A DNA stretch of 64,000 nucleotides, from positions 87,138 through 151,137 of the forward strand of contig CAYGTV010000001.1 of NCBI GenBank assembly GCA_964353135.1, in the 5' to 3' direction. The notes under the pieces are model-generated. The model was not told the DNA's origin. It saw only the letters and a list, made by a program, of their open reading frames with translations, and ran no database searches. Below, in pieces: positions 1-64,000 of this stretch (its first letter is position 1; every line of letters begins with the position of its first letter). The position numbers and the translations under genes were made by a program. This DNA comes from an uncultured Candidatus Saccharibacteria bacterium. Its GTDB lineage: Bacteria; Patescibacteriota; Minisyncoccia; Phycocordibacterales; UBA918.

Positions 1-371
1 ATCAGACCGTGAATTGGTCGAAAGAATGTCACAAACCGACCAACAATCATGTATATCAGCAGACCTTTGGTTTCCAAGAAAATTTTGGCTTTTTTTGCTC
101 GGGGTGAGTCAATTCGTTGTTCAATCATTTTTGTGGTACTAAACAACCTCCCGATCCAGTAATTAATCTGGTTTCCAAATACAGTTCCAGCAACTGCAGC
201 TATTATGATTTCTGGAACGCTGATCATGCCTGACATGTGCATCATAGCCACAGCACTGAGGGTAGCTATACCATATAAAATGTAGCCAGACAAAAAGAAT
301 ACATCCAACACCGATGCCATAAATATGACTAGTGGCGCATGGTGTGAAAGCTGGTAGAGAAGTTCGTACAT
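1..371 (-). CDS. DedA-family membrane protein, N-terminal part (3' end beyond window edge)
   Basis: Manual translation of the minus strand from the ATG at 371 gives MYELLYQLSHHAPLVIFMASVLD...SVPEIIIAAVAGTVFGNQINYWIGRLF..., resembling the DedA core (G-D-x-I-G-Y-W-I-G-R). It is absent from the ORF track because it is truncated at the window edge. Confidence 0.45.
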   Translation of the reverse strand, partial: MYELLYQLSHHAPLVIFMASVLDVFFLSGYILYGIATLSAVAMMHMSGMISVPEIIIAAVAGTVFGNQINYWIGRLFSTTKMIEQRIDSPRAKKAKIFLETKGLLIYMIVGRFVTFFRPIHGL

Positions 372-379
372 GACTAGAT

Positions 380-997
380 TTAAATCATCAGTATGGCGGC
401 AATAACCATCCAATAGAAGCTGATTGTAAATACGATACTCCTTCGGTAACCAATTTTGTTCTGTACATGCACGAGTTTTGTAATCACTAATCCGACCATA
501 AAGTAGAATGGCAGCACTTCGAGACATGAAAGGTGTGAAAGTGGTCCTAGGTTAGCTGGTAGGTAGTAAAAGATGTACTCACCAAATAAGAGTAGGAATA
601 ATCCGTTATAGAGTATTTCTAGAAAGATCGCTTCAGCTCCCATGATTATTCCCGGAAGGATTATCTGATTTGATTCAAATTTATGCCACACGGTATCGTT
701 GATGTATTTATAGAAGCCAAGTGATCCCCAAATTAATGGAAAGAAATAACTGATGTGCGCATTTTTTGTGGGGAATAGTCTGTACTCCCATAAGGGCTCA
801 CCAAATACATACGCCCATAGTGTATTTACGACTATTTCTCCCGCTATTCCAAAAAGACAAAACAGCGAAACGTAAAAGAGTAGTTTTTTCGGTTCAATCT
901 TTATCCAGCGACGTTTAATTAAACAGACAAGTGCATAGTAAGCCGCACAAAACAAAACCCCAAAGATCGTTGTCGAGAGAATGCTGATCGATATCAT
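380..997 (-). CDS. hypothetical polytopic membrane protein
   Basis: A 205-aa ORF with several hydrophobic segments. I recognise no family. Confidence 0.45.
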   Translation of the reverse strand: MISISILSTTIFGVLFCAAYYALVCLIKRRWIKIEPKKLLFYVSLFCLFGIAGEIVVNTLWAYVFGEPLWEYRLFPTKNAHISYFFPLIWGSLGFYKYINDTVWHKFESNQIILPGIIMGAEAIFLEILYNGLFLLLFGEYIFYYLPANLGPLSHLSCLEVLPFYFMVGLVITKLVHVQNKIGYRRSIVFTISFYWMVIAAILMI

Positions 998-1123
998 TTG
1001 GTAATGGTAGCAGATATGTATGGGGAATAGCCATTGCTATACTGTCTCTATCCCAAGCCTTATATCTAGCTGTGCACCCAGACTGGAAATGTGCAATAGA
1101 TTCTTTAGATACACGAGTTTTGT

Positions 1124-3217
1124 TTAGTGTGACCGTAACAGTTCATCTTTGAGGGTGATAAAAAGTTTTTGAGTAATTAATTCTTTTTCATATAGCTCCT
1201 TGAGTAGGGTGTCTTCGATTTTGTGGACACTATGCTCGGCTAGGATAAACGAAAGAATAGCCGCTTCTTTAGGGCGCTCGGCGCTGAGGGCTGCTAGTTT
1301 AGCTGCTGAATTTTGTTTGAAAGTAGTGTACAGCGCGATAGCGTCGTGTAATTCGTGATCACTAAAGACACTGCTGGCGGTGTCCTGGAGACTGGTAAAT
1401 TCTTTGACGACTTTTTGAGAAATAATTTTTTGGGCTCGGTAGTACATATACCTCTCATCAAAGCCAAAGGTCTTTTTGTTAGGCTGTACAATTGCCCTCA
1501 CTGCGGTTGCAAGTCGCTCAAATACATCACGGCTGTCAGTGTGCAGGGCAGTGTCTGGAGCCATATTCCCAGCTTCTATGGCTTCTAGTTGTAGCTGCAG
1601 CTTCCCAGAAATCCGTCTGAATACAATCTCATTGATTTCGTTGTGACGATATAGCACCTTGAGTTCACGTTTTTCGATTCCAATCGCAAACACTCGTAGG
1701 GTGCGCAGTGATAATTGTTCCTGACTATCATCTGACAGAGTGTTTATTTGTTCACAGGCTCGGGTGAGAGCTGCTTCGTGGTCAGTTAACAGTCGTTTTG
1801 CAGTTTCCTCATCGATGTATTGCCTGTCTTTAAATGCGTTGACTCGTTTGCTTACTTCATCATGGATCAATGCGCGAGCTTCTTTGTATTCGACTTCCTC
1901 AAGTTTTGTTAGTGCATCGAGCTTGAAATGTCTAATAAAGGGTTTGATAGTGGTGGCTTTGATAAACAACGTGGCACCAATACAACCAACCGTAAGAGCC
2001 AGCAGGAATTCTTTTGGTGACGTGGCTAGTGACCAACCGGTTACCATAAAGTCGTCAGGGATCAGTAGCACCATAGTGACCGCCAGCGCTCCTCGAAGTG
2101 ACCCCCAGGCCAGTAAGTGTTGCCAGCTGGTGGGGATTGATTTGCTGGTATCCACCAGTTTGTTATAGATAAACACGACTGGGTAAATAGAAATCGCTCG
2201 AGCCACTGCCACTACGACAACACCGATGAGCACCGCATAGAAAATGGTGGGAGTGTTAAATGATGTCTGTGACATAAGGACTCCAATAAGCAGGAATACA
2301 AGTGAGTTGGCCATAAAAGCAAACTGCTCCCACAGTTCAGCCACAAATTTTTCAGCTCGAGGGTGAATCTTTGCTCGACCGTAGTTACCAATCAAGAGAG
2401 AAGCTATAGTCGTACTAATAATTGGAGAAATCGGTATGACATGTCCAAACAGTAGTGGGGTAGTTGAAAGCAATTCGGCTAGGATAAAAGTAATATGAGC
2501 TAAAACAAGCGTGAGCGTAATGCTAGCAACCTCACTCTCGCGGGTGATTCCCATTAGCAAAGAGAAGAACCCCCCAATACATAATCCAAATATAACTCCA
2601 CCTAGTAGCATCGATACAAATATAGCTAGTCCAACCAGGGAAGTGGTTACAGTAAATAATCCGGCGTTGATTGCCTCGAGGGTGATAAGAAAGACCGCTA
2701 CAGCGGTCGCGTCGTTAAAGAGACTCTCGCCTTCAAATATAAGTGTTAGTCGTTTTGGGGCTCCATATTCTTTAAACAAGGCTAAAATCGCTACTGGGTC
2801 AGTTGCTGAAATCAAGGCCCCAAATAAAATCGTCAGCACAATCGGAATATCGATACCTACTAGTAGCAAGAGTACATGCAGTAGGGTTGCAATGACGGTG
2901 GTGGATACAATAAAACTACCAATTGAAAGTGTGAGAACCGCTGCATAGTCGTCGACCAGTCGCCGGATATTCATGTTGTAGGCCGATTCAAAAATCAGCG
3001 TCGGGAGGAAGATGTAAAAGAGTAGTTCCGGAGTGAGTTGAAACATCCCCAAGAATTGAAATGTCGGGATGTATGACAGTACACCCAGACTAATGCCAAT
3101 AATCACGAGTAATACTGTATGCGGGATGTGGAGCCGTTTGGCCCAAAAAATAGCTAGGCTAGAAATACCGAGCATGAGAAAGAGTGTAAGGATAGCTTCA
3201 ATTGTGACCATAAGCAA
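1124..3217 (-). CDS. Na+/H+ (cation:proton) antiporter, CPA1/NhaP-like, with a long C-terminal cytoplasmic domain
   Basis: A 697-aa ORF. The N-terminal ~400 aa is multi-TM with an ATDPVA motif typical of Na+/H+ exchangers. The C-terminal ~280 aa is a soluble helical domain. Confidence 0.7.
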   Translation of the reverse strand: MLMVTIEAILTLFLMLGISSLAIFWAKRLHIPHTVLLVIIGISLGVLSYIPTFQFLGMFQLTPELLFYIFLPTLIFESAYNMNIRRLVDDYAAVLTLSIGSFIVSTTVIATLLHVLLLLVGIDIPIVLTILFGALISATDPVAILALFKEYGAPKRLTLIFEGESLFNDATAVAVFLITLEAINAGLFTVTTSLVGLAIFVSMLLGGVIFGLCIGGFFSLLMGITRESEVASITLTLVLAHITFILAELLSTTPLLFGHVIPISPIISTTIASLLIGNYGRAKIHPRAEKFVAELWEQFAFMANSLVFLLIGVLMSQTSFNTPTIFYAVLIGVVVVAVARAISIYPVVFIYNKLVDTSKSIPTSWQHLLAWGSLRGALAVTMVLLIPDDFMVTGWSLATSPKEFLLALTVGCIGATLFIKATTIKPFIRHFKLDALTKLEEVEYKEARALIHDEVSKRVNAFKDRQYIDEETAKRLLTDHEAALTRACEQINTLSDDSQEQLSLRTLRVFAIGIEKRELKVLYRHNEINEIVFRRISGKLQLQLEAIEAGNMAPDTALHTDSRDVFERLATAVRAIVQPNKKTFGFDERYMYYRAQKIISQKVVKEFTSLQDTASSVFSDHELHDAIALYTTFKQNSAAKLAALSAERPKEAAILSFILAEHSVHKIEDTLLKELYEKELITQKLFITLKDELLRSH

Positions 3218-3293
3218 AAAACAATACGCCTATCTTGCCGCCTTGGCAAGGGTGTATTTCAAACAAGTCAGTAGGTTTGTTATACTCCTTGGT

Positions 3294-6272
3294 ATGACAG
3301 ATATCATCTCAAGTAGTGCCTTTACCGCCGCTTACAAACAGCTCAATGCAGCTCAAAAAGAAGCAGTCGATACCACCGAAGGGCCAGTGATGGTGATTGC
3401 GGGTCCAGGGACTGGTAAGACCCAAATCCTTACCCTGCGGATCGCAAACATCCTTTTGCAGTCTGATATACAACCAGATAATATCCTAGCGCTCACGTTT
3501 ACCGAGTCTGGTGCGAAAGCTATGCGTGAACGGTTGCTTCGGTATATCGGTGCAGCTGCGTATCGCGTTAACATCTCGACGTTTCATAGTTTTGCGCAGC
3601 GGTTGATTGCTACATACCCTGATGCCTACCCCAACGTTATTGGTGGTCAGCCGGCAACAGATATTGATCGGATTTCTATCATTGAGGCAATTTTAGAAGA
3701 TCCGGCTGTATCAACCCTTCGTCCTGGTGGAAACCCAGAATACTACGTAAAACCACTGATGGGCACTATTAGTGACCTCAAGCGTGAAAACATCACGCCT
3801 AACACTCTACAACAAATGATTGCCGACCAAGAGAGGGATCTGCTAGAAATCGAACAGTTCCACCAAAAGGGCGCCCACAAAGGTAAAGAGCGAGGTGAAT
3901 ACAAAGACGCCGTGAAATCAATCGAGAAAAATCAGGCCCTGCAGTATGTGTACCGACTCTATGAAACCATGTTGCGTGATCAAAAACGCTTCGATTTTGA
4001 CGACATGATTTTACAGACTGTCGCAGCTCTCGAGAAAGACGAGGACATGCTGCGTGACCTGCAAGAGCAGTACCAGTACTTGCTAGCGGACGAACACCAG
4101 GACGTCAACGGGGCACAAAACCGAATTTTGGAGCTGTTGGCTAACTACCATGATCAACCAAACATTTTTGTTGTAGGGGATGAGAAGCAGGCGATCTTTC
4201 GCTTTCAAGGAGCGTCGCTTCAAAACTTTCTGTATTTTCAGTCGAGCTTCACCGGGACAAAAGTAATTTCTCTGACCGAGAACTACCGCTCCGGCCAACC
4301 GGTTTTGGATGCCGGGTATAGTCTCATTACAACTGACGACGAGCATTTGCAGACACTGCGTATTCCACTTAATGCCGCGTTGGTAGATAGTGCGCAAGTA
4401 ACCGTGCGCGACTTCTCACATCAAGCAATCGAAGATAGCTGGCTGGTGGAGCAAGTACAAACCCAAATTGACTCAGGGATCGCTCCAAAAGAAATTGCCG
4501 TCATCGTGCGCAGTAACCGTGAGGTAGAAGACCTCAGTGCTGCTTTGCGCAAAGCGGGAATTCCAGCCCACGCTTCAGCTGAAAGTGACATTCTGTACCA
4601 TCCTGTGACTCAAACCATTGAGCAGTTACTGCGAGCGGTGACACAGTCTGACCAAGGTGCGCTGTTTACGGTGCTGCAGGGGGCGTTTTGGGGTATTAGT
4701 GTGGCTGATACCACCAGGATGTGTGCTGCACAAAACTATAAACGAAAGCTCAGTGAGATTCTGTTTGATGTAGAAATGTTGCAAGAAATTGGGGTGACTG
4801 ATACAGCACCAGTTGAGCGCCTTGTGTCAGTCTTAGAAGAGGCCAGGCGGCGCAATAGTGTCGAAGCACCGCACGAAGTTTTAGCGTTCTTGCTCGAGGA
4901 ATCTGGCTACAAAGAGTACGTCCTGCAGCATGATCCATACGACGGAGCTCGAATTATCAGGCGACTCTATGATGAGATTGAAGAGCTGGTCAAGCGTGAT
5001 AAGAAATCAACCCTGACTGACGTACTATCTGTGTTTGCTCAACGTCGTGCCTATGGACTCCCTTTGTCAGCGCCGTTTATCGGTTCAGAACTAGACGCGG
5101 TCCAAGTGATGACTGCGCACAAATCAAAGGGGCTCGAATTTGAAGTGGTCTTTGCGCCTCATCTCACTGATAACGCTTGGGGTGGAAAAACTAAACGTGA
5201 ATTGTTCAAGATTCCTCGTCAAACTGAAATGGCCGCTGATGCAGCCGACGATGAGAAACGACTCTTGTATGTGCTGATGACTCGAGCAAAACGGTCGCTA
5301 TATCTATCCAATAGCGAGCAAAATGCTGATGGTCGACCACTGACCCCGTCACGCCTGTTGGCTGACATTGCAGAGGATCTGCTTACAGTTGAATCAACCG
5401 CTGAGGCTGAGAAAAAATTTGCTCCGCTTGATCAGGTGGTGTCAGAAGCAAAACATCAATCCGTCGACACAGCACTAGTGGCGGCACTGTTTGCTGAGCG
5501 GGGCTTTTCAGCTACGTCTCTCAACAACTATCTGCGAGATCCGTACGAGTTCTATTTCAAGAATATCCTTCGGGTTCCAGCGGTCCAGCCACCACACATG
5601 CAGTTCGGTACTGCTGTCCACGCCGTGCTACAGCGCGCAACAAACCATCATACAAAAAATAAAACGGTCCCAACTGACAAGCAACTAATGCAATGGATTG
5701 ATGAAAGTTTTGCGAGGCTACCACTAGCAACTGAGGAGTACACCAGGCAACATCAAAAAGCACTAGAGATTATTTTGCCGTATGTCTCTGAACTTATGCC
5801 AACTTTGCCGGTAAAAACTGAAGAAGAATTCTCGATTTCAGTTGAATTAGAAACAGGCATTCCTGACATTCCAACCATACCACTCAAAGGGAATCTCGAT
5901 CGATTGGACTTTGATGAGTCAGGTCAGTTGGTGCAGGTGGTTGATTATAAAACTGGTAAACCAAAATCGAGAAATGTAATTGAAGGGAAGACGGCGTCAT
6001 CAGATGGTGCCTATAAACGACAGCTTACATTTTATGCCTTGCTGCTTGATTTGTATGATGATGAACGTTATCGATGTCGAACCGGGGTGCTTTCATTTGT
6101 AGAGTCGGCAGCTACAGGTTCAATTAAAGAGGAGTCATTTGTGATTACAGATGCAGAAGTGGCGGAACTGAAACAAGAAATCATCAATGCTGCGACTGCT
6201 CTTTCAAACGGCAAATGGGCCACACAAACGTGTGACCCATCTACCTGTGACTACTGTCACTTATTAAACTAG
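3294..6272 (+). CDS. UvrD/PcrA-family ATP-dependent helicase fused to a C-terminal PD-(D/E)XK nuclease (AddA/RecB-like)
   Basis: Walker A GPGTGKT, a DEHQD-type motif II (LLADEHQDVNG), a YRS motif and helicase motif VI-like VLMTRAKRSLY. The C-terminus has a VVDYKTGK nuclease motif and a Cys cluster CDPSTCDYCHLL. The ORF-track start at 3069 overlaps the upstream gene, so the likely start is the ATG at 3294 (MTDIISSSAFTAAY). Confidence 0.8.
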   Translation: MTDIISSSAFTAAYKQLNAAQKEAVDTTEGPVMVIAGPGTGKTQILTLRIANILLQSDIQPDNILALTFTESGAKAMRERLLRYIGAAAYRVNISTFHSFAQRLIATYPDAYPNVIGGQPATDIDRISIIEAILEDPAVSTLRPGGNPEYYVKPLMGTISDLKRENITPNTLQQMIADQERDLLEIEQFHQKGAHKGKERGEYKDAVKSIEKNQALQYVYRLYETMLRDQKRFDFDDMILQTVAALEKDEDMLRDLQEQYQYLLADEHQDVNGAQNRILELLANYHDQPNIFVVGDEKQAIFRFQGASLQNFLYFQSSFTGTKVISLTENYRSGQPVLDAGYSLITTDDEHLQTLRIPLNAALVDSAQVTVRDFSHQAIEDSWLVEQVQTQIDSGIAPKEIAVIVRSNREVEDLSAALRKAGIPAHASAESDILYHPVTQTIEQLLRAVTQSDQGALFTVLQGAFWGISVADTTRMCAAQNYKRKLSEILFDVEMLQEIGVTDTAPVERLVSVLEEARRRNSVEAPHEVLAFLLEESGYKEYVLQHDPYDGARIIRRLYDEIEELVKRDKKSTLTDVLSVFAQRRAYGLPLSAPFIGSELDAVQVMTAHKSKGLEFEVVFAPHLTDNAWGGKTKRELFKIPRQTEMAADAADDEKRLLYVLMTRAKRSLYLSNSEQNADGRPLTPSRLLADIAEDLLTVESTAEAEKKFAPLDQVVSEAKHQSVDTALVAALFAERGFSATSLNNYLRDPYEFYFKNILRVPAVQPPHMQFGTAVHAVLQRATNHHTKNKTVPTDKQLMQWIDESFARLPLATEEYTRQHQKALEIILPYVSELMPTLPVKTEEEFSISVELETGIPDIPTIPLKGNLDRLDFDESGQLVQVVDYKTGKPKSRNVIEGKTASSDGAYKRQLTFYALLLDLYDDERYRCRTGVLSFVESAATGSIKEESFVITDAEVAELKQEIINAATALSNGKWATQTCDPSTCDYCHLLN

Positions 6273-7024
6273 AGAGTTTCTACGGCTGTCGCTTCTGAAT
6301 CAAAGTTCCCGTCCAGCTGAGAAATGAGATTTTCTACGATAGCTTTAACCGTGTTGTATGACTGCGCTCCGTTTATAACCGCTTCTTGGTTCCCGACTCG
6401 GATGATTGTGTAGGGTGTTCCTTGGGCACCGGCAGCCAAGCCGTCTGCCATGTCAGCTTTTAAGGTGTCTAACATTCGGTCACTGTTCATACACTCAGTA
6501 AAGGCTGAACGTTCAACTCCAGCGGCTTCAGCAAATTGTGGCAGTTTAGTGACATTTGTGAAATCAGTTTCGTCCCGACTGTCAAAGACAGCATCTGAAA
6601 ATGTCCAAAAGGCACTATTACCAGCGATGTCACCGACACATAGTGCAGCTTCAGAAAGCTGCGGAGCGTTTGGATGTAGGTCAACCAGAGGGAATTGCCG
6701 GTATACCCAAGCCAGTCTGCCGGTCACACCATATTCATCTAGAATTTGGTGCATGGTTGCGTGAAACTGTTTACAAAATGGACAGTCGTAGTCAGAGTAC
6801 TCAATCATGACGATTGGAGCATTTGGGTTGCCAAGGACATAGTCAGAGTCACTGATTGATCGAACCGCACTTGCTGCCACAACATTGTCGGTGACAGTAG
6901 GGGCTGTGGCGACCGGTGCTTGATTGCCGCTAGTAAAGAATATTGCAATTGCAATCATGGCAAACCCGACCACGATTGCGAGTGGGAGAGCCATTGACGT
7001 TTGTTGTTGGTTTGAAGGTTCCAT
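6269..7024 (-). CDS. DsbA-like thiol:disulfide oxidoreductase (thioredoxin fold), membrane anchored
   Basis: CPFC active-site motif (YSDYDCPFCKQFH) and an N-terminal TM helix. Confidence 0.7.
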   Translation of the reverse strand: MEPSNQQQTSMALPLAIVVGFAMIAIAIFFTSGNQAPVATAPTVTDNVVAASAVRSISDSDYVLGNPNAPIVMIEYSDYDCPFCKQFHATMHQILDEYGVTGRLAWVYRQFPLVDLHPNAPQLSEAALCVGDIAGNSAFWTFSDAVFDSRDETDFTNVTKLPQFAEAAGVERSAFTECMNSDRMLDTLKADMADGLAAGAQGTPYTIIRVGNQEAVINGAQSYNTVKAIVENLISQLDGNFDSEATAVETL

Positions 7025-7088
7025 AAAATAATTACCTGGTTACAATGTGATTATATCACGCAATGTGGCGTGCTATACTCGAAACAAT

Positions 7089-7898
7089 ATGGAACTAGTG
7101 GACGCAATCATTCTTGGTTTGGTACAAGGTATTACAGAGTTTTTACCTATTTCATCCACTGGGCACCTGGTATTGGCTCGGGAGTGGCTGATGATTGAGG
7201 GAATTAATGCCTTGGCGTTTGATGCGATTCTGCACTTTGCTACAACTGCCGCTGTGATGCTCTACTTTTGGAGTGACCTGTGGCGGCTACTACAGGTAGC
7301 GTTGCGGAAACTTGGCCGACTACCAGTAGATGAAAAGGATATGACGCTTCTCTATGCGCTGATCATCGGTACCATTCCCGCTGTCGTGATCGGGCTGTTA
7401 CTTGAGCCGACCGTCTCGACCTATTTACGCAGTTCTTTGGTTGTAGCAGTTGTGTTGTTTGCTGCATCAATCTTCTTTTTATACACGGAGTGGCGCTACA
7501 CAATAGCTCCACCACGCGAAACGCTAACCCTTAAAAAGGGATTGCAGATCGGATTGTTTCAGGCATTAGCACTGCTTCCGGGTATGTCACGCTCTGGCGC
7601 CACAATTGCCGGGGGTATGTTGCTTGGTCTAACGCGGATCGAAGCGGCTCGCTTTTCGTTTCTGCTGGCTATTCCGATCACATTAGGGGTGGGTATCAAG
7701 AAAACGCTCGATCTGATGCAAGAAAGCGGGGAAGTAGAATGGTTTTTGATCGCGGTAGGTGCCGGGGTGTCATTTGTCACAGCTCTGTTCGTGATCCATT
7801 TCTTCCTGGCGTTTATCCGCCGCTACACCCTGTGGCCGTTTGTTTGGTACGGAATTATCCTCTCAGCGCTCGTGGGATACGTTGCGTTCATTTCATAG
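7089..7898 (+). CDS. uppP: undecaprenyl-diphosphatase
   Basis: MELVDAIILGLVQGITEFLPISSTGH is the UppP/BacA N-terminal signature. The protein has a polytopic membrane profile and a SRSGATI motif. The start was chosen at the ATG at 7089 inside the ORF-track ORF. Confidence 0.85.
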   Translation: MELVDAIILGLVQGITEFLPISSTGHLVLAREWLMIEGINALAFDAILHFATTAAVMLYFWSDLWRLLQVALRKLGRLPVDEKDMTLLYALIIGTIPAVVIGLLLEPTVSTYLRSSLVVAVVLFAASIFFLYTEWRYTIAPPRETLTLKKGLQIGLFQALALLPGMSRSGATIAGGMLLGLTRIEAARFSFLLAIPITLGVGIKKTLDLMQESGEVEWFLIAVGAGVSFVTALFVIHFFLAFIRRYTLWPFVWYGIILSALVGYVAFIS

Positions 7899-7899
7899 G

Positions 7900-7928
7900 T
7901 TGACCAATACATAATTTTGTGTATTAAT
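7900..7928 (+). promoter_or_regulatory. sigma70-like promoter candidate (TTGACC-N16-TATTAA)
   Basis: Seen upstream of the 7993 gene. It is followed by the GGAGGTAGGG RBS. Confidence 0.3.
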
Positions 7929-7992
7929 ATAAATATAGACCAGTGATGGCCTATTATTTATATATCCCATAATAAAAAACGGAGGTAGGGAA

Positions 7993-8403
7993 ATGAAAAG
8001 GCAGTTCTTTGGAATTTTGACAGCAATCACCGTGTATGTGACACCTGTCGTAGCCGAACAGGCAGACATTGACTGGACAACATTTGATATATACAAACGT
8101 TGTGACGGTGTTGTGATGTTTGATCAAACGTCAGATAGTGGCACCTATTCTGGGTATACAATTTTCCGTCTTCCAGACGGACGTGTCTATTTTGAACGTT
8201 ATGAGGACGGAACTCCTGTTGGGTATGGTACCTTTACCGGTTCTATTTATCAGCTTCCGAAAATGTCAGAAGTTGCCTTGGACCAAGAGGATGAGATGTA
8301 CACGTATCGTTCAGACTTCTTTTTTCATGCCGACACTCCAGATTGGAATGGTGGCAGCGAGAAGCTTCGTATTTGTGAAGATGACTCAAAACCCATTGTC
8401 TAA
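7993..8403 (+). CDS. secreted hypothetical protein (signal peptide)
   Basis: N-terminus MKRQFFGILTAITVYVTPVVA and a strong RBS ggaggtagggaaATG. Confidence 0.5.
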   Translation: MKRQFFGILTAITVYVTPVVAEQADIDWTTFDIYKRCDGVVMFDQTSDSGTYSGYTIFRLPDGRVYFERYEDGTPVGYGTFTGSIYQLPKMSEVALDQEDEMYTYRSDFFFHADTPDWNGGSEKLRICEDDSKPIV

Positions 8404-8413
8404 AATTGAGGAA

Positions 8414-8442
8414 AAGGCCCGCACAATTGCGGGCCTTTCTTG
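8414..8442. terminator. intrinsic terminator hairpin between convergent genes
   Basis: GGCCCGCA-caat-TGCGGGCC stem followed by TTTCTT. Confidence 0.55.
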
Positions 8443-8454
8443 CGTTTGATGGTT

Positions 8455-9030
8455 TTAAAAAAGTAGTGAGTGAGTCATCGCTGATTCCTCTTTGACTTCC
8501 CAGTGGGCGATGTCGAGAGGGATTTCTTTTTTACGGTGGCCGTCTTTAAATTTTACAAAGCCGTTTTTACGCGCAAATTCAAATACGTCCTTGGTCACCT
8601 TTACGTCCTGCTCGCAGTATTTCATGATCTCTTTTATTTTGCCTTCACGCCACCAACGGACTGCCTGTAAGCCGTCCGCTGATTTTTTGGCCCCTACGGT
8701 GGCTTGGGCCACACTATCGAGTCTCAGTCGGCGGCCAAGTGACGCTTTGATGTCTTCGAGCAGGTCGATGCTTTTGATCTGGGTCAGGTCACCCGGGTAG
8801 TATTTATTGAGTAGAGGTATATCAAAGTGGTTTGAATTGTATCCAACCAGCGCGTCGGCTTGTTCGATGATTGGCCACAGGTCGTCGAGGTTATCGATCG
8901 AGACTGTTGTGTATTTCTCTGTCCCGTAGTCGTATACAGTCCCAACTGAAATATCTAAAGCCGTCGGATCACTCGATCCGACTTCCTGGAAAATATTTTG
9001 AGTTTCGAGGTCAAATACAACGTAACGCAT
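8455..9030 (-). CDS. DEDDy-type 3'-5' exonuclease, RNase H-like fold (YprB/COG3359-like)
   Basis: Exo motifs FDLET (I), YNSNHFDIPLL (II) and YCEQDVKVT (III). Confidence 0.55.
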   Translation of the reverse strand: MRYVVFDLETQNIFQEVGSSDPTALDISVGTVYDYGTEKYTTVSIDNLDDLWPIIEQADALVGYNSNHFDIPLLNKYYPGDLTQIKSIDLLEDIKASLGRRLRLDSVAQATVGAKKSADGLQAVRWWREGKIKEIMKYCEQDVKVTKDVFEFARKNGFVKFKDGHRKKEIPLDIAHWEVKEESAMTHSLLF

Positions 9031-9031
9031 A

Positions 9032-10303
9032 CTAGCTTAGTGCAATCAGAGAATTCATAAGTTCTGATAGTGTACCACTAGTGTCTTTGCCAGTTTCGAG
9101 GTGCTTCATAGTATATGTCCCACTTGCAACCTCATCGGAACCAACGGTAATAATATAAATGATGTTGGCGTTAGCGGCGGTGGCAATTTTCTTACCAATT
9201 TTACGATCAGTTGTGTCCACGCTGACTGAAAGTCCTGTTGCTCGGATGTCTTGGGCTAGTTTCATTGCTGCCAGGTTTTGCTCGGGTCCCATCGGTAGCA
9301 GTGCTATTGCTGGTGAGGTGACTGACACTTGTTCTGGTAGTAGTTTGTGTGTCTCAAGGAAGTCTTTCATCGTGACGTCACCAAACCCAAATCCAATGCC
9401 TGACACAGCTTCACCACCAAACAAACTGGTGAGGTTGTCGTAACGCCCACCTCCTAGCAGTGATCGGTTGTTGTCAGGGTGAGTGTCTTTGAATTCAAAG
9501 ACTGTCCCGGTGTAGTAGTCAAATCCGCGGGCTAGGGAACGGTCGATGCGAACATTGTTGATCCCTAGGTCACGCAAAGTAGACACAACCAGGTTATCAC
9601 CAGCGTCGTCTGACTCGATCATGGTCTTGATTTCACTAGCAAGTACTTCATCGCCGTCCAGGATTTGTATCAGGTCCTGGAGATACGCCCCGGCCTCGAT
9701 CTTATCTTTACGGTCATTCAGGCGGGTGATCGCCGTTACTGTATCAGCATCAGTCACGCCTAGTGCAGCATACGCGTGGTTCATGGTTGCTCGGTTGTTG
9801 ATCAGGATTTCAAACATATCCTCGGTTGCGCCAAAGTCCATGAAAATCTGGTGGGCGAGCTGGATGATCTCTACGTCACTGGTGTAATCAGTGGCACCGA
9901 ACATATCGACGTTCAGTTGCCAGTGTTCACGAAGTCGTCCACGCTGCGCTCGTTCGTAGCGAAATAGGTTCGGGATTGAGTACCACCGAGCCGGCCAGGC
10001 TAGTTCCCGCGCTTTACCAGCAATCATACGGGCGACCGTTGGGGTCATTTCTGGTCGTAGAGTAACCTCACGTTCACCACGGTCGGTAAACGTGTAGGTC
10101 TGCTCGTTCACCATTTCTTCGTTTTCAGCCCCTTTGGCTTTGTATAGGGCTGATGGTTCTAATACTGATGCGTCGTAGCGCTCGTAGCCAAAGCGCTCAG
10201 CGGTCTCGCTCCAAGTATCAAAAATATACCGTTGCACGGCCATATCAGCTGGATAAAAATCTCGGACACCCTTATAAGGGTTGGTAGATAGTGGTTCGCT
10301 CAT
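9032..10303 (-). CDS. hisS: histidine--tRNA ligase
   Basis: Class II aaRS motif 2 FRYERAQRGRLREHWQ. It is 423 aa with a C-terminal anticodon-binding domain. Confidence 0.85.
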   Translation of the reverse strand: MSEPLSTNPYKGVRDFYPADMAVQRYIFDTWSETAERFGYERYDASVLEPSALYKAKGAENEEMVNEQTYTFTDRGEREVTLRPEMTPTVARMIAGKARELAWPARWYSIPNLFRYERAQRGRLREHWQLNVDMFGATDYTSDVEIIQLAHQIFMDFGATEDMFEILINNRATMNHAYAALGVTDADTVTAITRLNDRKDKIEAGAYLQDLIQILDGDEVLASEIKTMIESDDAGDNLVVSTLRDLGINNVRIDRSLARGFDYYTGTVFEFKDTHPDNNRSLLGGGRYDNLTSLFGGEAVSGIGFGFGDVTMKDFLETHKLLPEQVSVTSPAIALLPMGPEQNLAAMKLAQDIRATGLSVSVDTTDRKIGKKIATAANANIIYIITVGSDEVASGTYTMKHLETGKDTSGTLSELMNSLIALS

Positions 10304-10358
10304 GATGTAAATGATTGTACGGGAAGTGTTTTCTCTAGTAAAGCAGTGGTGAGGCTCG

Positions 10359-10928
10359 TTAGTGAATCATTTCGTCTGGAGTAACGTGCAGTGCACGCAT
10401 TCGGGCGTCCATAGCTTTTTGAATAGTTGCTTGGAGTCCTCTTGGGTCGGGTAGCCCGCTTGAATTAAAGTTGCTTTCGTGTGCGCCAGCAGTTTGGGCT
10501 TTGAGCGTTCCAAAATTGAGTAGAGTAGGGATAATGCCTTTGATTTTATATTCGATATCTTGCATCCGTTCGAGTCGAAATACACTCACATTCCGACTAA
10601 AGAAATGAATCTGGTCAACCAAAATAATCCGTCGGTCAGTAACTATCCAGAGGTCCAGGTAGTAGTGAGTCCAGATGGTGAACCCTCCCATCAGTGATAG
10701 TAGTAACCAGGCCGCCATCCCGAAGCCAATCAGGTTCGCAAACTGATACAGGTCAACGCCCATCGTGGCAAATGTTTGGTTAAATATTAAAAAGCCTGCT
10801 AGTGCAAAAAACGGCAGTATAATCAAAAGGAAAATCCCAAACAATTCAGTCAAGATCACAAACCAGTGTTTTCGAACCATGATCAGCACTTTCTCATCTG
10901 GCTCCATCTGAATTTTTTCGAACAACAT
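10359..10928 (-). CDS. membrane protein with a bacterial PH domain (bPH_2/YdbT-like)
   Basis: Two N-terminal TM helices followed by a ~100-aa domain of the pattern seen in DUF304/bPH_2. Confidence 0.5.
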   Translation of the reverse strand: MLFEKIQMEPDEKVLIMVRKHWFVILTELFGIFLLIILPFFALAGFLIFNQTFATMGVDLYQFANLIGFGMAAWLLLSLMGGFTIWTHYYLDLWIVTDRRIILVDQIHFFSRNVSVFRLERMQDIEYKIKGIIPTLLNFGTLKAQTAGAHESNFNSSGLPDPRGLQATIQKAMDARMRALHVTPDEMIH

Positions 10929-10929
10929 A

Positions 10930-11172
10930 TTAAAAAGAAAAAGTTAAAGCTGCCATTATTAAAATAAGTGGAACCGTGGTCAGCCCATAGGTGACAAGCG
11001 TTAGTCCGGTGACGGCTTTGTTTGTTCCGTACTGAGTCCAGTGATAATACAATATAACTGAATATATGATGTATATGAGTGCTGCGATGTAAAACAAAAG
11101 GGTAATGATGTCAGCCAGGGGCATAAAGCCACCTAGAGAATCAGTGAGCTGTACTGGTGATTGTCCGTTCAT
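10930..11172 (-). CDS. small membrane protein (2 TM)
   Basis: An 80-aa hydrophobic ORF, apparently translationally coupled to the downstream gene. Confidence 0.35.
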   Translation of the reverse strand: MNGQSPVQLTDSLGGFMPLADIITLLFYIAALIYIIYSVILYYHWTQYGTNKAVTGLTLVTYGLTTVPLILIMAALTFSF

Positions 11173-11177
11173 AGGTA

Positions 11178-11954
11178 TTATTGTAGCACTAGGATTGAGT
11201 AACGTAGGACACTGTATTGATCAGGATGACTAGTGCAACTGAACCCGTACTGCTCAGCTAGTTTGGCTATACCGTTTACTTGTTCTGGTTCGTGTTCAAT
11301 CCAAAGCTGACCATTGACAGTCAGGTGGCCTGCGGCCGAGCTGAACAATTGTTCAATTACTTCTAGACCGTCAGTTCCACCATAGAGCGCGAGGTGGGGT
11401 TCATGAGACTTAACCGAGTCGGTCGCACGATCAATGGCTGGGTCGATGTAAGGAGGATTGCTTAAAATAAAGTCGTACGTAGCTCCAGCCGGAATTTGTT
11501 CAAATAGGTTTGAGTGATAGATGTTGTACCGCTCTTGTTCAATAGTATTCTCAGCACAATTCTTGGCAATAGTTGGAATCAAGCGTTTACTAAGTTCTCC
11601 AAAATCAACCCGGGCAGCTAGTACAGCTTTAGCGACCGCTACTCCAATACAGCCACTCCCGGCGCAGAGATCGAGGATACGAGGCGCCTGTGCTGCTGAG
11701 TTGTCGAGGCTGGGTTGCATCACACTACTCATTTTAATAGCAGCAATCGCTTTTTCTACCCAAAACTCAGTTTCAACCCGCGGGATCAGCGGCTGGTTAT
11801 CTAGGTGGATGGTACAGTCCAAAAAGGGAACATGGCCAATCAGATACCCCAGTGGGGTACCAAGCGCCAACGCTTTGCAGTCAGCGTAAAAAGCCTCAGA
11901 TTTTTCACCCTGGTATTTCTCCTGAAGCAGCCACTGTTCTTCTTGACTTTTCAT
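11178..11954 (-). CDS. prmC: release-factor glutamine N5-methyltransferase
   Basis: NPPY motif (ILSNPPYID) and SAM motif I LDLCAGSGCIG. Confidence 0.75.
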   Translation of the reverse strand: MKSQEEQWLLQEKYQGEKSEAFYADCKALALGTPLGYLIGHVPFLDCTIHLDNQPLIPRVETEFWVEKAIAAIKMSSVMQPSLDNSAAQAPRILDLCAGSGCIGVAVAKAVLAARVDFGELSKRLIPTIAKNCAENTIEQERYNIYHSNLFEQIPAGATYDFILSNPPYIDPAIDRATDSVKSHEPHLALYGGTDGLEVIEQLFSSAAGHLTVNGQLWIEHEPEQVNGIAKLAEQYGFSCTSHPDQYSVLRYSILVLQ

Positions 11955-12006
11955 ATGATCTGTCTACTATGCAAGATGAAACTGCTATGGTCAAGGAGGA
12001 TGTAGC

Positions 12007-12327
12007 ATGACAGAAGATAAGCTCTCTCAGCTTTTGAAAGAATGCTTGGCAGATGAGTTCATGCGGGAGATTCTTTTCGCGCTAGAATTGGGTCAAAGTT
12101 TGACTGAGTATGCTGCGGAGTCAAAACGAGACTTGGGCAACATATCGAAAAAACTCAAGCGGCTTCAAGAAAAGCTGGCTATACGTCTTACCGAATCAGT
12201 TGGTCGCAGGCTCGTCTTAAATGAAGCCGGGAAAGCATTGGCCGGTTCGGCTCATATCTTCGAAGATGCACTGAACGATATCGTCTATGATCTTTGTGAT
12301 AATAAACATTTCAGCACAGGGGACTGA
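12007..12327 (+). CDS. small hypothetical protein, possible wHTH regulator
   Basis: 106 aa, helical, with a good RBS (aggaggatgtagcATG). Confidence 0.4.
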   Translation: MTEDKLSQLLKECLADEFMREILFALELGQSLTEYAAESKRDLGNISKKLKRLQEKLAIRLTESVGRRLVLNEAGKALAGSAHIFEDALNDIVYDLCDNKHFSTGD

Positions 12328-12332
12328 ATGAA

Positions 12333-12366
12333 GGGCCTCGCGGTAAAAACCGCGTGGCCTTTCTTG
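12333..12366 (+). terminator. intrinsic terminator
   Basis: GGGCCTCGCGG-taaaaa-CCGCGTGGCC (one mismatch) followed by TTTCTTG. Confidence 0.45.
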
Positions 12367-12564
12367 TATTCCTGAGTATGTAGCTTGAAGGTCTCAACAT
12401 TTAGGTCAGCACAAATATTACAATCTATCGAAAAAATAGCCTAGCCTCTAGTTCGTCCTGTTTCTGTTAGTATTGACTTTTAATTTTATTAATTGCATTA
12501 TGCTGGCGGAGCAGTATTCATACTGCTGAGCAATGTAATCAAAAACAGAATCGAGGAGAGCAGA

Positions 12565-14088
12565 ATGCTAGATTCAATAGAACTAAGTATTGCAGCAGCT
12601 ATGAGGCAGTTGGGATATGAAGATTTCAAATCAGACGCGCAGCGTCAGATGATTGAGGCTGCCACAGCTGGAAAAGATGTGCTCAGCATCATGCCGACAG
12701 GTGGTGGTAAAACAGCCGGTGCTATTGTGCCAGCAATTGTGCATGGTTGGGTGGTATTGGTGGTTTCACCGCTGAAATCGCTGATGGCTGACCAGTGCGG
12801 CGGTCTCGACGAAATGGGTATACCGGCGTTTATGCTGACGGGTGATCAAACTGAACAGGAAAAGAACGACGTTCGTAGCTCACTACGGAATCTCGCTTCG
12901 GGTCCGGCGTTTTTGTTTGTTTCTCCTGAAATGGCTGAAACAGCTACATTTCATCAGAAGTGGGTCAAAGACATTGAATTCAACCTTTTGTTTGTTGATG
13001 AGGTGCACTGCGTCAGTGTATGGGGAAACTCGTTTCGGAAAAAGTATCAACGAATCCGTTCAATTTGGACTAAGTTGAAAAAGCCACAAATTGTGGCGGC
13101 TTCCGCGACAGCTGATCCTCATATTTTGGCTGATATCATGAGTAGAGTTCCTTTTCGCAAAAAGCATCTTGTTGAAGTTTATGACGACCCTATTCGTAAT
13201 AACCTTCATTTGTTAATCGAGCAGCCGACGGTTGGTCTTAAGACGCAAAACTCGAAGCGACGCTGGGCAATCGATAGGCTTAAGCAGGTTGTAATGGATG
13301 ACCGAATGCCAACTCACGGCACTACCATCATCTATTGCACCCGGACTAGCGAAACAGAACTGTTGTTCTCTGAGTTGGTTGATCAAGCTGAGGAGTGTGG
13401 ATTTACACCCGCGCTCTATCATTCGAAACTTGATCCAGAGCATAAGGCTGCTTCTATGCGGATCTTTAAAACCGCACAGAAACCTCTGATTATCGCAACT
13501 TCTGCTTTTGGGATGGGGGTCGATCGGGCTGATGTTCGACTGATTGCGCACTACGGTCCGCCGCCTGATTTGGTTGAATTTGCACAGCAAATCGGCCGCG
13601 CTGGGCGGGATGGTTTATCGGCATATTGTCTGACTCTGTATCTTGATTGGATGGTTGATCGTTCAGTTCGGGCAGAAGTGCGAGAGCTTCCGGATCTTGC
13701 TCTGGTTGAGCAAACATACATTCGCTTGCTCAGAAATTGGCGTGATTGTCAGGAACGCCAGGAGAGTCGGTTCAATCTCGACTCATTCAATCGTATGTAT
13801 GAGCAATGGATTCAAAGTCGTGAAAACGTCTTTGATCCAGAGCGACGAATCGCCTTGCGAGAACAGTCAGTCGACATCCTGCAACGGCTCGGGTACATAC
13901 AAATTGATGGCCCGTATGTTTATGGTGTTAAGCAGATGCAGTTTGGTACTGAGACACATGAAAAGCTGATCGAGCTGACCGGTATGTATGCTCGCCGGGC
14001 AGAGCGCAACGCAAAGCGTGTCAAAGCGTTCTTTACTGCAGACGCTCCTGATCAAAATTTGCTGTTTGAGTCAATTCAAGCAGACTGA
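12565..14088 (+). CDS. recQ: RecQ-family ATP-dependent DNA helicase (short form)
   Basis: Walker A PTGGGKT, DEVH box (FVDEVHCVS) and motif VI QQIGRAGRDG. The start was chosen at the ATG at 12565, preceded by GAGGAGAG. A possible TTGACT-N17-CATTAT promoter lies at 12473. Confidence 0.8.
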   Translation: MLDSIELSIAAAMRQLGYEDFKSDAQRQMIEAATAGKDVLSIMPTGGGKTAGAIVPAIVHGWVVLVVSPLKSLMADQCGGLDEMGIPAFMLTGDQTEQEKNDVRSSLRNLASGPAFLFVSPEMAETATFHQKWVKDIEFNLLFVDEVHCVSVWGNSFRKKYQRIRSIWTKLKKPQIVAASATADPHILADIMSRVPFRKKHLVEVYDDPIRNNLHLLIEQPTVGLKTQNSKRRWAIDRLKQVVMDDRMPTHGTTIIYCTRTSETELLFSELVDQAEECGFTPALYHSKLDPEHKAASMRIFKTAQKPLIIATSAFGMGVDRADVRLIAHYGPPPDLVEFAQQIGRAGRDGLSAYCLTLYLDWMVDRSVRAEVRELPDLALVEQTYIRLLRNWRDCQERQESRFNLDSFNRMYEQWIQSRENVFDPERRIALREQSVDILQRLGYIQIDGPYVYGVKQMQFGTETHEKLIELTGMYARRAERNAKRVKAFFTADAPDQNLLFESIQAD

Positions 14089-14146
14089 TAATAAAGGCGG
14101 CCGTGTAACCATGGCCGCCTTTTCGATTAGGTGTATACTGACAAGT

Positions 14147-14893
14147 ATGAGTACACCAATGCTAGAAATTAAAAACCTGACCAAGGTTTATGGAAAAGGA
14201 AAAGATGCAAAAGTAGCAGTTGATAATATCTCGCTCAACGTTGAGCGTGGGGCGTTTTACGGGCTGCTTGGGCCAAACGGAGCGGGGAAGTCGACCACCA
14301 TTCACTGTATTACCGGTATTGCCCAGCCAACTAGTGGACAGATTTTGGTTGATGGGACTGACGTAGTGGCTGATTACCGAACCGCTAGAACAAAAGTGGG
14401 GCTTTCACCACAGGAATTCAACGTTGATATTTTCGCGACACCAGCACAGCTGATGGACTATATGGGTGGGTACTACAAAATCTCGAAAGCTACCCGGGAC
14501 GAGCGAATCGAACAACTCATCGAGCGGTTCGACCTACAGGAACACCGCGATGTGAAATTCCAGAAATTATCAGGTGGACTGAAACGTCGAGCAATGTTGG
14601 GGCGGGCGTTGGTGCATACTCCGGACCTGTTGATTCTCGATGAGCCAACCGCTGGAGTTGACGTCGAACAGCGCAAAGACCTCTGGGCGTACCTCAAAGA
14701 AATGAACGAACGAGGAAAAACTATTATTCTGACATCACACTACCTCGAAGAGATTCAATATCTCTGCAAGGAAATTGCGATTATTAATCACGGAAAAATT
14801 GTGGCACAAGGTACCAAAGCTGACTTTATGAAAGACGGTAAATCAGTCGAAGACACCTATCTAAGTATTATTGGTAAAGATAATCACAAATAA
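14147..14893 (+). CDS. ABC transporter ATP-binding protein
   Basis: Walker A GPNGAGKST, ABC signature LSGGLKRR and Walker B LLILDEPT. The start at 14147 (MSTPMLEIKNL) was chosen inside the longer ORF-track ORF. Confidence 0.8.
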   Translation: MSTPMLEIKNLTKVYGKGKDAKVAVDNISLNVERGAFYGLLGPNGAGKSTTIHCITGIAQPTSGQILVDGTDVVADYRTARTKVGLSPQEFNVDIFATPAQLMDYMGGYYKISKATRDERIEQLIERFDLQEHRDVKFQKLSGGLKRRAMLGRALVHTPDLLILDEPTAGVDVEQRKDLWAYLKEMNERGKTIILTSHYLEEIQYLCKEIAIINHGKIVAQGTKADFMKDGKSVEDTYLSIIGKDNHK

Positions 14894-14895
14894 TT

Positions 14896-15657
14896 ATGAA
14901 CACAATCGGACTATATACCATGTTTCGTCGCGAGGTCACCAGGACCATGCGCGTAGCAATCCAGACCCTGGTCGCGCCAGTGGTGTCAGCTGCGCTCTAC
15001 ATATTTATTTTTGGAACGGTAATTGGAACCAAGATCGAAGATTTTGCGGGTGTGCCGTACATCAGCTTTGTTTTTCCGGGAATTCTGATGCTTTCGATTA
15101 TCAATGCGTCGTTTGCTAGTGCGTCTTCGTCACTATATTTTATGCGCTTTACACGTGGGATTGAAGAAATTCTGATTGCCCCGTTTTCATACCTCGAAAT
15201 GCTGCTCGGGTTTGTAGGGAGTGCGATAGTCCGCGCGCTGATGGTGGCTGGTTTGATTCTGTGTGTTGGGCTCGCATTTGGTGCAGTACAGCTCGTGAAC
15301 CCACTTGCGTTTGTGGGCTATGTGTCAGCCATTGCAGCGATCTTTGCCATGTTGGGAATCATTGTGGCACTCTGGGCTGAAGGGTTTGAACAGCTGCAGG
15401 CACTCAACACATTTGTGATTACACCACTGACGTACCTCGGCGGTATTTTCTACAGTATCACCATGCTGCCACCACTAGCAGCCAGTATCACTCAGTTCAA
15501 CCCATTCTTTTATTTTGCTGATGGTATTCGTAGCAGTATGATCGGGTATAGTGAAGCCAATTCACTAGTTGGACTAATCGTGATTGTCGGTCTGGTGGTA
15601 TGCTTTGGTGCTCTGGTCACACATCTATTCAGAATTGGCTGGAAGATTCGGTCTTAG
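14896..15657 (+). CDS. ABC-2 type transporter permease
   Basis: A 6-TM profile immediately downstream of the ATPase. Confidence 0.7.
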   Translation: MNTIGLYTMFRREVTRTMRVAIQTLVAPVVSAALYIFIFGTVIGTKIEDFAGVPYISFVFPGILMLSIINASFASASSSLYFMRFTRGIEEILIAPFSYLEMLLGFVGSAIVRALMVAGLILCVGLAFGAVQLVNPLAFVGYVSAIAAIFAMLGIIVALWAEGFEQLQALNTFVITPLTYLGGIFYSITMLPPLAASITQFNPFFYFADGIRSSMIGYSEANSLVGLIVIVGLVVCFGALVTHLFRIGWKIRS

Positions 15658-15727
15658 AAACATAAAGTGAAAGTTGCACACAGCGCGGCGCCCTATGGGC
15701 GCTGCTCTTTGTTACAATCTAGGTAGT

Positions 15728-16729
15728 ATGAAATCAAACACTAAACTATATGAAACCGCGGCAGCTTTGCTTGCTGGTGGAAAGGGAATTCTAGCCGCTG
15801 ATGAGAGTGATGGGACAGCAGGGAAGCGGCTCGACCAGGTACGGCTCGAAAATACACCAGAAAATCGACAAGATTTCCGAGAGATTCTTTTTACTGCTGA
15901 TGGAATTGAGCAGTACATTTCAGGTGTCATTATGTATGACTCCTCAATCCGCAATACCACTGACGACGGAACTCCGTTTCCAGATGTGTTGATCGCCAAA
16001 GGGATCATTCCAGGGATCAAGGTAGATACTGGTGCCAAGGATTTTGAAGGCTTTAAAGGGGAGCAGATGACCCAAGGGCTAGATGATTTGTCTACTCGGT
16101 TTGAGGAATACTACGCCATGGGAGCGCGGTTCGCTAAATGGCGGATGGTTATAAACATTGATGGTGAAGAGCTTCCAACTGAACAAGCAATCGAAATGAA
16201 TACAGTTATGATGGCTCGCTACGCTCAGCTAGCTCAAGCAGCTGGGATAGTTCCAATTGTAGAGCCTGAGGTTATCCATGCTGGTGACCATTCACTCGAA
16301 CGAGCGGAGATGGTGACTACAACTGTGTTGCAAATACTGTTTCAACAATTGATGTATTACAAGGTTGATCTAGCGGGGCTGATCCTTAAATCATCGATGG
16401 TATTAGCCGGCGACAAATACTCAGAACAAACGTCAGCAGCGGAAGTGGCTCAAGCAACCCTCCGCACCTTCCACATGAGTGTGCCACATGAGACAGCTGG
16501 AATTGTATTTCTTTCAGGCGGACAAACTCCAGAGCGATCAACTGAAAACCTCAACGCCATCGCCAAGATGGGGCCACAACCGTGGCCGATCACGTTCTCG
16601 TTCTCACGAGCGCTTGAAAATGTAGTTCTCGACGCTTGGGGAGGAAAGAAAGAAAACGAAGAGGCTGCCAAGACCGCACTGTTTGAAGTTGTAAAGAAAA
16701 ATAGTGCAGCTAGTTTGGGGCAGCTATAG
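15728..16729 (+). CDS. fba: fructose-bisphosphate aldolase, class I
   Basis: GILAADES motif near the N-terminus. The protein is ~334 aa from the ATG at 15728. Confidence 0.8.
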   Translation: MKSNTKLYETAAALLAGGKGILAADESDGTAGKRLDQVRLENTPENRQDFREILFTADGIEQYISGVIMYDSSIRNTTDDGTPFPDVLIAKGIIPGIKVDTGAKDFEGFKGEQMTQGLDDLSTRFEEYYAMGARFAKWRMVINIDGEELPTEQAIEMNTVMMARYAQLAQAAGIVPIVEPEVIHAGDHSLERAEMVTTTVLQILFQQLMYYKVDLAGLILKSSMVLAGDKYSEQTSAAEVAQATLRTFHMSVPHETAGIVFLSGGQTPERSTENLNAIAKMGPQPWPITFSFSRALENVVLDAWGGKKENEEAAKTALFEVVKKNSAASLGQL

Positions 16730-16744
16730 TCAACACAAAAACAA

Positions 16745-16778
16745 AAACACCTCGCGACTGCGAGGTGTTTTTGTTTTA
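16745..16778. terminator. bidirectional intrinsic terminator
   Basis: ACACCTCGC-gact-GCGAGGTGT flanked by an A-run and a T-run, between convergent fba and rpmG. Confidence 0.6.
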
Positions 16779-16977
16779 GCAATTCGCTTACAAAGAGGCG
16801 CTATCACCAACATCAAAGCTATAGAGTTCGAGTTCCAGGGAATGACCAAATTTTTAATGACTGAAAGGAATATAGAAATGGAAATACTCTTGTGGTACTC
16901 CCTCGGTAGGTCGAATCCGGAACAAAGTGAAAACAAGCCCCTTACGGGACTTGTTTTCACTCTTTAGGAGAGAGTAC

Positions 16978-17157
16978 TTACTTCTTCTGAGTATAAACCG
17001 TGTGCTTTTTAGCAACTGGGTTGAACTTTGAGACTTCGTATTTCTTGCTCGGGTCTTTTTTGTTTTTGTTGTTAAACCGTGTGTAGTACACGTGACCTTT
17101 GCCGACGCCGTTTTCGTCGCCTTTTGAAACCAATTTGATGAGTAAATCCTGTGACAT
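16978..17157 (-). CDS. rpmG: 50S ribosomal protein L33 (zinc-less type)
   Basis: Manual translation gives MSQDLLIKLVSKGDENGVGKGHVYYTRFNNKNKKDPSKKYEVSKFNPVAKKHTVYTQKK, which matches the L33 pattern (GHFYTT.KNKRN.PEKLELKKFDP..KHV.Y.E.K) without the Cys ligands. At 59 aa it is below the ORF-track cutoff. Confidence 0.6.
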   Translation of the reverse strand: MSQDLLIKLVSKGDENGVGKGHVYYTRFNNKNKKDPSKKYEVSKFNPVAKKHTVYTQKK

Positions 17158-17325
17158 AGTGGCGAAATACTATCAAATGGCTTAGAAATGTCAATCAATT
17201 CATGTTTAGAATGACTAACTAACAGGTCTATCCAATCTAAAAGGGTCATAAGTAAAACCTGCGTGCTATCATGAGGATACTACCGGGCATTTCTGTCTGT
17301 TTTATGTAGCCCGATAGATTTTATA

Positions 17326-18552
17326 ATGAAAGTTTTAACCTTTAGCTGGGAGTACCCTCCAGCCAAAAACGGTGGCCTTGGGGTTGCGTGTTTTGGTTTA
17401 ACTCGAGAGCTACTACACGATGGTGTAGAGGTTATCTTGGTGCTCCCAAAAACCCAAGAAACGCGCGGAAACGCGCGAGTTTTGTTTGCCGATACCGAAC
17501 GCCTGGCTCGGATGAGTGAACATGAGCAGACCTTCCCCGGCCCATATCATCACGCTACAACTATGGTCGATTCTATCATTGGCTACGACGCAACTGGTAA
17601 ACCGATCTATCGCTCACGGACTATTCTGGAAGAAGCTCATCGGTTTGCGCATCAGGCAGCAATTATCGCCAAAATGGAGGATTTTGATATCATCCATGCT
17701 CATGACTGGACATCATACCTGGCTGGTGTAGCCGCAAAAATAGCGTCTGGTAAACAGCTGATCCTGCACGTGCATGCAACATCGTTTGATCAAGCGGCAG
17801 GTGATAATGTCGATCCAAGCATGCTTCAAATCGAACACGAAGGGTTTATGATGGCTGACAAGGTTATCGCTGTGAGTGAATACACCAGGCAGATAGTTAT
17901 CAATAAACACGGTGTTGATCCTGCTAAAGTAGATGTCGTTCATAATGGCTGTGACGCTGAAGAAGTGGTACAGCTAGAACCAACCCTGCAAGCACTCAAG
18001 GATCAAGGAAAGAAGATTGTTCTGTATCATGGCCGGATTAGTATCCAAAAAGGAGTCGATTATTTTGTCCATGCCGCCAGACGCGTTGTCGATGAGGATC
18101 CCAATGTGGTGTTTGTGATCTCTGGCTGGGGTGACATGATGACGCAAGTCATCCACCAGGTTGGTGCGATGGGGTTGTCTGAGCACGTCAGGTTTGCCGG
18201 AGCGACTTGGGAACAAGAGCGGGATCGTCTGTACCAGAGTGTTGATCTGTTTGTGATGCCTTCGGTATCAGAACCATTTGGTCTGGTGCCCCTTGAGGCA
18301 CTCCAGCACGGTACGCCGTCAATTATTACAAAGCAATCAGGTGTGTCAGAGGTGCTCACACACGCCCTCAAGGTGGATTTTTGGGATGTGGACGAGATGG
18401 CTAACCAAATCTTGTCAGCTCTGCGGTACCCAGTACTTGGTGAGCAGATTGTTAAAGAAGGAAGGTTGCAGTTGTTAGGGTTATCATGGCAAAAGGCTGC
18501 CACTAAAATGCATCAGCTATTTCGAAATCTGTTACAATACGCTACATCATAA
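17326..18552 (+). CDS. GT4/GT5-type glycosyltransferase (glycogen-synthase-like)
   Basis: Two Rossmann-like halves and a C-terminal E-x7-E-like motif (EPFGLVPLEALQHG), in an alpha-glucan context. Confidence 0.7.
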   Translation: MKVLTFSWEYPPAKNGGLGVACFGLTRELLHDGVEVILVLPKTQETRGNARVLFADTERLARMSEHEQTFPGPYHHATTMVDSIIGYDATGKPIYRSRTILEEAHRFAHQAAIIAKMEDFDIIHAHDWTSYLAGVAAKIASGKQLILHVHATSFDQAAGDNVDPSMLQIEHEGFMMADKVIAVSEYTRQIVINKHGVDPAKVDVVHNGCDAEEVVQLEPTLQALKDQGKKIVLYHGRISIQKGVDYFVHAARRVVDEDPNVVFVISGWGDMMTQVIHQVGAMGLSEHVRFAGATWEQERDRLYQSVDLFVMPSVSEPFGLVPLEALQHGTPSIITKQSGVSEVLTHALKVDFWDVDEMANQILSALRYPVLGEQIVKEGRLQLLGLSWQKAATKMHQLFRNLLQYATS

Positions 18553-18555
18553 GTT

Positions 18556-19959
18556 ATGCTCACTGTCTGTCCGTATTTCCATGTCCACCAACCGTACCGG
18601 GTAAAAAAATACCGAGTATTTGATATCGGACAAGACACCGAATATTTCAACGACGATTCTGAAACCGACCTAAACAATCGTCGAATTGTAGAAAAGGTTG
18701 CCAACAAATCATACCGTCCAACTAATAAAGTCTTAAAAGAACTGCTCGACAAGCATCCTGAATTCCGGTTTAACCTGTCTTTCTCTGGAACTGCACTCGA
18801 TCAGTTTGAAGCTTACGCCCCAGACGTCCTTGAATCATTTCAGGAGCTAGTAGCGACTGGGCGGGTAGAAATTCTGGCTGACACATACCACCACTCACTG
18901 GCATTTTTCTATTCGGTACCAGAATTCAAACGTCAGGTACAAAAACACGAACGTCGGATCAAGCAACTCTTTGGAGTGAAGCCGCGAGTGTTTCGAAATA
19001 CTGAGTTGTCGTATCGCAATGACCTAGCTAAATGGTGTGAGGATAATGGCTACCTCGGGATAATGGCCGAGGGTTGGGATAAGTACCTTGGGTGGCGCAG
19101 CCCAAACTTTTTATATCAACCGCCAGGTTGCAAGAAAATAAAAATCCTGCTCAAAAACTACAAGCTCTCTGACGACATTGCCTTTCGATTTGGAAACAAA
19201 GAGTGGGACAGTTGGCCACTTTCAGCTGACACGTATGCAAACTGGATTCATTCAAATCATGGTAATGGTGAGACGGTGAACTTGTTTATGGATTACGAAA
19301 GTTTCGGGGAACACCAGTGGGAAGATACGGGGATTTTTGAATTCCTCAAGGCTCTCCCTGAGACACTGCTGCGACACCCAGAAACCAGTTTTAAAACGGC
19401 CACTGAAACAGTCCAGGCGTATGACGTGAAGGGTGAGTACGATGTTCCTGATGTCCTGACCTGGGCTGATACGGATCGCGACCTAACTGCTTGGACTGGT
19501 AACGACATTCAGCGTGATGCGATTGCAGCTACTTATCGGATGGAAGACGCCGTCATGTCTACCGGTAAACGTGACCTGATCGAAAAATGGCGCAAGCTGC
19601 AGACGTCTGACCACTTTTATTATATGTGTACCAAATGGTCTAACGATGGTGATGTGCACGCGTACTTCTCACCGTATGAGTCACCGTACGATGCCTATAT
19701 TGCATTTATGAACGCGTTGTCTGATCTAAAATTGCGAGTGGATCATGCAGTCAAGGAGCGGGCTGAGCGCCTAGACGCAGTGGCAGAAAAAGCTGGTTAT
19801 CAATTACACCAAGCAGAAGAGAAGGTACAGAACGAGGATCCAGAGCCAGAAATTGCTGAGTCTCCAACTAAGGAAAAGGGTGATAGTCGTTTAAAAAACC
19901 TTTGGGATCGCTTGAAATCATTATTCCCGGGATCACGCAGAAACAAGCAAGCAACGTGA
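18556..19959 (+). CDS. glycoside hydrolase family 57 protein
   Basis: N-terminal CPYFHVHQPYR, the hallmark GH57 HQP motif. Confidence 0.75.
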   Translation: MLTVCPYFHVHQPYRVKKYRVFDIGQDTEYFNDDSETDLNNRRIVEKVANKSYRPTNKVLKELLDKHPEFRFNLSFSGTALDQFEAYAPDVLESFQELVATGRVEILADTYHHSLAFFYSVPEFKRQVQKHERRIKQLFGVKPRVFRNTELSYRNDLAKWCEDNGYLGIMAEGWDKYLGWRSPNFLYQPPGCKKIKILLKNYKLSDDIAFRFGNKEWDSWPLSADTYANWIHSNHGNGETVNLFMDYESFGEHQWEDTGIFEFLKALPETLLRHPETSFKTATETVQAYDVKGEYDVPDVLTWADTDRDLTAWTGNDIQRDAIAATYRMEDAVMSTGKRDLIEKWRKLQTSDHFYYMCTKWSNDGDVHAYFSPYESPYDAYIAFMNALSDLKLRVDHAVKERAERLDAVAEKAGYQLHQAEEKVQNEDPEPEIAESPTKEKGDSRLKNLWDRLKSLFPGSRRNKQAT

Positions 19960-19998
19960 TAAAATAAACCCATTAGTACTCAATTGTTCCTAGTTCTT

Positions 19999-20400
19999 AT
20001 GCCTACAAAAAAACCAACAACTAAAAAAGTTAGCAAGAAGACCGTTGCAAAAACAACTGTAAAAAAGCCAACAACTAAAAAAGCGCCGGCGAAAAAGAAG
20101 GTGGCAAAAACAACTGCTATGAAAAAACCAAACAAAGATTTGGTGTTTGCTTCCGACCAAGAATCATTCTGGACAACTGACGGTCAAATCCTCAACAGTT
20201 TGATGGCGCTATCAGAAGCCTTTGGCACCATGGACAAAGGTGTCTACCGATTCCATGCTGAAGGCGACCGAAATGACTTCTCTGTTTGGGTGGAGACAGT
20301 CTTGTGTGACGGTGAGTGCGCGGCAGAGTTAGCTAAAGCAAAAACGCACAAGAGCGCACGCACTATCGTCAACAAACACCTTAAGAATTATTCGAAATAA
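19999..20400 (+). CDS. lysine-rich histone H1-like protein with a C-terminal globular domain
   Basis: N-terminus MPTKKPTTKKVSKKTVAKTTVKKPTTKKAPAKKKVAK. The ATG at 19999 was chosen; the ORF-track TTG at 19984 is also possible. Confidence 0.45.
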   Translation: MPTKKPTTKKVSKKTVAKTTVKKPTTKKAPAKKKVAKTTAMKKPNKDLVFASDQESFWTTDGQILNSLMALSEAFGTMDKGVYRFHAEGDRNDFSVWVETVLCDGECAAELAKAKTHKSARTIVNKHLKNYSK

Positions 20401-20406
20401 TTTCCT

Positions 20407-22374
20407 ATGGCACGATCGGTTACTGTCGGAAATGGAAACGTACTGGTCGGTCTAGACAACCGTGGGCAGGTTCGTGATTTGTACTATCCGTTTGTCGGTG
20501 AAGCCAATCACGTTAGTGGAGCAAGTGGAAACTTCGTTCATCGGGTAGGGGTATTTGTTGACGGGACGATGTCATGGCTCGACGACCCAGCTTGGAAAGT
20601 AAACATCGGCGGTGAGGAGCACACGTGCGTGGGTTCGATGTTTGCCGAAAATACCTCCCTTAGAATTACTTTGTCCAGTCGTGATACGGTTCATAATGAA
20701 CACGACGTATTTCTGCGGCATTTTACTATCACCAACACCGGTGACAAAAAACGCGAGGTAAAACTATTTCTCGCTCAGCAATTTAGAATATATGAATCAA
20801 GGCGGGGTGATACTGGCTACTACGACCCACGAGTTGGTGCGATTGTGCACTACAAAGGTGAGACAACACTACTGGTAAATGCTTATGCCAACGGTAAACA
20901 GTTTTCAGAATACAACATTGGTTTATTTGGAATCGAAGGTAAACAGGGGACTTGGCTCGACGCTGAAGATGGTCGACTAGAGAACAACCCAATCGAGCAT
21001 GGGTCGGTTGATTCTGTCCTAGGGCTAACGTTTACCCTAGACGCCGGAGAGTCTAACCAGGCCCACTACTGGATTGTCTGCGCCAAATCTGTGTCTGAAG
21101 CCCACACCCTTGACGAGGTAGTACTCGAGGAAACTCCTGACGCACTGATTACTTCTACCGACGCGTACTGGACAGCGTGGCTCGAGAAAGAGTCACGTGA
21201 CATGACGGTCTTACCGGCATCACTACGTACTTTGTACCGACGCTCATTGATGATCATGCGCGTACACACCGACAACCGGGGTGGAACTATCGCTTCTTCA
21301 GACACTGACATGTTGCACCATGGGCGCGACACCTACAGCTACGTGTGGCCGCGTGACGGAGCGATGATTAGTCTGGCTTTTGATGCTGCCGGCTACCGGG
21401 ACGTTACCCGACGGTTTTTTGAATTTATGGCCAAGTGTCAGGAGCCAGGTGGGTATCTGATGCACAAGTACCGTAGTGACGGTGTACTCGGGAGTAGTTG
21501 GCATCCATGGATGATTAACGGTAAACCCCAGCTACCAATCCAAGAAGACGAGACATCATCTATTTTGTTTGCGCTTTGGAAGCACTACGAAAAATACAAA
21601 GACATTGAATTTATCGAAGAGTTGTACAATAGCTTTATTGAGCCAGCAGCAGAATTCATGTGTGACTACATCGAGCCAACCACCGGTTTACCACAAGCAT
21701 CGTTTGATTTGTGGGAAGAAAAATACGGCACCTCTACCTACACCAGTGCGAGCGTCTATGCTGGGCTGATGGCTGCAGCCAAATTTGCCCAGCTACTAGG
21801 GAAAGCTGGTCCAGCCCGCAGTTTTGAAGCGGTCGCGAGCCGGATTCAAACCGCAATTGGAGACGTATTGTTTGATAAAGAAACGGGCACGTTTGTAAAA
21901 CACGTCTTGCACACCGAAGATGAACTGGAATACGATCGCGTGATCGACACCAGTAGTCTGTATGCACTGCAACTGTTTGAAGTGTTTGACCTCGATGACG
22001 AGCGGGTGGTGAGCATGGTTAAAGCGGTTGAGGAAAAACTCCAGCTCCACGGCAACAGCAAAGGTTTTGTCCGCTACGAAGGCGACAACTACTACAAGCA
22101 ACATGACGCTGCGAGCCCTAACCCGTGGGTGATTTGTACTCTCTGGATTGCTCGCTACTACATTGAAACCGCCAAGACCAAAGACGACCTAAAATACCCG
22201 CTAGAAATCCTCGAATGGACTTCATCGCACGCCAGCAGCAGCGGAACCCTCTCAGAACAAATGCAACCTAACACCCGCGAACACCTTAGTGCTAGTCCAC
22301 TGGTCTGGAGTCACGCCGAGTTTGTGTTGGCGTCGTTAGCGTACGTAAAGAAAGCTGAAGAGTTGGAAAACTAA
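20407..22374 (+). CDS. GH15 glucoamylase/glucodextranase-like glycoside hydrolase
   Basis: (alpha/alpha)6-barrel signature region YSYVWPRDGAMISLAF, 655 aa. Confidence 0.7.
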   Translation: MARSVTVGNGNVLVGLDNRGQVRDLYYPFVGEANHVSGASGNFVHRVGVFVDGTMSWLDDPAWKVNIGGEEHTCVGSMFAENTSLRITLSSRDTVHNEHDVFLRHFTITNTGDKKREVKLFLAQQFRIYESRRGDTGYYDPRVGAIVHYKGETTLLVNAYANGKQFSEYNIGLFGIEGKQGTWLDAEDGRLENNPIEHGSVDSVLGLTFTLDAGESNQAHYWIVCAKSVSEAHTLDEVVLEETPDALITSTDAYWTAWLEKESRDMTVLPASLRTLYRRSLMIMRVHTDNRGGTIASSDTDMLHHGRDTYSYVWPRDGAMISLAFDAAGYRDVTRRFFEFMAKCQEPGGYLMHKYRSDGVLGSSWHPWMINGKPQLPIQEDETSSILFALWKHYEKYKDIEFIEELYNSFIEPAAEFMCDYIEPTTGLPQASFDLWEEKYGTSTYTSASVYAGLMAAAKFAQLLGKAGPARSFEAVASRIQTAIGDVLFDKETGTFVKHVLHTEDELEYDRVIDTSSLYALQLFEVFDLDDERVVSMVKAVEEKLQLHGNSKGFVRYEGDNYYKQHDAASPNPWVICTLWIARYYIETAKTKDDLKYPLEILEWTSSHASSSGTLSEQMQPNTREHLSASPLVWSHAEFVLASLAYVKKAEELEN

Positions 22375-22400
22375 TTTATATAAAATGACAAAGAGCCCCA

Positions 22401-22697
22401 CTAAGGAGGCTCTTCAATTTCTTCATATGCGATGTCAATGCACCAGCTAATTCCTTCATACTTGAACGAGCCAAATTCATTCAAGAATCGAACCATTTCA
22501 CGAAGAACAAGAGATCTCTGTTCCATGGAAAGTTTGGTGGACGACCGTACCCAGAACCTGAGGGTGTTACGGCCGTCCCAGTAGGACATCATTGGTTCAA
22601 CTCCGTGCGGCAGGTTTGGTCTAGCTGCTTTTACTGTTTCCAGCGCAGCTTTTACTACGACTGATTTTGCTTTTTCTGATTTAGGATAAGTGCTCAA
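22401..22697 (-). CDS. hypothetical protein
   Basis: A 98-aa ORF with no recognised motif. Confidence 0.35.
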   Translation of the reverse strand: MSTYPKSEKAKSVVVKAALETVKAARPNLPHGVEPMMSYWDGRNTLRFWVRSSTKLSMEQRSLVLREMVRFLNEFGSFKYEGISWCIDIAYEEIEEPP

Positions 22698-22752
22698 GGT
22701 TCTCTCCGTCCATTATGGTGATTTTAATATAAAAGCATATTATTCATAAAAA

Positions 22753-23604
22753 TCAAGAAATATCTTCAATTTTTGTACGATGAATTGACCAAGCGAGGCT
22801 AAGGGTGGGTGGAGTGAGTTTTTCACCGATTAGTTTGGCTAAGGTGCGCATGTAGGTGCCGCTTGAGGCGGTGCAGGTGAAATGGGCGATGTGGTATTCA
22901 GCTGGAAGTGTTTCGTCTGATTTAATTTGTTCCCAGTCAGCGCGGACGTCTACTCGGCGGAAGTCTGCGCCTAGCTGCTTATTTTTGTCTGTTACTTCTG
23001 GAATGGTGTCAATTTTAGCTCGAGCTTCAATACATACATCTTCTCGGGATTTTGTTTCGATATTGTTGAGGGTGAGGGAATAAATGGTCGATTTTCTCGT
23101 CGGGATCTCGATTTCATCTAGTCGACTTTCTAAGCTCCACTCAAACAATGGTTTCCCCTGGACAGTCTTGCTTGAAAAATGAGGATAGGGGAGTTCTACT
23201 TCTCCGGTTAGGTTTTGGCAAATTCGAGATAACTCCTCACCCAGAAGACTTGATTCATCCGCTCCTTCAGCGCCCCAGCCAACCCCACCCGGCGATAGTC
23301 GCTGCTTCTCTAAGTCTTCTAACTGGCGAGTTACGAGCCGTCCCAGTACATCATGTGTATCTGAACCTATCCCAAACAACACGGAAAATTCATAGGTTTT
23401 ATCTAGACCTAGGTATTCATCCTTCTTCTTACACTCATCACCAATCAGTACCAGCAATTTGCCTGATGCCATTGGATCGAGTCGGCCGGCGTAGGTGAGG
23501 GGAATATCAGCTGAAATACACTGAGTTGCACGCCAATTCTCCACACACTGCAGCGGCGTCTCTCCTACGGCCTTTTCAATAATTACGTATTTCGGGAGTT
23601 CCAT
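22753..23604 (-). CDS. pseudouridine synthase, TruB-like
   Basis: Catalytic Asp motif YAGRLDPMASGKLLVLIGDECKK followed by LDKTYEFSVLFGIGSDTHDVLG, compared with the TruB patterns GTLDP...K.Y...G..TDT.D..G. Confidence 0.55.
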   Translation of the reverse strand: MELPKYVIIEKAVGETPLQCVENWRATQCISADIPLTYAGRLDPMASGKLLVLIGDECKKKDEYLGLDKTYEFSVLFGIGSDTHDVLGRLVTRQLEDLEKQRLSPGGVGWGAEGADESSLLGEELSRICQNLTGEVELPYPHFSSKTVQGKPLFEWSLESRLDEIEIPTRKSTIYSLTLNNIETKSREDVCIEARAKIDTIPEVTDKNKQLGADFRRVDVRADWEQIKSDETLPAEYHIAHFTCTASSGTYMRTLAKLIGEKLTPPTLSLAWSIHRTKIEDIS

Positions 23605-23761
23605 TACCTGGAGCGTATCACAAAAGGTGAATTAACCCAGCGGGTTACCACCCAGAAACGAGTTCAGCATCATCAGCAATACAAACCCTCCAATCACCAG
23701 CAAAATAAATTTCATGTAGATATTATACATACCCAACCACCTAAAACTTATGCAGTATCGT

Positions 23762-23790
23762 CAACTTGACTCTATATCTTATGGGTGTAG
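23762..23790 (+). promoter_or_regulatory. promoter candidate for the ATPase operon (TTGACT-N16-TAGTAT)
   Basis: Located ~80 nt upstream of 23867. Confidence 0.3.
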
Positions 23791-23866
23791 TATGCAGTCG
23801 CAAAGGCTCTCGTTATATTGAGTAACTCCAGAGATTTGCATTGTAAAGCAAATTTGAATCTATTTT

Positions 23867-24184
23867 ATGACTGTACTCGACCAAGTGCTCGAAGCGGAAA
23901 CTCGCAGTGAAGTTGCTGTCAAAGCAGCCAAAGAGACTGCTGCCCGAACCATCGCGGAAGCTGAAACTGCTAAGCAGTCGGCTATTGCTGAAGCCAAAAT
24001 CGCGGCTTTACAAACTGTAGCTGAAGCGAAATCAGCTGCTCAAGCCAAAGCTGATAAAGAAGCAGCGGATATCATTACTGCAGCTGATAAAGAAGCAGCA
24101 ACAGTTAAAGAAACAATTACAGCCAAAGCGAACACACTCACCACAAGCGTTGTAGATGCTTTCAATAATGCTCAGGCTAGCTAG
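23867..24184 (+). CDS. A/V-type ATPase peripheral-stalk subunit (H/G-like)
   Basis: A 105-aa Ala/Glu/Lys-rich coiled coil that is the first gene of the operon. Confidence 0.5.
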   Translation: MTVLDQVLEAETRSEVAVKAAKETAARTIAEAETAKQSAIAEAKIAALQTVAEAKSAAQAKADKEAADIITAADKEAATVKETITAKANTLTTSVVDAFNNAQAS

Positions 24185-24190
24185 ACGTAT

Positions 24191-26143
24191 ATGGCTGTCG
24201 TCAACATGCAAAAAGTTCGAGCGATCGTTCATCAACCAGAAGTTGATGGTTTTTTAAGTGTATTGCAACGACACGGCGCAATGGAATTTACGCCGATTTC
24301 TGACAGTGCGTCATTACGAGCGCTGCCTACCAGCGCACCGCATGACGCGTTGTTGCCGCGAGTGCAGCACGCTGTTGCTTTCATAAAATCGTATGAAATA
24401 AAACGAGGTCTGTGGCAAACATTGCGTGAAGGATCGGTTGCTGAATATACCGAAGCGCAGATTGCAAAACAGCTGCAGGAAACAGAAGTGGTGGCCGATA
24501 TTACTCGCGATATTGAGGAAATTCAGGTTGAGTTAGCAGAAAAAAACGCTTTAGTAAGTAGTCTGGAGCGACAGCGTACACTACTAAAAACCTGGCTACC
24601 AGTAGAAAACCGGTTGGGTGATATTGACACAAATACAACTACATCACTACTAGTAACAACCGAACGTCCAACCAAAGTCTCGGTCTACAAACTATTGACC
24701 GACGGATTGTCTGTACATTCATTTACAGTTGCAACCGAGACCTATGGTGGTGTGGTCTTGCTTACAGTTTTACGTGAAGAGTTAGCTGCGGTAGAGGCTG
24801 CAGTAACTGAATCAGGTCTGGTCGTAGTAGATCGACCAGAAGGGGTTGAAACAGCAACGACAGAATTAACCAAAGTAGAAGAAAAACTAGCTGCTGCAAT
24901 TAGTGCCCAGGCTGTAGTGCATGATCAAGCCTCTCATACGGCACACACACATTTACCTCAATTACGGATTGCTGCTGAGATATTGCAGTGGGAAGCTGAT
25001 CGCTTCGCTACGTTTGCTACAGCCGGAGCGACCGCGTCGACAGTGGTGTTTGATGGTTGGTTGCGATCAGATATGGTAGATACGGTTGAGTCTGAATTAC
25101 ACTCAGCCGGAGTAGTGGCGCTCATTAGCCAGGTTGAACCAGCAGCAGACGAAGTTCCTCCTGTAGAAATCAAAAACGGAGCCTTCATTCAACCATTTGA
25201 AGCGGTGACTCGACTCTACGGGATGCCTGGTCACACCGACCTTGATCCAACACTCTTCCTAGCTGGATTCTTCTTCCTATTCTTTGGATTGTCTCTGACT
25301 GATGTTGGATATGGTGCGACTTTGGTAGTGATCAGTGGAGGACTTCTCATGTTTGCAAAATTGCGTGATGGGGTGCGATCAATGATGAAACTACTGTTCT
25401 ACATTGGAATTGCGACTATGTTAGTTGGTATGCTCTTTGGTGGATATTTTGGAATTGCACCAGAACTTCTCCCAGCACCCCTGCAAGCCTTGCAACAGTT
25501 TGATCCAATTGGTAACCCATTACCAGTGTTCTATCTTGCGCTTGGTTTAGGTGTCTTCCAAGTGATGATTGGTATGTTGCTCAAAATCTACAGTGATTCG
25601 CGTAACGGTAAACTGATTGATGGTATTTGGGAGCAAGGTCCATGGTTGCTGTTGTTTATGGTTGGGATTGTATACGTAGCTGGTATGTTTGACCTGGTTA
25701 CTGTACCAACAGAAACCTTGGTACGGGTTGCCTATGTTGGGCTAGGGCTACTCATCATTGGAGCGGTTCGAGCCAGCGATGGTGTGCTGTCAGCCTTGAT
25801 GAATATTGGCGGTAGTTTGTACGGCAGTGTTGGGTATTTGTCTGACATCTTGTCATACTCTCGACTACTGGCACTTGGTTTAGCTACTACTGCGCTAGCG
25901 TTTGCAGTCAACTTGATTGCAGGGATTGTGTATGACACTAATCCGATCCTTGGTCCGGTGTTTGCGGTGATTATTCTGTTGATTGGTCACACGTTTACAC
26001 TTGCGGTAAACACACTCGGGGCCTTCATCCATAGTGCACGATTGCAGTTTGTGGAATTCTTTGGCAAGTTTGTGGTCGGCACCGGAAAGAGTTTTGCGCC
26101 CCTGGCGCGCACTGATCAGCATGTAACGGTCCAAAAAGAATGA
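24191..26143 (+). CDS. A/V-type ATPase subunit I (a)
   Basis: 650 aa with a soluble N-terminal half and a polytopic C-terminal half, in the conserved operon position. Confidence 0.8.
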   Translation: MAVVNMQKVRAIVHQPEVDGFLSVLQRHGAMEFTPISDSASLRALPTSAPHDALLPRVQHAVAFIKSYEIKRGLWQTLREGSVAEYTEAQIAKQLQETEVVADITRDIEEIQVELAEKNALVSSLERQRTLLKTWLPVENRLGDIDTNTTTSLLVTTERPTKVSVYKLLTDGLSVHSFTVATETYGGVVLLTVLREELAAVEAAVTESGLVVVDRPEGVETATTELTKVEEKLAAAISAQAVVHDQASHTAHTHLPQLRIAAEILQWEADRFATFATAGATASTVVFDGWLRSDMVDTVESELHSAGVVALISQVEPAADEVPPVEIKNGAFIQPFEAVTRLYGMPGHTDLDPTLFLAGFFFLFFGLSLTDVGYGATLVVISGGLLMFAKLRDGVRSMMKLLFYIGIATMLVGMLFGGYFGIAPELLPAPLQALQQFDPIGNPLPVFYLALGLGVFQVMIGMLLKIYSDSRNGKLIDGIWEQGPWLLLFMVGIVYVAGMFDLVTVPTETLVRVAYVGLGLLIIGAVRASDGVLSALMNIGGSLYGSVGYLSDILSYSRLLALGLATTALAFAVNLIAGIVYDTNPILGPVFAVIILLIGHTFTLAVNTLGAFIHSARLQFVEFFGKFVVGTGKSFAPLARTDQHVTVQKE

Positions 26144-26164
26144 CCGTGCATAGAGTTGTCGTAA

Positions 26165-26686
<522 letters not shown>

Positions 26687-26689
26687 TAT

Positions 26690-27055
26690 ATGGAAACCAA
26701 AGCATTACTAGAAAAAATAATTGCTAGTCAGGTAGAAGCTGTATCTGCAATCGAAGCTGAAGTACAAGCTGCTGTATCTGCAATCGAAGCTGAAGTACAA
26801 GCTGCTGTAGCTGTTATTGAAACAGACGCACAAGCAGTAGCTGAAAAAGCAGCAGCTCAAATCAGTCGGGCTACCTTGGCGCAAGCTAGGCAGTCTGGTT
26901 CCCTGGCCGTACAAACTGCTAGACGGGCAGCGTTTGATGACATCATGGCAGCAGCCAAGCAAACAGTTGCTGGTGATGATGCAGTTGCTGCACGAGCGTT
27001 TGACGACAAGCGTGCGCAGCTTGAGCTGCATCTAGCTGGACAACTTCCTGCATAA
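26690..27055 (+). CDS. A/V-type ATPase stalk subunit, E-like but short
   Basis: A 121-aa Ala-rich helical protein in the E position. It contains a perfect 33-bp tandem duplication (26742-26807). Confidence 0.45.
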   Translation: METKALLEKIIASQVEAVSAIEAEVQAAVSAIEAEVQAAVAVIETDAQAVAEKAAAQISRATLAQARQSGSLAVQTARRAAFDDIMAAAKQTVAGDDAVAARAFDDKRAQLELHLAGQLPA

Positions 27056-27060
27056 TAATT

Positions 27061-28044
27061 ATGAACACGTCGTATATCTACAGCGCCTCAAGAGTCACCA
27101 CTCTTAGTCAAGAACTACTCTCAAAAACCGACATTGATCGGTTGTTGGTAGCGACTCCTGGTCAGCGACTGACTGGCGCCCTCAAAGAAACATATCTGGC
27201 GCCATATTTGCTCCAGGTTCCAAATGAGGATATGGCAGCAGCGATTGAATTAACACTAATCGAGGCTCAATCGTTGATTTCAAGTATCGCGCCTGATAGT
27301 GCTCAGTTTGCGGTGCTGTGGGTGCAATACGACATTCATAATTTGCGAGTGTTGGCCAAAGCTACCGCAACTGAGATGACTACAGAGCAGCTAGCTGATT
27401 ATTTCTCACACCGTGGCTCGTATGAACCGGCAATACTAGCTCAGTATGCGAGAGAGGAGTCACTCAGTAATTTGCAGCCTGGTTGGCAGGAATCATATAA
27501 CAAAGCGGTTGAACTGGTTGCAGCCGGTCAACTTGATGCTGTTGATGCGGTGTTTGATGCTTTGGTGTTGTCTGCGATGGTGCAGATTGCCACCGCTGCC
27601 AAAGACCCATTTATTACCAAGTATGCTCAGGCCGTGATAGATATGCACAATATCAAATCAAACCTGCGTTCACTAAAATTGGGAGGCAAAATTGGTCGAC
27701 CGGCACATGCCGCGGGTGGAACTATTTCTGCTGACAGACTGAGTGATGTGGGTCAGATTGCTGGTGTTTTAGAGTGCTTAGCACCAGGACATTTCACTAG
27801 TGCACTCGAGCAGTACCAGCTAGACGGTCATACTACAGTGCTAGATGCTCGTTTTGATGAGTATCTGATCAAGCTCGCTCACGAAGCTCGAATTGATATG
27901 TTTAGTGCAGCGTCAATCGTTGCGTACTACTTGCACGTGCGACAGTCTGCTACCAACGTCCGTACAATTGTAGTTGGTCTAGAGAGTGGGCAGGAGGCTG
28001 ATGTTATTCGACCAAATATTCGTATGTCTTATGTCACTAACTAA
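27061..28044 (+). CDS. A/V-type ATPase subunit C (d)
   Basis: 327 aa, helical, in the operon position between E and F. Confidence 0.7.
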   Translation: MNTSYIYSASRVTTLSQELLSKTDIDRLLVATPGQRLTGALKETYLAPYLLQVPNEDMAAAIELTLIEAQSLISSIAPDSAQFAVLWVQYDIHNLRVLAKATATEMTTEQLADYFSHRGSYEPAILAQYAREESLSNLQPGWQESYNKAVELVAAGQLDAVDAVFDALVLSAMVQIATAAKDPFITKYAQAVIDMHNIKSNLRSLKLGGKIGRPAHAAGGTISADRLSDVGQIAGVLECLAPGHFTSALEQYQLDGHTTVLDARFDEYLIKLAHEARIDMFSAASIVAYYLHVRQSATNVRTIVVGLESGQEADVIRPNIRMSYVTN

Positions 28045-28393
28045 CAAAAAAACGAGTGCATACAAAATTGCAATTATCGGCCCAGCAGACATGGTGTCAG
28101 GATTGCAAGCATTAGGTGTGGAGGCACATAACGCTACTAATCCAGCTGAAGCGCTTGAGCAGCTGCGAGCAATCAAGAAAATCAACAGCGATCTAGAAGA
28201 CAATCGAACCTACGCTGTGGTCTGTGTGATTGACGATGTGTTGAAAGACATCGACCAGACAGAATACGCCAAAGCAATTGAAGGGGCGCTGCCGGCAGTT
28301 GTGGTATTGCCTGGACCAGCTGGTTCAAGCGGAGTTGCAATTGAGCGACTGCGACTCTTGGCACAAAAAGCCGTTGGGTCATCCCTCATATAG
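28031..28393 (+). CDS. A/V-type ATPase subunit F
   Basis: KIAIIGPADMVSGLQALGVEA matches the subunit F N-terminal pattern. The ATG at 28031 overlaps the subunit C stop by 14 nt. Confidence 0.6.
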   Translation: MSLTNKKTSAYKIAIIGPADMVSGLQALGVEAHNATNPAEALEQLRAIKKINSDLEDNRTYAVVCVIDDVLKDIDQTEYAKAIEGALPAVVVLPGPAGSSGVAIERLRLLAQKAVGSSLI

Positions 28394-28503
28394 AAGCCGA
28401 GTTCAGAAACTTTGGCAGCAGCACAAAAAACTATTTTAGGTTGCTGCCAGAGTTTCTGGGAAGAAAATTATTACCAAGGAAGATTACAAAAGAAACTATT
28501 ATT

Positions 28504-30282
28504 ATGACTGAAGATCAAAAAGCGGGAGAAATCATCCGCGTCACTGGACCGCTTGTTCGGGCAACTGGAATGAGTACAGCTAAACTGTACGAGGTTGTAC
28601 GCGTGGGTGAGGAAAAGCTCATGGGTGAAATCATTGAGCTACACGGCGAAACAGCCGCTATCCAGGTATATGAAGAAACTGCAGGAATCGCTCCAGGTGA
28701 CCCGATTTATCTAACTGGACGAACTATGTCAGTGGCTCTAGCTCCAGGGTTACTTACTTCTATTTATGATGGGGTGCAGCGACCACTAGCAACTATCGAA
28801 GAAGCAGCTCAAAGTCCGTACATTAAACGAGGGATTGAAGCTGATCCTATCGACATGTCAAAGACGTGGGATTTTAAACCAACTGTACAGGTTGGTGATA
28901 CGGTCGGCGAAGGTGATGTATTGGGAACTGTTCAAGAAACGACTGTGATCGAGCACAAAGTGATGGTGCCTCCGGGAATGTCAGGGACTGTTGAGTCTAT
29001 CGAATCAGGTTCAAAAAATGTCACTGAAACCATCGCTGTAATCAAAACAGACGAAGGTTCAGTCTCTGTTGCCATGCTGCAGTACTGGCCAATTCGTGTT
29101 GCTCGTCCAAAAGCTAAAAAAATCTTCCCAAGTACACCACTTCGAACTGGTGGTCGTTCAATCGACACATTCTTCCCAATTGCTAAAGGTGGAGCTGGGT
29201 GTATTCCTGGACCATTTGGGGCTGGTAAAACAGTGACCCAGCAAAGTATCTCTAAATACTGTGATGCACAAATCATCGTATACATCGGTTGTGGTGAACG
29301 AGGAAACGAAATGACAGAAGTGTTGACTGAATTCCCACACCTAGTTGACCCAAACACTGGGGAGCCATTGATGAAGCGAACCATCCTCATCGCTAACACC
29401 TCAAACATGCCAGTAGCTGCGCGTGAGGCTTCTGTATATACAGGAATCACTATCGCAGAATACTACCGAGACATGGGATACCATGTTGCGCTAATGGCTG
29501 ACTCGACTTCACGTTGGGCAGAAGCGATGCGTGAAATTTCAGGACGTCTAGAGGAAATGCCAGGTGAAGAAGGCTACCCAGCGTACCTATCATCACGAAC
29601 AGCAGAATTCTACGAACGAGCTGGAATGGTCAAAGCGCTTGGCTCAGAAGGACGAGAAGGTTCACTAACTGTAATCGGTGCGGTATCGCCTCCGGGGGGA
29701 GACCTCTCTGAACCAGTGTCACAGTCAACCCTACGTGTGACCAAGACTTTCTGGTCACTTGATGCTGGGCTAGCGTACAAAAAGCACTTCCCAAGTATTA
29801 ACTGGCTTACGTCATACTCACTCTACGCCCCAAACTTTGAAAAGTTCTGGGCCGAAGAAGTAGCACCTGACTACAGTGAATACCGAACCAAGGCTATCGA
29901 ACTACTTGGGCGAGAAGCGTCGCTGTTGGAAATCGTACGATTGGTAGGTATGGAATCACTTTCTAACGAAGAACGACTGGTGATAGAAGTAGCACGTATG
30001 CTACGAGAAGACTTCCTGTTCCAGGACGCCTTCTCACCAGACGATGCCTACACACCACTTGATCGACAGTATGGAATGTTGAAATCAATGATGACATTTT
30101 TTGAAGCCGGATTGCCAGTGGTAACCACTGAAGACTTTGATTTTTCTACATTTTCAAAGATCGATTCATACGCCCAAGTTGCAACTTTGAAAGATCAGTT
30201 GAAATGGACCAAAGAAGACTTTGCGACTTTCCAGGACAAGATTCGAAGTGAGATTACTAGCCTAGTAGCTAACGCTGCCTAA
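28504..30282 (+). CDS. A/V-type ATPase catalytic subunit A
   Basis: P-loop GPFGAGKT, a non-homologous insert region and Walker B. The ATG at 28504 ([13 protein letters not shown]) was chosen. Confidence 0.85.
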
Positions 30283-30292
30283 CTCCAAAAAT

Positions 30293-31690
30293 ATGAGTAA
30301 AGAATACAAAACAGTTTCTGATATTGCCGGACCACTAATGATTGTGGAGGGTGTTGAAGGAGCAGCCTATGAAGAACTGGTAGAAGTGATGGTTCCAGGT
30401 GAAAAAGCACCTCGATTTGGAAAAGTACTCGACACGAGTAAAGGACGAGCGGTAGTGCAGATGTTTGCACCAACAGCAGGCATGACCACTGAAAACACGT
30501 CAGTGCGTTTCAAAGGTGAAACACTTAAACTGGGTGTGAGTTCAGACATGCTCGGTCGGGTGTTTACCGGAACTGGTGAAGTGGCGGACGGTGGACCAGC
30601 GATTATTCCCGAAGAACGTCGAGACATCGCCGGAGACCCAATGAATCCGTACTCACGTGAATTCCCGGATGACTTTATCCAAACGGGGATCGGTTCAATT
30701 GACGTAATGAACACGCTAGTGCGTGGGCAGAAACTACCGATTTTCTCTGGAGCTGGGTTACCACATGCTCGCCTTGCGGCTCAGATCGCTCGTCAGGCAA
30801 CCGTGAAAGACGGGGCAGAGTTTGCGATTGTGTTTGGAACCCTCGGAGTTTCATTTGAAGAAGCGGAATACTTCCGTCGAGAATTTGAAGAAGCTGGAGC
30901 GCTAGAACGATCAGTGCTATTCATCAACACCGCAGCCGACCCAGTGGTTGAACGTATCTCAACACCGCGTATGGCACTCACAACAGCGGAATACCTCGCG
31001 TTTGAAAAAGGGATGCACGTACTCGTCATCCTGACTGATATGACCAACTACTGTGAAGCCCTGCGAGAAGTCTCAGCTGCTCGAAAAGAAGTTCCAGGAC
31101 GTCGTGGATACCCAGGGTATCTATACACCGACCTTTCTACTCTCTATGAACGAGCTGGAGCAGTGAAAGGGAAAGAGGGGACTATTACCCAAATCCCAAT
31201 TCTCTCAATGCCGGACGACGATAAAACGCACCCGGTACCAGACCTTACTGGTTACATCACAGAAGGGCAGTTCGTGATCTCACGAGAGTTGTTCGGTAAA
31301 GGAGTGTTCCCGCCAGTGGATGTACAAGGTTCACTGTCACGACTCTGGTCAGCCGGAGTAGGGGAAGGAAAGACCAGGGCAGATCACAAAAACCTCAAAG
31401 ACCAACTCTTTGCGTCATACGCCACTGGTCGAGAAGTAAAAGAGCTTGCAGTGGTACTCGGTGAAGCATCACTCGATGCAACTGACCTTGCGCACCTTAA
31501 ATTCGCTGATGCGTTTGAACGAGAATTCGTTGGGCAAGGTGAATACGAAAACCGATCTGTGGAAGAGTCACTCGACAAAGGTTGGGAGTTGCTAAAAATG
31601 CTGCCACGAACGTCACTCAAACGAGTAAAACCAGCTGAGATTGACCAGTACATCGGTAAAGAGGAGGTTAATGAAGAAGCTGCTGCATAG
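30293..31690 (+). CDS. A/V-type ATPase subunit B
   Basis: 465 aa with a degenerate P-loop region, typical of the B subunit. Confidence 0.85.
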
Positions 31691-31692
31691 TC

Positions 31693-32331
31693 ATGGCTAT
31701 TCTAAAAGTTAACCCAACCCGAATTGCATTACTTGGACTCAAGAAAGAGCTCAAGACAGCCAAAAAGGGTCACAAACTACTCAAAGACAAGCGAGACGGA
31801 CTCGTGAAGAAATTCATGGCGGTTATTTATGAAGCCAAAGCAGTTCGTGAGAGCGTCGAAGCGCGCCTTGGTTCTGCGTTTGATTCATACACCCGAGCGA
31901 GCGCAATGACCAACGCAGCGTCACTTGATACGGCATTTTTGGCACCCAACGCCAAGATCGACCTAGACGTGAAAATTAAAAACGTGATGTCAGTGAAAAT
32001 TCCTGAGTTCCAAATCACTAAATCAGGGTCAGCCTTTTCGTACGGGATGCTTGAAACAACCGGTGACCTCGACAACGCAATGGTTAAATTTGATGAAGTA
32101 TTTGTCGACATTCTGAAATTAGCAGAGTTAGAAAAAACGGCTGAAAATTTAGCTGAAGAAATCGAAAAAACCCGGCGACGTGTGTCAGCGCTCGAAAACG
32201 TCCGTATCCCGAACTTTGAAGAGACAATTAAGTTCATCACCATGCAGTTGGATGAGCGCAACCGTGACGCTGTCGTTTCAACTATGCGAGTTAAGTCCAT
32301 GATTGTAGCTAAAGAAGAACAAACAGCTTAA
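31693..32331 (+). CDS. A/V-type ATPase subunit D
   Basis: A 212-aa coiled coil that is the last gene of the operon. Confidence 0.8.
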   Translation: MAILKVNPTRIALLGLKKELKTAKKGHKLLKDKRDGLVKKFMAVIYEAKAVRESVEARLGSAFDSYTRASAMTNAASLDTAFLAPNAKIDLDVKIKNVMSVKIPEFQITKSGSAFSYGMLETTGDLDNAMVKFDEVFVDILKLAELEKTAENLAEEIEKTRRRVSALENVRIPNFEETIKFITMQLDERNRDAVVSTMRVKSMIVAKEEQTA

Positions 32332-32463
32332 ATCTGGCGAATCTGTACCCGCTTCGTGAATCGGCCGGCGTCACCGTACAGCCGTACGACTCCTTGTCCA
32401 ATTCACTGCGCCGAGCACACCTTCATCCAGATTAAAGCTGTTTGTAACAAGAGGAGTAAGTAA

Positions 32464-32550
32464 AACAACCCACCTAAAGTTAGAGACAGAAACCAGACTT
32501 TGCAGCTTGTAGCGCAACTGCAATATTGCTCTAACTTTAGGTGGGTTGTT
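32464..32550. repeat. 22-bp perfect inverted repeat separated by a 43-nt spacer (long hairpin)
   Basis: AACAACCCACCTAAAGTTAGAG (32464-32485) is the exact reverse complement of 32529-32550. It is followed by TTTTATAT, and the spacer contains a nested TTGCAG/CTGCAA palindrome. Confidence 0.5.
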
Positions 32551-32680
32551 TTTATATAAGAAAACCTCGCGCGATATACGGAGCCTTCATGCGTTTTTTT
32601 TATTTGCAATAAAAAAACCGCTGGTAAAACCATGCGGATTTGTAGTGTGAGAAGTTTTGCCAAGGTGTTCCTCTCACCCT

Positions 32681-32708
32681 TTGTCGGCAGCAGCTTTCCG
32701 CTGCCGAC
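32681..32708 (-). terminator. hairpin downstream of the minus-strand gene (no clear U-tract)
   Basis: TGTCGGCAGC-agctttcc-GCTGCCGACA, a perfect 10-bp stem. Confidence 0.3.
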
Positions 32709-32717
32709 ATTACTGAT

Positions 32718-33335
32718 TCAGACCTCTACATTGGAGCCGTAACCCAACTTTTGCAAGAAGTTTTGAGGAAGCGACAGAGGATCAGTGTCCTCCATCTCTT
32801 CCTCGTAGCGCATCTGCGCCCAGTCTCTCCAGTTAGACCGCGGGTCCAGACGGGAGAGCTCAACAGTGAGCTCCTTAATGACGGGAAGGGTAGCTAAATA
32901 GCTATCCGTCCCGTAATCGTCGTTTTGGAAGAATGCCTCAGCGGCATCTTCCTGTGACTGGCACCACAACAGGTGTGGCCGATTGGTTTCGTAGGTCAAG
33001 TCGGTCACCTCCCAATATGGTGTCCAATCATACCCCCAAGCCAGCCGGCGGTATTTTAGGAAGTGATCCATGATCACCTCCCGATCACCGTTGATTTGAA
33101 CCTGGATACCCAAGGGGTATCCTTTTCCTCCTCTTTCACTGATCTCGATTTTCATCGAAGCATCTTTGACAGACACCTCGATGTTTTTGATCAGCTCCCA
33201 AGTTTTCGGGGGCTCGTTACCGATGTAGGGCTTGGTATAGTCGACCAGAGCGCGAATCTCTGGCGACAGCTCCAAGGCTGTCTCAATGAGAGTCGAAATT
33301 AGATCTTCGTCGGTTGTTTTAAAGAACGTTTGCAT
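32718..33335 (-). CDS. hypothetical cytoplasmic protein
   Basis: The ATG at 33335 (MQTFFKTTDE) was chosen, with an AAGGAG RBS 6 nt upstream. The ORF track extends it to 33401. Confidence 0.45.
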   Translation of the reverse strand: MQTFFKTTDEDLISTLIETALELSPEIRALVDYTKPYIGNEPPKTWELIKNIEVSVKDASMKIEISERGGKGYPLGIQVQINGDREVIMDHFLKYRRLAWGYDWTPYWEVTDLTYETNRPHLLWCQSQEDAAEAFFQNDDYGTDSYLATLPVIKELTVELSRLDPRSNWRDWAQMRYEEEMEDTDPLSLPQNFLQKLGYGSNVEV

Positions 33336-33514
33336 CGTTTTCTCCTTTGGGTTTGGTTGTCTGGGGAGACTCCCCAATGGAGCTTTGTTTCTATGGACCA
33401 CTGACTAGAGTCAGAAACAAAGTGCTGTGTCTCTATAAGAAAGCTGCGGCGACTGCTGCAGTGCATGACACAAGTTAGTATTTATATTATACATAAAAAC
33501 ACTAAAAAGTCAAT

Positions 33515-33548
33515 AAAACCGCCTAGCGTTAGCCAGGCGGTTTTATTG
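33515..33548 (-). terminator. intrinsic terminator
   Basis: CCGCCT-loop-AGGCGG flanked by an A-run and a T-run. Confidence 0.4.
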
Positions 33549-33567
33549 TTTTGTTTAACTAGGGGAA

Positions 33568-34329
33568 CTAGTTAGTAGTGGTTGCTTCTAGTTCTGCTTC
33601 ACTAGATACTTCGGCGTTGGCACCTAGGTCAATTGCTGCATCGAAGGTATCCATAGAATCACCCATGTCTGAGTCCATATCATCCATTTCAGACTCGGTT
33701 GTCTCGTCAGTTGTAGTTGCTTCTTCGTCAGTCATTTCACCTTCGTCAGTTCCAGTTTCTGCATCTACGTCTAGATTAGCTTCAGCAGTAGTGTCTGCTG
33801 CAAAATCAACTTGAGCGTCTAGTTCTGGGTCTGCTTCGTACTCTGGTACTGAATCAACCACAGTTTCTTCAACGTCACTGATGACGTCAGCTACAGTTTC
33901 GTTTAGGGTTCGGTTCGGTCGGTATGAACCACCTCGACGTAAAACTTCCGCTGCCACCACAGTATCATTAGCGTTAGCTTCAACTATTGCGAGAGTATTT
34001 TGATAAGTAACCAAAATATTTTTTAGTCGGTCCAATCCTTCTGCCAGTTGTGTTCGCTGGGAAGGTGTTAGTTCAGCTTTTTCAGACTGTGTAGAGGCTT
34101 CGTTAATCGCGTTGAGGCGAGTAACAATTCGGACTTTAGCGGCTGTGGCGTCTGCTTCTGAAAGTGTTCCAGCTGATACTTGTGCATCGAGCGTCACTAG
34201 TTCGTTTTCTAGTTCAGTAATTTCTGCATCAACGTCTGCTACGTAATTATAGGTATTGCTCGCAGTGAGCAGGAACCATCCAGCAGCAATCGCTGCCACG
34301 ACAAGTAGGGCAATAATAATTTTATTCAT
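33568..34329 (-). CDS. membrane-anchored coiled-coil protein with a highly acidic C-terminal tail
   Basis: N-terminal TM MNKIIIALLVVAAIAAGWFLL. The C-terminal 80 aa is rich in D/E/T. Confidence 0.5.
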   Translation of the reverse strand: MNKIIIALLVVAAIAAGWFLLTASNTYNYVADVDAEITELENELVTLDAQVSAGTLSEADATAAKVRIVTRLNAINEASTQSEKAELTPSQRTQLAEGLDRLKNILVTYQNTLAIVEANANDTVVAAEVLRRGGSYRPNRTLNETVADVISDVEETVVDSVPEYEADPELDAQVDFAADTTAEANLDVDAETGTDEGEMTDEEATTTDETTESEMDDMDSDMGDSMDTFDAAIDLGANAEVSSEAELEATTTN

Positions 34330-34469
34330 AGGTATGTTTTTAGTTTAGGTTTGTGTGTTGCGTAATAAACCTCTTCTTCTACTGTACGCCTGCTTGTCGC
34401 AGATGTATATACGATTGGAGTGACTCGCTGCTGTATATGACGTTGGGGAGGGGAGAAACTTACTGACAA

Positions 34470-34496
34470 ACAAAAAACCCCGCACAAAGCGCGGGG
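34470..34496 (-). terminator. intrinsic terminator
   Basis: CCCCGC-acaaagc-GCGGGG. On the minus strand it is followed by TTTTTTGTTTG. Confidence 0.5.
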
Positions 34497-34518
34497 CTCT
34501 TGCGGGGCGCGGGGTCGA

Positions 34519-34833
34519 TCATAGATAAATCTCTATGATGTCAAATATTATATAGGGTTCGCGCCCAGTGTTCTCGGCTACATGTGTGCCGTCGGACCAA
34601 TAACATTTGAGGCCATTGGTTATTGTTGGAGGTTCGTCCCCTCCGAATTTCCAAGATTCAAACGCTCCACACTGTGGACAGGAATGAGCCTCATCATAAC
34701 TACATTCTCCTGTCTCCCCATCAGCACAAGCGTTTGTGTGTTCCCAAACAGTCTCGCAATCGGGACACTTATGTTTGTGAAATCGCTTGCCTGAGCATCC
34801 GACGTTAGAATTTCCGATTTCGAATTTGCTCAT
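34519..34833 (-). CDS. Cys-rich zinc-ribbon protein
   Basis: Contains CPDC...C...C...CPQC pairs in 104 aa. Confidence 0.45.
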   Translation of the reverse strand: MSKFEIGNSNVGCSGKRFHKHKCPDCETVWEHTNACADGETGECSYDEAHSCPQCGAFESWKFGGDEPPTITNGLKCYWSDGTHVAENTGREPYIIFDIIEIYL

Positions 34834-34896
34834 TTCAACTTAACCTCCGTACTAATCGGTCCATTTTATAACCTATTGATAAATTTAAGTCAAGTA

Positions 34897-34938
34897 AACA
34901 AAAAGCCCCGACACTGAGAAGTGACGGGGCTTTCTTTG
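34897..34938. terminator. bidirectional intrinsic terminator
   Basis: GCCCCG-14 nt-CGGGGC with A/T runs on both sides. Confidence 0.45.
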
Positions 34939-34954
34939 GGTTGAGCTGAAACTT

Positions 34955-35092
34955 TACTTGTTCAGCTCAGGAAAATTTGCTGAAAGATCAAACCATGCTG
35001 TTGTGTCGATGCTTGAAAGTCCAAAGAGGACAATCGCTGCAAGCGAGATCTGCATGATGATGAGGGTGTGCGAGGAGCTGAGGTTGAACATG
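34955..35092 (-). CDS. possible 45-aa hydrophobic peptide
   Basis: Manual translation gives MFNLSSSHTLIIMQISLAAIVLFGLSSIDTTAWFDLSANFPELNK. It is short with no clear RBS, so confidence is low. Confidence 0.2.
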
Positions 35093-35166
35093 AGAGCGGT
35101 CCTTTTCTGAAAGTGTCCAGTGCTTATTGATTAGAATTATACATTAAATATAAGTTTTGTCAACCA

Positions 35167-36033
35167 CTAACCAAAACTCTGGCTTGCGACGAGTCTCCCG
35201 GTTGTAATATCAAAAAGTGCCACACCAAGTTGTTCGGTTTTGGCGGTTTGCTGTAGTTGTTGCTGGGTGAACTGTAAAGCAGCGGTAGCAAAAGCATCAG
35301 CATCGGCCGCGGTCACTGCTTTTATAAACGTGGCGTCACTGGTGAGTTGGTCAGATACAATATGGTTGTGAGTTCCGGTAGCGTTTTTCCAGACCCGCTT
35401 GTGGGGGCTCGAGGCTGCGAAGCCTTGATTGAGGAGGGTGGTTTTGGCGATTCCAGTTCCTGGTTTGATTGGGTGCTCGAGGAAAATAGTAATTGGTTCA
35501 CCGGCATTGTGAGTGACGTACATGTCACCACCTCCATTAATTAAAAATTGCTCTAGGTTCAGTGTCTGCTGTAGTTCCTTTGCAATCAGATCAATCAGAT
35601 AGCCCTTACCAAATCCACCAAGATCAACGTTGCCGTGTTTGAGCTCAATCAACTCGGAAGTGATTGTAAGGTCTGTGATCGGATTTCCGGCTGTTTGCGT
35701 AGTTTCGTTAGCACTGAAGCTATAGTCAGCGTCATAGCCCTTAGACTCTAGAATATGACCTGTCAGAAGGTTGAAATAGGTGTCCGAGCGAAGGTATAAG
35801 TGCTTGCCATATTCGAGGAGTTGTACAAATTCTGGAGAGGGATTTTGAAAACTCCTTTCACGATTCAGGATAGAAATTTGTGAGTCGGATTGAAACCTAG
35901 AATACTTTTTCTCATAAGCTGACGCAAAAACCTCGACGAAGTTTGTAACTTCGTCGAGGTTTTTGCTTGAGAGGTTTTCAAATAGTTCAATCCACCACGT
36001 GGTACCAAGAGCCTCAAATGAAAACTTCATCAC
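35167..36033 (-). CDS. ApbE-family FAD:protein FMN transferase
   Basis: The LGGFGKGYLIDLIAKEL region matches the ApbE pattern (dlGgiaKGyavD). Confidence 0.65.
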   Translation of the reverse strand: MMKFSFEALGTTWWIELFENLSSKNLDEVTNFVEVFASAYEKKYSRFQSDSQISILNRERSFQNPSPEFVQLLEYGKHLYLRSDTYFNLLTGHILESKGYDADYSFSANETTQTAGNPITDLTITSELIELKHGNVDLGGFGKGYLIDLIAKELQQTLNLEQFLINGGGDMYVTHNAGEPITIFLEHPIKPGTGIAKTTLLNQGFAASSPHKRVWKNATGTHNHIVSDQLTSDATFIKAVTAADADAFATAALQFTQQQLQQTAKTEQLGVALFDITTGRLVASQSFG

Positions 36034-36036
36034 GGG

Positions 36037-36579
36037 TTAGAGTTGGGCTCGGATCTCGGCGACAGCTTCGTTAAAAGCATTTGAGGTAAGTGATGCTCCG
36101 CCTACTCGTGAAAGTTCAATAGTATTGACGTCTTTTCCAATTACTTCTGCTGCGTATGCATTGTCAAAACTACTGTGCTGGGGAGTTCCAGCTGCACCCC
36201 CGTCGTAGGTGACATTAGCATCAACAATAGTTGTTCCGTCTAGTTCAAGCGTTACCCCGATGTCGTGCTCAACACGACGAGGAGTAAAGTATGAAGCTTC
36301 TGCTACATAACTCTCGCTTGGAGCCGCTACTGCTTCTGGTGTTACAGTCTCATCGATCATAATATCTGACTCAGCCTCGATTGTGGCAGAATCAGCACCT
36401 GGAGTTAGTGAAGGTGGCTGTTCGGTCGGTGGGGTGTAACCTTCGGGTAGAGTGTTTTCAGTGTCGGCTTCAATGCGAGCTGTTTCTTCTAATACAGCGG
36501 GTGCTTCAACTGGTTCTCGGAATAATAGTAGTGCTCCAGCAGCGACCACGATAATAACAAAAGCGATAATATACGGCAT
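36037..36579 (-). CDS. membrane-anchored FMN-binding domain protein
   Basis: N-terminal TM. The C-terminus ...LSRVGGASLTSNAFNEAVAEIRAQL matches the FMN_bind domain (vSGAT-TS). It ends 4 nt upstream of the ApbE gene. Confidence 0.6.
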   Translation of the reverse strand: MPYIIAFVIIVVAAGALLLFREPVEAPAVLEETARIEADTENTLPEGYTPPTEQPPSLTPGADSATIEAESDIMIDETVTPEAVAAPSESYVAEASYFTPRRVEHDIGVTLELDGTTIVDANVTYDGGAAGTPQHSSFDNAYAAEVIGKDVNTIELSRVGGASLTSNAFNEAVAEIRAQL

Positions 36580-36624
36580 AAATAAATGGAATTACAATTT
36601 AAAAAGTTTATACTAGTATAAAGT

Positions 36625-38220
36625 ATGATCACAAACATTTCCAGGACAATCTCTTATATCTTTGCACTACCTAACCGTCTGACTGACAAAGTCGGTATGT
36701 ATCGGCTGGTGACGTTATCTTTACTGTTTATTCTAGGCTGCTCGTTGCTCGCGAGTGCGACCGGTCAGTTGTTTTACTCAGTTGGGGCTCAGCTGGTGTC
36801 CGTTTCACTCGCGGTGGGTATCGCACTCGCTCTCAATGTGTTGTGTGCAAAAGTATGGCATGTGCACGCTAACCACGAGTCAGCTGTAATCACTGGTTTG
36901 ATTCTGTTTTTCTTGGTGGGCCCAAAAGTGTCGCTCGAAGCAAATATTGCCCTGATGGCAGCGGTCGCCATTGCGGTGCTTTCTAAATTTCTAATCACGT
37001 ATCGCAAGCAACATATATTTAACGCCGCTGCGTTTGGAGCGGTCGCTGTCGCGGCTGGGGTGTGGGTCTACAACGTATTTTCAGGATCATCGTATAACAC
37101 CGATATCTTTGGTTGGTGGGTTGCCAATCCAGTCTTGTTCTGGCCGGTCTTGTTGCTGGGTATTTTGATAGTTTCAAAAATCCGCCGCTGGGCAATGGTT
37201 GGGTCTTTTATCGTTGTTGGTTTACTAGTGTTTTTGATTGAAGAATATCGGTTTGGTGCCCTTGCCTGGGAATCATTCCCACTGTATCTAGTGTCATATC
37301 CAACGTTGTTCTTGGCATTCTTTATGCTGACAGAACCGTTTACCATGCCGCCTCGCACCAGGCATCAGGTCATGTACGGCGCCCTGGTTGGGGTACTTTC
37401 AAGTACGGCGCTGTTCGCTCCGTGGTTGGCGATGACACCTGAGTTAGCGTTGATTATGGGTAACACATTTGCGTATACCTTTAGGATTAGACGAAAGCTA
37501 TTTCTCAAGCTGCAATCAAAACGAGAGATTGCCACCAACACCTGGGAATTCACATTTTCAAAACCGGCTGATTTTAACTTTGAGGCCGGGCAGTACGTCG
37601 AGTGGATGCTCCCACATCAGAAAACTGACACTCGAGGCCCTCGGCGCTATTTCACCATCGCTTCCAGTCCAACTGAGTCAGTCATTAGATTGGCATTGAA
37701 AGTGGTTCCAAGCTCTAGTGATATGCGTAGTAGTACTTACAAACAAGCCTTACTAAACTTAGATGAAGGCGAAGAGATTATTGTAAGTCAACTGGCGGGC
37801 GATTTTGTCCTACCAAAAGACACTAGCACTAAACTAGGCTTTATTGCCGGAGGAATAGGAGTCACACCGTTCTCGAGTCATTTGTCTTGGATGAAGGATA
37901 GCGGTCGTCACTACGACACTCGCTTGTACTACTGTTGCAACACCATGTCAGAATTGGCTTTCCTAGATGAGTTTGAAAAAATGAGTGACAGCATGCCGGT
38001 GGTTACAATCCCTGTCATTGCTAAAGAAGAAGTGAATCCACCAAACGAACGAGGGTTTCTAGCCGCTGAAATGTTAGCCAGAAGAACTCCTGATTTTAAA
38101 CAGCGAACCTGGTATATCTCTGGTCCACCCGGCATGGTCAACGCGTACAAAAAACTCCTCCGCGAAGCTGGCGTTCCAAAGAAGCAAATTCACACTGACT
38201 TCTTCCCAGGACTTGCGTAA
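36625..38220 (+). CDS. fusion of a polytopic membrane domain with a C-terminal FNR-like FAD/NAD(P)-binding oxidoreductase
   Basis: The C-terminal half has RYFTIASSP (the RxY[ST] FAD motif), GGIGVTP (NAD motif) and a GPPGM-like end. The N-terminal ~300 aa has about 8 TM segments. Confidence 0.65.
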   Translation: MITNISRTISYIFALPNRLTDKVGMYRLVTLSLLFILGCSLLASATGQLFYSVGAQLVSVSLAVGIALALNVLCAKVWHVHANHESAVITGLILFFLVGPKVSLEANIALMAAVAIAVLSKFLITYRKQHIFNAAAFGAVAVAAGVWVYNVFSGSSYNTDIFGWWVANPVLFWPVLLLGILIVSKIRRWAMVGSFIVVGLLVFLIEEYRFGALAWESFPLYLVSYPTLFLAFFMLTEPFTMPPRTRHQVMYGALVGVLSSTALFAPWLAMTPELALIMGNTFAYTFRIRRKLFLKLQSKREIATNTWEFTFSKPADFNFEAGQYVEWMLPHQKTDTRGPRRYFTIASSPTESVIRLALKVVPSSSDMRSSTYKQALLNLDEGEEIIVSQLAGDFVLPKDTSTKLGFIAGGIGVTPFSSHLSWMKDSGRHYDTRLYYCCNTMSELAFLDEFEKMSDSMPVVTIPVIAKEEVNPPNERGFLAAEMLARRTPDFKQRTWYISGPPGMVNAYKKLLREAGVPKKQIHTDFFPGLA

Positions 38221-38277
38221 CTCCAGTTAAATCGTTTTTCTCTGAGAAACATTTGTTACTTTCAAAGGAGACTGGTC

Positions 38278-38370
38278 ATGCCAGATGATGATCCACTACT
38301 AAGAACAATCAGCGACTCAATGGCTTGCATATTTCGACGGCAAAAGCGAAAGAGCTTTATTGTTGATTGA
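38278..38370 (+). CDS. possible 30-aa peptide
   Basis: AAGGAG lies 7 nt upstream of the ATG. Manual translation gives MPDDDPLLRTISDSMACIFRRQKRKSFIVD. Confidence 0.25.
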   Translation: MPDDDPLLRTISDSMACIFRRQKRKSFIVD

Positions 38371-38456
38371 AATGTGGGAAAAGGATCTCATTTCTGAAGG
38401 GCTGTCTCGAGAAGAGATATATCGCCACTAATCCAAATTGGTGGCGATAAAAACTA

Positions 38457-39134
38457 TTACCACGCGATCGGATTGATCGCGTGGTTTTGTAAATACTTAT
38501 TACACTGCGAGAAATGTTTGCAGCCAAAAAAGCCTCGATGAGCAGATAGGGGAGAAGGGTGTGGGGCGGTGAGGATGAGGTGTTTTGATTCGTCGATCAG
38601 GTTGGCTTTATCTTGGGCGAATTTACCCCAGAGTAAAAACACTACATGTTCTTGCTCGTCTGAGACCGTTTTGATGATTTGATCAGTAAACTGCTCCCAG
38701 CCTTTGCCTTGGTGGCTTCCGGCGTTAGCGGCTTCAACCGTTAGGGTAGCGTTAAGTAACAGGACACCCTGTATAGACCAATGCTCTAGGTTGCCATTGT
38801 CAGGGATTGGTTGGCCGAGGTCGTCAGCGATTTCTTTGTAGATATTTTGCAACGACGGAGGGATTTTTACGCCATCGGGCACGCTAAAAGATAAGCCCAT
38901 GGCCTGACCTGGTCCGTGATAGGGGTCTTGGCCGAGGATGACGACCTTGGCAGTATCGAGTGGACATAATTGAAGGGCGTTAAAAACTAGCGGGGCAGGT
39001 GGATAGATTGGTGGCTCATTGATCAAATACGACGCGTTGACGTCGAGTGTGAGCGCTTGCCAGTAGTCTTTAGTTGTTTCGCTCTGGAGATAAGTTTTCC
39101 ACTCTTCCGGTAATTCAGGAATCATTATGTACAT
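38457..39134 (-). CDS. ung: uracil-DNA glycosylase, family 1
   Basis: GQDPYHGPGQAMGLSFSV and HPSPLSA motifs. Confidence 0.85.
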   Translation of the reverse strand: MYIMIPELPEEWKTYLQSETTKDYWQALTLDVNASYLINEPPIYPPAPLVFNALQLCPLDTAKVVILGQDPYHGPGQAMGLSFSVPDGVKIPPSLQNIYKEIADDLGQPIPDNGNLEHWSIQGVLLLNATLTVEAANAGSHQGKGWEQFTDQIIKTVSDEQEHVVFLLWGKFAQDKANLIDESKHLILTAPHPSPLSAHRGFFGCKHFSQCNKYLQNHAINPIAW

Positions 39135-39155
39135 TATAGCGGTACACTTATAGAT

Positions 39156-39377
39156 ATGCGAGAAGCTCGATTTCGAAGTATTATCAAAGCCCTCACCTGG
39201 CGAGTGATTGCCACCTGTACAACAATGGCGTTGGTGTACTTTGCTACACGTGACTTGGAAGTAATGGGGGCGGTTGGGGCGGCTGATGTTTTGATCAAAC
39301 TATTTTTCTATTATTGTCACGAACGAGCCTGGGGGCGGATACCGTGGGGGAGAAATGTGCATTTTGGTAAACAATAA
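39156..39377 (+). CDS. small membrane protein
   Basis: 73 aa with two hydrophobic helices. Confidence 0.35.
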   Translation: MREARFRSIIKALTWRVIATCTTMALVYFATRDLEVMGAVGAADVLIKLFFYYCHERAWGRIPWGRNVHFGKQ

Positions 39378-39382
39378 CAAGT

Positions 39383-39769
39383 ATGTGGTTGCGTTTGTAT
39401 TCAGTAACGATCTTGGCTGCACTTACTCTACTATGTGTTTTTTTAGGATGGCTACTGCTCCTGCCTTTGCAGCCTGATTTGGTGTATGACTTGAGTGACA
39501 GACGGTTTGTATTGCTTAGTTATGTTGATTTTGTTTTCTTGATACTAGTTGCACTGACGATCGTACTGATTATTACTCGATCGTATTTTTACAACGCACT
39601 GCAAAGGATTAGCCTAGGAATGTTTGATCGTACCCTGTATCGACTGATGTTCAATCTGCCGTTGGTTCTCATTTGCTTGCTGTGCGCAGTAGTGCTTTTT
39701 GTAGTGTTTGCTGTATCACTTAGTCTCGGGATCGATTTCTCAAGCTACGATTGGCAGCCTGGACAATAG
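39383..39769 (+). CDS. membrane protein
   Basis: 128 aa with 3-4 TM helices. Confidence 0.4.
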   Translation: MWLRLYSVTILAALTLLCVFLGWLLLLPLQPDLVYDLSDRRFVLLSYVDFVFLILVALTIVLIITRSYFYNALQRISLGMFDRTLYRLMFNLPLVLICLLCAVVLFVVFAVSLSLGIDFSSYDWQPGQ

Positions 39770-40611
39770 TGTGTACCACGACCTGCGCAGCGGGTTTTTT
39801 TAATAATTTCACCACAGCGAGAACATGGTTTGCCCTGCTGTCCAAATACACGCAAGTAGTCGGTGAAATTTCCGTTGTCGCCGCCGGTGTCGACAAAGTG
39901 CTGAAAGGTGGTTCCGCCGACAGCGATTGATTCGCGCATGACATCTCCAGCGGCTTTACATAAAACCGCAGCTTCGGCCTTAGTAACTCTGTCAGCTCGA
40001 CGCATCGGGCGTACCTTGGCTCGCCACAGTGCTTCGTCCACATATATATTTCCCAGACCAGCGACAAATTTTTGATCGAGAAGAGCCGCTTTGACCGGTG
40101 TCTTTCGTTTCTTAAGTTTTTTGGTAAACCACTCACAATCAAACTCAGGATCAATTGGTTCTGGCCCAAAGCCGCTGCGGGCAACTGTAACCTCGGCAGC
40201 GGTTGCAAGTTTCGTGTACCCAAACAATCGCATGTCGTTAAAATAGAGGGTAGTGCGGTCAGTAAAATGAAATGCGACGCGCGAGTGTTTATGAGGGAAG
40301 TCACGACCGTCTGATTCTGACATTGAATGTCCTCCACCTGATATAGCGCCTGTGCTATCTACATAGAAAAACTGCCCAGTCATTTTCAGATGTGCAAGCA
40401 TAAACAGATCACTCTCATCTACGAATGAGAAAATCATCAATTTGCCAATTCGATCGATATTTTTGATTGTCTTGCCGCGCAGACGATCGTCGATCGTCTC
40501 GTCATGAGCGACAATTTTACTATGAAAAACTTCGACAGTGTCGATGGTTTTTCCGGTCACTTTTCGCACCAGTTGGAGACGAACAGTTTCAACTTCTGGG
40601 AGCTCAGGCAT
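39745..40611 (-). CDS. mutM: formamidopyrimidine-DNA glycosylase
   Basis: N-terminal MPELPEVETVR with the catalytic P2/E3. C-terminal zinc finger CSRCGEIIKKTRCAGRGTHYCPGCQ. Confidence 0.85.
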   Translation of the reverse strand: MPELPEVETVRLQLVRKVTGKTIDTVEVFHSKIVAHDETIDDRLRGKTIKNIDRIGKLMIFSFVDESDLFMLAHLKMTGQFFYVDSTGAISGGGHSMSESDGRDFPHKHSRVAFHFTDRTTLYFNDMRLFGYTKLATAAEVTVARSGFGPEPIDPEFDCEWFTKKLKKRKTPVKAALLDQKFVAGLGNIYVDEALWRAKVRPMRRADRVTKAEAAVLCKAAGDVMRESIAVGGTTFQHFVDTGGDNGNFTDYLRVFGQQGKPCSRCGEIIKKTRCAGRGTHYCPGCQS

Positions 40612-40908
40612 GTGGGTATCCTAGCAGAATTTACAGCTCCCTGAAATTGACAAAAACTAGTGATGTTCACTGAGCACTTTAGTGGGGATAATTCTGGGGA
40701 AAACCAGCGTATAACTCGGTGGGTAACCAAAGGACAAGTCGGGGAGTAATTGGGTACAACTGTCAAAACTGCGTATGATTAGAGAGGCTGTTCTGTGGCG
40801 TCAAACCATACAAAGCTATAATGTAGTCAAGTGACTTATACACAGTTATAGCCTTAAAAATAAGGCTATTTTAGCGATTTACGGGTTTTTTACATATAAT
40901 GTATAGGA

Positions 40909-43900
40909 ATGGCATCCTTGATGGGAAACAACGCCAGGTCCTGGTTATATAAATTCTGCTCCTTTGTGCTGGTCTTTACGCTGCTGTCAGCGGATTTGTT
41001 CGTGGTATTAGAACGGGGATTTTTTATCGCGTCACAAGCGGAAGCTGCGGTCGGAGACTTTTCTGTTTTTCGTGAGACTACCGGTACCGAAGTGATCGCG
41101 GGAACTGGTAATAATGTCTCGTGGGATACCTCAGTTGCTGCAAGTGCCAACATTGCACTGCAGGCAAACACGAGTGATATTGACTTAGCAGATGGAGGAA
41201 AGTATCTAGTTTTGTACAATTCGTGGACGCATGAAGGATCCACCGGTGGAGCCAACCGACGCTCAGTCGCATCGTATGTGGCTGTCAACGGGAGTGCTAG
41301 TGAGTATGGTTGGGGTGGTGGATACATCCGCGATGCCGAAAATGATTTTAATGCGTATAACAGCGGTGCGGCAATCCTAGACGTAACAGCAGGCGATGAT
41401 ATTACGGTGGTGCTTGATCGGGATGACTCCAACCCTGGCGGTGGAACTGCTATCAGAGGGGGAACTAACGGGGTGAGTATTCTCAAACTTGATGATGACC
41501 TTGATTATCTTCGAGTCCATTCTAGTGCTGGTGTAAGTGACATCAGTAGTAATACGTCCTTTAATGTTGTTGATTGGGATACGGCTGATGAGGTTGATGC
41601 GGGTTCATTCACCTTTGCCGCACCAGCTTCGGGTGTGGTCGTGAAGGGCGCGACCGACCAGAAGTTTTTGGTTACCAGTAATGTAAAACTAAATGTGACT
41701 GGCGGTGGTGGTCCACGCCAAAATTATGAAATGCGCCTGACTCTGGATGGGGTTGAGGTGCCAGGTACCCGCAGTACAGCGTATCTACGGTTTGACAACG
41801 GAGATGTTAATTCAACTTTGCAATACACCGGGATTATTCAGAAAACCAGTGCTGCTGACCAAACTCTTGCAGTCGAGGTGCGGCGTGAGGGACAAGCTGC
41901 AGCCACTACCGCTATCGTTGGTGATCAGACTGCTTTAGCTATCGCTGCGTTACCGGCAACCGCGCAGGTACTCTCGCTTACGACAACGGCTGACGAAAGC
42001 CTCACCAGTGCACCGAGCACCATGTCGTTTGGTAGTCAGCTATCAACCGCGTCAAGCTTCCTGAGTCATTCAACCACAACCGCCTCTGACAACATTGTGG
42101 TAGACACAGCTGGTAACTATTTAGTCTTGGCCACAACTTACACGTCTCGGATATCTGGAAACGGACGAGATGTGCCGCGGATCGACTGGCGCTTGGACGG
42201 CAGTACTCAGCCGTACGGTGGACACGGTCACTACAACCGAGGTGATGAAGGGACCGAAGACACCTACACCAGTGGTGGATCGAGCGGTGCCATTTTCCCG
42301 TCGCTTACCAGCGGTCAGATCATCGAGCTAGCGCAAAGTGACGAAACTTCTGGTACGCCGGTGTCAGATTTTCCCGCCGGCCGGGTAGCGGTCCAGGTTG
42401 TAGAATTGTCGGAGTTGATCCCGCAAACTTCTACGGACGTATCGGTTAACGGATCACAAGTAGCCACCCTGGCACCAAACACAAGCAATGTGAATTTAGG
42501 TGAGCAATTTGTAATTTCTGAAAACAATGGTGCGCGCAATGTAACCAACATCACGTTGTCAGAAGACGGAACAATCGCGGCTGACACTGGTCTAGCAAAC
42601 ATCAGACTCTACTACGATTTGGACACCTCGGCGCCCTATGATTGTACTAGCGAAAGTTACGTTGGCACGGAGAACCAATTTGGTGCGACGTCGACTTTTA
42701 GTGGTGCAGACGGATCGGTATCATTTACTTCCAGTGAAACAATTAGCCCCACACAATCGATGTGCTTGTATGTGGTGGCTGACGTAACCGCAAGTGCCAG
42801 TGATGGTCAAACCGTGAATGTGTTCATTGCTAGTCCAGCTACTGACGTGGTTGTCACTGCTGGCGGCACAGTTAGTCCGGTTAGTAGTGTTGGCAATTCA
42901 GCGTCAACTATCACTGACGCCGAAATCACTCAGACCAACTATCATTGGCGAAATGATGATGGTAGTGAAACTGGTGCCACATCAGCCACCGGTGGAATTG
43001 AAAACACCCCCGGTCTAGCGTTTGCCGCTGCTACTCCACAACGATTACGTATCGGTGTCGCAGGAGAAGGAACTGGAACCGAAGTGAATTCATACCGGTT
43101 AGAATTTGCTGAAAAAATTACCACCTGTGATGCAGCAACTGGCTGGGAGTCGGTGGATACAGTGGGTGGAGCGTGGGACGTATTTGATTCGGTAAACCTA
43201 ATTGAAGGTGGAAACACAACTAATATTGCCGAGGTTGACGGCGGGGTGTCAGATGGAACGGGAACGTTTGTGACACCAAACGGTGGAGTACGTGATGCCA
43301 CATCGCAAACTGCGGCGCTTTCGATTACAGCCGATGATTTTACCGAACTCGAATACTCAATCCAGGCGACCGGTGCTGCGATTGAAGGGCTAGCATACTG
43401 TTTTAGAGTGACCGATGCTGGCTCTCCACTGCGAGCGTACACAAACTACCCAGAGGCGACCCTTAGTGCAGATGTGACTGTGGCTGCTAGTGGAAGCTAT
43501 ATAGCAAGTGTAGTTGCTGGGGCAACCGATGTGTACCTCGGTGGGCAATTTATTGCTGTCAGCAATAGTGGTAACCATACTCTTACCGAAATTATTTTGA
43601 CCGAGGTTGGTACCCTCGACGCCGGACAGTACCTCACTAATCCACGCTTGTACTACGAAGGGGATGCAACTAATCCTCGTGACTGTGCCAGTGAGTCTTT
43701 TGATGGTCTCGAAACAATCGCGGCAGGAACAGCCTTTACAGATGCTAATGGAACGACAACCTTTACCGTGAGTAGTCCGGTGCGGACCAATGAATCGTTT
43801 TGTGCGTACATCGTTGTTGATGTGGCTGATACAGCTCCAGATAGTGAAACAATCACGTTTGAAATTAGTACCCCTAACACCGACCTGACTATCGCTGGAG

Positions 43901-46900
43901 CAACCATTGGTCCAGGTAGTGCCGTTGCACCAAGTGGGTCGGTGATTGTGAATGCTCCTTCGCTCACCCAGGGTAATTACCACTGGCGAAACGACGACGG
44001 TACCGAAACTGGTGCTAGTTCAGCCACTGGTGGGGTAGAAAATACGCCAATGAATGGTGTGTTACAAGAGTCGCAGCGCCGATTACGTTTAGCAGTATCA
44101 AACGATGGAAATGCTGATGCGGTAGGGACTGACTTACGGCTAGAGTACGGGACAAAAGTAACTACTTGTGAGAACGTCGGTTCGTGGGAACGGGTAGACA
44201 CCGGGGTGGCATTTGATATGGATGTTACCTCACAACTGGTGCAAGGAAATGATACGACCGATATCCTAGAAGGTGACGGTGGCGTAAATAATCCAAACAC
44301 CTTCCTTTCACCAAACAGCGCTCAGCTTGAAACAGTTGATCAGCTGACATTAGCAACATTAACCAATACACAGTACATCGAGCTCGAGTATGCACTGGAA
44401 ATAACTGCAGCGTCAGCTTTTAGTGCGACGTATTGTTTCCGCCTGACTGACGCTGGGGTACCATTGTCCACCTACACCAATTATCCTGAGTTAACCATCC
44501 AAGATCGACAAGATTTCATCGTACAGCGCGGAACCGAAACAGTTAGCGGAACCGGAGTGACGCTGACTGCGGGAGTAGATTATGTTGCACCAGCTTCTAA
44601 TTCTGCAGCTTTTGTACGGATTACCAATACTAGTATGACTGGTGCTGGAAGTGATACACTTGGGCAAACCAGGGTACCTGAAGATGTCTTTGCTTACATC
44701 GAAGGGGGTGATAATCTCACTACTAGTTTCTCGATTGTTCGACCTCCAGCTGCGACGGACAATACCCGAGTGTCTTGGGAGATTGTTGAATACATAGGCA
44801 TAACTGGTGCTGATAATGAGTTTATCTTGCGGGATGCTGGTACGGTGACGTATGGCACCTCTGCACTGTTTGCAACCGGCACACCGGTAGTTGGGATTGC
44901 TGATGATAATGACGTCGTTGTATTTATCACCGGCCAGTACAACCCTGATGGTAACGTAAACAACTACAATACCGGATTATCGATCTCTAGCTGGGATACG
45001 ACTGGAGACCAGCCAGTATTTGAACGTGGTGACGCCGACGGGGTAGCCGCTCGAGTGAGTTACGCTGTGGTCGAATTCACCGGTGCTAGTTGGGCAGTAC
45101 AGCGAGCACAACATACATTTACCGCCGCTGGGGTAGCGGAGACTGAGTCAATCACAGCGGTTAATAGTTTACTAAGGACCTTTGTCCATGCGCAAAAAAT
45201 ATCCGGCGATGAGTTGTTTAACCTCGATGAGAGCGGGCATGAGGTCTGGTTATCAAGCATTGGTGCGGTGTCTTTCCAGCTCGAGAATGGTGCTACTAAC
45301 CCAGGTCAGCAAACGTCAGTAGCGTGGGTAGTTGAAAACACTCAGATTGGTGATGGCTCCATGATGGTGTACCGGTCAAATGGTCTCATTGCCCAAGGAG
45401 GAGTACAGCCGATAACTACAGTGTTAGGGATCGGGGGGACTATTCGTCCAAGCAACGCATCGCTATGGGCAACCAACCGCAGTACCGGGGGTGGATCTGC
45501 ACATCCTCGGGCGTTACTGGGAGCAACCATCTTGAATGAGACTCAATATGAATTGTGGAAGAGTGATGAGGGGCAGAACCAAAACTTCCGGGTCGAGATC
45601 GTTGAGTGGCCAGTGGCAGAAACATCTATCCGTCAGGCGGTCTACCGACTATATGCCGACAACGATGCGTTGACACCAACTGATCCTTGGCCTGCAGGTG
45701 CTAATGACTTGGGTGAAAATACACCGATGACCGATATTGATGAACCACTTGGTGAGGGTGAACAAACCCGTATCCGTATGAGTTTGTTTATTAACAACGC
45801 GACGCTGATATCAGATAGTACCAGTTTTAAACTGCAGTACGGCAGACGTGTGACTACGTGTTCGGCGGTTAGTACCTGGGATGATGTCGGACCAAGTGGA
45901 AGCGGTAGTGTGTGGCGGGCGGTTGATGCCACTCCAGTTGGTGGCACCGAGCTACTTGGTGGTGCATCGTTACTACTCTCGGTTTCAGATGTAGCAGGTA
46001 CCTACGAAGAAAACAGTCCGTCGGCAGTTAACCCAAACACGGTAGATATTGGTGAGTATGTCGAGTATGACTGGATTGTAGAAAATAACGCAGCCATCCA
46101 AAAAAGTAGCTATTGCTTCCGGATGACGGAAAGTGATGGGGCAGTGCTTGATGGGTATGACGTGTATCCAACGGTGCGAACCTCTGGTTACACTCCTGTG
46201 ATCGAAAACTGGCGTTGGTACGATGATGAAGGAAGTTTGACTCCAACGGTCGCACTGGCTGGTGAAAATGTGGCACCAAGTGCGCTCCAAAATGGGTCTG
46301 AGGTTAAACTACGTGTGTCTGTGACTGAGGTCGAGGGAGCGCCAGGCGAAAATGTTAAATTCAACTTACAATACTCAGAATACCCAGACTTCCGAGTTGC
46401 TTCAACTGTTAATGCAACCACTTCGTGTGATGGGAATGATTTGTGGTGTTACGTCGATGGGGCTGGGAATGACAACCAAACGCTTGATGCTACCGTACTT
46501 TCTGGGGTTGATAGTTGTGCGGCTGGAGTTGGGAATGGTTGTGGGACTCACAATGAGGCGGAGGGTATTTCTGGACTATACGATCAACCAGCCTTTTCTA
46601 TCTCTGAACATGAATTCACCTTGCGGCACGACGGGGCGCGGGTTAATACGGTGTATTACTTCCGCTTGTTTGATGCTACTAATGGAGTCCCACTTTTTGC
46701 AAGTACCTCGTTTCCAAGTGTGACAACAGAAGGTGCAGTTCTTACCTTTACCGTCAGTGGTATTGATGCTGGCCAGACAACAGAAGGAATTATCACTGAT
46801 GCAACTACGACTGCCAGTGGAGTAAATTTCGGGTCACTTACTATGGACACAGACACTGAAGCTGCCCAACGACTGACAGTATTTGCAAACGGTACACAGG

Positions 46901-47256
46901 GGTACCGCGTGTTTGTTGACTTTTCTGGTGATTTAGTGAATTCCTATGGTGACACAATCGCCAGCTTGGCAAGCACCAACGCTGCCCCCGCTACCTGGGA
47001 GTCACAGTGTACCGGTGCCACTACTGGCTGCTTTGGGTATCATGCTGGAGACAATTCACTCTATGATGGTTCGGTCCGTTTTGCCGTTGACAACTCATAC
47101 GCTGGTATTGAACCTGGGTTAGTTGAGGTTATGTCGAGTAACATCCCCGTGACGTTTGACGTGAGCGACATCATATATAGGACTCGGGTAGGGTTCTTGC
47201 AACCAGCGGGTGAGTACAATACTACGGTACGTTATATAGTAGTGCCTATATTCTAA
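40909..47256 (+). CDS. giant secreted/surface protein with internal repeat domains
   Basis: 2115 aa with an N-terminal signal/TM (FCSFVLVFTLLSADLFVVL). It has recurring blocks (TQ.NYHWRNDDG.ETGA.SATGG.ENTP and YCFR.TDAG.PL..YTNYPE) and is Thr/Ser/Gly/Asn-rich with little Cys. Confidence 0.7.
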   Translation: MASLMGNNARSWLYKFCSFVLVFTLLSADLFVVLERGFFIASQAEAAVGDFSVFRETTGTEVIAGTGNNVSWDTSVAASANIALQANTSDIDLADGGKYLVLYNSWTHEGSTGGANRRSVASYVAVNGSASEYGWGGGYIRDAENDFNAYNSGAAILDVTAGDDITVVLDRDDSNPGGGTAIRGGTNGVSILKLDDDLDYLRVHSSAGVSDISSNTSFNVVDWDTADEVDAGSFTFAAPASGVVVKGATDQKFLVTSNVKLNVTGGGGPRQNYEMRLTLDGVEVPGTRSTAYLRFDNGDVNSTLQYTGIIQKTSAADQTLAVEVRREGQAAATTAIVGDQTALAIAALPATAQVLSLTTTADESLTSAPSTMSFGSQLSTASSFLSHSTTTASDNIVVDTAGNYLVLATTYTSRISGNGRDVPRIDWRLDGSTQPYGGHGHYNRGDEGTEDTYTSGGSSGAIFPSLTSGQIIELAQSDETSGTPVSDFPAGRVAVQVVELSELIPQTSTDVSVNGSQVATLAPNTSNVNLGEQFVISENNGARNVTNITLSEDGTIAADTGLANIRLYYDLDTSAPYDCTSESYVGTENQFGATSTFSGADGSVSFTSSETISPTQSMCLYVVADVTASASDGQTVNVFIASPATDVVVTAGGTVSPVSSVGNSASTITDAEITQTNYHWRNDDGSETGATSATGGIENTPGLAFAAATPQRLRIGVAGEGTGTEVNSYRLEFAEKITTCDAATGWESVDTVGGAWDVFDSVNLIEGGNTTNIAEVDGGVSDGTGTFVTPNGGVRDATSQTAALSITADDFTELEYSIQATGAAIEGLAYCFRVTDAGSPLRAYTNYPEATLSADVTVAASGSYIASVVAGATDVYLGGQFIAVSNSGNHTLTEIILTEVGTLDAGQYLTNPRLYYEGDATNPRDCASESFDGLETIAAGTAFTDANGTTTFTVSSPVRTNESFCAYIVVDVADTAPDSETITFEISTPNTDLTIAGATIGPGSAVAPSGSVIVNAPSLTQGNYHWRNDDGTETGASSATGGVENTPMNGVLQESQRRLRLAVSNDGNADAVGTDLRLEYGTKVTTCENVGSWERVDTGVAFDMDVTSQLVQGNDTTDILEGDGGVNNPNTFLSPNSAQLETVDQLTLATLTNTQYIELEYALEITAASAFSATYCFRLTDAGVPLSTYTNYPELTIQDRQDFIVQRGTETVSGTGVTLTAGVDYVAPASNSAAFVRITNTSMTGAGSDTLGQTRVPEDVFAYIEGGDNLTTSFSIVRPPAATDNTRVSWEIVEYIGITGADNEFILRDAGTVTYGTSALFATGTPVVGIADDNDVVVFITGQYNPDGNVNNYNTGLSISSWDTTGDQPVFERGDADGVAARVSYAVVEFTGASWAVQRAQHTFTAAGVAETESITAVNSLLRTFVHAQKISGDELFNLDESGHEVWLSSIGAVSFQLENGATNPGQQTSVAWVVENTQIGDGSMMVYRSNGLIAQGGVQPITTVLGIGGTIRPSNASLWATNRSTGGGSAHPRALLGATILNETQYELWKSDEGQNQNFRVEIVEWPVAETSIRQAVYRLYADNDALTPTDPWPAGANDLGENTPMTDIDEPLGEGEQTRIRMSLFINNATLISDSTSFKLQYGRRVTTCSAVSTWDDVGPSGSGSVWRAVDATPVGGTELLGGASLLLSVSDVAGTYEENSPSAVNPNTVDIGEYVEYDWIVENNAAIQKSSYCFRMTESDGAVLDGYDVYPTVRTSGYTPVIENWRWYDDEGSLTPTVALAGENVAPSALQNGSEVKLRVSVTEVEGAPGENVKFNLQYSEYPDFRVASTVNATTSCDGNDLWCYVDGAGNDNQTLDATVLSGVDSCAAGVGNGCGTHNEAEGISGLYDQPAFSISEHEFTLRHDGARVNTVYYFRLFDATNGVPLFASTSFPSVTTEGAVLTFTVSGIDAGQTTEGIITDATTTASGVNFGSLTMDTDTEAAQRLTVFANGTQGYRVFVDFSGDLVNSYGDTIASLASTNAAPATWESQCTGATTGCFGYHAGDNSLYDGSVRFAVDNSYAGIEPGLVEVMSSNIPVTFDVSDIIYRTRVGFLQPAGEYNTTVRYIVVPIF

Positions 47257-47439
47257 GTTTTTCTCATCGTGTTCTTGTAACTTGAGTAAAAAAATGTAAA
47301 ATAGCTCGTACTTACCTGATTAAGGTAAGTGGGTGAACGAATTAGATGTGCGGTTGTCGGAGTCATTCCGACTGACTGCATTCGCAGACGTCGTCACTCG
47401 ATGCGTAAATGAAAGTTAACTTTCATTCCACATCTTCAT

Positions 47440-47511
47440 TCCGACGTAGCTCAGCGGTAGAGCAGTTGACTGTTAATCAATTGGCCGCAGGTTCGAATCC
47501 TGCCGTCGGAG
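47440..47511 (+). tRNA. tRNA-Asn (anticodon GUU), no encoded CCA
   Basis: The cloverleaf was folded by hand. Acceptor TCCGACG/CGTCGGA, D-arm GCTC-AGCGGTA-GAGC, anticodon arm GTTGA-CTGTTAA-TCAAT, T-arm GCAGG-TTCGAAT-CCTGC and discriminator G. Confidence 0.85.
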
Positions 47512-47547
47512 CTTTTGTAAAGAATAGTTAAGAAAAGTCTAGTTTAG

Positions 47548-48003
47548 ATGCTAGGTTTTTCTTGTATACTGGTAAATATGGAAATTAGAAACTACAATCC
47601 AGAAACTGATTATCCAGGCATTGAAGCCCTTTTGAGTGCCGAGGGTACTTTTGGTGGTCAGTTTGATGAAGCTAGAGATACTAAAGAGCGAATCGATGCT
47701 TTAGAAAGTACCAAACCAGGTAGTGTTCTAGTAGCAGAAGAGGATGGAGAGATCCTGGGCACAGTGACGCTTTTTGAAGATGGTCGATCTGCTTGGCTCT
47801 ATAGGTTTGCAGTCCAGCAAGACAATGAGACTGAAATAACAAAGCTTCTCAATGAAAAAGCTCTTCAGACAATGAAAGATCGTGGACATACTCAAGTTTT
47901 AGTTTACGCTCCCACTGGCGATCGACACTTTGAAGACCGATACACTTCACTTGGTTTTAATAAAGGAGGTGATTACACTGCCTACTGGCAAGATATTGTA
48001 TGA
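47548..48003 (+). CDS. GNAT-family N-acetyltransferase
   Basis: Acetyl-CoA-binding core of a GNAT (ILGTVTL...AWLYRFAVQQD...). The protein is ~140 aa if started at the ATG at 47578. Confidence 0.55.
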   Translation: MLGFSCILVNMEIRNYNPETDYPGIEALLSAEGTFGGQFDEARDTKERIDALESTKPGSVLVAEEDGEILGTVTLFEDGRSAWLYRFAVQQDNETEITKLLNEKALQTMKDRGHTQVLVYAPTGDRHFEDRYTSLGFNKGGDYTAYWQDIV

Positions 48004-48139
48004 AATCAGAAAAATTAATCTGCAATAGTTCGAATATTACCTATGACAAGGGTTACATAGCTCTTTGGTGTAAAGAATATGATCTACCAGACACTGTAGA
48101 AATTGATGGTGATACACTGCTTAAGAAAGACCATTTAGT

Positions 48140-48802
48140 ATGACAGTAGATTCTGCCATAAAAACCGTCTGGGACTATATGCATATGAATCATCAGCTCA
48201 AGAAAGCTGATACAATTATGGCTTTGGGTAGCTACGATATTCGGGTAGCAGAACACGCTGCAAAGCTATGGCTGGATGGATGGGCACCGTATCTTGTGTG
48301 TGCAGGATCAGGAACTGTACATAGCAATTCAGCGGTCTGGCAGGGGTTTGTAGGTTCTACGGAAGCAGAAATTTTTGCAGATGTGGCTCGTAAAGCTGGT
48401 GTCCCAGATGATGTGATACTGATTGAAAATAAATCACAAAATACTGGTCAAAATTATGAGTTTACATTGAACCTGCTTAATGAGAAAAACTTAGATGTAA
48501 AAAGTATTATCGCAGTACAGAAACCTTTTATGGAACGACGTACGTATGCGACAGGTAAGGTCTGGCTGCCTGAAGATATTGAATTAATTGTAACTTCGCC
48601 AAATCTGTCCTTAGACGAATATCCTAACGAAATCATAAGTCAGAATAATCATTGGATACACAATATGATCGGAGATCTGCAGAGGGTGAAAGAATACCCA
48701 GCTAAAGGCTTCCAAATTCATCAAGATATTCCAGATGAAGTTTGGGAAGCGTTCGAATTTCTAGTCAAAGAAGGATATTCTGATAATTTGCTTAAAGATT
48801 AA
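48140..48802 (+). CDS. DUF218 (YdcF/ElyC-like) domain protein
   Basis: Pattern ...ADTIMALGS...LVCAGSG...VILIENKSQNTGQN... typical of DUF218. Confidence 0.55.
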   Translation: MTVDSAIKTVWDYMHMNHQLKKADTIMALGSYDIRVAEHAAKLWLDGWAPYLVCAGSGTVHSNSAVWQGFVGSTEAEIFADVARKAGVPDDVILIENKSQNTGQNYEFTLNLLNEKNLDVKSIIAVQKPFMERRTYATGKVWLPEDIELIVTSPNLSLDEYPNEIISQNNHWIHNMIGDLQRVKEYPAKGFQIHQDIPDEVWEAFEFLVKEGYSDNLLKD

Positions 48803-48804
48803 CT

Positions 48805-49458
48805 ATGACACCAGATAACAATGCATTAGAACGAACATATTTTATAGGTGGACCACCTAGAGTTGGTAAAACTACTTTGGCTTATAAACTGGCTGAGGAT
48901 ATAAGGGGGCACGTTGCAATGACAGATGCAATCCGCAATTCAGCTAAAAAAGTATGTGAAGACAAGGCAGGTCCGTTGTTTATGATCAATCACTACAATG
49001 AATTCAGTGAAGAGAAATGGCTGAACCGCTTTGCGAATAACCCTGATCAGGTTGTCAAAGATCAAATTAACGAATCGAAAGCCATTTGGCGTTCTGTTGT
49101 TTCGTTCTGCAATATGTTCTGTGAGGATAATGCCAATCATATTGTTGAAGGGGTAGCAGTTATGCCTGAACTAGTAGCCTCAATGGACAATAAGCCTGAT
49201 CACGTAGTTTTTGTTGGTAATACTAGCGAGCACCACGTTGAAACAATGTTGCAGTATGGAAAAGATAATCCTGAACAATGCTGGATGGCGTATCTGGGGT
49301 ACAGTGAGGACCGAATCAGAGCTTTTGCAAATTACGTTTTGCATATGAGTCAACATTTCAAAGATGAAGCTGATAAATATGGCTTTAGCTATGTGGAGCT
49401 TTCAGATGATAATTTCGAGCAATCGCTCCAAGAAGCGATTAACTCGCTAAAGAAGTAG
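48805..49458 (+). CDS. P-loop NTPase/kinase (AAA_33-like)
   Basis: Walker A IGGPPRVGKTTLA and a Walker B-like HIVEGVAV. Translationally coupled to the upstream gene. Confidence 0.55.
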   Translation: MTPDNNALERTYFIGGPPRVGKTTLAYKLAEDIRGHVAMTDAIRNSAKKVCEDKAGPLFMINHYNEFSEEKWLNRFANNPDQVVKDQINESKAIWRSVVSFCNMFCEDNANHIVEGVAVMPELVASMDNKPDHVVFVGNTSEHHVETMLQYGKDNPEQCWMAYLGYSEDRIRAFANYVLHMSQHFKDEADKYGFSYVELSDDNFEQSLQEAINSLKK

Positions 49459-49583
49459 GAGCGAGTATTTGTATATCAGACTCAATTGAACGCCAATTGA
49501 TTGTTCGAAAAGCTTCCAACTGGCAGAGCCTTTGTAAAGAAAAGTGAAGTAACACCCTGATGCTCCTTTAAAACTAGAGGGTT

Positions 49584-50369
49584 TTGTGCTTCAATTTATC
49601 GATGATTATTGATATTGGGTCAGGTCACCAACCACATCCTCAGGCAGATGTGCTGCTAGATATTCATGATGAGCATGGTTCTCATAGGTGGTCCAAAAAA
49701 TTACAATCTGACCGACCTACAGTCATCTACGAGGGGAAAACTTTTCCGTTTATTGATAATGCTTTTTTGTACTCTGTCTGTAAGCATGTACTGGAGCATG
49801 TAGATGACCCGGCACACTTTCTTAATGAGATCAGTAGGATTTCTACTGCAGGTTACATTGAAACACCATCAGAATTATCAGAATTGATATTTACACCTTA
49901 TGCACTGCACAAGTGGGTGGTTCACAAAAAGGGTGAGGTGCTCATTATAAAAAACAAAATTAATGCGAATGTTTCCAAATGTGGCAAGTTGTTTGACTAT
50001 CTCTGCGATAATGAACCCGGTTTTGATGAGTATTTCTACTTGAGCAGAAGACGTCTTTTTCTCACAGAATATTGGTGGACGGAAGCAGTATTGTTTGAAC
50101 TTGTTGAAGAAAATGACTCTACTTTTGAGAACTATAATGACGAACAAACACTTCTCAATATATCAGAAAGAAACAATGTTGATTATCAAATCGAAATACC
50201 TCCAGAGCACTTGAGTCAAAAACCCTCTGATATATTCCAAGAATTATCTAGGGTGCTCTGCTCACCGTGCTGCTCGAATAAGGTTGAGTATAAGGAAGAA
50301 TCATATCAATGCATCAAATGTGGTCATGTATACAAAAAAGACGGGAACCAGATCTTGTTTATTCAGTAG
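49584..50369 (+). CDS. class I SAM-dependent methyltransferase with a C-terminal zinc ribbon
   Basis: Motif I IIDIGSGHQP and a post-I acidic motif VLEHVDDP. C-terminal CSPCC...CIKCGH. The ORF-track start is a TTG at 49584; the ATG at 49602 is an alternative. Confidence 0.55.
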   Translation: MCFNLSMIIDIGSGHQPHPQADVLLDIHDEHGSHRWSKKLQSDRPTVIYEGKTFPFIDNAFLYSVCKHVLEHVDDPAHFLNEISRISTAGYIETPSELSELIFTPYALHKWVVHKKGEVLIIKNKINANVSKCGKLFDYLCDNEPGFDEYFYLSRRRLFLTEYWWTEAVLFELVEENDSTFENYNDEQTLLNISERNNVDYQIEIPPEHLSQKPSDIFQELSRVLCSPCCSNKVEYKEESYQCIKCGHVYKKDGNQILFIQ

Positions 50370-52614
50370 CCACTTTCAGTTGTTTGATGAATTTCTCAGC
50401 AACACTATCAATGTATTGAAAAATTTCTGTAAATGAACTCGATTCAGTGTGCGGGTTCCCAAGAGTAACACCCAACACCCTAAAACGATCTCTTTTGTCT
50501 GTGAGAAGCCTTTTGACATCAAAAATGTCAAAAGTGTGAATACAGATTATACCGTCTTGGTAAATTTCATCATGAATCATCTTGTTCAAGTCACTAATCA
50601 CTTTTGATTTCTCAGTAGAGCCAAGATCAATTTTATGCGTTGACACTGAAAACACCACGCTGTTTAACTCAACTTCGTTAAGTGTGCAAAAATATTTCGA
50701 TGTCTCTACTGACTTGTGCCAGCTCTTTGCGAGCTCATAACGATAGTCGACTAACTCACCAATACCCTTAGTTCCTAAATGCTTTATGAAAAACCAAAGT
50801 TTTAGACTGTCGAATGGTCGACTTCCCATAAACGGGGTTATTTGACCAAGATCGAACGAATCTTTTTTTATTGTGATATCTGTTGATTTGCTGAATAGAT
50901 CTGTATTTTCTATATCCTTAAATAAAACTGCACTAGCAGAATACGGTATACACAGGCCCTTGTGTGGATCAATTGAGATTGAATCTGCTCTTTCTATGCC
51001 TTTTATGCGCTCTCTGTGATTGTTGGAAAATATAAGTACCCCGCCATGACATGCGTCCACGTGGAGCCAAACTCTTTTTGTCTCGCAGATATCAGCTATT
51101 TTGTTAAAGTCCTCTATGGTTGTTGTTCTCGAATCACCAGCTTGGCTAACAACAGCGACAACTTTAGAGGTGACTCCGTTATCATACTGATTAATTTTTT
51201 CAACCAAGTCATCACAATCGATTCTATAGTCTTCGGAATTATTTACGTACACTATGTTGTCCTCTCCCATACCAAGCCACCAAAATGACGCAATATGCGA
51301 GTAGTGATAGAAGGTCTCAGATGCGACAATCAATATCGGCTTCAACTTGCTAGCGTTCAGGCCACTTTTACGAGAATCAGGAAAACTTTTGCACCTAGCT
51401 GCTAACAAAGCTGTTGCATTAGCTAGAGTACCGCCGGTCGTCATGATACCTCCAGCTTCTTGAGCTCTTTTTGGGAAACCACTTTTTACATCGTAGCCAA
51501 TGAGTTCCCGCAACCACTTTATAACTTGAATTTCTGCGAAGGTTGCCGAGGGACCACTTTTAGTTGTTGCAATTAAATTTTGATTAGTAAAATTTTCTAG
51601 TATTGAGGCAGATAGTGCTGCGATTGAATTCCCGGCATCTGGGAAAGCAAGATAGTTTGGATGAGCTTGGTGTATAGATGAACTGTAAATTTTATTGGTG
51701 TATTCTTTAAGAATTATACCCATTTCCTTACCTAATTCAGGAGCTGGTTCGTCAAAACCTCCGATCAACTCCTCCTCGGTTTTGTAATCGATTACTTTTT
51801 CTGGGTTTACAATAAACTCTACACCCATCTCAAGAGCTCTATAAAGAGCTTCAGTGCTTGATTGTGTAGTAGTTTTTCCTAAAAATTTATTTTTTATGTC
51901 AAAGATGCGCTTTGAGGTCAGTTCAGGCAGCTCCAAAAACGCCTTTGTTCTATCAATAAAAAGCCAATTTTCTTCAACAGATAAAATTCTTTTTGAAACT
52001 AGTTGATTGGTTACAGTGCCGAAAATATTTTCGATATAATTACTAGTTTCTTTTGAGTTTACAAATCCTAGCGACTCTTTGCCGCTGTTTAGAAGTAGGT
52101 TTATAATTTTTTCTTTTGTAAATTGATCGCTATTAGTAGACAAAAGTAGAAGAAGAACTACCGTTGAGAAAGCTTGAACTCGATCGAGTTCAAATTCCTT
52201 CATATCTCCAATTAACATCTGATTTGGTCCGGCCAATGCGCACAACCATTGTCTGTATTGATTAAAGCCCGACCAATCTAATGGACCTATTTGATCTACG
52301 ATTACCGAATCGTCCGTCTTTATATGGCCATATCCTCGTATAGATTTCTGCAACTCAAGCCAAGAAATGTATTCTCCTGCATATTGGAGATCTGGTACTA
52401 GCCCGTTTTCGTTATGATACTTCACAAACCACTTTTTAAATGAAGTCACTTCCTGCAGCGGTGCACTTTTGTGAAAAACACACATTAAATCAATATCGCT
52501 ATCCTTTCGCTGTTCTTTTCTTGCTCTCGAGCCAAATACTAGACAGTATTTTAAACTATCAGAAAAATGTTTCTCTGCTGCAACCTTTAAATCGTTTAAA
52601 ATTTTATCTGTCAT
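50359..52614 (-). CDS. fusion of a minimal nucleotidyltransferase (Pol-beta superfamily) with a PLP-dependent group II decarboxylase
   Basis: N-terminus ...YCLVFGSRARKEQRKDSDIDLMCVF has the GS...DxD NTase motif, followed by a helical region. The C-terminal ~480 aa has the PLP-Lys motif SISIDPHKGLCIPYSASAVLF (S-x-x-x-HK, typical of group II decarboxylases). Confidence 0.6.
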   Translation of the reverse strand: MTDKILNDLKVAAEKHFSDSLKYCLVFGSRARKEQRKDSDIDLMCVFHKSAPLQEVTSFKKWFVKYHNENGLVPDLQYAGEYISWLELQKSIRGYGHIKTDDSVIVDQIGPLDWSGFNQYRQWLCALAGPNQMLIGDMKEFELDRVQAFSTVVLLLLLSTNSDQFTKEKIINLLLNSGKESLGFVNSKETSNYIENIFGTVTNQLVSKRILSVEENWLFIDRTKAFLELPELTSKRIFDIKNKFLGKTTTQSSTEALYRALEMGVEFIVNPEKVIDYKTEEELIGGFDEPAPELGKEMGIILKEYTNKIYSSSIHQAHPNYLAFPDAGNSIAALSASILENFTNQNLIATTKSGPSATFAEIQVIKWLRELIGYDVKSGFPKRAQEAGGIMTTGGTLANATALLAARCKSFPDSRKSGLNASKLKPILIVASETFYHYSHIASFWWLGMGEDNIVYVNNSEDYRIDCDDLVEKINQYDNGVTSKVVAVVSQAGDSRTTTIEDFNKIADICETKRVWLHVDACHGGVLIFSNNHRERIKGIERADSISIDPHKGLCIPYSASAVLFKDIENTDLFSKSTDITIKKDSFDLGQITPFMGSRPFDSLKLWFFIKHLGTKGIGELVDYRYELAKSWHKSVETSKYFCTLNEVELNSVVFSVSTHKIDLGSTEKSKVISDLNKMIHDEIYQDGIICIHTFDIFDVKRLLTDKRDRFRVLGVTLGNPHTESSSFTEIFQYIDSVAEKFIKQLKVATE

Positions 52615-52616
52615 AT

Positions 52617-53447
52617 TTAACGAGTTAAAATATACTGATCCTGTGAGCTGAGATTCAGGTCATGAATCACTGAAAAATCTGTTTTAGTAAAACCGTCATA
52701 AGAATGCGCATCTGAACCGAAGACGAACTTACCGCCATATTTTAAGTATTCAATAAGAAAAGCCTGGTCGTTCGTTTTTAGCTGGCCAGTCTCGTACATA
52801 TTGTATTTCCACTGGTCATAAGAAGGATATTTTTTTCCATTGATTTCAAAATAAATATTATGGCCTGACTCCCATTCCGACTTAAATAAGTTAAGGATGT
52901 AGTGGATCTCCTCAGTGTTAAAGTTTTCAGAGAAATGTCCATGGATGGCTTGAAAGGGGTGTGCAAAAATATCAATACTTTTATTTTGGATAAGTGCCTT
53001 AATATTTTCCATCAAAAAACTTCGCTTTGATGCATTGTCATTATTGGTCCTTGAATACTCCTCTTGAAAACTTTCTGAATGAATTGCTCCAAGTAATATA
53101 TCGACACCAAATTTATCACTTTCTTTTCCGGTGATGCCTTGGGCTAATCTGAGAGATCCATCAATATTCACTTCAACTTCTAGTCCTGAGAATATATCAA
53201 TTTTATTTTTGTATCTATCTCTAAGACTGTTAATTTGGTTGAGATACTCTGAAAAAACCTCGTCGTCATCAAAAAAGACAGATTCTGTTCCGTCGGCGTT
53301 AAACCAGCCGCATGCATGATCTGTGATTATTATTGACTTAATTCTTAGCTGAATGGCTTGGGTGACCATTTCCTCTAGAGAGTTTTTACCGTCAGAAAAT
53401 TTACTATGTATCTGAACATCCTGCCTCTTTAGAAAGTCGTTTAACAT
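52617..53447 (-). CDS. PHP-domain phosphoesterase (HisK/CpsB-like)
   Basis: N-terminal IHSKFSDG...IIITDH metal-binding motifs of the PHP family. Confidence 0.6.
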   Translation of the reverse strand: MLNDFLKRQDVQIHSKFSDGKNSLEEMVTQAIQLRIKSIIITDHACGWFNADGTESVFFDDDEVFSEYLNQINSLRDRYKNKIDIFSGLEVEVNIDGSLRLAQGITGKESDKFGVDILLGAIHSESFQEEYSRTNNDNASKRSFLMENIKALIQNKSIDIFAHPFQAIHGHFSENFNTEEIHYILNLFKSEWESGHNIYFEINGKKYPSYDQWKYNMYETGQLKTNDQAFLIEYLKYGGKFVFGSDAHSYDGFTKTDFSVIHDLNLSSQDQYILTR

Positions 53448-53523
53448 ATAGATAATTTACCTTAATACAGTATTTAAACAAGAAACTTCAGCAAGTAGTT
53501 CTGAAATAGACTCCCAGTTTAAT

Positions 53524-53638
53524 GTTCGAAACTCATCCAGCTGAGAGAGCGAGCAGAAAAACCCTTATTTATAAGGGTTTTTCTTATGCTCGCGACGACG
53601 GAAGAACAATCTGGGAGATTGTTCTGTCAGGATTCGAA
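53524..53638 (+). repeat. repeat module copy 0 (degenerate)
   Basis: GTTCGAAACTCATCCAGCTGAGAGAGCGAGCA box, an AAAAACCCTTA-ttta-TAAGGGTTTTT terminator hairpin, a second hairpin GAACAATC-tggga-GATTGTTC, then GATTCGAA. Confidence 0.45.
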
Positions 53639-53704
53639 AAGCTTTTGAGGTAGATTCGACCAGAGGAAGAATATATCCAAAAGGTATACTGGTCATGTAA
53701 TGAC

Positions 53705-53726
53705 CGAAATTCCTGCCGTCGGAGCA
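53705..53726 (+). repeat. direct repeat of the tRNA-Asn 3' end (putative att-site copy)
   Basis: CGAAATTCCTGCCGTCGGAGCA versus the tRNA 3' end CGAATCCTGCCGTCGGAGCT. There is a 15/15 exact core and 19 of 21 positions matching with a 1-2 nt indel. Confidence 0.6.
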
Positions 53727-53796
53727 GACAAAAATACTCTTGTTTTGCAGGGGTATTTTTAGTTTAGATTCATACCCCGAAGACGACGGTTCGAAC
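53705..53796 (+). repeat. repeat module copy A
   Basis: Box (the tRNA-3'-like DR), an AAAAATACTCTTG-tttt-CAGGGGTATTTTT hairpin, then GGTTCGAAC at 53788. Confidence 0.5.
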
Positions 53797-53816
53797 TTTT
53801 GGTATGATTAGAATAT

Positions 53817-54353
53817 ATGAAAAAAGTCGTCGTCGGATCTAACAACCCTGTAAAACTCAAAACAACAAAAGAAGCATTTACTTTACGATTTCCAGAGGAA
53901 ACTTTTGAATACATTACTTTTTCCGCGCCATCAGGTGTCTCAGATCAACCCATGAGTTCAGAGGAAACTAAGAAAGGCGCTTTAAATCGTGCTTTGGCTT
54001 GCAAGCAGGAATATCCAGACGCTGATTATTATATTGGACTAGAGGGCGGTATTGAAGCGATAGAGGGGCAGTATTGGGTATCTGCTTGGATGTGTATAGT
54101 CGATGGAAACAAAAAACAAGGATTTGGAAGAACTAGTGCCTTTTTACTTCCTAGTCGGGTGTGTAAATTGATTGATCAAGGTGAAGAACTTGGTACCGCC
54201 ACTGACATTGCTTTTAATGAAGTTAATTCAAAACATAAAGGAGGTGCTGTAAGCGCTTTAACAGATGAACTTGTGACCCGAAAAGATTTTTATAGAGATG
54301 CTATTATTTTTGCCCTCATACCTTTCTGTAAAACAGAGTTATATAGCCAGTGA
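53817..54353 (+). CDS. YjjX-family non-canonical NTP pyrophosphatase (inosine/xanthosine triphosphatase-like)
   Basis: N-terminus KVVVGSNNPVKL and ...YYIGLEGGIE...WMCIVDG... match the NTPase_I-T family pattern. Confidence 0.55.
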   Translation: MKKVVVGSNNPVKLKTTKEAFTLRFPEETFEYITFSAPSGVSDQPMSSEETKKGALNRALACKQEYPDADYYIGLEGGIEAIEGQYWVSAWMCIVDGNKKQGFGRTSAFLLPSRVCKLIDQGEELGTATDIAFNEVNSKHKGGAVSALTDELVTRKDFYRDAIIFALIPFCKTELYSQ

Positions 54354-54362
54354 GTCGTTTTT

Positions 54363-54470
54363 CTATACAAAAGTTCGAACATCCTCCACCCAGCGGAGCA
54401 GTTAAAAATAACCTTATTTTATAGGGTTATTTTTTATTTAAATCTATACCCTTGAGGGCAATGTTCGAAC
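54363..54470 (+). repeat. repeat module copy B
   Basis: CTATACAAAAGTTCGAACATCCTCCACCCAGCGGAGCA box, an AAAAATAACCTTA-ttt-TAGGGTTATTTTTT hairpin, then GTTCGAAC at 54463. Confidence 0.55.
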
Positions 54471-54620
54471 TTCTAGTACGCGTGCCACAGATATGATGGT
54501 GAATTAATACCATATTCATTGAAAAAGAAATAAATCTGTGTCATTGTGCAGTCAGACAATCCTGTCTAAAACTGGCGGAATGCTAGTTCTTTCACATCTT
54601 ACGGAATGTAGGAGATACCA

Positions 54621-55619
54621 ATGAAACCGACGGCACAGAAGAACCAAAAACTTATTGCTCAATATCCATTTCTTAAAGAAATGATTACAGCACCATTCGA
54701 ACCCATTTCACCCGGTGTTTTTGAAAAAGATACAGTCTCTGACCTGACTATCAAATTCGAACGGGCGGATGCTCATCTGATGTACCGACATGGCAAAAAT
54801 ACAGGACTAGAGAGCCGTAATGGTTCATGCAGCTGGTCTATGCCGATGGAAGGTCCTCGCAAGGGTCAGGCTGGTAAACGTGGACATCTATTGTTCGCCG
54901 TCGACCACTCCGGTAAAGTCATCAACGAGCTTGATTGGCAGGAAGAAAAGCCGAAAGAACCTATCTTTGGCTATCATGCGCTTTGGGGCAAGAAGCTTGG
55001 ACCAGACCATTTCACTGAATGTCTTTATGACCAAGTGAAGTATCTTGTTTGGGTAACTGTTGAAGCTTGGCACGAGTTCATCAAAGGTTTTGAGGATACG
55101 CCATTTGGCGACTTCATTGACCGTACGATGACTGTAACCATCTACTCAGCCCCAGAGCAAGGGTTCAGCAAACTGAGTGACGAAGCGAACGTCTACGACC
55201 ATCTATGGCTGGATGATGACGTCATGATGCGTGGCTCAATGCGTAATGACCATGACATCTTGCGTATCAATGGAATGTTGACCGAGCTTTGTCACCAATT
55301 CAAGACCGACGTATACGACAATGGCATGCGAGACGTGGCAGACTCTCATCCGAAGCATCGTATTGCCGCTAGCGGTCAGTTTGGCCCTGTCGAGGTGCTG
55401 GTTGCTGAAATGTGTGGCTATGAACGTATCCAACTGGATACCGACACGTGTCGTATCACATTTCAAATTAGACCTGACGCAACTAAAGCATACGTTCTTG
55501 CTATGCAAGGTCGTTTGCCACAGCTACGTGAAATAGTTCGAACAGTCATTGAATATTGGAACTACCGCGAAGGTGGTCGTTCTGACTTTTCCTACAATCA
55601 AGAAGTTTGCGTAGGATAA
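54621..55619 (+). CDS. hypothetical protein (332 aa)
   Basis: A long ORF with RBS GGAGATACCAATG and no recognised motif. Confidence 0.45.
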   Translation: MKPTAQKNQKLIAQYPFLKEMITAPFEPISPGVFEKDTVSDLTIKFERADAHLMYRHGKNTGLESRNGSCSWSMPMEGPRKGQAGKRGHLLFAVDHSGKVINELDWQEEKPKEPIFGYHALWGKKLGPDHFTECLYDQVKYLVWVTVEAWHEFIKGFEDTPFGDFIDRTMTVTIYSAPEQGFSKLSDEANVYDHLWLDDDVMMRGSMRNDHDILRINGMLTELCHQFKTDVYDNGMRDVADSHPKHRIAASGQFGPVEVLVAEMCGYERIQLDTDTCRITFQIRPDATKAYVLAMQGRLPQLREIVRTVIEYWNYREGGRSDFSYNQEVCVG

Positions 55620-55635
55620 TTAGTTCACTTTAAGT

Positions 55636-55672
55636 AGCCGCCTTCCCTAATTTGGGTGGGCGGCTTTTTCTT
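55636..55672 (+). terminator. intrinsic terminator
   Basis: AGCCGCC-loop-GGCGGCT followed by TTTTTCTTTTT. Confidence 0.5.
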
Positions 55673-55675
55673 TTT

Positions 55676-55770
55676 CATAAAAAGTTCGAACATCCTCCAC
55701 CCAGCGGAGCAAAGAAAATACCCTTGTTTTTCAGGGGTATTTTTTGTTACCCTCGGATAGGATTCGAACC
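55676..55770 (+). repeat. repeat module copy C
   Basis: CATAAAAAGTTCGAACATCCTCCACCCAGCGGAGCA box, an AAAATACCCTTG-ttttt-CAGGGGTATTTTTT hairpin, then GATTCGAACC. Confidence 0.55.
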
Positions 55771-55975
55771 GGGTAGATATTTACATAGTAGTAAGTATAG
55801 GTATACTGCACTTATTGGTCCTACCTGTAGGAAAAAGACAGTCTGTCATAATCGCTGTTGGGGATGCTTGAGAAAGCAAACTGACGGACTGTTTCAATGC
55901 TGGCAACCGAAACATTATAATCGAGTTTTGGTTAGTTTGGTCTCCAACAGCTGCTCATGTATAAGGAGATGTGCG

Positions 55976-56293
55976 ATGCCGCTAAATAAAGCTGGACGCA
56001 AAATCCTTAAGCGTCTTCGCCAAAAACACACAGGCAGGGGTTCGCGATTGCGTGCCGGAAGATATCAGTACCTTCTTTGTCCTTTTCATTATGAAGGAAC
56101 TGCATCTTGGTGCATAGACCTAAAAACAGGTCGGCACTATTGCTTTGGGTGTCACCAGCGTGGTGATATCTGGAATCTTGCAACGAACCAACCGGAGTTG
56201 TTAGGTCAACCCAAACCAAGAGATAGAAGAGAAGTACTGCCGCCACTTCCAATGGTTGATGGATTGCCTCACGATGATGATGTTCCTTTTTGA
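55976..56293 (+). CDS. small CHC2-type zinc-finger protein (primase-like zinc-binding domain only)
   Basis: LLCPFHYEGTASWCIDLKTGRHYCFGCHQRGDIWNL matches the DnaG-type CHC2 zinc finger (CPFH-x-E-x-T-x-S...CFGCG). AAGGAG lies 7 nt upstream of the ATG. The ORF-track ORF starting at 55652 reads through repeat module C and is rejected. Confidence 0.5.
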   Translation: MPLNKAGRKILKRLRQKHTGRGSRLRAGRYQYLLCPFHYEGTASWCIDLKTGRHYCFGCHQRGDIWNLATNQPELLGQPKPRDRREVLPPLPMVDGLPHDDDVPF

Positions 56294-56312
56294 GAGGTTT
56301 AAAACGTTGTTT

Positions 56313-56340
56313 CCGCCCAGCTTTGTTGGGCGGCTTTCTT
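56313..56340 (+). terminator. intrinsic terminator
   Basis: CCGCCCA-gctttgt-TGGGCGG followed by CTTTCTTTC. Confidence 0.5.
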
Positions 56341-56349
56341 TCATTTGGA

Positions 56350-56466
56350 TACTGAAAAGGTTCGAACATCCTCCACCCAGCGGAGCAGTAAAAATCCTTG
56401 AAAGGGGATTTTTCTTTTGCTCTGACGGAGAAAGTGACAGGAGTCACTTTCGTTGGGATTCGAAAT
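56350..56466 (+). repeat. repeat module copy D
   Basis: TACTGAAAAGGTTCGAACATCCTCCACCCAGCGGAGCA box, an AAAAATCCTTG-aaa-GGGGATTTTTC hairpin, a second hairpin AAAGTGAC-agga-GTCACTTT, then GATTCGAAAT. Confidence 0.55.
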
Positions 56467-56494
56467 CTTCCAAAGCCTTTGATATACTAAAATT

Positions 56495-56917
56495 ATGAAT
56501 AGATATGTCTTATATTTTGTTTTGTTTGCAATTGCCGTGACAATTGTCGCAGCGTTACTTTCTACTGATAATGAAGAGCCCGAAGTGGAATCAGTACAAG
56601 AAAGCACACCTGCTTTAGGTGAAGATTTTGCTAATAACATTGCCGAATCTGGTCGAGAACTACGGATTACCTATGAACACACGAAGCCAGGTGAATATAG
56701 TGAAATCTTCGTTGCTTTTACTGCTGCACAGCCTGGTGAAGATGTACAAGTTACCTTGCTAGGACCGGATACTGAACCTAATGTACGAACAGTTACCGCA
56801 GATGAAAATGGTAATGTCTACGAAGTATTCACTATTTATCAATTTGGACAATATAACTTTGAAGTTATTCCTGCCGTTAGTGGTTCACGCTTTAGCTCCT
56901 CGATTATTGTTGAGTAG
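56495..56917 (+). CDS. secreted/membrane-anchored hypothetical protein
   Basis: N-terminal TM MNRYVLYFVLFAIAVTIVAALL, then a 110-aa soluble domain. Confidence 0.45.
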   Translation: MNRYVLYFVLFAIAVTIVAALLSTDNEEPEVESVQESTPALGEDFANNIAESGRELRITYEHTKPGEYSEIFVAFTAAQPGEDVQVTLLGPDTEPNVRTVTADENGNVYEVFTIYQFGQYNFEVIPAVSGSRFSSSIIVE

Positions 56918-56977
56918 ATCTGAATTTCCCCCGCCCAGTGGAGCAAGACATAAAAACACCCGCCGGGTGTTTTTATG
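56918..56977 (+). repeat. repeat module copy E (degenerate, lacks the GTTCGAAC head)
   Basis: GATCTGAATTTCCCCCGCCCAGTGGAGCA box, then an AAAAACACCCG-c-CGGGTGTTTTT terminator. Confidence 0.4.
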
Positions 56978-57034
56978 TGTGCAACTGTTTTGAGTCTTTG
57001 GTATACAGGCTACAATAAGGCTAAGGAGCACAGT

Positions 57035-57535
57035 ATGCAATTTAGCAAAAAAGACGTGGTTTTATACGGGGTATTAATGACGCTGGTTTTAGGTGTCTGC
57101 ACGATGGCAGTTCACGCCAGAATACAGCCTCCGGTCGCGACCCCGCTAGCTCTCTCAAACGCCAGATTGTCTAGTGATCCACTCGCGCAAACGCAACAAA
57201 TTAAAGCGGAAATTACCAAAGTATTTGCGCCCCTTGAGCCGGCCATACCAGGAGTAGTTGAAGCGATGATTCGGATTGCTGATTGTGAATCATATGGTGG
57301 GCCAGATGGCATGTTGATGCACGTTGGACCCGATGGTGAGCTCGTTGAAAACCCACGCTCATCAGCGACGGGAGTATTCCAGGTGTTGCTGTACACCCAT
57401 CGGGATGATTACGAAGCTCTGGGACTCGACCCGCGCAGTGTGCTTGATAACATCAAATTTGCCCGCAAGCTGGTTGAGCGACGGCATATACAAGGTGTAG
57501 ATCCATACGCAGATTGGGAATGCTCACCTGACTAA
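57035..57535 (+). CDS. secreted protein with an Rpf/transglycosylase-like muralytic domain
   Basis: Signal peptide MQFSKKDVVLYGVLMTLVLGVCTMAVHA. The C-terminal domain has DCES...GVFQVL...DWECS motifs resembling the transglycosylase-like domain (CES...GlQF...W..C). AAGGAG lies 6 nt upstream of the ATG. Confidence 0.5.
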   Translation: MQFSKKDVVLYGVLMTLVLGVCTMAVHARIQPPVATPLALSNARLSSDPLAQTQQIKAEITKVFAPLEPAIPGVVEAMIRIADCESYGGPDGMLMHVGPDGELVENPRSSATGVFQVLLYTHRDDYEALGLDPRSVLDNIKFARKLVERRHIQGVDPYADWECSPD

Positions 57536-57542
57536 AATCACA

Positions 57543-57576
57543 TAAAAACCTCCATCCGAACGGATGGAGGTTTTTA
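57543..57576. terminator. bidirectional intrinsic terminator
   Basis: CCTCCATCCG-aa-CGGATGGAGG, a perfect 10-bp stem flanked by AAAAA and TTTTT. Confidence 0.6.
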
Positions 57577-57584
57577 TGTGGTGT

Positions 57585-58223
57585 CTACTTCTTGGTCACT
57601 TTCTTTACTACTTTCTTGGCGACTGGCTTTTTGACGGGTTTTTTCGCCACCACCTTTTTTGTTACTACTTTGCTAACGGTCTTTTTCACTGCAGCTTTTT
57701 TGGGTTTGGTAACCGATGCTTCCTTTTCTATGACCGGCACCTTTACAGACGGCACTGGTGGGTTGAGTAGATCGAGGATCTTGTTCAGCTTTACCTCTAG
57801 AGCACTTACTTGTTGTTTTAGCTCTAGGATGTTTTGGGCTGTCGGCCCTGCTGGTGAACTGGAGTACGCTGGTCCAGCATTGACTGGGCCATTTCCAAAT
57901 GGCTTTCGCTCCCGCTTTGAACCGTTACCTTCTGAGTTACGTAGTTCATTCCCGCTTTTCTTCATTCCAAAACAAGCGCTGCAGTACACTGGCTTATCTT
58001 GTGATGGTTTAAACGGAACATCACACTTTTTGCCACATTCACTACAAGTGGCCGAAAACATCTCTGACGAACTGCCGTCGTTTCGACTGTCTCGTCGTTG
58101 TCCGCCACTAAACTTATTGTCACCACCAAACTTCTTTTTCCCGCCAAACTTTTGTCCTCCTTTATATCCACCTTTAAAATTATTCATTAGGCCGAGTATG
58201 CGCTTGTTTAAGTCGTTTGGCAA
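57585..58223 (-). CDS. zinc-ribbon protein with a Gly-rich N-terminus and a Lys-rich histone-H1-like C-terminal tail
   Basis: CSECGKKCDVPFKPSQDKPVYCSACF (CxxC-x17-CxxC). C-terminus KPKKAAVKKTVSKVVTKKVVAKKPVKKPVAKKVVKKVTKK. Confidence 0.5.
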   Translation of the reverse strand: MPNDLNKRILGLMNNFKGGYKGGQKFGGKKKFGGDNKFSGGQRRDSRNDGSSSEMFSATCSECGKKCDVPFKPSQDKPVYCSACFGMKKSGNELRNSEGNGSKRERKPFGNGPVNAGPAYSSSPAGPTAQNILELKQQVSALEVKLNKILDLLNPPVPSVKVPVIEKEASVTKPKKAAVKKTVSKVVTKKVVAKKPVKKPVAKKVVKKVTKK

Positions 58224-58287
58224 TGTATATGTATGACTAAAATTATAAATTGTAACTAGCCAGGTTCGAGCACTATCGCCAAGTAGT

Positions 58288-58470
58288 TTGCTATACTCTC
58301 ATTATATGGAATCTAAACGAACAATTTGGTTGTGTGCGGCAGTAGGTGGTTGGTTGGGAGGCTATGTCCCAATGTTCTTTGGTGCTGGTTATTTTTCTAT
58401 GTGGTCGATTGTCTGTAGTTCTATGGGTGCAATTGTAGGCATCTGGATAGCTTTTAAACTGACACACTAG
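58288..58470 (+). CDS. possible small membrane peptide
   Basis: A 60-aa ORF with two hydrophobic helices. Support is weak. Confidence 0.25.
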   Translation: MLYSHYMESKRTIWLCAAVGGWLGGYVPMFFGAGYFSMWSIVCSSMGAIVGIWIAFKLTH

Positions 58471-58597
58471 ACAAAATAATTGACTTGTTGTGCAATTGGT
58501 GTATACTGCTGGTTCAAATCGATTGTATTAAGCAGAATATGTTTAGGGCAGTCTCAAAAAAAGGTTTGAGATTATTATTTTGTTTAAGAACAACACT

Positions 58598-58822
58598 ATG
58601 GAAACAGGAATTATCGCACGTCTAAACAACGGCTACGGGTTTATCACACGAGAAGGATCAGACAAAGATCTATTCTTCCACGTTAACGAACTTTCAGGAG
58701 TTGCGTTTGACGATCTACGAGAAGGGGACAAAGTTCAATTCGAAGTAGGAGAAGGTCCAAAAGGACCAAACGCTGTCAAGGTAACACTTGTAGCGGAAGG
58801 AGCTGCAGAAGAAGCTGCGTAA
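58598..58822 (+). CDS. cold-shock protein (CspA family)
   Basis: GIIARLNNGYGFITREGSDKDLFFHV contains the RNP1-like GYGFI motif and the FFH RNP2 motif. The ATG at 58598 was chosen. Confidence 0.75.
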   Translation: METGIIARLNNGYGFITREGSDKDLFFHVNELSGVAFDDLREGDKVQFEVGEGPKGPNAVKVTLVAEGAAEEAA

Positions 58823-58840
58823 TCGCATCTTGTAGATACA

Positions 58841-58868
58841 AAAAATACCCTCTTGCGGGTGTTTTTTG
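58841..58868 (+). terminator. intrinsic terminator
   Basis: ATACCC-tcttgc-GGGTGT followed by TTTTTTG. Confidence 0.5.
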
Positions 58869-58976
58869 TTGTTCGTGAAAGAAACAAAGAAGTCGTGCGT
58901 CATAGAGGGCGGGAGGAATTGATGTTTGGAGGAACGTCTTGTCCTGAAATGTACAAAACAAAAATGGAAGAGAAGA

Positions 58977-59537
58977 ATGAAATATCGTCTAAAGGTAGTG
59001 CTATTCGTAGCTGCTGTTAATTTTGTAGCATCATGTGGAGCTTCAAATGTGACAGCAGACGACGAGTTACTTCCTGTGGTTGCAGAGGAATTGGTTGCAA
59101 TACCTTCTATGACAGCAGCACCAGTAAGCGCTACAAGCGTACCTGAGATGTTGTCTCACCCGCTTATGGTTTCAAATGAAAATCTCTCATCTGATCCAGG
59201 TGAGCAGGCTGTGCAAATTGCAACAATGCTCAGGGTTGTGTTTGAGCCACTGGAACCAAGCTTTCCAGGGGTTGTTGACAGAATTATTGATGTTGGAGAT
59301 TGTGAGTCTGGTTTGAACCAGCTTGAGCCAGATGGCAGGCTCAGGGTTAATCCCGATCCCAAATCCTCGGCTGGTGGAGCATTGCAAGTGCTGCTAAACA
59401 CACACAAACCTGACTATTTGCGGGTTGGATTAAATCCACGGGAAGCTCCAGACAATCTAATTTTCGGACGCTTCCTCGTTGAGCGCAAGCTACGCCAAGG
59501 TCGGCGTAACCCATTAGAAGACTGGGTATGTGCATAA
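58977..59537 (+). CDS. lipoprotein paralog with an Rpf/transglycosylase-like muralytic domain
   Basis: Lipobox FVASC after MKYRLKVVLFVAAVN. C-terminal DCES...GALQVL...DWVCA aligns with the 57035 protein (PGVV..II...DCES, VLL.TH..DY, LVER). The ATG at 58977 was chosen. Confidence 0.5.
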   Translation: MKYRLKVVLFVAAVNFVASCGASNVTADDELLPVVAEELVAIPSMTAAPVSATSVPEMLSHPLMVSNENLSSDPGEQAVQIATMLRVVFEPLEPSFPGVVDRIIDVGDCESGLNQLEPDGRLRVNPDPKSSAGGALQVLLNTHKPDYLRVGLNPREAPDNLIFGRFLVERKLRQGRRNPLEDWVCA

Positions 59538-59547
59538 CCATGACAAA

Positions 59548-59578
59548 GAAAAAAGGCGACCTGCAGGCCGCCTTTTTT
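59548..59578. terminator. bidirectional intrinsic terminator
   Basis: AAGGCGACCTG/CAGGCCGCCTT around a CCTGCAGG palindrome, with A- and T-runs on both sides. Confidence 0.5.
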
Positions 59579-59579
59579 G

Positions 59580-60320
59580 CTACCCAATTTGTAATAGTGT
59601 TTCAAACTGCAGTTTCTGTAGAGCAGCGTATTCAGAACTTTCAACTATAAACCCAAAGGCTTCTGCGTGGGAACTGATCTGAGCGACTTTGCTACTGTAG
59701 ATGATTGTTGCCATTTCTGGTATTGGTTTTGATTTCAATATTTGTTGTTTGTCATCTGGTAGTTGTGAAAATAATGACGTACAGGTGGTGACTAATGCGT
59801 TGATCACTAGGTGTCTTTTTGCCCGTCGCTCGTCAAACCAGTTGAGGAAGGCTTGGTCAAACACCTGATTCATACTATCTGTCGACCAAATGATAGATAG
59901 GGTTTGGCTGTCGTGCCACATGATGTCTTTGAGTAGTTGTTTGACGCCTTCGCTACCCTCAAAAAACCTGATTTTGGGATCAGTGGTTTGAAGCGAATCA
60001 CCGAGAGAGGGAAGGGAGGTTTTGAGGAAATCACGGCTTTGTTCGAGACGATCGATCTGGTCGTTAAGCAGCGCCTCGAGGTGTTTGATCGCAGCGGCTG
60101 CAAAATGTGCTTTGCCGTCGATGTCTAGCTCATGAACAATCCCTAGTTGTCGCAGGGATTTTAGCTGGTCATACACCGATGGGCGAGTGATGCCGGTACG
60201 AGCTGCAAGCGTGCGAGCAGTTGCCTGACCCTCGGTTAAGAGCGATAGGTATACCGTCTGTTCATTTTCGCTGAGCTGCAGACGCCGTAGAGCCGATCTG
60301 ATTTTTTCTGTAGCGTTCAT
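59580..60320 (-). CDS. TrmB-family transcriptional regulator (N-terminal HTH, C-terminal sensor domain)
   Basis: N-terminus RLQLSENEQTVYLSLLTEGQATARTLAARTGITRPSVYDQLKSLRQLGIV is the TrmB-type wHTH. Confidence 0.6.
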   Translation of the reverse strand: MNATEKIRSALRRLQLSENEQTVYLSLLTEGQATARTLAARTGITRPSVYDQLKSLRQLGIVHELDIDGKAHFAAAAIKHLEALLNDQIDRLEQSRDFLKTSLPSLGDSLQTTDPKIRFFEGSEGVKQLLKDIMWHDSQTLSIIWSTDSMNQVFDQAFLNWFDERRAKRHLVINALVTTCTSLFSQLPDDKQQILKSKPIPEMATIIYSSKVAQISSHAEAFGFIVESSEYAALQKLQFETLLQIG

Positions 60321-60429
60321 ACGTTTATTGTAGCTTTTTGTCGAAATTCGTCAACAGATATACAAAAAATGACATATTGCGTAATCTATCAGCAGAAGTT
60401 CATTGTCACCGTCATGAGAGGAAAATGAC

Positions 60430-61521
60430 ATGCAAATCGCACAAACAGTTCAAGCTATCGATACCGGCACCAATCCATTGTTCAAGCTGATCATGGATCG
60501 CAGTCTGCAGATCAATAAAATACTCGCACGGCGGACGATCAGCCAAACCCAGTTCACCTGGCACGGTCGCCGACCAAAACCTTCGGCCACAGCCAATGGT
60601 TTGATACGCAAAACAAACCTGGATCTACTGTCATGGTTGGTCGAGCTGTATAAACGCTCGGCACAAATCACACTTAACGACTATCAAAACCAGTTGCCAT
60701 GGAAAGCCATAGCTGGTGAGCAGCGTATCGGCAACCAAAAACCACACGGACAGATTGTTGATTTGATTTCAAACCAAAAACATCTTTCGTTTTCAGTTCG
60801 GATCAAAGACATGTCGATCCTCAAGTCTGGTGCTGGAGAACCGACCCTTGGAGCCGAACGTACTTATATGATCGCTGATCATGCCGGCAACTGGAGCCCG
60901 GGTTGGCATGGTTTTGATTGGGATAAAACTGAAGACGAATTATCATATCTCAATCGTCGGTCGCTGCTGGTTGATGGCAAGGTTCAGTTTGATGACTATC
61001 TGCATCAGAACCGTCGTCAAAGTATCTATGGTGCGCCATACCTGCTACTGAAACTGTTGTGGCAGCGCATCGAGGACGAAATTGCGTTCTATGAGGCTGA
61101 GCTCAATCGGCTGCAGCAGCTAGGTGTAGTTCCGTACGCGGAGCCCGCAAAACCAACGCATGCATGTTTGGCTGTCGGTGATTCACGCAGTGCCTTGGTT
61201 CCAGTATTTACCATGCAGGTTACTGGTTCAAAGTTTGTCGGTGAGTATGCCGCTGTGTCAGCTGATGCTGTTGGATATCAGGTAGCAAAGCTGTCACTTC
61301 GTTTTCTCAAACACACACTGCGCCCGATGGTTCAGTTTGTGGTTCGGGCCGACGAGGTGGCGTTCTACCGCTTTGGTTTGGAACAAGGGTTTGTTTCCTC
61401 TTGGATCAAGGGTGCACACTGGGTGTATGATACATCGATCCGAGCTCACGTCATGCAGTTGGGTGACAATCTGTCGATCTCGTATCAAAAAGGAGTCACA
61501 GAAATGCGTCTCGCCGCATAA
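60430..61521 (+). CDS. hypothetical protein (363 aa)
   Basis: Divergent from the TrmB regulator. No motif recognised. Confidence 0.45.
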   Translation: MQIAQTVQAIDTGTNPLFKLIMDRSLQINKILARRTISQTQFTWHGRRPKPSATANGLIRKTNLDLLSWLVELYKRSAQITLNDYQNQLPWKAIAGEQRIGNQKPHGQIVDLISNQKHLSFSVRIKDMSILKSGAGEPTLGAERTYMIADHAGNWSPGWHGFDWDKTEDELSYLNRRSLLVDGKVQFDDYLHQNRRQSIYGAPYLLLKLLWQRIEDEIAFYEAELNRLQQLGVVPYAEPAKPTHACLAVGDSRSALVPVFTMQVTGSKFVGEYAAVSADAVGYQVAKLSLRFLKHTLRPMVQFVVRADEVAFYRFGLEQGFVSSWIKGAHWVYDTSIRAHVMQLGDNLSISYQKGVTEMRLAA

Positions 61522-61561
61522 CATAACAAGCGTACAGCTGGCCGATCACTCGGCCAGCTTT

Positions 61562-62701
61562 TTATAGTAACGTTCTAAAATCTTTGATGATATGAAAAGT
61601 TAGGTAGTTTGCGTTATGGAATGAGTTTGCGCCACCAGAGCGATCGTCAGTGGCCGTTCTACTAACAAACAAGATATCTTTGTCTTTGATGACCCAGCTC
61701 ACGTATTGGAAACCGTTTTTAGTGTGGTCGGGGTGGTATAGAATTTCTTGCTCGATTTTCCAGGTAAGTAGGTCGGTGGAAGAAACCAATGATAGCTGAT
61801 TGCGTAAATTATCTGGCTCGACGTCTTTTGTATCGTTTGTTTCCTTGATGGTGTTTGTGAGCGCGATGTATTTTTTACTGACTGTATCAAGCCGAATCAT
61901 AAATTTCTTGCTGCCACCGGGGAATTGCACGAAAGCATGAGATTTGTTTGGAGTCAGCAGGTTTGACTGAGTGTTAATGTCACAGAATGCGAGGTGTTCT
62001 GTGTGGGTGTAGTCATTTTCGACCCGCAGCAAGTTTGCCAGTGTGTTTTGAGGGGTATGAACAACATTACCTTCCAACCAACCTCCAAACTTTCCCTCAA
62101 GCAAATCTGGGTTGTATAGCAACGTGTTTGAGATTCGCCAGTTAGCAGCGTCCAGTAAATTGTCATCAGTAGAAATTGAAAGAATCAGTGGGCTGTAGTA
62201 TTTGGGCCATTCTGTTTCGTTGGCGATTTTCTGCTCGAATGCTTTCCACAAAAACCCTTCGTGCTGAACAAACGGGGTTGGGGCGCAGTGAAATTCGCCA
62301 TCTGCCAATAAGCCGTTTTTACGATCGGTTGGTTCGGTCCAAGTTTTGCCAAAATCAGTTGATTTACGAATCACCAGATTTCCATGGTGTCGATCGGTAC
62401 CTAGTAGCCATAAACAGTCGTCATGCCAAAAGAGTTTTGACCAAAACGCTCCCTTGATTTTACTTACTAGTTTCCATGAGGTGCCGTTATCTTTACTGGC
62501 ATAGATATAGGTCTGTGGTGCATGGTGTTCGTCAGAGTTCGGCCCAAAAAAATCATGGCTGGTTAGCAGTAGACCTGCTTCAGTTATGGTGATGGATGGT
62601 GAACCGATATATAGCCCTGATGTAGCTGGTGAATGCGCGATCACTGTTCCAGGGGCATGCGGATGCTTTAGTTTTTGTGTTAATGAACGTACGAATTGCA
62701 T
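61562..62701 (-). CDS. BNR/Asp-box repeat glycoside hydrolase (sialidase-like beta-propeller)
   Basis: Asp-box motifs SKDNGTSW and STDFGKTW (S-x-D-x-G-x-T-W). Confidence 0.6.
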   Translation of the reverse strand: MQFVRSLTQKLKHPHAPGTVIAHSPATSGLYIGSPSITITEAGLLLTSHDFFGPNSDEHHAPQTYIYASKDNGTSWKLVSKIKGAFWSKLFWHDDCLWLLGTDRHHGNLVIRKSTDFGKTWTEPTDRKNGLLADGEFHCAPTPFVQHEGFLWKAFEQKIANETEWPKYYSPLILSISTDDNLLDAANWRISNTLLYNPDLLEGKFGGWLEGNVVHTPQNTLANLLRVENDYTHTEHLAFCDINTQSNLLTPNKSHAFVQFPGGSKKFMIRLDTVSKKYIALTNTIKETNDTKDVEPDNLRNQLSLVSSTDLLTWKIEQEILYHPDHTKNGFQYVSWVIKDKDILFVSRTATDDRSGGANSFHNANYLTFHIIKDFRTLL

Positions 62702-62800
62702 GTAGCTCTAGTGTAACGCAGTGTGGGTGCTTTTTTTGAAATATCTTGTACTGAAATTTGTAGTATACTGTAGAGGAATTACAATAATCTTTCAAACGTT

Positions 62801-63106
62801 ATGCTTAGCTTATACTACACAGAATCTTGCCCATTTTGCCAACGAGTATTGCAGATGGCAGAAAACCTTGGGGTTGAGTTCGACCTCAAGGATATTGAAG
62901 ATGACGCTGCTTTAGCTGCTGAGTTGATCGAAAAAGGTGGTAAACGACAGGTTCCATACCTCGTAGATACAGACAAAGATGTCGCGATGTACGAATCAAA
63001 CGACATCATTGACTATATTCGAGAGAATTATGCCGGGGTAGCCACCGCAGTTGCAAAACCACGGATTCACATGAGTGACTCTACCTGCGTGTCTTGTGAG
63101 GGGTAG
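62801..63106 (+). CDS. glutaredoxin-like protein
   Basis: Active site YYTESCPFCQ and the thioredoxin fold pattern ...VPYLVD... Confidence 0.65.
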   Translation: MLSLYYTESCPFCQRVLQMAENLGVEFDLKDIEDDAALAAELIEKGGKRQVPYLVDTDKDVAMYESNDIIDYIRENYAGVATAVAKPRIHMSDSTCVSCEG

Positions 63107-63153
63107 GGTACAGAGTAGAAAAGCAGACGCTTATTTGGTAATCAAACAAACTG

Positions 63154-63510
63154 ATGAACATTAATTTCAACTACAACAACCACGCCGAAGCCCAAGTACT
63201 CACCACCATTACAGAGCACAAACTAGGATCACTCAAGAAATTTATTGCAGACGACCAGTCAGTAATTTGTGACGCTGAATTCGACAAGGTTGCCGCGAAC
63301 AATAATGGAGAAATCTTTCACTTTGCAGTCAATTTGCAGCTAGAGGGTGAACTATATCGAGCAGAAGCAACCGAAGAAAGTTTTGAAGCGGCAGTAGATG
63401 AGGTGCGCGACGAGCTCGATAAAAAGCTTCGCCGAAATAAAAGTAAAAAAGATACATTAGGGAAACGAGCAGGACGAGCGATGAAGCGACTTATTTCTCG
63501 CCAAGGCTAG
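63154..63510 (+). CDS. hpf: ribosome hibernation promoting factor / RaiA family
   Basis: 118 aa, N-terminus MNINFNYNNHAEAQ. Overall pattern of the sigma-54 modulation protein/S30EA family. Confidence 0.65.
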   Translation: MNINFNYNNHAEAQVLTTITEHKLGSLKKFIADDQSVICDAEFDKVAANNNGEIFHFAVNLQLEGELYRAEATEESFEAAVDEVRDELDKKLRRNKSKKDTLGKRAGRAMKRLISRQG

Positions 63511-64000
63511 CTAGCCAAACATCAAACGGCATCGCTTGTTTTCCTTCAGGAATAACTGTGATGAGGCGGAGTTTTCCCATGGAAAACTCCGCCTCTTTGA
63601 TTTTGATGCGTTTGCCCTCATGCATAAACCACGTGTCACCAATACCCATGAAAGCATTGATTTTGAGCCAGGCCAGCCGAGCTTGGTTACTAGTTGGTAG
63701 TTTTTTAGGGTTGATGATTAGCTCGCTGTCGGCTTTTGTTAAGCGTCCGCAGTAGGTCGCCATGGTGTCGTCTTGTTCTTGGGGTTCAATGTGCCCGGCG
63801 ATGTATTCTCGCAGCACATCAGCTAGCAAAGCTCCACCTGTTTGAGCTAGTGCGAGGTCGAGTTCTGGTCCAGGTACGGGCCAGTACTCATCACTGATTG
63901 GCACAGGAATCTGGTCAAGGATTGGTCCGGTGTCCATGGTAGCGTCCATTTTCATAATGGTGACCCCGATGGCTTCACGCAGGTCATCTTTGATGGCGGT
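63491..64000 (-). CDS. fmt: methionyl-tRNA formyltransferase, C-terminal part (5' end beyond window)
   Basis: C-terminal domain pattern ...ATYCGRLTKADSELI...RLAWLKINAFMGIGDTWF.... The ORF runs off the window edge. Confidence 0.55.
   Translation of the reverse strand, partial: TAIKDDLREAIGVTIMKMDATMDTGPILDQIPVPISDEYWPVPGPELDLALAQTGGALLADVLREYIAGHIEPQEQDDTMATYCGRLTKADSELIINPKKLPTSNQARLAWLKINAFMGIGDTWFMHEGKRIKIKEAEFSMGKLRLITVIPEGKQAMPFDVWLASLGEK

What the first reader, a model, noticed from the sequence alone, without database searches (positions are those of the whole stretch)
35167..38220. Extracytoplasmic flavinylation module: ApbE flavin transferase, membrane-anchored FMN-binding protein, and a membrane-domain/FNR-like reductase fusion
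ApbE (35167-36033) and an FMN_bind-domain protein (36037-36579) are adjacent and co-oriented. They lie divergent from a 531-aa protein that joins a ~300-aa polytopic membrane domain to an FNR-type FAD/NAD(P) oxidoreductase domain (RYFTIASSP, GGIGVTP). This resembles the flavin-based extracellular electron transfer or NQR/RNF-like respiratory modules, which is unexpected in a very small genome that otherwise shows little respiratory machinery. The identity of the membrane domain (ferric-reductase-like, RnfD-like, or novel) could not be resolved by eye.
Basis: partly seen in the sequence, partly recalled or inferred. Interest (0 to 1): 0.55.

Follow-up and report, generated by a model that had tools for sequence, protein, structure and literature searches.

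The report
Nqr/Rnf-like flavin electron conduit, CPR
These three genes form a small, already-catalogued but never experimentally tested "Nqr/Rnf-like" system that probably passes electrons from NAD(P)H across the membrane to a flavin-carrying protein outside the cell, and the enzyme meant to attach that flavin has no export signal in this genome or in about 70 related ones.

Summary
ApbE (35167-36033, -), a membrane-anchored FMN_bind protein (36037-36579, -) and a 531-aa fusion (36625-38220, +) are all real. The unresolved membrane half is RnfD/NqrB-like: it passes the Pfam PF03116 cut-off, and the top 15 solved-structure matches are all RnfD or NqrB chains. It is not ferric-reductase-like or a transporter.

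This is the published "NQR/RNF-like system" (Méheust 2021; Huang 2024), reported mainly from Actinobacteria and CPR. It is therefore a new member of a known, computationally defined kind, and it is not unexpected in a small genome. The organism groups with Parcubacteria/Paceibacteria.

Likely mechanism (inferred): NAD(P)H → FAD → non-covalent flavin in the RnfD-like domain → FMN on Ser163 of the tethered outer subunit → unknown acceptor.

My own results:
- NqrB's covalent-FMN loop is deleted.
- The motif is the variant S-R-V-G-G-A-S-L.
- About 70 of 70 cluster-linked ApbEs across phyla lack any signal peptide or TM segment, although their targets carry signal anchors or lipoboxes. The papers I read do not address this.
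- Nearly all CPR FMN_bind homologs listed carry no Pfam annotation, so Pfam-based surveys would miss them.

No Ndh2 or EetAB genes occur in the window.

The parts
36625..38220 (+). 531-aa fusion protein: RnfD/NqrB-like membrane domain plus FNR-type FAD/NAD(P)H reductase domain
   Evidence: Pfam PF03116 38.3 bits and PF00175 41.9 bits, both above cut-off. AF2 model pLDDT 89.6, pTM 0.85. More than 120 full-length homologs at 50% identity or higher.
36625..37497 (+). RnfD/NqrB-like domain (aa 1-291), 10 TM helices, N-in and C-in
   Evidence: Domain-only AF2 model pLDDT 95.1, pTM 0.91. The top 15 Foldseek PDB hits are all RnfD or NqrB chains, E=4.5e-6 to 1.5e-3, TM-score on the query 0.53-0.67. 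Profile hits RnfD 8ahx_D at 1.1e-6 and NqrB 7xk3_B at 1.2e-4. Positive-inside pattern over 73 homologs.
37060..37095 (+). Clade-specific 12-aa insertion (aa 146-157, VWVYNVFSGSSY) leading into outward loop 5, at the position where NqrB/RnfD carry their covalent-FMN loop
   Evidence: NqrB residues 211-272 collapse to about 13 profile positions. The insertion occurs only in the window's clade. Its SG(S/A)S-like part is variable, whereas the following NTDIF is conserved.
37327..37344 (+). LTEPFT motif (aa 235-240) at the cytoplasmic end of TM8; E237 aligns with NqrB D346 in the MATDP motif
   Evidence: E237, P238 and P242 are invariant across phyla. Alignment to NqrB.
37498..38220 (+). FNR-type reductase domain (aa 292-531) with RYFTIASSP (FAD) and GGIGVTP (NAD(P)H) motifs
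   Evidence: PF00175 E=1.8e-10 and weak PF00970. Foldseek top hits are GcoB, flavohaemoglobin reductase modules, NqrF and Fpr. Closest solved sequences are MmoC 1.9e-13, NqrF 1.5e-11 and GcoB 1.1e-10.
36037..36579 (-). 180-aa NqrC/RnfG-like FMN_bind subunit: TM anchor (aa 3-20), acidic Pro-rich tether of about 65 aa, C-terminal FMN_bind domain
   Evidence: PF04205 19.2 bits, below the cut-off of 22. 15 of 23 family members hit PF04205. Anchor KD 2.71. Anchor and motif are highly conserved in 119 CPR homologs.
36091..36093 (-). Codon of Ser163, the predicted FMN attachment site in S157-R-V-G-G-A-S163-L
   Evidence: G161, S163 and L164 are invariant in 23 subtype-B proteins. The site aligns with the Thr of SGAT in the solved FMN-binding domain 8p2a. 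GGAS occurs in 113 of 119 clade members.
35167..36033 (-). 288-aa ApbE-family FAD:protein FMN transferase, leaderless and predicted soluble
   Evidence: PF02424 E=5.8e-28. It aligns with the Salmonella and E. coli ApbE structures through GKGY, the His of H-I-V and the ADAxxT motif. A stop codon lies 2 codons upstream in frame. Maximum KD(19) is 1.03, so no TM segment.
36580..36624 (.). 45-bp divergent intergenic region with the perfect palindrome TATACTAGTATA (36609-36620), read as two overlapping -10-like TATACT boxes, one per strand
   Evidence: Sequence. The 22 nt before the fusion ATG are identical in the 88% relative L081, while the rest of the spacer diverged. The minus-strand promoter-like site uses this TATACT. 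The overall count of promoter-like sites is not above shuffles, so this is suggestive only.

Best explanation
This is a complete three-gene Nqr/Rnf-like flavinylation system in a Parcubacteria-group (CPR) bacterium.

The 531-aa protein is a single-polypeptide transmembrane electron conduit. Its cytoplasmic FNR-type domain oxidises NAD(P)H; the closest solved relatives are enzymes I know as NADH-dependent. It passes electrons through FAD to a non-covalently bound flavin in the 10-helix RnfD/NqrB-like domain. This domain has lost the loop that carries covalent FMN in true RnfD and NqrB.

The 180-aa partner is anchored by one helix and carries an NqrC/RnfG-like FMN_bind domain on a long acidic tether outside the membrane. 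FMN bound covalently to its Ser163 would occupy or visit the vacant outward flavin site of the RnfD-like domain. It would then pass electrons to an acceptor that is still unknown. ApbE installs that FMN from FAD.

The net effect is one-way export of reducing equivalents, giving a fermentative, quinone-poor organism a way to regenerate NAD(P)+ or to feed an extracytoplasmic reductase.

Shown here: domain identities, folds, topology, motif conservation, gene linkage, loss of the RnfD flavinylation loop, and absence of an export signal on ApbE.

Inferred: the cofactors, the direction of electron flow, the acceptor, and where and when flavinylation occurs.
For: - Domain and fold identity.
- It matches the published operational definition (a PF03116+PF00175 fusion in a cluster with ApbE and FMN_bind), and the published model proposes the same path.
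- The three genes are linked in 68 of 80 loci across CPR, Chloroflexota, Actinomycetota, Alphaproteobacteria and Spirochaetota, and are usually overlapping.
- The RnfD-like domain is almost always fused to FNR: 543 clusters at 50% identity with E<=1e-10, and most of the top 150 are 480-530 aa.
- Topology places FNR inside and loop 5 outside.
- The NqrB T236 region is deleted.
- The partner has an invariant Ser in a G-(A/S)-S-L motif, and carries export signals in other lineages, including lipoboxes in Actinomycetota.
- The ApbE residues that align with the cited catalytic Asp, Ser and His are retained.
- ApbE subtype co-varies with the target motif type.
Against: - No experiment exists for any member of this family.
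- ApbE is leaderless and soluble here and in about 70 of 70 relatives. Flavinylating an exported domain therefore needs an unproven step, such as modification before or during export.
- The window clade's anchor has no K/R before the helix and usually one Arg after it, so its orientation is less certain than in other lineages.
- The motif departs from the canonical D-x-x-[S/T]-G-A-[S/T] at two positions.
- No candidate acceptor is conserved next to the cluster.
- I could not model the complex or measure inter-cofactor distances.
Confidence: 0.6

Rival explanations
1. The system is ion-coupled. Like NqrB and RnfD in the Na+ pumps, the RnfD-like domain conducts Na+. The pair would then be either a minimal redox-driven Na+ pump or a module that uses the Na+ gradient made by the adjacent V-type ATPase to drive electron flow uphill or inward.
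For: - The membrane domain is a homolog of the NQR/RNF subunits.
- The acidic residue aligned with NqrB D346 is invariant, as E237.
- The cluster lies next to a V-type ATPase whose c subunit best matches the E. hirae Na+-ATPase NtpK and keeps L/S/Q/Q/E at what I recall as the Na+-ligand positions.
- A Na+/H+ exchanger is also in the window.
- Synteny with the ATPase is kept in the 88% relative.
Against: - ATPase genes are adjacent in only 3 of 81 sources, so there is no general linkage.
- The NqrD/E (RnfA/E) subunits and the covalent FMN of NqrB, which are part of the coupled pathway in the real pumps, are absent.
- The TDP/TEP motif is conserved throughout the superfamily and is not specific evidence for Na+ transport.
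- The Na+-ligand assignment rests on my memory of the NtpK structure.
Confidence: 0.12
2. In this clade the FMN_bind domain faces the cytoplasm through an N-out, C-in reverse anchor. It is flavinylated there by the cytosolic ApbE, and the trio acts as a membrane-tethered intracellular NAD(P)H:acceptor oxidoreductase rather than an exporter of electrons.
For: - ApbE is leaderless and soluble.
- The anchor starts at residue 3, has no K/R on the N side in 98% of 119 homologs, and usually has an Arg directly after the helix.
- Cytosolic ApbEs acting on cytosolic targets are known, for example the Klebsiella fumarate reductase.
Against: - Orthologous partners in other lineages have MKK-type signal anchors or lipoprotein signals, yet their ApbEs are also leaderless. 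Leaderless ApbE therefore does not imply a cytosolic target.
- The flank after the helix is strongly acidic, with a mean of 3.2 D/E in 15 residues, and the tether is Pro/Thr/Glu-rich, which is typical of translocated linkers.
- The vacant flavin site of the RnfD-like domain is on the outer face.
- The published multimer model docks the partner there.
Confidence: 0.1
3. The cluster's ApbE-like protein is not the enzyme that flavinylates the exported partner. It would instead serve the cytoplasmic face, for example by hydrolysing FAD or delivering flavin to the RnfD-like or FNR domain, while another exported ApbE or no ApbE modifies the partner.
For: - The localisation mismatch occurs in about 70 of 70 loci.
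- From my own knowledge, some ApbE/Ftp family members act as FAD pyrophosphatases.
- NCBIfam's ApbE equivalog model is missed by far, 23.7 against a cut-off of 498 bits.
Against: - The residues that align with the cited transferase catalytic residues are retained.
- ApbE subtype co-varies with the target motif type, although shared ancestry could also produce this.
- ApbE lies directly after FMN_bind, with short gaps or overlaps, in nearly all loci.
- No second ApbE is found in the 64-kb window, and roughly 1-Mb genomes leave little room for a paralog.
- No conserved flavinylation-like motif exists on the cytoplasmic side of the fusion.
Confidence: 0.1
4. It is a Listeria-type flavin-based extracellular electron transfer locus, or a ferric-reductase/NOX-like enzyme.
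For: - General resemblance: ApbE plus an exported FMN_bind protein.
- A membrane domain fused to an FNR domain resembles NOX. S. pneumoniae NOX appears in the fold hits, at query TM-score about 0.35-0.36 and rmsd about 17.5 Å, so the match does not extend to the membrane domain.
Against: - No Ndh2, EetA/B, DmkA/B or FmnA among the window ORFs scanned.
- No Ferric_reduct Pfam hit.
- The membrane domain's only significant structural matches are RnfD and NqrB.
Confidence: 0.03

Closest known systems
Nqr/Rnf-like (NQR/RNF-like) flavinylation-associated system of Méheust et al. 2021 (eLife, PMC8238504) and Huang et al. 2024 (PMC10979944; AlphaFold-multimer model from Ktedonobacter racemifer)
   Same: - Same defining architecture: a PF03116+PF00175 fusion next to ApbE and an NqrC/RnfG-like FMN_bind protein.
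- Same loss of the RnfD/NqrB flavinylated Thr.
- Same reported host range, including CPR.
   Different: - The window lineage has the fusion gene divergent from FMN_bind-ApbE, not in the usual co-directional operon.
- It has a 12-aa insertion in the outward loop.
- It has the variant motif S-R-V-G-G-A-S-L.
- Its anchor lacks N-terminal positive charges.
- The text I could search in those two papers does not discuss ApbE localisation.
RNF complex subunits RnfD and RnfG (e.g. A. woodii 9eri, A. vinelandii 8ahx, C. tetanomorphum 7zc6)
   Same: The membrane domain shares the RnfD fold and the FNPA and TDP/TEP motifs. The partner is RnfG-like and has a C-terminal flavinylation motif.
   Different: - RnfA, B, C and E are absent.
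- The RnfD covalent-FMN loop is deleted.
- An FNR domain is fused where RnfC would deliver or accept electrons.
- It scores 30-33 bits against a 207-bit cut-off for the NCBIfam rnfD model.
Na+-NQR subunits NqrB, NqrC and NqrF (V. cholerae 7xk3, 8a1t)
   Same: NqrB-like fold, NqrC-like partner and NqrF-like FAD/NADH domain. The three modules together correspond to part of the NQR electron path.
   Different: - No NqrA, D or E.
- No 2Fe-2S domain on the reductase.
- The NqrB segment 211-272, which holds T236, is collapsed to about 13 positions.
- The reductase is covalently fused to the NqrB-like domain.
- There is no evidence of quinone reduction or Na+ pumping.
Listeria monocytogenes flavin-based EET (Ndh2, EetA/B, PplA, FmnB)
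   Same: An ApbE-family enzyme plus a membrane-tethered extracytosolic FMN_bind protein proposed to hand electrons to external acceptors.
   Different: - The route across the membrane differs: an RnfD-like/FNR fusion here, against Ndh2, demethylmenaquinone and EetA/B in Listeria.
- FmnB is an exported lipoprotein supplied with FAD by an ECF transporter (abstract of PMC9973259), whereas this ApbE is leaderless.
- None of those genes is in the window.
Cytosolic ApbE of Klebsiella pneumoniae, which flavinylates a soluble fumarate reductase (reviewed in PMC12052999)
   Same: An ApbE without a signal peptide.
   Different: Its target is cytosolic. Here the cognate target carries a signal anchor, or a lipobox in relatives.
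Prokaryotic NOX / ferric-reductase-domain enzymes (e.g. S. pneumoniae NOX 8qt6)
   Same: They work alike in outline: one polypeptide joins a membrane domain to a cytoplasmic FNR module and moves electrons from NAD(P)H across the membrane.
   Different: The membrane domain is unrelated. NOX has a six-helix di-haem ferric-reductase domain; this protein has a 10-helix RnfD/NqrB fold and presumably uses flavin.

Membership tests
NQR/RNF-like flavinylation system (Méheust 2021 operational definition) | Protein with an N-terminal NqrB/RnfD domain (PF03116) | tested here: met
   38.3 bits (41.0 for the domain alone) against a cut-off of 27.7. The fold search returns only RnfD and NqrB chains as significant matches.
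NQR/RNF-like flavinylation system (Méheust 2021 operational definition) | C-terminal NAD-binding domain PF00175 on the same polypeptide | tested here: met
   41.9 bits against a cut-off of 22, aa 406-509. FNR fold confirmed.
NQR/RNF-like flavinylation system (Méheust 2021 operational definition) | Encoded within five genes of an ApbE or FMN_bind gene | tested here: met
   FMN_bind starts 45 bp from the fusion gene and ApbE follows it directly. The same trio occurs in 68 of 80 related loci.
NQR/RNF-like flavinylation system (Méheust 2021 operational definition) | [quoted passage not shown] | not testable with these tools
   SignalP is not available. FMN_bind has an N-terminal hydrophobic anchor (KD 2.71) but no obvious cleavage site or lipobox. 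ApbE has none.
NQR/RNF-like flavinylation system (Huang 2024 description) | The flavinylated Thr of RnfD/NqrB is not conserved in the RnfD-like subunit | tested here: met
   NqrB 211-272 corresponds to about 13 profile positions. The clade-specific insertion has a variable fourth position: S, T, D, N, A or Y.
NQR/RNF-like flavinylation system (Huang 2024 description) | Only two structural subunits, with no other Rnf or Nqr subunits in the cluster | tested here: met
   No RnfA/B/C/E or NqrA/D/E hits among the neighbours or the other window ORFs scanned.
RNF or Na+-NQR complex proper | Multi-subunit operon (RnfABCDGE or NqrABCDEF) with a stand-alone RnfD/NqrB that passes the equivalog model | tested here: not met
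   TIGR01946 rnfD scores 30-33 bits against a cut-off of 207, and RsxD 27-30 against 415. The other subunits are absent.
RNF or Na+-NQR complex proper | Covalent FMN on a Thr in the periplasmic loop of RnfD/NqrB | tested here: not met
   The loop is deleted and the replacement sequence is not conserved.
ApbE FAD:protein FMN transferase (PF02424) | Family profile match over the full domain | tested here: met
   E=5.8e-28, profile positions 1-259 of 266.
ApbE FAD:protein FMN transferase (PF02424) | Catalytic and Mg2+/FAD residues (the Asp-Ser-His set and the GKGY segment cited in the review) | tested here: met
   The alignment to 3pnd and 4xgw keeps GKGY, the Ser in AASSP, the His in HNHIV and the Asp and Thr in ADAFAT. 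Residue roles are taken from the review. This rests on alignment only; no activity was tested.
ApbE FAD:protein FMN transferase (PF02424) | N-terminal signal peptide or lipobox, as in the typical periplasmic enzymes | tested here: not met
   An in-frame stop lies 2 codons upstream of the start. The Pfam domain begins at residue 9. Maximum KD(19) is 1.03. The same holds in about 70 relatives.
FMN_bind domain / NqrC-RnfG-like flavinylation target (PF04205) | Family profile match above the gathering score | tested here: inconclusive
   The window protein scores 19.2 bits against a cut-off of 22. 15 of 23 close family members match at E<=0.01, best 1.6e-6. The profile's best PDB hit is the FMN-binding domain 8p2a at E=0.07.
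FMN_bind domain / NqrC-RnfG-like flavinylation target (PF04205) | Flavinylation motif D-x-x-[S/T]-G-A-[S/T] | tested here: inconclusive
   The window has S-R-V-G-G-A-S. The G-A-S core and the acceptor Ser are kept, while D1 and [S/T]4 are replaced. This variant is near-invariant in 119 clade members. According to the review, D to A has minor effects and Ser is accepted. No experiment was done on this variant.
Listeria-type flavin-based EET | Membrane Ndh2 (the published operational marker), with EetA/EetB and quinone genes alongside PplA and FmnB | tested here: not met
   None found among the window ORFs scanned. The rest of the genome could not be examined.
Ferric reductase / NOX family | Ferric_reduct (PF01794) haem-binding membrane domain | tested here: not met
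   No such Pfam hit at E<=0.1. The membrane-domain fold matches RnfD and NqrB only.

The most novel reading that the evidence does not exclude
In the whole Nqr/Rnf-like family, flavinylation is a cytoplasmic event. A soluble, leaderless ApbE, with direct access to cytosolic FAD, would attach FMN to the C-terminal motif of the NqrC-like precursor before or while it is exported by Sec. The motif lies about 15-20 residues from the C-terminus, so it would be the last part to leave the cytoplasm. This would be a route to an extracytosolic covalent flavoprotein that needs neither an exported ApbE nor an FAD exporter. It would suit minimal CPR cells, and it runs against the accepted view that ApbE acts on exported targets only after export.
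Probability: 0.3. Interest if true: 0.6.

Novelty: new member of a known kind. Interest (0 to 1): 0.4.

Why it matters
CPR bacteria are thought to be fermentative, with almost no electron-transport machinery. A two-subunit conduit from NAD(P)H to the cell exterior would give them a redox outlet, towards a host surface, metals, oxygen or an extracytoplasmic reductase. It is also far more common in CPR than Pfam- and SignalP-based surveys suggest. Nearly all of the 120 listed homologs of the FMN_bind subunit carry no Pfam annotation and are labelled hypothetical.

The system is also the simplest known relative of the NQR and RNF pumps, so it is a tractable model for how RnfD/NqrB-type subunits move electrons, and possibly ions, across a membrane.

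The consistent mismatch between a leaderless ApbE and an exported target is a concrete question that a few co-expression and localisation experiments could settle.

Tried and rejected
- **Read-through fusion of FMN_bind and ApbE.** In the window the two ORFs are in frame and separated by TAA plus one codon. Rejected, because they are not in frame in the 88% relative L081 (7953-7405 = 548) or in L001, and no fused ORF exists in any of the 80 loci.
- **The SGSS in the window's RnfD-like loop as a replacement flavinylation site.** Rejected, because the fourth position varies among close homologs.
- **Ferric-reductase or transporter identity of the membrane half.** Rejected.
- **A TM segment elsewhere in ApbE.** None found. 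The hydrophobic maxima are conserved core motifs.
- **A conserved neighbouring acceptor gene.** None found. The only recurrent neighbours look like a two-component system (about 15-20 of 80 loci) and a MacAB-like exporter (10-16 of 80), judged from N-terminal sequences only. None of these is in the window.
- **FMN riboswitch or other RNA element.** None; only a tRNA at 47440-47511.

Full report
**Observation.**
- ApbE (35167-36033, minus strand, 288 aa) matches Pfam PF02424 at E=5.8e-28 over nearly the whole profile.
- The 180-aa ORF (36037-36579, minus strand) has an N-terminal hydrophobic helix, an acidic Pro-rich stretch and a C-terminal FMN_bind match. That match is just below Pfam's cut-off, 19.2 against 22 bits.
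- The 531-aa ORF (36625-38220, plus strand) combines PF03116 (NQR2_RnfD_RnfE, 38.3 bits, cut-off 27.7) with PF00175 (41.9 bits, cut-off 22) and a weak FAD_binding_6 match.

NCBIfam agrees at family level. None of its equivalog cut-offs is approached: rnfD scores 30-33 bits against 207, and ApbE 23.7 against 498.

**The membrane domain.**
- A profile of the N-terminal domain from 20 sequences across phyla hits RnfD (8ahx_D, E=1.1e-6) and V. cholerae NqrB (7xk3_B, E=1.2e-4) among all PDB sequences.
- An AlphaFold2 model of the domain alone is very confident: pLDDT 95.1, pTM 0.91.
- Its 15 best Foldseek matches in the PDB are all RnfD or NqrB chains, with E=4.5e-6 to 1.5e-3 and TM-score on the query of 0.53-0.67. 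The next hits are Rh and urea channels at E>=0.26.
- The full-length model has pLDDT 89.6 and pTM 0.85. It shows the C-terminal half as a standard FNR-type module, closest to GcoB, flavohaemoglobin reductase modules, NqrF and Fpr.
- By sequence the nearest solved proteins are MmoC, NqrF, GcoB and BenC. To my knowledge these all use NADH. Nucleotide preference was not tested.

**Topology.** I combined the model's helix boundaries with K+R counts over 73 homologs. The N-terminus, loops 2, 4, 6 and 8, and the linker carry 0.75-3.3 K+R each. Loops 1, 3, 5, 7 and 9 carry 0.01-0.22. This gives ten helices, N-in and C-in, with the FNR domain in the cytoplasm and loop 5 outside.

**Loss of the RnfD/NqrB flavinylation site.** The profile aligns to NqrB residues 138-211 and 272-396. 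The roughly 60-residue NqrB segment between these, which holds Thr236, corresponds to only about 13 positions in this family. Thr236 is the covalent-FMN residue according to the literature cited. A PDB entry titled "NqrB-T236Y mutant" is consistent with its importance.

The window's clade has a 12-residue insertion there (aa 146-157). It includes "SGSS" in the window, but the fourth position is S, T, D, N, A or Y in close homologs, whereas the following "NTDIF" is conserved. I therefore do not regard it as a flavinylation site.

**What it is.** The architecture is the "NQR/RNF-like system" that Méheust et al. 2021 defined as a PF03116+PF00175 fusion within a flavinylation gene cluster. [quoted passage not shown]

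Huang et al. 2024 modelled the Ktedonobacter racemifer pair with AlphaFold-multimer. They noted that the RnfD Thr is not conserved. They proposed that the covalent FMN of the NqrC-like subunit samples the non-covalent flavin site of the RnfD-like subunit.

I found no experimental work on any member. The window meets every testable part of the definition.

**Organism.** The window's HisRS is closest to unnamed metagenomic proteins; the nearest named one is from Candidatus Kaiserbacteria at 68% identity. One FMN_bind relative is labelled Candidatus Paceibacteria. Named fusion relatives are Nomurabacteria, Parcubacteria and Patescibacteria. Related contigs reach about 1.05 Mb.

**Distribution and linkage.**
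- The exhaustive search with the membrane domain alone found 543 clusters at 50% identity with E<=1e-10. Nearly all of the top 150 are 480-530 aa, meaning they are fused to FNR.
- Of the 80 best loci, 68 carry FMN_bind and ApbE beside the fusion. The usual order is FMN_bind, ApbE, fusion, co-directional and with short gaps or overlaps.
- The window, its 88% relative L081 and the more distant L001 instead have the fusion gene divergent from FMN_bind-ApbE.

**The FMN_bind partner.**
- 23 relatives of the window's subtype align well, with invariant G161, S163 and L164.
- 15 of these 23 hit PF04205.
- The closest solved chain, the FMN-binding domain 8p2a, aligns its VSGATYTS with the family's VSGSSLTS in register. 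That hit is weak on its own, at E=0.07.
- Ser163 is therefore the predicted attachment site.
- In 119 clade members the motif S-R-(V/T)-G-G-A-S-L is nearly invariant, with GGAS in 113.
- The canonical motif is D-x-x-[S/T]-G-A-[S/T]. According to the 2025 review, D to A has minor effects, Ser is accepted, and a seven-residue tag is sufficient.

**Two subtypes.** Two subtypes co-vary across loci:

| ApbE subtype | Median length | ApbE N-terminus | Partner motif | Loci |
|---|---|---|---|---|
| A | about 248 aa | MGMPITVE | [S/T]GA[T/S] | about 41 |
| B | about 291 aa | FEAIGTxW | xG[S/A]SL | 23 |

The window is subtype B. Actinomycetota and several other CPR lineages also carry subtype B.

**The ApbE puzzle.** The window's ApbE begins 1-2 codons after the TAA stop of FMN_bind, in the same frame. 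The Pfam domain begins at residue 9. There is no room for a signal peptide.

In all of the roughly 70 cluster-linked ApbEs, the maximal ORF starts a few residues before the conserved MGMP or AIGT core. Where the maximal ORF extends further, the extension is not hydrophobic. The most hydrophobic 19-residue stretches are core motifs such as ADGLATALF, not TM helices. The window's maximum is KD 1.03, against 2.71 for the partner's anchor. The residues that align with the cited catalytic residues are retained.

The partners, in contrast, are clearly exported in most lineages. They have MKK-plus-hydrophobic signal anchors, or lipoprotein signals (LAGC[S/A]) in Actinomycetota.

Méheust et al. required a predicted signal on only one gene per cluster. 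Neither paper discusses where this ApbE resides. The review cites cytosolic ApbEs only for cytosolic targets.

A read-through fusion is excluded, because the in-frame arrangement is not kept in L081 or L001.

In the window's own clade the anchor is unusually conserved: MPY(V/I)IAFVIIIVAAGALLLF. It has no K/R before the helix in 98% of members and usually one Arg after it, followed by an acidic flank. Net charge still favours N-in and C-out, but less decisively than elsewhere. The conservation suggests the helix packs against the fusion's membrane domain.

I cannot resolve how a cytosolic ApbE serves an exported target. Three options remain: flavinylation before or during Sec export, another role for this ApbE, or a cytoplasm-facing partner in this clade.

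**Mechanism.** The best-supported reading is the published one. Electrons pass from NAD(P)H to FAD, then to a non-covalent flavin in the RnfD-like domain, then to covalent FMN on Ser163 of the tethered outer subunit, and finally to an unknown acceptor. The domain identities, topology, motif and linkage are shown here. The cofactors, direction and acceptor are inferred.

No acceptor gene is conserved nearby. The window ORFs I scanned contain no Ndh2, EetA/B, quinone or cytochrome genes. Only 64 kb of the genome could be checked.

**Ion coupling.** This cannot be excluded.
- E237 aligns with NqrB D346 and is invariant.
- The cluster lies beside a V-type ATPase operon whose c subunit best matches the E. 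hirae Na+-ATPase NtpK (E=4.7e-27). It keeps L, S, Q, Q and E at the positions I recall as Na+ ligands.
- However, ATPase genes are adjacent in only 3 of 81 sources, and the NqrD/E-type subunits are absent.

**Verdict.** This is a real, intact and well-conserved member of a known but experimentally untested system. It is ordinary for CPR according to the literature. Interest is moderate. It rests on the lack of any functional data for the family, on its under-detection in CPR, and on the consistent localisation mismatch between ApbE and its target, which is directly testable.

Noticed in passing
window 23867-32331 (+); c subunit 26201-26686: A complete V/A-type ATPase operon lies just upstream of the cluster. 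The 161-aa c subunit best matches the Enterococcus hirae Na+-ATPase subunit NtpK (2bl2, E=4.7e-27). It has L/S/Q/Q/E at the positions I recall as NtpK's Na+ ligands (L61, T64, Q65, Q110, E139), which suggests a Na+-coupled ATPase in a CPR bacterium. A Na+/H+ exchanger is at 1124-3217 (-).
   Followed up: partly
window 36609-36620 (intergenic region 36580-36624): A perfect 12-bp palindrome, TATACTAGTATA, lies between the divergent genes. The 22 nt before the fusion ATG are identical in the 88% relative L081, while the rest of the spacer diverged. It reads TATACT on both strands, which would make a compact bidirectional promoter and leave the fusion mRNA almost leaderless. It is absent from L001.
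   Followed up: partly
window 35136-35163 (-): A 12-of-12 match to the sigma-70 consensus, TTGACA-16-TATAAT, starts 4 bp after the ApbE stop. It points towards a Cys-rich 104-aa ORF (34519-34833, -; weak zinc-ribbon match) that is absent at this position in the 88% relative.
   Followed up: no
homologs P0390-P0508 of window 36037-36579: Nearly all of the 120 listed CPR homologs of the FMN_bind subunit have no precomputed Pfam domain and are labelled hypothetical. Pfam-based surveys would therefore miss the flavinylated subunit in CPR, which may explain the reported under-representation of flavinylation in CPR.
   Followed up: partly
loci L001-L080: Two co-varying subtypes of the cluster exist: a short ApbE with SGAT-type motifs, and a longer ApbE with xG(S/A)SL motifs. 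The second type is shared by Actinomycetota and several CPR lineages, including Saccharimonadales, whose known hosts are Actinomycetota. This hints at transfer between host and epibiont lineages. No tree was built.
   Followed up: no
loci L019, L030, L005 and others: In other lineages the cluster is often flanked by what look like a sensor kinase (about 20 of 80 loci), an OmpR-type response regulator (about 15 of 80) and a MacAB-like ABC exporter (10-16 of 80). A few loci carry what look like VIT1, MsrA or MsrB genes. These identities are judged from N-terminal sequences only, without a Pfam scan. None is in the window.
   Followed up: no
window 48000-54000: A low-GC stretch (0.37-0.39 against about 0.46 elsewhere) holds an unusual 751-aa fusion of a nucleotidyltransferase domain with a PLP-dependent decarboxylase (50359-52614, -) and a PHP-domain protein (52617-53447, -). 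It may be horizontally acquired.
   Followed up: no
window 40909-47256 (+): A 2115-aa ORF with an N-terminal hydrophobic segment and internally repetitive sequence has no Pfam match at E<=0.001. It is probably a giant surface protein of the kind common in CPR.
   Followed up: no
window 6269-7024 (-) and 62801-63106 (+): A membrane-anchored DsbA/thioredoxin-like protein and a glutaredoxin are encoded in the window. No DsbB or VKOR partner was seen among the ORFs scanned. Any link to the electron conduit is speculative.
   Followed up: no

What the first reader, a model, noticed from the sequence alone, without database searches (positions are those of the whole stretch)
47512..53726. AT-rich ~6.2 kb genomic island inserted at tRNA-Asn and bounded by a direct repeat of the tRNA 3' end
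The tRNA-Asn 3' end (CGAATCCTGCCGTCGGAGC, 47493-47511) recurs at 53705-53726 as CGAAATTCCTGCCGTCGGAGCA, with a 15-nt exact core. This is the classic attL/attR signature of an element integrated into a tRNA gene. The intervening DNA is visibly more AT-rich than the flanking chromosome (by eye, not computed). It encodes accessory-type functions: a GNAT, a DUF218 protein, a P-loop kinase, a methyltransferase, an NTase-PLP decarboxylase fusion and a PHP phosphoesterase. No integrase is present in the interval, so this is either a decayed island or one mobilised in trans.
Basis: partly seen in the sequence, partly recalled or inferred. Interest (0 to 1): 0.7.

Follow-up and report, generated by a model that had tools for sequence, protein, structure and literature searches.

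The report
Gene-cassette array behind tRNA-Asn
The AT-rich block is a real insertion right after a tRNA-Asn gene in a tiny-genome (Patescibacteria) bacterium. It is only the newest part of a 9.4 kb row of small gene cassettes that appear to be stacked there by a serine recombinase encoded elsewhere, much as an integron collects genes.

Summary
tRNA-Asn lies at 47440-47512, and its 3' 15-mer recurs exactly once, at 53711-53725. The interval has 38.1% GC against 46.7% outside, about 10 SD lower.

The interpretation needs correcting on three points.
- Two related metagenome contigs (L127, L128) are precise empty sites. They place the insertion at 47513-53550 (6038 bp).
- The insertion ends in a different repeat, c3 (53525-53550).
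- The insertion is two cassettes. It belongs to an array of six cassettes plus that module (47513-56944). Each cassette ends in a 26-nt site, TTCGAA-N5-YCC-N7-GRAGC, which is the tRNA 3' end with 5 extra bases.

The same architecture follows tRNA-Asn in many Paceibacteria contigs: 83 cassettes in 44 loci, median 810 nt. Six filled/empty pairs put every junction right after ..GAGC.

In relatives, ~8 kb elements carrying a large serine recombinase (LSR) use the same junction and end in the same site type. The 5-bp offset matches the published attP/attB rule for serine integrases.

This is a new variant of tandem serine-recombinase islands (SCC and ssrA-GI type).

The parts
47440..47512 (+). tRNA-Asn(GTT). 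Its last 21 nt, TTCGAATCCTGCCGTCGGAGC (47492-47512), act as the attB-type left half-site. Insertions start at 47513.
47513..49529 (+). Cassette M1 (2017 bp, GC 0.40). It has a conserved left arm TTTTGTAAAGAATAGTTAAG ('K-arm'), then GNAT (47548-48003), DUF218 (48140-48802) and a P-loop kinase-like gene (48805-49458). It ends in site c2, TTCGAAAAGCTTCCAACTGGCAGAGC (49504-49529).
   Evidence: A c2-type 58-nt site is followed by a different right arm in L091.
49530..53550 (+). Cassette M2 (4021 bp, GC 0.37). It has a second K-arm, CTTTGTAAAGAAAAGTGAAG, then a SAM methyltransferase (49602-50369, +), an NTase-PLP-decarboxylase fusion (50359-52614, -) and a PHP phosphoesterase (52617-53447, -). It ends in site c3, TTCGAAACTCATCCAGCTGAGAGAGC (53525-53550).
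53551..53725 (+). Conserved tRNA-downstream module, which is the native right arm of the tRNA site. It holds a terminator hairpin (~53556-53583), an inverted tRNA-3'-like segment interrupted by a hairpin (~53588-53642), and the direct tRNA-3' copy c4 (53706-53725).
   Evidence: It is 94% identical over 254 nt to the sequence directly following tRNA-Asn in L127. It is also present in L128, L135, L095 and L105.
53726..54399 (+). Cassette M4. It has a terminator plus the arm ..CCCCGAAGACGACGGTTCGAACTTTT, then inosine/xanthosine triphosphatase (53817-54353). It ends in S1 site c5 (54374-54399).
   Evidence: The same arm follows the intact tRNA in L007.
54400..55710 (+). Cassette M5. It carries a 332-aa protein with no family match (54621-55619) and ends in S1 site c6 (55685-55710).
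   Evidence: The Logan contig L002 spans exactly c5 to c6.
55711..56386 (+). Cassette M6. It carries a 105-aa CHC2 zinc-ribbon (DnaG-type) protein (55976-56293) and ends in S1 site c7 (56361-56386).
   Evidence: A 79%-identical homologue sits in another array, L135, in a different neighbourhood.
56387..56944 (+). Cassette M7. It carries a 140-aa protein with a hydrophobic N-terminus and no family match (56495-56917). It ends in the degenerate site c8, TCTGAATTTCCCCCGCCCAGTGGAGC (56919-56944).
   Evidence: An intact S1 site sits at the orthologous position in L127, just before the p186 orthologue.
56975..57535 (+). First backbone gene after the array (p186). It marks the distal limit of the variable region.
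   Evidence: It is 80% identical (aa) in L127 and 59% in L004. In both it is downstream of tRNA-Asn, with different cassettes in between.

Best explanation
The organism is a Patescibacteria (class Paceibacteria) bacterium. The position immediately after the last base of its tRNA-Asn gene is an entry point for site-specific insertion. Each inserted unit is a segment that begins with a conserved right arm (terminator and/or promoter-like sequence). It carries one to three genes and ends in a 26-nt site, TTCGAA-N5-YCC-N7-GRAGC.

That site copies the tRNA 3' end (TTCGAA-YCC-N7-GGAGC) with 5 extra bases between the TTCGAA motif and the rest. I read the tRNA end as the attB-type left half-site and the N5 site as the attP-type left half-site of a large serine recombinase (LSR). 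Exchange would occur within or next to GAGC.

In this window, two cassettes (47513-49529 and 49530-53550) make up the AT-rich 6.0 kb block. They lie in front of the native downstream module and four older single-gene cassettes, giving a 9.4 kb array (47513-56944). None of the units encodes a recombinase. I infer they were inserted, and can perhaps be moved, by an LSR supplied in trans by ~8 kb LSR-bearing elements. Those elements use the same junction in related genomes.

Shown here: the insertion, its exact ends, the site family, the array architecture in many genomes, and LSR elements with the same ends.
Inferred: that the LSR is the enzyme for the small cassettes, the exact crossover dinucleotide, and that insertion is proximal-first.
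For: 1. Exact empty sites. In L127 and L128 the sequence runs tRNA..GGAGC|GAGCAGAAAAACCC. In the window it runs tRNA..GGAGC|TTTTGTAAAG ... GAGAGC|GAGCAGAAAAACCC, and the right flank is 94% identical over 254 nt.
2. Four further filled/empty pairs show the same rule. The insert starts after ..GRAGC of the tRNA or of an N5 site and ends with its own N5 site. The sizes are 524 nt (L004 vs L135), 1714 nt (L084 vs L124), 3233 nt (L023 vs L031) and 1283 nt (L127 vs L117). Junction sequences were read for the 524- and 1714-nt pairs only.
3. L166 carries an ~8.3 kb element with a 537-aa LSR. It lies between tRNA-Asn..GGAGC|AAGATAGAAC and GGTTCGAACGTCCTCTACCCAGCGGAGC|CAGGAATAAATCCCC. L135 has the same flanks and is empty.
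4. LSR genes (Resolvase + Recombinase + Zn_ribbon_recom) abut the junction in convergent orientation in L012, L120, L024 and L101, and lie ~430 nt from a tRNA-Asn 3' end in L042.
5. The 5-nt offset between the N5 sites and the tRNA matches the published rule for serine integrases. The zinc-ribbon-domain motif lies 5 bp closer to the crossover in attB than in attP (PMC3783163, read).
6. A metagenome scan with the S1 28-mer found 53 contigs. In every one of the 12 that also carry tRNA-Asn, the tRNA is upstream of the site and on the same strand.
7. In the 28 loci with two or more sites, all sites in a locus share one strand. Across 44 loci there are 83 cassettes, median 810 nt, and the longest ORF is co-oriented with the site in 68 of 83.
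8. Site subtypes and arm types recur in different species next to unrelated genes.
9. None of the cassette genes is found downstream of tRNA-Asn in 79 orthologous loci.
10. The inserted block differs strongly in composition from the flanks.
Against: - No LSR, or any other recombinase, lies in the 64 kb window. The rest of the source genome could not be read.
- Canonical LSRs recombine only attP with attB. In a tandem array, new units must enter at a hybrid site (tRNA half plus an element-derived right arm), or at an N5 site as in L084 and L101. Well-studied serine integrases do not do this without a directionality factor.
- The right arms are diverse and show no obvious dyad partner for the TTCGAA motif.
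- No free circular cassette, and no free attP, was recovered.
Confidence: 0.65

Rival explanations
1. Decay model. Each unit is the stump of a once complete ~8 kb LSR element that integrated at the tRNA and then lost its recombinase module by deletion. Nothing is mobilised in trans, and the array is a graveyard.
For: Complete LSR elements with the same ends exist. Dehalococcoides ssrA islands include recombinase-less members interpreted partly this way (PMC3146451). Sites c2, c3 and c8 in the window are degenerate.
Against: There are 83 units with a median of 810 nt, each still carrying both a conserved left arm and an intact right site. A 524-nt unit is present or absent as a clean insertion between otherwise matching flanks. 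The same arm types (K-arm, ATTGACA arm, terminator arm) recur in front of unrelated genes in different species. Random internal deletions would not preserve this.
Confidence: 0.2
2. Homologous-recombination model. The ~30-120 nt conserved site-plus-terminator blocks serve as homology arms. Genes between them are swapped after DNA uptake, and no site-specific enzyme is involved.
For: Sites c5, c6 and c7 share 32 identical bases. Site-plus-arm blocks are 71-94% similar over ~95-250 nt. L135 has the same 48-nt terminator after two different sites.
Against: In the window, and in the L004 and L084 pairs, the left junction partners (tRNA end and N5 site) differ by a 5-nt indel and many substitutions. 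Only GAGC is shared at the breakpoint. The LSR elements use the identical breakpoint.
Confidence: 0.08
3. This is a classic tyrosine-integrase genomic island whose attL and attR are the tRNA 3' end and its displaced 15-22 nt copy at 53705-53726.
For: The exact 15-mer repeat is statistically unexpected. The block has a foreign composition.
Against: The copy at 53711-53725 and its surroundings are present directly after the tRNA in genomes lacking the island. The true right end is 53550. No tyrosine recombinase was detected in the window by Pfam. None was detected in the 135 related loci held at the time by phmmer.
Confidence: 0.03
4. The 26-nt sites are transcribed tRNA-like 3'-UTR elements (processing or stability signals), or integron attC sites used by an IntI-type integrase.
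For: The sites sit at the 3' ends of genes, just before terminators. The cassette size range and ORF co-orientation resemble integrons.
Against: Rfam finds nothing there. The sites are insertion end-points. They lack the paired inverted core sites of attC. No IntI or other tyrosine recombinase was found. The cassettes carry promoter-like sequences of their own.
Confidence: 0.04

Closest known systems
Dehalococcoides ssrA-specific genomic islands (ssrA-GIs; McMurdie et al. 2011, PMC3146451)
   Same: - Several tandem islands lie downstream of a single-copy small-RNA gene.
- Each island is bounded by a repeat of that gene's 3' end.
- A ~540-aa serine recombinase sits on the reverse strand next to attL.
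- A conserved non-target motif lies just upstream of each repeat.
- Some islands lack the integration module.
   Different: - The target here is tRNA-Asn, and insertion is after its last base rather than in the T-loop.
- The units are far smaller: about 0.5-6 kb, often one gene, against the multi-gene islands, many with a six-gene integration module, described there.
- The repeat is a 5-nt-expanded mimic, not an exact 20-bp copy.
- The host phylum is Patescibacteria.
Staphylococcal cassette chromosome (SCC / pseudo-SCC) arrays at rlmH (orfX), moved by the CcrAB/CcrC serine recombinases (own knowledge, plus the comparison drawn in PMC3146451)
   Same: - Large serine recombinases insert cassettes at the 3' end of a conserved gene.
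- Composite tandem arrays form.
- Recombinase-less cassettes are flanked by the same sites and are thought to be moved in trans.
   Different: - The target is a protein-coding gene and the units are much larger.
- No tRNA mimicry is involved.
- No arrays of many single-gene units are known there.
Tycheposon-built islands next to tRNA genes in Prochlorococcus (Hackl et al., bioRxiv 10.1101/2020.12.28.424599)
   Same: - Variable islands next to tRNA genes are built by repeated integration, which pushes older elements inward.
- Partial-tRNA repeats and degenerate remnants are scattered through the island.
- A minority of the elements use large serine recombinases.
   Different: - 910 of the 937 elements use tyrosine recombinases.
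- The repeats are true partial tRNAs.
- The elements are larger and carry replication modules.
- No uniform 26-nt site ends each gene.
Integrons (IntI, attI, attC cassettes)
   Same: - One fixed entry point is followed by a same-strand array of mostly single-gene cassettes of about 0.5-1.3 kb.
- Each cassette ends in a conserved recombination site, and the ORFs are co-oriented.
   Different: - No tyrosine IntI is present.
- The sites are not attC-like.
- The entry point is a tRNA end.
- The cassettes have their own promoter-like and terminator sequences.
- The associated enzyme is a serine recombinase encoded on separate elements.

Membership tests
tDNA-integrated genomic island (Islander definition: tyrosine integrase, regenerated tRNA, displaced tRNA fragment) | An intact tRNA gene at one end | tested here: met
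   tRNA-Asn 47440-47512 scores 76 bits against Rfam.
tDNA-integrated genomic island (Islander definition: tyrosine integrase, regenerated tRNA, displaced tRNA fragment) | A displaced fragment of the same tRNA marks the other end | tested here: not met
   The true right end (53525-53550) is a mimic with a 5-nt insertion and many substitutions. The exact fragment at 53711-53725 pre-exists in empty sites.
tDNA-integrated genomic island (Islander definition: tyrosine integrase, regenerated tRNA, displaced tRNA fragment) | An integrase gene inside the island | tested here: not met
   Pfam and phmmer find none in the interval or in the whole window.
tDNA-integrated genomic island (Islander definition: tyrosine integrase, regenerated tRNA, displaced tRNA fragment) | An empty site in relatives, and foreign composition | tested here: met
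   L127 and L128 are empty sites. GC lies 10 SD below the flanks.
Large-serine-recombinase integrative element (attP x attB) | A recombinase with Resolvase + Recombinase + zinc-ribbon domains, encoded next to the att site | tested here: not met
   It is absent from the window. It is present at the same junction type in relatives L012, L120/L166, L024 and L101, and ~430 nt from it in L042.
Large-serine-recombinase integrative element (attP x attB) | The attP half-site carries the distal motif 5 bp farther from the crossover than attB does | tested here: met
   The distance from TTCGAA to YCC-N7-GRAGC is 5 nt in c2, c3, c5, c6 and c7 (and in c8, whose TTCGAA is degenerate) and in every N5 site found in other contigs, but 0 nt in the tRNA. 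The rule comes from PMC3783163. This rests on sequence pattern only, and only for the left half-site.
Large-serine-recombinase integrative element (attP x attB) | Very short identity at the crossover (a 2-bp core, no long duplication) | tested here: met
   Only GAGC/GGAGC is common to the two junctions in the filled/empty pairs whose junction sequences were read.
Large-serine-recombinase integrative element (attP x attB) | Recombination activity and strict attP x attB partner choice | not testable with these tools
   This needs in vitro or in vivo assays. Insertions at N5 sites (L084, L101) suggest a looser partner choice.
Integron | An IntI tyrosine integrase next to the entry site | tested here: not met
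   No tyrosine recombinase lies in the window or next to tRNA-Asn in the loci examined. Outside the window the screen was of limited sensitivity.
Integron | attC sites with paired inverted core sites (R''/L'' ... L'/R') | tested here: not met
   The conserved part is a 26-nt asymmetric motif. The downstream TTCGAA partner is variable and lies within the next unit's arm.
SCC / ssrA-GI type tandem serine-recombinase islands | A tandem same-strand array at the 3' end of a conserved single-copy gene, with recombinase-less members | tested here: met
   The window array is 47513-56944. Arrays reach 10 sites in L119. Every locus with two or more sites has them all on one strand.
SCC / ssrA-GI type tandem serine-recombinase islands | Units are multi-gene islands, roughly 10-60 kb by my recollection, usually with an integration module | tested here: not met
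   The median unit is 810 nt. The window units are 0.56-4.0 kb and none has a recombinase. The 10-60 kb figure is from memory and was not read in the cited paper.

The most novel reading that the evidence does not exclude
Paceibacteria (candidate phyla radiation) carry an integron-like gene-capture platform built on serine-recombinase chemistry. The last bases of tRNA-Asn act as the fixed entry site. Promoter-bearing mini-cassettes of one to three genes each carry an attP-type half-site that mimics the tRNA end. Recombinases encoded on separate ~8 kb elements insert, stack and perhaps reshuffle them in trans. This would give these tiny genomes a dedicated hot-spot for accessory genes.
Probability: 0.4. 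Interest if true: 0.8.

Novelty: new variant of a known kind. Interest (0 to 1): 0.6.

Why it matters
Candidate-phyla-radiation bacteria have very small genomes, and little is known about how they gain and lose accessory genes. This work shows a precisely defined hot-spot behind tRNA-Asn, shared by many Paceibacteria species. It holds rows of small, self-contained cassettes with uniform ends.

If the serine-recombinase reading is right, this is a natural gene-stacking system with very short, well-defined sites. It would also be a natural illustration of the 5-bp attP/attB rule: the phage-side site is the host-side site plus 5 bp. That makes the partner-choice question for serine integrases directly testable with synthetic sites, and it could be useful for genome engineering.

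For annotation, it is a warning that an exact tRNA-end repeat is not necessarily the island boundary.

Tried and rejected
- Searching IMG/VR for the S1 site 19-mer (TCCTCCACCCAGCGGAGCA) found nothing.
- Searching IMG/VR with the single L120 LSR found nothing. With an LSR alignment, the best hit was only 44% identical (L140) and had just a weak site-like motif after the gene. No free attP was recovered.
- Rfam found no known RNA family at the sites.
- PADLOC gave only NTase-domain hits for the fusion protein, so there is no evidence for a known defence system.
- I tested whether the P-loop gene of M1 is functionally tied to M2 through the gene cluster in L136. The two ~216-aa proteins are unrelated.
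- A first fuzzy-regex scan timed out and was replaced by blastn-short and an nhmmer profile.
- Looking up the window's own proteins returned only short Logan contigs that break at the repeats. The 380 kb NCBI contig that carries the identical protein could not be fetched.
- I rejected the idea that the extra copies are random decay products of the local tRNA end. The subtypes are conserved across species, and all share the same 5-nt spacing.


Full report
**1. What is in the sequence**

The window holds one tRNA gene, tRNA-Asn(GTT), at 47440-47512 on the + strand. Its 3' 15-mer, TCCTGCCGTCGGAGC, recurs exactly at 53711-53725 and nowhere else in 64 kb, even allowing two mismatches. Shuffles predict 0.1 matches.

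The interval between the two copies is AT-rich. GC of 47513-53550 is 0.381, against 0.467 +/- 0.0086 in 171 equal-sized windows outside the array. The tetranucleotide distance is 0.329 against 0.133 +/- 0.023, and GC3 of the genes is 0.28-0.38.

- a GNAT acetyltransferase;
- a DUF218 protein;
- a weak P-loop kinase-like protein;
- a SAM methyltransferase;
- a 751-aa nucleotidyltransferase-PLP decarboxylase fusion;
- a PHP phosphoesterase.

Pfam scans of essentially all ORFs of at least 120 aa, plus phmmer with serine and tyrosine recombinase seeds, find no recombinase anywhere in the window.

**2. The repeat is a family, not a pair**

Repeat finding, pattern searches and a profile search show at least eight same-strand copies of a tRNA-3'-end-like motif. 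All lie between 47.49 and 56.94 kb:

| Copy | Coordinates | Note |
|---|---|---|
| c1 | 47492-47512 | the tRNA end itself |
| c2 | 49504-49529 | |
| c3 | 53525-53550 | |
| c5 | 54374-54399 | identical to c6 and c7 |
| c6 | 55685-55710 | identical to c5 and c7 |
| c7 | 56361-56386 | identical to c5 and c6 |
| c8 | 56919-56944 | degenerate |

- c5, c6 and c7 all read TTCGAACATCCTCCACCCAGCGGAGC.
- Apart from the tRNA and c4, the copies fit TTCGAA-N5-YCC-N7-GRAGC (the TTCGAA is degenerate in c8).
- That is the tRNA end (TTCGAA-YCC-N7-GGAGC) with five extra bases after TTCGAA.
- Each copy sits just after a gene or gene group and is followed by a terminator-like hairpin.

**3. Host and comparative loci**

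The neighbouring genes are cellular. They include HisRS, a UvrD/AddA-type helicase-nuclease, a V/A-type ATPase operon, Fpg and UDG.

A genome scan with Fpg returned 79 loci from Patescibacteria MAGs (Paceibacteria, Kaiserbacteria, Nomurabacteria). The closest has 88% amino-acid identity. In many of them tRNA-Asn lies next to Fpg. None of the cassette genes of the window occurs downstream of tRNA-Asn in any of these loci.

**4. Exact empty sites and the true boundaries**

Metagenome contigs L127 and L128 read tRNA..GGAGC|GAGCAGAAAAACCCTTATTTATAAGGG. The window reads tRNA..GGAGC|TTTTGTAAAG at 47512/47513, and ..CAGCTGAGAGAGC|GAGCAGAAAAACCC at 53550/53551. From 53551 the window is 94% identical to L127 over 254 nt.

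The insertion is therefore 47513-53550 (6038 bp), and it ends in c3.

The module consists of a terminator, an inverted tRNA-3'-like segment and a direct tRNA-3' copy. It follows the intact tRNA in genomes without the island (L127, L135, L095, L105). This insertion did not create it.

Inside the insertion, c2 is followed by a second copy of the arm that follows the tRNA: TTTTGTAAAGAATAGTTAAG after the tRNA and CTTTGTAAAGAAAAGTGAAG after c2. A c2-type 58-nt site occurs in L091 followed by a different arm. The block is therefore two units.

**5. The same rule elsewhere**

An all-against-all comparison gave further filled/empty pairs, of 524, 1714, 3233 and 1283 nt. Each insert starts right after ..GRAGC of the tRNA or of an N5 site and ends in its own N5 site. 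In the pairs whose junction sequences I read (524 and 1714 nt), only GAGC is shared at the two junctions.

A metagenome scan with the 28-mer of c5-c7 found 53 contigs:
- Thirteen carry a tRNA.
- In twelve of those it is tRNA-Asn, and it is always upstream of the site on the same strand.
- L119 has nine N5 sites after its tRNA-Asn.
- In the 28 loci with two or more profile hits, all sites in a locus share one strand, and the median spacing is 804 nt.
- Across 44 loci there are 83 cassettes, with a median of 810 nt and an interquartile range of 540-1279.
- The longest ORF is co-oriented with the site in 68 of 83.

Site subtypes and arm types recur in different species next to unrelated genes. 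Homologues of two window cassette genes (the CHC2 protein at 79%, DUF218 at 67%) sit in other arrays with different neighbours.

**6. The enzyme**

Large serine recombinase genes (Resolvase + Recombinase + Zn_ribbon_recom, ~530-540 aa) abut the junction in convergent orientation in L012, L120, L024 and L101. In L042 the gene lies ~430 nt from a tRNA-Asn 3' end.

L166 is the clearest case:
- Its tRNA-Asn is identical to the window's. It is followed by ..GGAGC|AAGATAGAAC, then the recombinase gene and ~8.3 kb of element.
- The element ends in GGTTCGAACGTCCTCTACCCAGCGGAGC|CAGGAATAAATCCCC.
- L135 has the same flanks and is empty.

So the N5 site is the element-side left half-site (attP-type), and the tRNA end is the chromosomal one (attB-type). 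The 5-nt difference is what Rutherford et al. 2013 described for serine integrases: the zinc-ribbon-domain motif lies 5 bp closer to the crossover in attB than in attP (PMC3783163).

The recombinase family is large. There are 4156 proteins with E <= 1e-30, and sources name several of them as Patescibacteria proteins.

**7. What remains inferred**

- No recombinase was found in the window, and I could not read the rest of the genome.
- No free circular cassette or free attP was recovered.
- Tandem growth and insertions at N5 sites (L084, L101) need a looser partner choice than textbook serine integrases show.
- Rival readings cannot be excluded: decayed stumps of full elements, or homologous exchange between the conserved blocks. 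Clean presence/absence of a 524-nt unit, intact conserved ends on 83 small units, and breakpoints with only 4-5 shared bases all argue against them.

**8. Cargo**

- 53817-54353 passes the NCBIfam cut-off for inosine/xanthosine triphosphatase.
- The PHP gene and the NTase-PLP-decarboxylase fusion form a conserved pair. They are 50-53% identical to a pair in L136, which lies beside a glycosyltransferase and a sulfotransferase and directly after a tRNA-Gln. I read this, with low confidence, as a small-molecule or surface-modification module.
- No known defence system was recognised.

**9. Comparison and verdict**

In the library searched, I found no description of such arrays in Patescibacteria.

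The closest known systems are:
- the tandem ssrA islands of Dehalococcoides, which carry a ~540-aa serine recombinase next to attL;
- SCC and pseudo-SCC arrays in staphylococci;
- more loosely, tycheposon-built tRNA islands in Prochlorococcus;
- integrons, by function only.

This locus differs from them in its very small, promoter-bearing cassettes, in the tRNA-mimic site with the 5-bp expansion, in the entry point after the last base of tRNA-Asn, and in the host phylum.

I file it as a new variant of a known kind. It works like an SCC/ssrA-GI array, but it fails the size and recombinase-content features of those families.

Noticed in passing
L127 4983-5256 (- strand); also L042 ~9580-9860 and L117 1910-2164: In several relatives tRNA-Asn is split in the anticodon loop (CTGT|...|TAATCAA) by a ~290-nt group I intron (Rfam RF00028, 85 bits in L127). 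The window's tRNA-Asn has none. The Logan contig L001 starts exactly at the intron insertion point (47474), which suggests an intron-bearing relative co-occurs in that sample.
   Followed up: partly
window 40909-47256: A 2115-aa repetitive protein gene lies between Fpg and tRNA-Asn. In most relatives the tRNA is only 0.2-1.8 kb from Fpg and this gene is absent. It is present in L010, L016, L024 and L062. The side upstream of the tRNA is therefore variable too.
   Followed up: partly
window 53492-53642 and the equivalent after tRNA-Asn in L135 6580-6490: The tRNA-type end ..CCGTCGGAGC, a terminator hairpin and an inverted copy GCTCCGACGG..CAGGATTCGAA form a long interrupted palindrome. If the terminator were extruded, the two halves would abut as a symmetric site. 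Its role is unknown.
   Followed up: no
L012 7945-9573, L120 81-1718, L024 1374-2948, L101 1197-2993: The serine recombinase reading frames run without a stop through the att site. The last residues (..LRRQDSNLRP in three cases, ..LRWVEDVRT in L101) are encoded by the complement of the tRNA end or of the N5 site. Integration would therefore change the protein's C-terminus.
   Followed up: no
L136 8948-14648: A homologous PHP + NTase-PLP-decarboxylase pair lies directly after a tRNA-Gln in an unrelated genome, together with an HTH gene, a GT2 glycosyltransferase and a sulfotransferase. This may be another tRNA-adjacent island carrying the same cargo module.
   Followed up: partly
window 55652-56293, 56256-56498, 56781-56993: Long mechanical ORFs here contain the peptide FEHPPPSGA or similar. 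This is just the translation of the repeated S1 site, so these ORFs are probably not genes.
   Followed up: yes
window 56975-57535 and 58926-59537: These two nearby genes of unknown function (186 and 203 aa) both match the same single gene in L004, at 59% and 50%. They appear to be paralogues just beyond the array.
   Followed up: no
window 24191-32331: A V/A-type ATPase operon (subunits I, c, C/AC39, A, B, D) is present in this Patescibacteria genome.
   Followed up: no

What the first reader, a model, noticed from the sequence alone, without database searches (positions are those of the whole stretch)
50359..52614. Unusual single-polypeptide fusion of a minimal nucleotidyltransferase and a PLP-dependent group II decarboxylase
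The N-terminal ~250 aa carries the Pol-beta-type NTase motif (FGSRARKEQRKDSDIDL) plus a helical domain, an architecture like kanamycin/aminoglycoside nucleotidyltransferases. The C-terminal ~480 aa has the S-x-x-x-H-K PLP-lysine motif (SIDPHKG) and the fold pattern of aromatic-amino-acid/glutamate-type decarboxylases. I am not aware of a characterised enzyme with this fusion. It suggests coupled decarboxylation and nucleotidylation (adenylylation) of an amino-acid-derived small molecule, or a decarboxylase regulated by an NTase/sensor module. Its island neighbours (PHP phosphoesterase, methyltransferase, kinase, GNAT) are all small-molecule-modifying enzymes.
Basis: partly seen in the sequence, partly recalled or inferred. 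Interest (0 to 1): 0.65.

Follow-up and report, generated by a model that had tools for sequence, protein, structure and literature searches.

The report
Two-enzyme fusion tied to tRNA synthetases
This is a real, conserved fusion of a nucleotide-transferring enzyme and a vitamin-B6 "decarboxylase-like" enzyme, found mainly in tiny-genome CPR bacteria and usually encoded beside a tRNA-charging enzyme; it probably makes a still-unknown nucleotide-tagged derivative of arginine.

Summary
The ORF at 50359-52614 (-) is real: 751 aa, intact, with a Pol-beta NTase core (aa ~1-85), an undescribed helical domain (aa ~86-280) and a group II PLP domain (aa ~281-751). It belongs to a small conserved family (~28 clusters, 39-54% identity). 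NTase and PLP-binding residues are invariant, but the catalytic large-loop Tyr of true decarboxylases is an invariant Ile (I580).

The window itself is from a CPR (Paceibacteria-like) genome. The gene lies in a 6.2-kb low-GC island beside tRNA-Asn, abutting a HisJ-like PHP phosphoesterase gene and convergent with a SAM methyltransferase gene. Both partners recur in relatives; the kinase, DUF218 and GNAT genes do not.

In about 20 related loci argS is adjacent. A VioC/GntD-like arginine-type hydroxylase replaces PHP in two loci. The same DC-like clade pairs with the NTase module as an N-terminal fusion, a C-terminal fusion or separate genes. The module is also fused or adjacent to MetRS, to an alpha-oxoamine synthase beside LysRS, and to an ALDH-GNAT. 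It also occurs in a Bacillus cereus plasmid biosynthetic cluster.

Best reading (confidence ~0.45): a bifunctional enzyme of a small-molecule pathway that converts arginine or a close analogue into a nucleotidylated amine. No publication describing it was found. Function is inferred from context only.

The parts
50359..52614 (-). Fusion ORF, 751 aa: NTase module + DC-like PLP domain
   Evidence: ORF; Pfam; family alignment with invariant catalytic residues; confident AF2 model.
52360..52614 (-). Pol-beta/MNT-type nucleotidyltransferase core (aa ~1-85). Carries G28-S29, D40-x-D42 and D75/E81.
   Evidence: Polbeta and NTP_transf_2 score above Pfam cutoffs. A PDB profile search hits MNT/KNTase/HalB. 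The residues are invariant.
51775..52359 (-). Helical domain with a beta-hairpin (aa ~86-280). Together with the NTase core it forms a ~240-aa module. It has no Pfam family.
   Evidence: AF2 model pLDDT 88.7. Foldseek finds two-domain NTases Tam41, ANT(9), AadA and ANT(4') at TM 0.26-0.42. A profile search finds 215 representatives at E<=1e-10 that cover both halves, mostly standalone 215-290 aa proteins. The standalone members carry no Pfam annotation beyond Polbeta.
50362..51774 (-). Group II PLP 'decarboxylase-like' domain (aa ~281-751). PLP Lys K552, D520 and H437 are present. The signature AGDSRT lies at 492-497. The large-loop Tyr is replaced by I580.
   Evidence: Pyridoxal_deC 172 bits. 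Nearest structures are DABA decarboxylase, CSAD and GAD. I580 aligns with Y333 of the Sphaerobacter decarboxylase, the residue mutated in 4RIZ and 4RJ0. The clade hallmarks are shared with reverse-order, split and plasmid relatives.
52617..53447 (-). PHP-family phosphoesterase (276 aa), HisJ-like. Its stop codon lies 2 nt before the fusion's ATG. Conserved partner.
   Evidence: PHP Pfam 57 bits. hisJ_fam scores 59 bits, below its cutoff of 90. Its only PDB sequence hit is L-histidinol phosphate phosphatase 4GC3. It lies directly upstream of the fusion in 19 loci. Metal-ligand motifs are conserved, with QxH in place of HxH. The gene junction is shown.
49602..50369 (+). SAM-dependent methyltransferase (255 aa from ATG 49602) with a C-terminal CxxC...CxxC zinc ribbon. 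It is convergent with the fusion gene and overlaps its 3' end by 11 nt. Recurrent partner.
   Evidence: Methyltransf_11. Homologues in the same convergent position occur in L036, L038 and L039. It is distantly related to the 216-aa methyltransferase of seven other loci.
47440..47512 (+). tRNA-Asn(GTT), left boundary of the low-GC island
   Evidence: ARAGORN; Rfam; GC falls from ~46-50% to ~38% here.
53705..53725 (+). Direct repeat of the tRNA-Asn 3' end (cgaaAttcctgccgtcggagc), an attR-like right boundary. The island spans ~47513-53725 and contains no integrase.
   Evidence: Read directly; repeat family D1.
49503..49552 (+). Degenerate copy of the tRNA-3'-end junction. It splits the island into cassette A (GNAT, DUF218, kinase) and cassette B (methyltransferase, fusion, PHP).
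   Evidence: Repeat D3, 38 nt at 76% identity to the tRNA junction; sequence.
47548..49458 (+). Cassette A: GNAT (47548-48003), DUF218 (48140-48802) and a P-loop 2-phosphoglycerate-kinase-like protein (48805-49458). These are not conserved partners of the fusion.
   Evidence: Pfam/NCBIfam. None has a homologue in any of ~30 related loci.

Best explanation
The ORF encodes a genuine bifunctional enzyme. It belongs to a small, mostly CPR-restricted biosynthetic module whose core is the PHP phosphoesterase plus this fusion, here joined by a SAM methyltransferase.

Proposed steps (all inferred, none assayed). The C-terminal group II PLP domain binds an alpha-amino acid, most likely L-arginine or a hydroxylated or otherwise close guanidino analogue, and removes or replaces its carboxyl carbon. 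Because the usual C-alpha proton donor is missing, the outcome is probably not a simple amine. It could be a decarboxylative condensation, a transamination, or an aldehyde-forming variant. The N-terminal ANT/Tam41-like NTase module then transfers an NMP from an NTP onto a hydroxyl, amine or phosphate of that product. The HisJ-like PHP enzyme hydrolyses a phosphoester of the intermediate. The methyltransferase tailors it; in relatives, GT2, sulfotransferase or arginine-type hydroxylases do so.

The product would be a nucleotide-linked, carboxyl-modified amino-acid derivative. The recurrent pairing with the cognate aaRS gene suggests the product or pathway is functionally tied to that synthetase, for example as an aminoacyl-adenylate-like ligand.

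What is shown: the domain identities, the conserved catalytic residues, the missing Tyr, the conserved partners, and the gene-context statistics. What is inferred: substrate, reaction order, product and role.
For: 1. Both active sites look functional. G28-S29, D40-x-D42, D75/E81, H437, D520 and K552 are invariant in 21 sequences at 39-54% identity.

2. The NTase module and this DC-like clade are partnered in three architectures. These are the N-terminal fusion, the C-terminal fusion in P0234/P0271/P0296, and adjacent separate genes in L008 and L015. All carry the clade hallmarks AG[DN][SC]RT and no loop Tyr.

3. The partners are tailoring enzymes typical of small-molecule pathways. PHP lies directly upstream in 19 loci, GT2 downstream in 13, methyltransferases in 11 and sulfotransferase in 7. 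There is an ABC exporter in L005 and an EamA transporter in L008.

4. In Bacillus cereus plasmid pRML02, a clade member and a 244-aa NTase-module homologue (E=9e-8) lie in one cluster. That cluster also holds an ACP, an adenylate-forming enzyme, a BtrH-like transferase, an aminotransferase, an acetyltransferase, an NT5C nucleotidase and an ABC transporter.

5. Several pointers favour arginine. argS lies within 0-3 genes in 19 loci, in varying positions and orientations and with three ArgRS types. ArgRS genes found without the module have unrelated neighbours. A dioxygenase that best matches GntD (E=5e-39) and VioC arginine beta-hydroxylase (E=1e-29) replaces PHP in L013 and L046. D588 in the large loop is invariant in the ArgRS-linked subfamily and is S/A/F in the MetRS-linked one.

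6. The aaRS link generalises. A reverse-order fusion lies next to MetRS. The module is fused directly to MetRS. A module-alpha-oxoamine-synthase fusion sits in a cluster with LysRS, an SDR and a methyltransferase.

7. The nearest folds of the module, ANT enzymes and Tam41, nucleotidylate small-molecule hydroxyl or phosphate groups.
Against: There are no biochemical data for any family member. Plain decarboxylation of arginine gives agmatine, which has no hydroxyl for an ANT-like O-nucleotidylation, so an extra or different reaction has to be assumed. The window's own locus has no argS within 64 kb. The linked ArgRS belongs to the ordinary, widespread CPR type, so adjacency could reflect co-regulation rather than chemistry. 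The module fuses to many unrelated enzymes, a pattern also typical of regulatory domains. The fold matches of the module are weak (TM 0.26-0.42). The substrate pocket could not be inspected because no model coordinates were available.
Confidence: 0.45

Rival explanations
1. Amino-acid supply or clearance for the neighbouring synthetase. The PLP domain makes the cognate amino acid, for example by decarboxylation-dependent transamination of its keto acid, or destroys a near-cognate analogue that ArgRS would mischarge. This feeds or protects the aaRS. The NTase plays an accessory or unknown role.
For: There is a direct precedent in another minimal genome. Mycoplasma penetrans MetRS is an NTase-like NTD - PLP aminotransferase - MetRS fusion, and its PLP domain makes Met from KMTB (PMC13215547). 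The aaRS adjacency or fusion is seen for Arg, Met and Lys. Loss of the C-alpha proton-donor Tyr is the kind of change that diverts group II decarboxylases to other half-reactions (bioRxiv 10.1101/404970).
Against: It does not explain the conserved PHP, GT2, sulfotransferase, methyltransferase and hydroxylase partners. It also does not explain the aaRS-free Bacillus and Roseibium biosynthetic clusters. No decarboxylation is known that yields arginine. The family is rare (~30 clusters), which is unexpected for a generally useful salvage function. The M. penetrans NTD has a different, Rossmann-type NTase fold.
Confidence: 0.2
2. Regulatory nucleotidylation. The NTase module AMPylates or UMPylates its fused PLP enzyme, or the adjacent aaRS, and the PHP phosphoesterase reverses this. 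The pair would form a GlnE/MntA-like covalent switch on amino-acid metabolism.
For: The module is promiscuously fused to unrelated enzymes: DC-like, aminotransferase/AOS, ALDH, MetRS and GTP cyclohydrolase II. That pattern is typical of regulatory domains. Its closest sequence relatives are MNT/MntA-type protein-AMPylating NTases. An NTase paired with a phosphoesterase (PHP in CPR, NT5C in Bacillus) would suit a write/erase pair.
Against: A switch does not need the recurrent GT2, methyltransferase, sulfotransferase or hydroxylase genes. No HEPN partner is present, and the MntA model scores 26 bits against a cutoff of 60. The extra helical domain resembles the substrate-binding domains of small-molecule NTases.
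Confidence: 0.12
3. An ordinary basic-amino-acid decarboxylase, producing agmatine or another polyamine, that happens to carry a vestigial or merely structural NTase domain.
For: The strongest family-level hits are real decarboxylases: PanP, DABA decarboxylase, CSAD/GAD and lysine decarboxylase DfoJ. The PLP-binding residues are intact.
Against: The catalytic large-loop Tyr is replaced by invariant Ile. The NTase catalytic residues are invariant over 39-54% identity and are maintained even when the NTase is a separate gene, which argues against decay. Scores lie far below every decarboxylase equivalog cutoff, 172 against 606 and 154 against 900.
Confidence: 0.08
4. tRNA-directed function. The NTase module acts on a tRNA, either at the 3' end or by activating a base, and the PLP domain supplies an amine such as agmatine for a tRNA modification. 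This would explain the aaRS linkage.
For: The module is fused to MetRS and adjacent to ArgRS and LysRS. Pol-beta NTases include tRNA-acting enzymes (general knowledge). A winged-helix-like hairpin is present in the model.
Against: The module's pI ranges from 4.7 to 9.0 and is mostly acidic to neutral, not what a dedicated RNA binder would show. tRNA genes are not consistently adjacent. The glycosyl-, sulfo- and methyltransferase partners and the ACP-containing Bacillus cluster do not fit tRNA modification. The family is too rare for a decoding function.
Confidence: 0.07
5. An artefactual fusion: a frameshift, misassembly or read-through has joined two separate genes.
For: None found. In distant relatives the two halves are separate genes.
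Against: About 28 independent clusters of the same length and layout come from many samples. Two independent assemblies agree at 100%. There is a continuous, confidently modelled linker region.
Confidence: 0.01

Closest known systems
Group II (Pyridoxal_deC, PF00282) PLP-dependent decarboxylases. Nearest are L-2,4-diaminobutyrate decarboxylase, the Sphaerobacter thermophilus decarboxylase (4RIT), CSAD/GADL1/GAD65-67 and lysine decarboxylase DfoJ.
   Same: Same fold and Pfam family (172 bits). PLP-Lys in DPHK, Asp to the pyridine N (HVDAxHGG) and the stacking small-loop His are all present. TM ~0.7 to the target structures.
   Different: The large-loop catalytic Tyr (Y333 in 4RIT) is an invariant Ile. 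There is a two-residue insertion giving AGDSRT where relatives have AGTT. Extra invariant residues Y438 and H440 are present. Scores lie far below all NCBIfam equivalog cutoffs. The clade always partners with an NTase module.
Two-domain Pol-beta NTases that act on small molecules: aminoglycoside NTases ANT(4')/KNTase, ANT(9) and AadA, and the CDP-DAG synthase Tam41. Also the MNT/MntA minimal NTases.
   Same: hG[GS]...DxD catalytic core followed by a helical domain, about 240-280 aa in total. These are the top Foldseek and PDB-profile hits.
   Different: Sequence similarity is confined to the first ~80 aa. The helical half matches no Pfam family. TM is only 0.26-0.42. ANT family models score 12-15 bits against cutoffs of 340-500. 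No HEPN partner is present, unlike MntA.
NTase-PLP enzyme fusions: Treponema denticola PntC-AEPT (6PD1) and Mycoplasma penetrans MetRS (NTD-AGAT-MetRS; PMC13215547).
   Same: An NTase-type domain is fused N-terminal to a fold-type I PLP enzyme. In M. penetrans it is additionally joined to an aaRS in a minimal genome. The authors call that triple combination unique to date.
   Different: Those NTase domains are Rossmann/GT-A type (PntC/IspD-like), not Pol-beta. Their PLP domains are class V aminotransferases, not group II decarboxylase-like. This is analogy, not homology.
Pathways for aaRS-targeting natural products with self-immunity: microcin C (MccD/MccE/RimL), agrocin 84 and tiarins/trifolitoxin.
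   Same: These are clusters in which an aaRS gene or a GNAT sits with enzymes that build an aminoacyl-adenylate-like or aaRS-binding molecule. Cluster-encoded ArgRS and N-acetyltransferases confer immunity in tiarins (bioRxiv 10.64898/2025.12.02.691738). Aminoalkyl adenylates and processed microcin C are non-hydrolysable aa-AMP mimics (PMC4695845). RimL-type GNATs occur fused or adjacent to the module.
   Different: No precursor peptide, MccB/ThiF-like enzyme or YcaO enzyme is present. The CPR ArgRS looks like the ordinary housekeeping type. No product is known, so the resemblance is one of gene-cluster logic only.
Carrier-protein-based amino-acid tailoring, as in the butirosin AHBA side chain (BtrH/BtrI/BtrJ/BtrK; recalled from general knowledge).
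   Same: The B. cereus pRML02 cluster combines a BtrH_N-domain protein, an ACP, an adenylating enzyme and a PLP decarboxylase-like protein of this clade.
   Different: BtrK is recalled to belong to a different PLP fold. The CPR loci have no ACP or adenylating enzyme; an aaRS gene is the neighbour instead.

Membership tests
Pol-beta superfamily nucleotidyltransferase (MNT/NTP_transf_2 type) | hG[GS] motif followed by [DE]x[DE] metal-binding carboxylates | tested here: met
   F27-G28-S29 and D40-I-D42 are invariant in 21 family members. Polbeta scores 29.6 and NTP_transf_2 30.1 bits, both above Pfam cutoffs.
Pol-beta superfamily nucleotidyltransferase (MNT/NTP_transf_2 type) | Third catalytic carboxylate on a later beta-strand | tested here: inconclusive
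   D75 and E81 are both invariant, and E81 starts strand 81-84 in the model. Without coordinates I could not tell which of the two is the ligand.
Pol-beta superfamily nucleotidyltransferase (MNT/NTP_transf_2 type) | NTP-dependent nucleotidyl transfer activity | not testable with these tools
   Requires an enzyme assay.
Aminoglycoside nucleotidyltransferases (ANT(4')/KNTase, ANT(9), AadA) | Family-level sequence membership, including the C-terminal KNTase_C/DUF4111-type domain | tested here: not met
   NCBIfam ANT_9 scores 14.5 bits (cutoff 340) and ANT_4p_I 12.6 bits (cutoff 350). No Pfam hit to a C-terminal ANT domain. Only a weak two-domain fold resemblance, TM 0.26-0.33.
Type VII toxin-antitoxin MntA antitoxin | A ~100-140 aa MNT protein paired with a HEPN (HepT) toxin gene | tested here: not met
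   MntA model 26.4 bits against a cutoff of 60. No HEPN gene in the window or in ~30 related loci. The protein is 751 aa.
Group II PLP-dependent amino-acid decarboxylase (PF00282) | Fold and PLP-binding residues: Schiff-base Lys in (S/D)xHK, Asp to the pyridine N, stacking His | tested here: met
   Pyridoxal_deC 172 bits. K552, D520 and H437 are invariant and align to the corresponding residues of 8ZPI/4RIT. Foldseek TM ~0.7 to CSAD/GAD/DABA decarboxylase.
Group II PLP-dependent amino-acid decarboxylase (PF00282) | Large-loop catalytic Tyr that protonates C-alpha of the quinonoid intermediate (role described in bioRxiv 10.1101/404970) | tested here: not met
   It aligns to invariant I580 in S-T-D-I-T-I. 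The partner residue is Y333 of 4RIT, mutated in 4RIZ (Y333Q) and 4RJ0 (Y333N). No conserved Tyr occurs anywhere in the loop across N-terminal, C-terminal, split or plasmid members.
Specific decarboxylase equivalogs (PanP, DABA decarboxylase RhbB, MfnA, HDC) | Score at or above the curated NCBIfam equivalog cutoff | tested here: not met
   PanP 172.5 against 606; RhbB 154 against 900; MfnA 92 against 299; HDC 42 against 305.
HisJ-family histidinol-phosphate phosphatase (for the PHP partner, 52617-53447) | PHP metal-ligand motifs and family-level score | tested here: inconclusive
   PHP Pfam 57 bits (met). hisJ_fam scores 59 bits, below its cutoff of 90. The only PDB sequence hit is histidinol phosphate phosphatase 4GC3, E=3e-5. 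Motifs DH, LExE, IHSES, HP..HG and SDAHS are conserved, but the first His of HxH is Gln.
Known or candidate anti-phage defence systems (PADLOC) | A match to a system-specific protein model together with its partner genes | tested here: not met
   Only generic MNT-domain hits to PDC-S09/PDC-M05A over aa 3-66. The neighbours have no hits.
aaRS-inhibitor biosynthetic cluster with a resistant aaRS copy (tiarin/agrocin-type logic) | A second, divergent aaRS copy in the cluster in addition to a housekeeping copy | not tested
The linked ArgRS belongs to the widespread CPR type. The window locus has no argS.

The most novel reading that the evidence does not exclude
The ~240-aa NTase+helical module defines a previously undescribed class of aaRS-linked gene clusters, concentrated in CPR bacteria. 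In this class an amino acid cognate to the neighbouring synthetase (Arg, Met, Lys) has its carboxyl carbon reworked. The reworking enzyme is a Tyr-less decarboxylase-like enzyme, an alpha-oxoamine synthase plus ketoreductase, or a LuxC-type reductase. The product is then nucleotidylated to give an aminoalkyl-nucleotide, a natural non-hydrolysable mimic of the aminoacyl-adenylate. It would act as an aaRS inhibitor in inter-bacterial or symbiont-host conflict, or as a regulator of the producer's own synthetase. The adjacent aaRS and RimL-type GNATs would provide immunity.
Probability: 0.2. Interest if true: 0.9.

Novelty: new variant of a known kind. Interest (0 to 1): 0.68.

Why it matters
If the reading is right, this is an uncharacterised bifunctional enzyme type, a Pol-beta NTase joined to a Tyr-less group II PLP enzyme, whose chemistry is not predicted by either parent family. 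It is also one of the few candidate specialised-metabolite modules in CPR/Patescibacteria, organisms usually described as metabolically minimal. The repeated coupling to ArgRS, MetRS and LysRS genes gives a concrete, testable lead: does the product bind or inhibit the cognate synthetase? That could reveal a new natural class of aminoacyl-adenylate mimics, and it could explain the puzzling NTase-PLP-aaRS association recently seen in Mycoplasma penetrans MetRS. The DC-like clade itself, defined by AG[DN][SC]RT and the missing loop Tyr, is a clean target for discovering new PLP chemistry.

Tried and rejected
1. Defence-system reading. PADLOC gave only generic MNT hits, and there were no phage relatives of the module. 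Rejected.

2. Initial assumption that the host was a proteobacterium and the island came from CPR. This was wrong. The window's own GH15 amylase and V/A-ATPase subunit B cluster at >=90% identity with Paceibacteria/Nomurabacteria proteins.

3. The idea that the linked ArgRS is a rare, module-specific paralogue. It belongs to a clade with more than 120 clusters at >=55% identity across CPR, and linked and unlinked members are interspersed by identity. Not supported, though a second copy per genome was not tested.

4. argS adjacency as an integration-site effect. tRNA genes are not consistently nearby, and ArgRS loci without the module have unrelated neighbours. Rejected.

5. The kinase, DUF218 and GNAT genes as pathway members. 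They have no homologues in any related locus and lie in a separate sub-cassette. Set aside.

6. The substrate-pocket motif AFPD[SA]GN...LNQNL as a specificity determinant. It is conserved in all subfamilies, so it is uninformative.

7. An excised circular island. Contig L001 simply breaks at the repeats and has no terminal overlap.

8. Rfam on the tRNA-like repeats gave no hit.

10. Five literature searches found no description of this fusion or module.

11. The recurrent 464-466 aa protein in L036 and L055 has only a marginal PurP/ATP-grasp hit, E=0.04. Unresolved.

Full report
**Observation.** The window holds an uninterrupted 751-aa ORF at 50359-52614 on the minus strand, exactly as reported. 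Both quoted motifs are present: FGSRARKEQRKDSDIDL at aa 27-43 and SIDPHKG at aa 547-553. Pfam places Polbeta (29.6 bits) and NTP_transf_2 (30.1 bits) at aa 19-76, both above their gathering cutoffs. It places Pyridoxal_deC at aa 285-657 with 172 bits. The fusion is not an artefact. About 28 protein clusters of 740-774 aa share the layout at 39-54% identity, and an independent assembly reproduces the locus at 100% identity. A 21-sequence alignment shows invariant NTase residues (G28-S29, D40-x-D42, D75, E81) and invariant PLP-site residues (H437, D520, H551-K552). AlphaFold models are confident: pLDDT 83.9 for the whole chain and 88.7 for the N-terminal 285 aa.

**Anatomy of the protein.**
- Residues ~1-85 form an MNT-type Pol-beta NTase core. 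A PDB profile search hits MNT proteins, kanamycin NTase and HalB, but only over this stretch.
- Residues ~86-280 form a helical domain with a beta-hairpin. It matches no Pfam family.
- Together the first ~240 aa form a two-domain module. Its nearest solved folds are Tam41 (a CTP:phosphatidate cytidylyltransferase), the ANT(9)/AadA/ANT(4') aminoglycoside NTases, MntA and HalB. Probabilities are high but TM-scores are only 0.26-0.42.
- The C-terminal ~470 aa is a group II PLP fold. It is closest to DABA decarboxylases, the Sphaerobacter decarboxylase 4RIT, CSAD/GADL1/GAD and lysine decarboxylase DfoJ.

One defining catalytic residue is missing. The large-loop Tyr aligns with family-invariant I580 in the motif S-T-D-I-T-I. 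That Tyr is Y333 in 4RIT, and the 4RIZ and 4RJ0 entries are its Y333Q and Y333N mutants. In canonical enzymes this Tyr, helped by the small-loop His, protonates the C-alpha carbanion after CO2 loss. Losing it diverts the enzyme to other chemistry, such as aldehyde synthase activity (bioRxiv 10.1101/404970). The family also carries a signature AGDSRT where relatives have AGTT, and extra invariant residues Y438 and H440. The domain is therefore 'decarboxylase-like', and the reaction label should stay open.

**Host and island.** I first assumed a proteobacterial host, and this was wrong. The window's GH15 amylase and V/A-ATPase subunit B fall in 90%-identity clusters with proteins of Candidatus Paceibacteria and Nomurabacteria MAGs. 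The window is therefore CPR/Patescibacteria DNA.

The gene sits in a ~38% GC stretch within a 46-50% GC background. A tRNA-Asn gene at 47440-47512 marks the left edge. Its 3' end recurs at 53705-53725. This delimits a ~6.2-kb island with no integrase. A degenerate copy of the same junction at 49503-49552 splits the island in two:
- cassette A holds the GNAT, DUF218 and P-loop kinase genes;
- cassette B holds the methyltransferase, the fusion and the PHP gene.

In cassette B the PHP stop codon lies 2 nt before the fusion's ATG. The methyltransferase gene converges on the fusion's 3' end and overlaps it by 11 nt.

**Conserved partners.** I compared about 30 related loci from genomes and metagenomes.

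| Partner | Position relative to the fusion | Loci |
|---|---|---|
| PHP phosphoesterase | directly upstream | 19 |
| GT2 glycosyltransferase | directly downstream | 13 |
| 216-aa methyltransferase, with a sulfotransferase | downstream | 7 |
| Window-type methyltransferase with C-terminal zinc ribbon | convergent downstream, same position as in the window | 3 (L036, L038, L039) |

The last row is supported. The kinase, DUF218 and GNAT genes have no counterpart anywhere. The PHP protein is HisJ-like. Its only PDB sequence hit is L-histidinol phosphate phosphatase 4GC3. Its metal-ligand motifs are conserved except for QxH in place of HxH.

**The aaRS link and the arginine pointers.** In 19 loci an arginyl-tRNA synthetase gene lies within 0-3 genes of the fusion. 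It may be directly downstream (L011, L013), after GT2 (L007, L044), after GT2, methyltransferase and sulfotransferase (L002, L010, L034, L037), upstream (L041, L045) or convergent (L008, L015). Three very different ArgRS types are involved, at 23-28% identity between types.

The commonest type is the ordinary, widespread CPR ArgRS, with more than 120 clusters at >=55% identity, so it is probably the housekeeping gene. As controls, two such ArgRS genes that lack the module have unrelated neighbours. A third, picked blind from a closed 692-kb Paceibacterota genome, again has the fusion-GT2 cluster beside it. tRNA genes do not explain the adjacency.

There is a second pointer to arginine. In L013 and L046 the upstream PHP is replaced by an Fe/2OG dioxygenase. 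It best matches GntD L-enduracididine beta-hydroxylase (E=5e-39) and VioC L-arginine beta-hydroxylase (E=1e-29). The window's own locus has no argS within 64 kb.

**A wider system.** A full-sensitivity profile search with the N-terminal module found 4,961 proteins at E<=1e-3 and 215 at E<=1e-10. Most of the listed top hits are standalone 215-290 aa proteins that cover both the NTase and helical halves. The module also occurs in other fusions:
- with MetRS (P0228, P0243);
- with Pyridoxal_deC in the reverse domain order (P0234, P0271, P0296);
- with class I/II PLP enzymes (P0235, P0290);
- with GNAT plus aldehyde dehydrogenase (P0250, P0265);
- with GTP cyclohydrolase II (P0287).

The reverse-order and split decarboxylase-like proteins share the hallmarks of the window's domain, AG[DN][SC]RT and no loop Tyr. 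So one distinct PLP clade partners the NTase module in three gene architectures.

Three further contexts support the aaRS link. The reverse-order fusion P0271 is followed directly by MetRS. The NTase-MetRS fusion P0243 is followed by a GNAT with an Acetyltransf_3 Pfam domain; its best NCBIfam hits are other small N-acetyltransferases, whereas the GNAT fused in P0250 best matches RimL. The module-PLP fusion P0307 is an alpha-oxoamine synthase (BioF/Kbl/SPT-like, 377 bits). It sits in a same-strand cluster with LysRS (628 bits, above its cutoff), an SDR whose hits include 3-ketodihydrosphingosine reductase, and a methyltransferase.

The partnership also extends outside CPR. Two plasmid-borne proteins annotated as 'pyridoxal-dependent decarboxylase' carry the clade hallmarks. 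In Bacillus cereus pRML02 the cluster also contains a 244-aa homologue of the NTase module (E=9e-8), an ACP, an adenylate-forming enzyme, a BtrH_N protein, an aminotransferase, a CatA-like acetyltransferase, an NT5C nucleotidase and an ABC transporter. In Roseibium the neighbours are radical-SAM/SPASM enzymes, sugar dehydratase and epimerase genes, and a glycosyltransferase.

**Interpretation.** The best-supported reading is a small-molecule pathway enzyme. It rests on the following facts:
- both catalytic centres are under purifying selection;
- the pairing persists whether the two parts are fused or split;
- the partners are tailoring enzymes, with exporters in L005 and L008;
- in Bacillus the pair sits in an obvious biosynthetic cluster.

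Arginine or a close guanidino analogue is the most likely substrate for the window's subfamily. The evidence is the argS linkage, the VioC/GntD-like hydroxylase, and an Asp (D588) in the substrate-covering loop that is invariant in the ArgRS-linked subfamily and absent in the MetRS-linked one.

I infer the following steps. The PLP domain reworks the carboxyl carbon. The ANT/Tam41-like module nucleotidylates the product. The HisJ-like PHP removes a phosphoester. The methyltransferase tailors the result. None of these steps has been demonstrated.

The more speculative and more novel extension is that these clusters make aminoalkyl-nucleotide mimics of the aminoacyl-adenylate of the neighbouring synthetase. 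Such compounds are classical aaRS inhibitors (PMC4695845). Cluster-encoded ArgRS and GNATs are known immunity devices for ArgRS-targeting tiarins and for microcin C (bioRxiv 10.64898/2025.12.02.691738). The alpha-oxoamine synthase + ketoreductase + NTase + LysRS cluster fits this logic best. The decarboxylase-like version fits less neatly, because plain decarboxylation leaves no hydroxyl to nucleotidylate.

**Rivals.**
- Amino-acid supply or clearance for the aaRS. There is a real precedent in M. penetrans MetRS, an NTase-like NTD - PLP aminotransferase - MetRS fusion whose PLP domain makes Met (PMC13215547). This reading leaves the PHP, GT2, sulfotransferase, methyltransferase and hydroxylase partners and the aaRS-free Bacillus cluster unexplained.
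- A regulatory AMPylation switch. It fits the module's promiscuous fusions and the NTase/phosphoesterase pairing, but not the tailoring genes.
- A plain decarboxylase with a dead NTase. The missing Tyr and the invariant NTase residues contradict it.
- A tRNA-directed role. The module's mostly acidic to neutral pI and the accessory genes argue against it.
- A defence-system role. No support was found.

**Novelty.** Five literature searches found no description of this fusion, of the Tyr-less DC-like clade, or of the aaRS-linked NTase module. The M. penetrans paper calls its analogous NTase/PLP/aaRS combination unique to date. Both parent folds are well known, so I rate this a new variant of a known kind. 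There is a roughly one-in-five chance that it marks a new class of aaRS-directed metabolite pathways.

Noticed in passing
window 47440-56421: Downstream of tRNA-Asn lies a series of short repeats that resemble a tRNA 3' half (GTTCGAA...GGAGCA) followed by a terminator-like hairpin. They occur at 49503-49552, 53520-53585, 53695-53760, 54369-54434, 55680-55745 and 56356-56421. Each pair brackets one or two small genes, for example yjjX at 53817-54353, an unknown 332-aa ORF, and a CHC2 zinc-ribbon protein. This looks like serial accretion of small cassettes at one tRNA site with no integrase in view.
   Followed up: partly
window 40909-47256 (+): A 2115-aa ORF lies immediately upstream of the tRNA-Asn. 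Its GC is higher (~50%) than the rest of the window. It has no Pfam, PADLOC or PDB sequence match. It may be a giant CPR surface or unknown protein.
   Followed up: partly
window, whole (e.g. 20407-22374, 30293-31690): The window is CPR/Patescibacteria DNA. Its GH15 oligosaccharide amylase and V/A-type ATPase subunit B are >=90% identical to proteins of Candidatus Paceibacteria and Nomurabacteria MAGs.
   Followed up: yes
window 56975-57535 and 58926-59537: Two paralogous ORFs of 186 and 203 aa, with no family hit, lie ~2 kb apart in the cassette region (cluster 22).
   Followed up: no
L059 7138-10369: In a CPR-type metagenome contig, a CBASS-like set lies a few genes from the DC-NTase/MetRS pair. 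It comprises a bacHORMA protein, a Trip13-like AAA ATPase and a Cap17-like_N + PNP_UDP_1 effector, with an NYN-domain gene in between.
   Followed up: no
L006 4626-7064 and 14311-17565: Upstream of the PHP-fusion pair are an APH/choline-kinase-like gene and a Peptidase_S66 gene. S66 is recalled to be the family of the microcin C immunity peptidase MccF. Downstream of argS are a restriction-modification pair and a serine recombinase. The S66 gene would fit an aminoacyl-nucleotide immunity role, but it occurs in only this one locus.
   Followed up: no
L036 8721-10115 and L055 4517-5917: A soluble 464-466 aa protein, 50% identical between the two loci, recurs between the fusion cluster and argS. 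It has no Pfam or NCBIfam hit and only a marginal PurP/ATP-grasp match at E=0.04.
   Followed up: partly
L061 (Bacillus cereus HN001 plasmid pRML02, record 102046-115042): An uncharacterised plasmid gene cluster in a food-poisoning isolate. It encodes a BtrH_N/DUF6005 protein, an NTase-module homologue, an aminotransferase, a CatA-like acetyltransferase, an NT5C nucleotidase, an ACP, the Tyr-less DC-like protein, an adenylate-forming enzyme and an ABC transporter, followed by an integrase. It is a tractable system in a cultured organism for finding the product.
   Followed up: partly
L015 7939-14019 and L005 13792-17097: A LysRS-like class IIb synthetase gene also lies next to the DC/NTase/ArgRS group in L015. 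A tRNA-synt_2 gene follows argS in L005. So two aaRS genes flank the module in some genomes.
   Followed up: partly
L016 9884-13897 and L017 8782-12809: In Amesbacteria-type MAGs a standalone DC-like gene (548-549 aa) is followed by a 438-444 aa protein with no Pfam hit. That protein resembles the unknown N-terminal ~500 aa of the 1026-aa L008 protein. A conserved 372-374 aa unknown gene is also present. No argS lies nearby.
   Followed up: no
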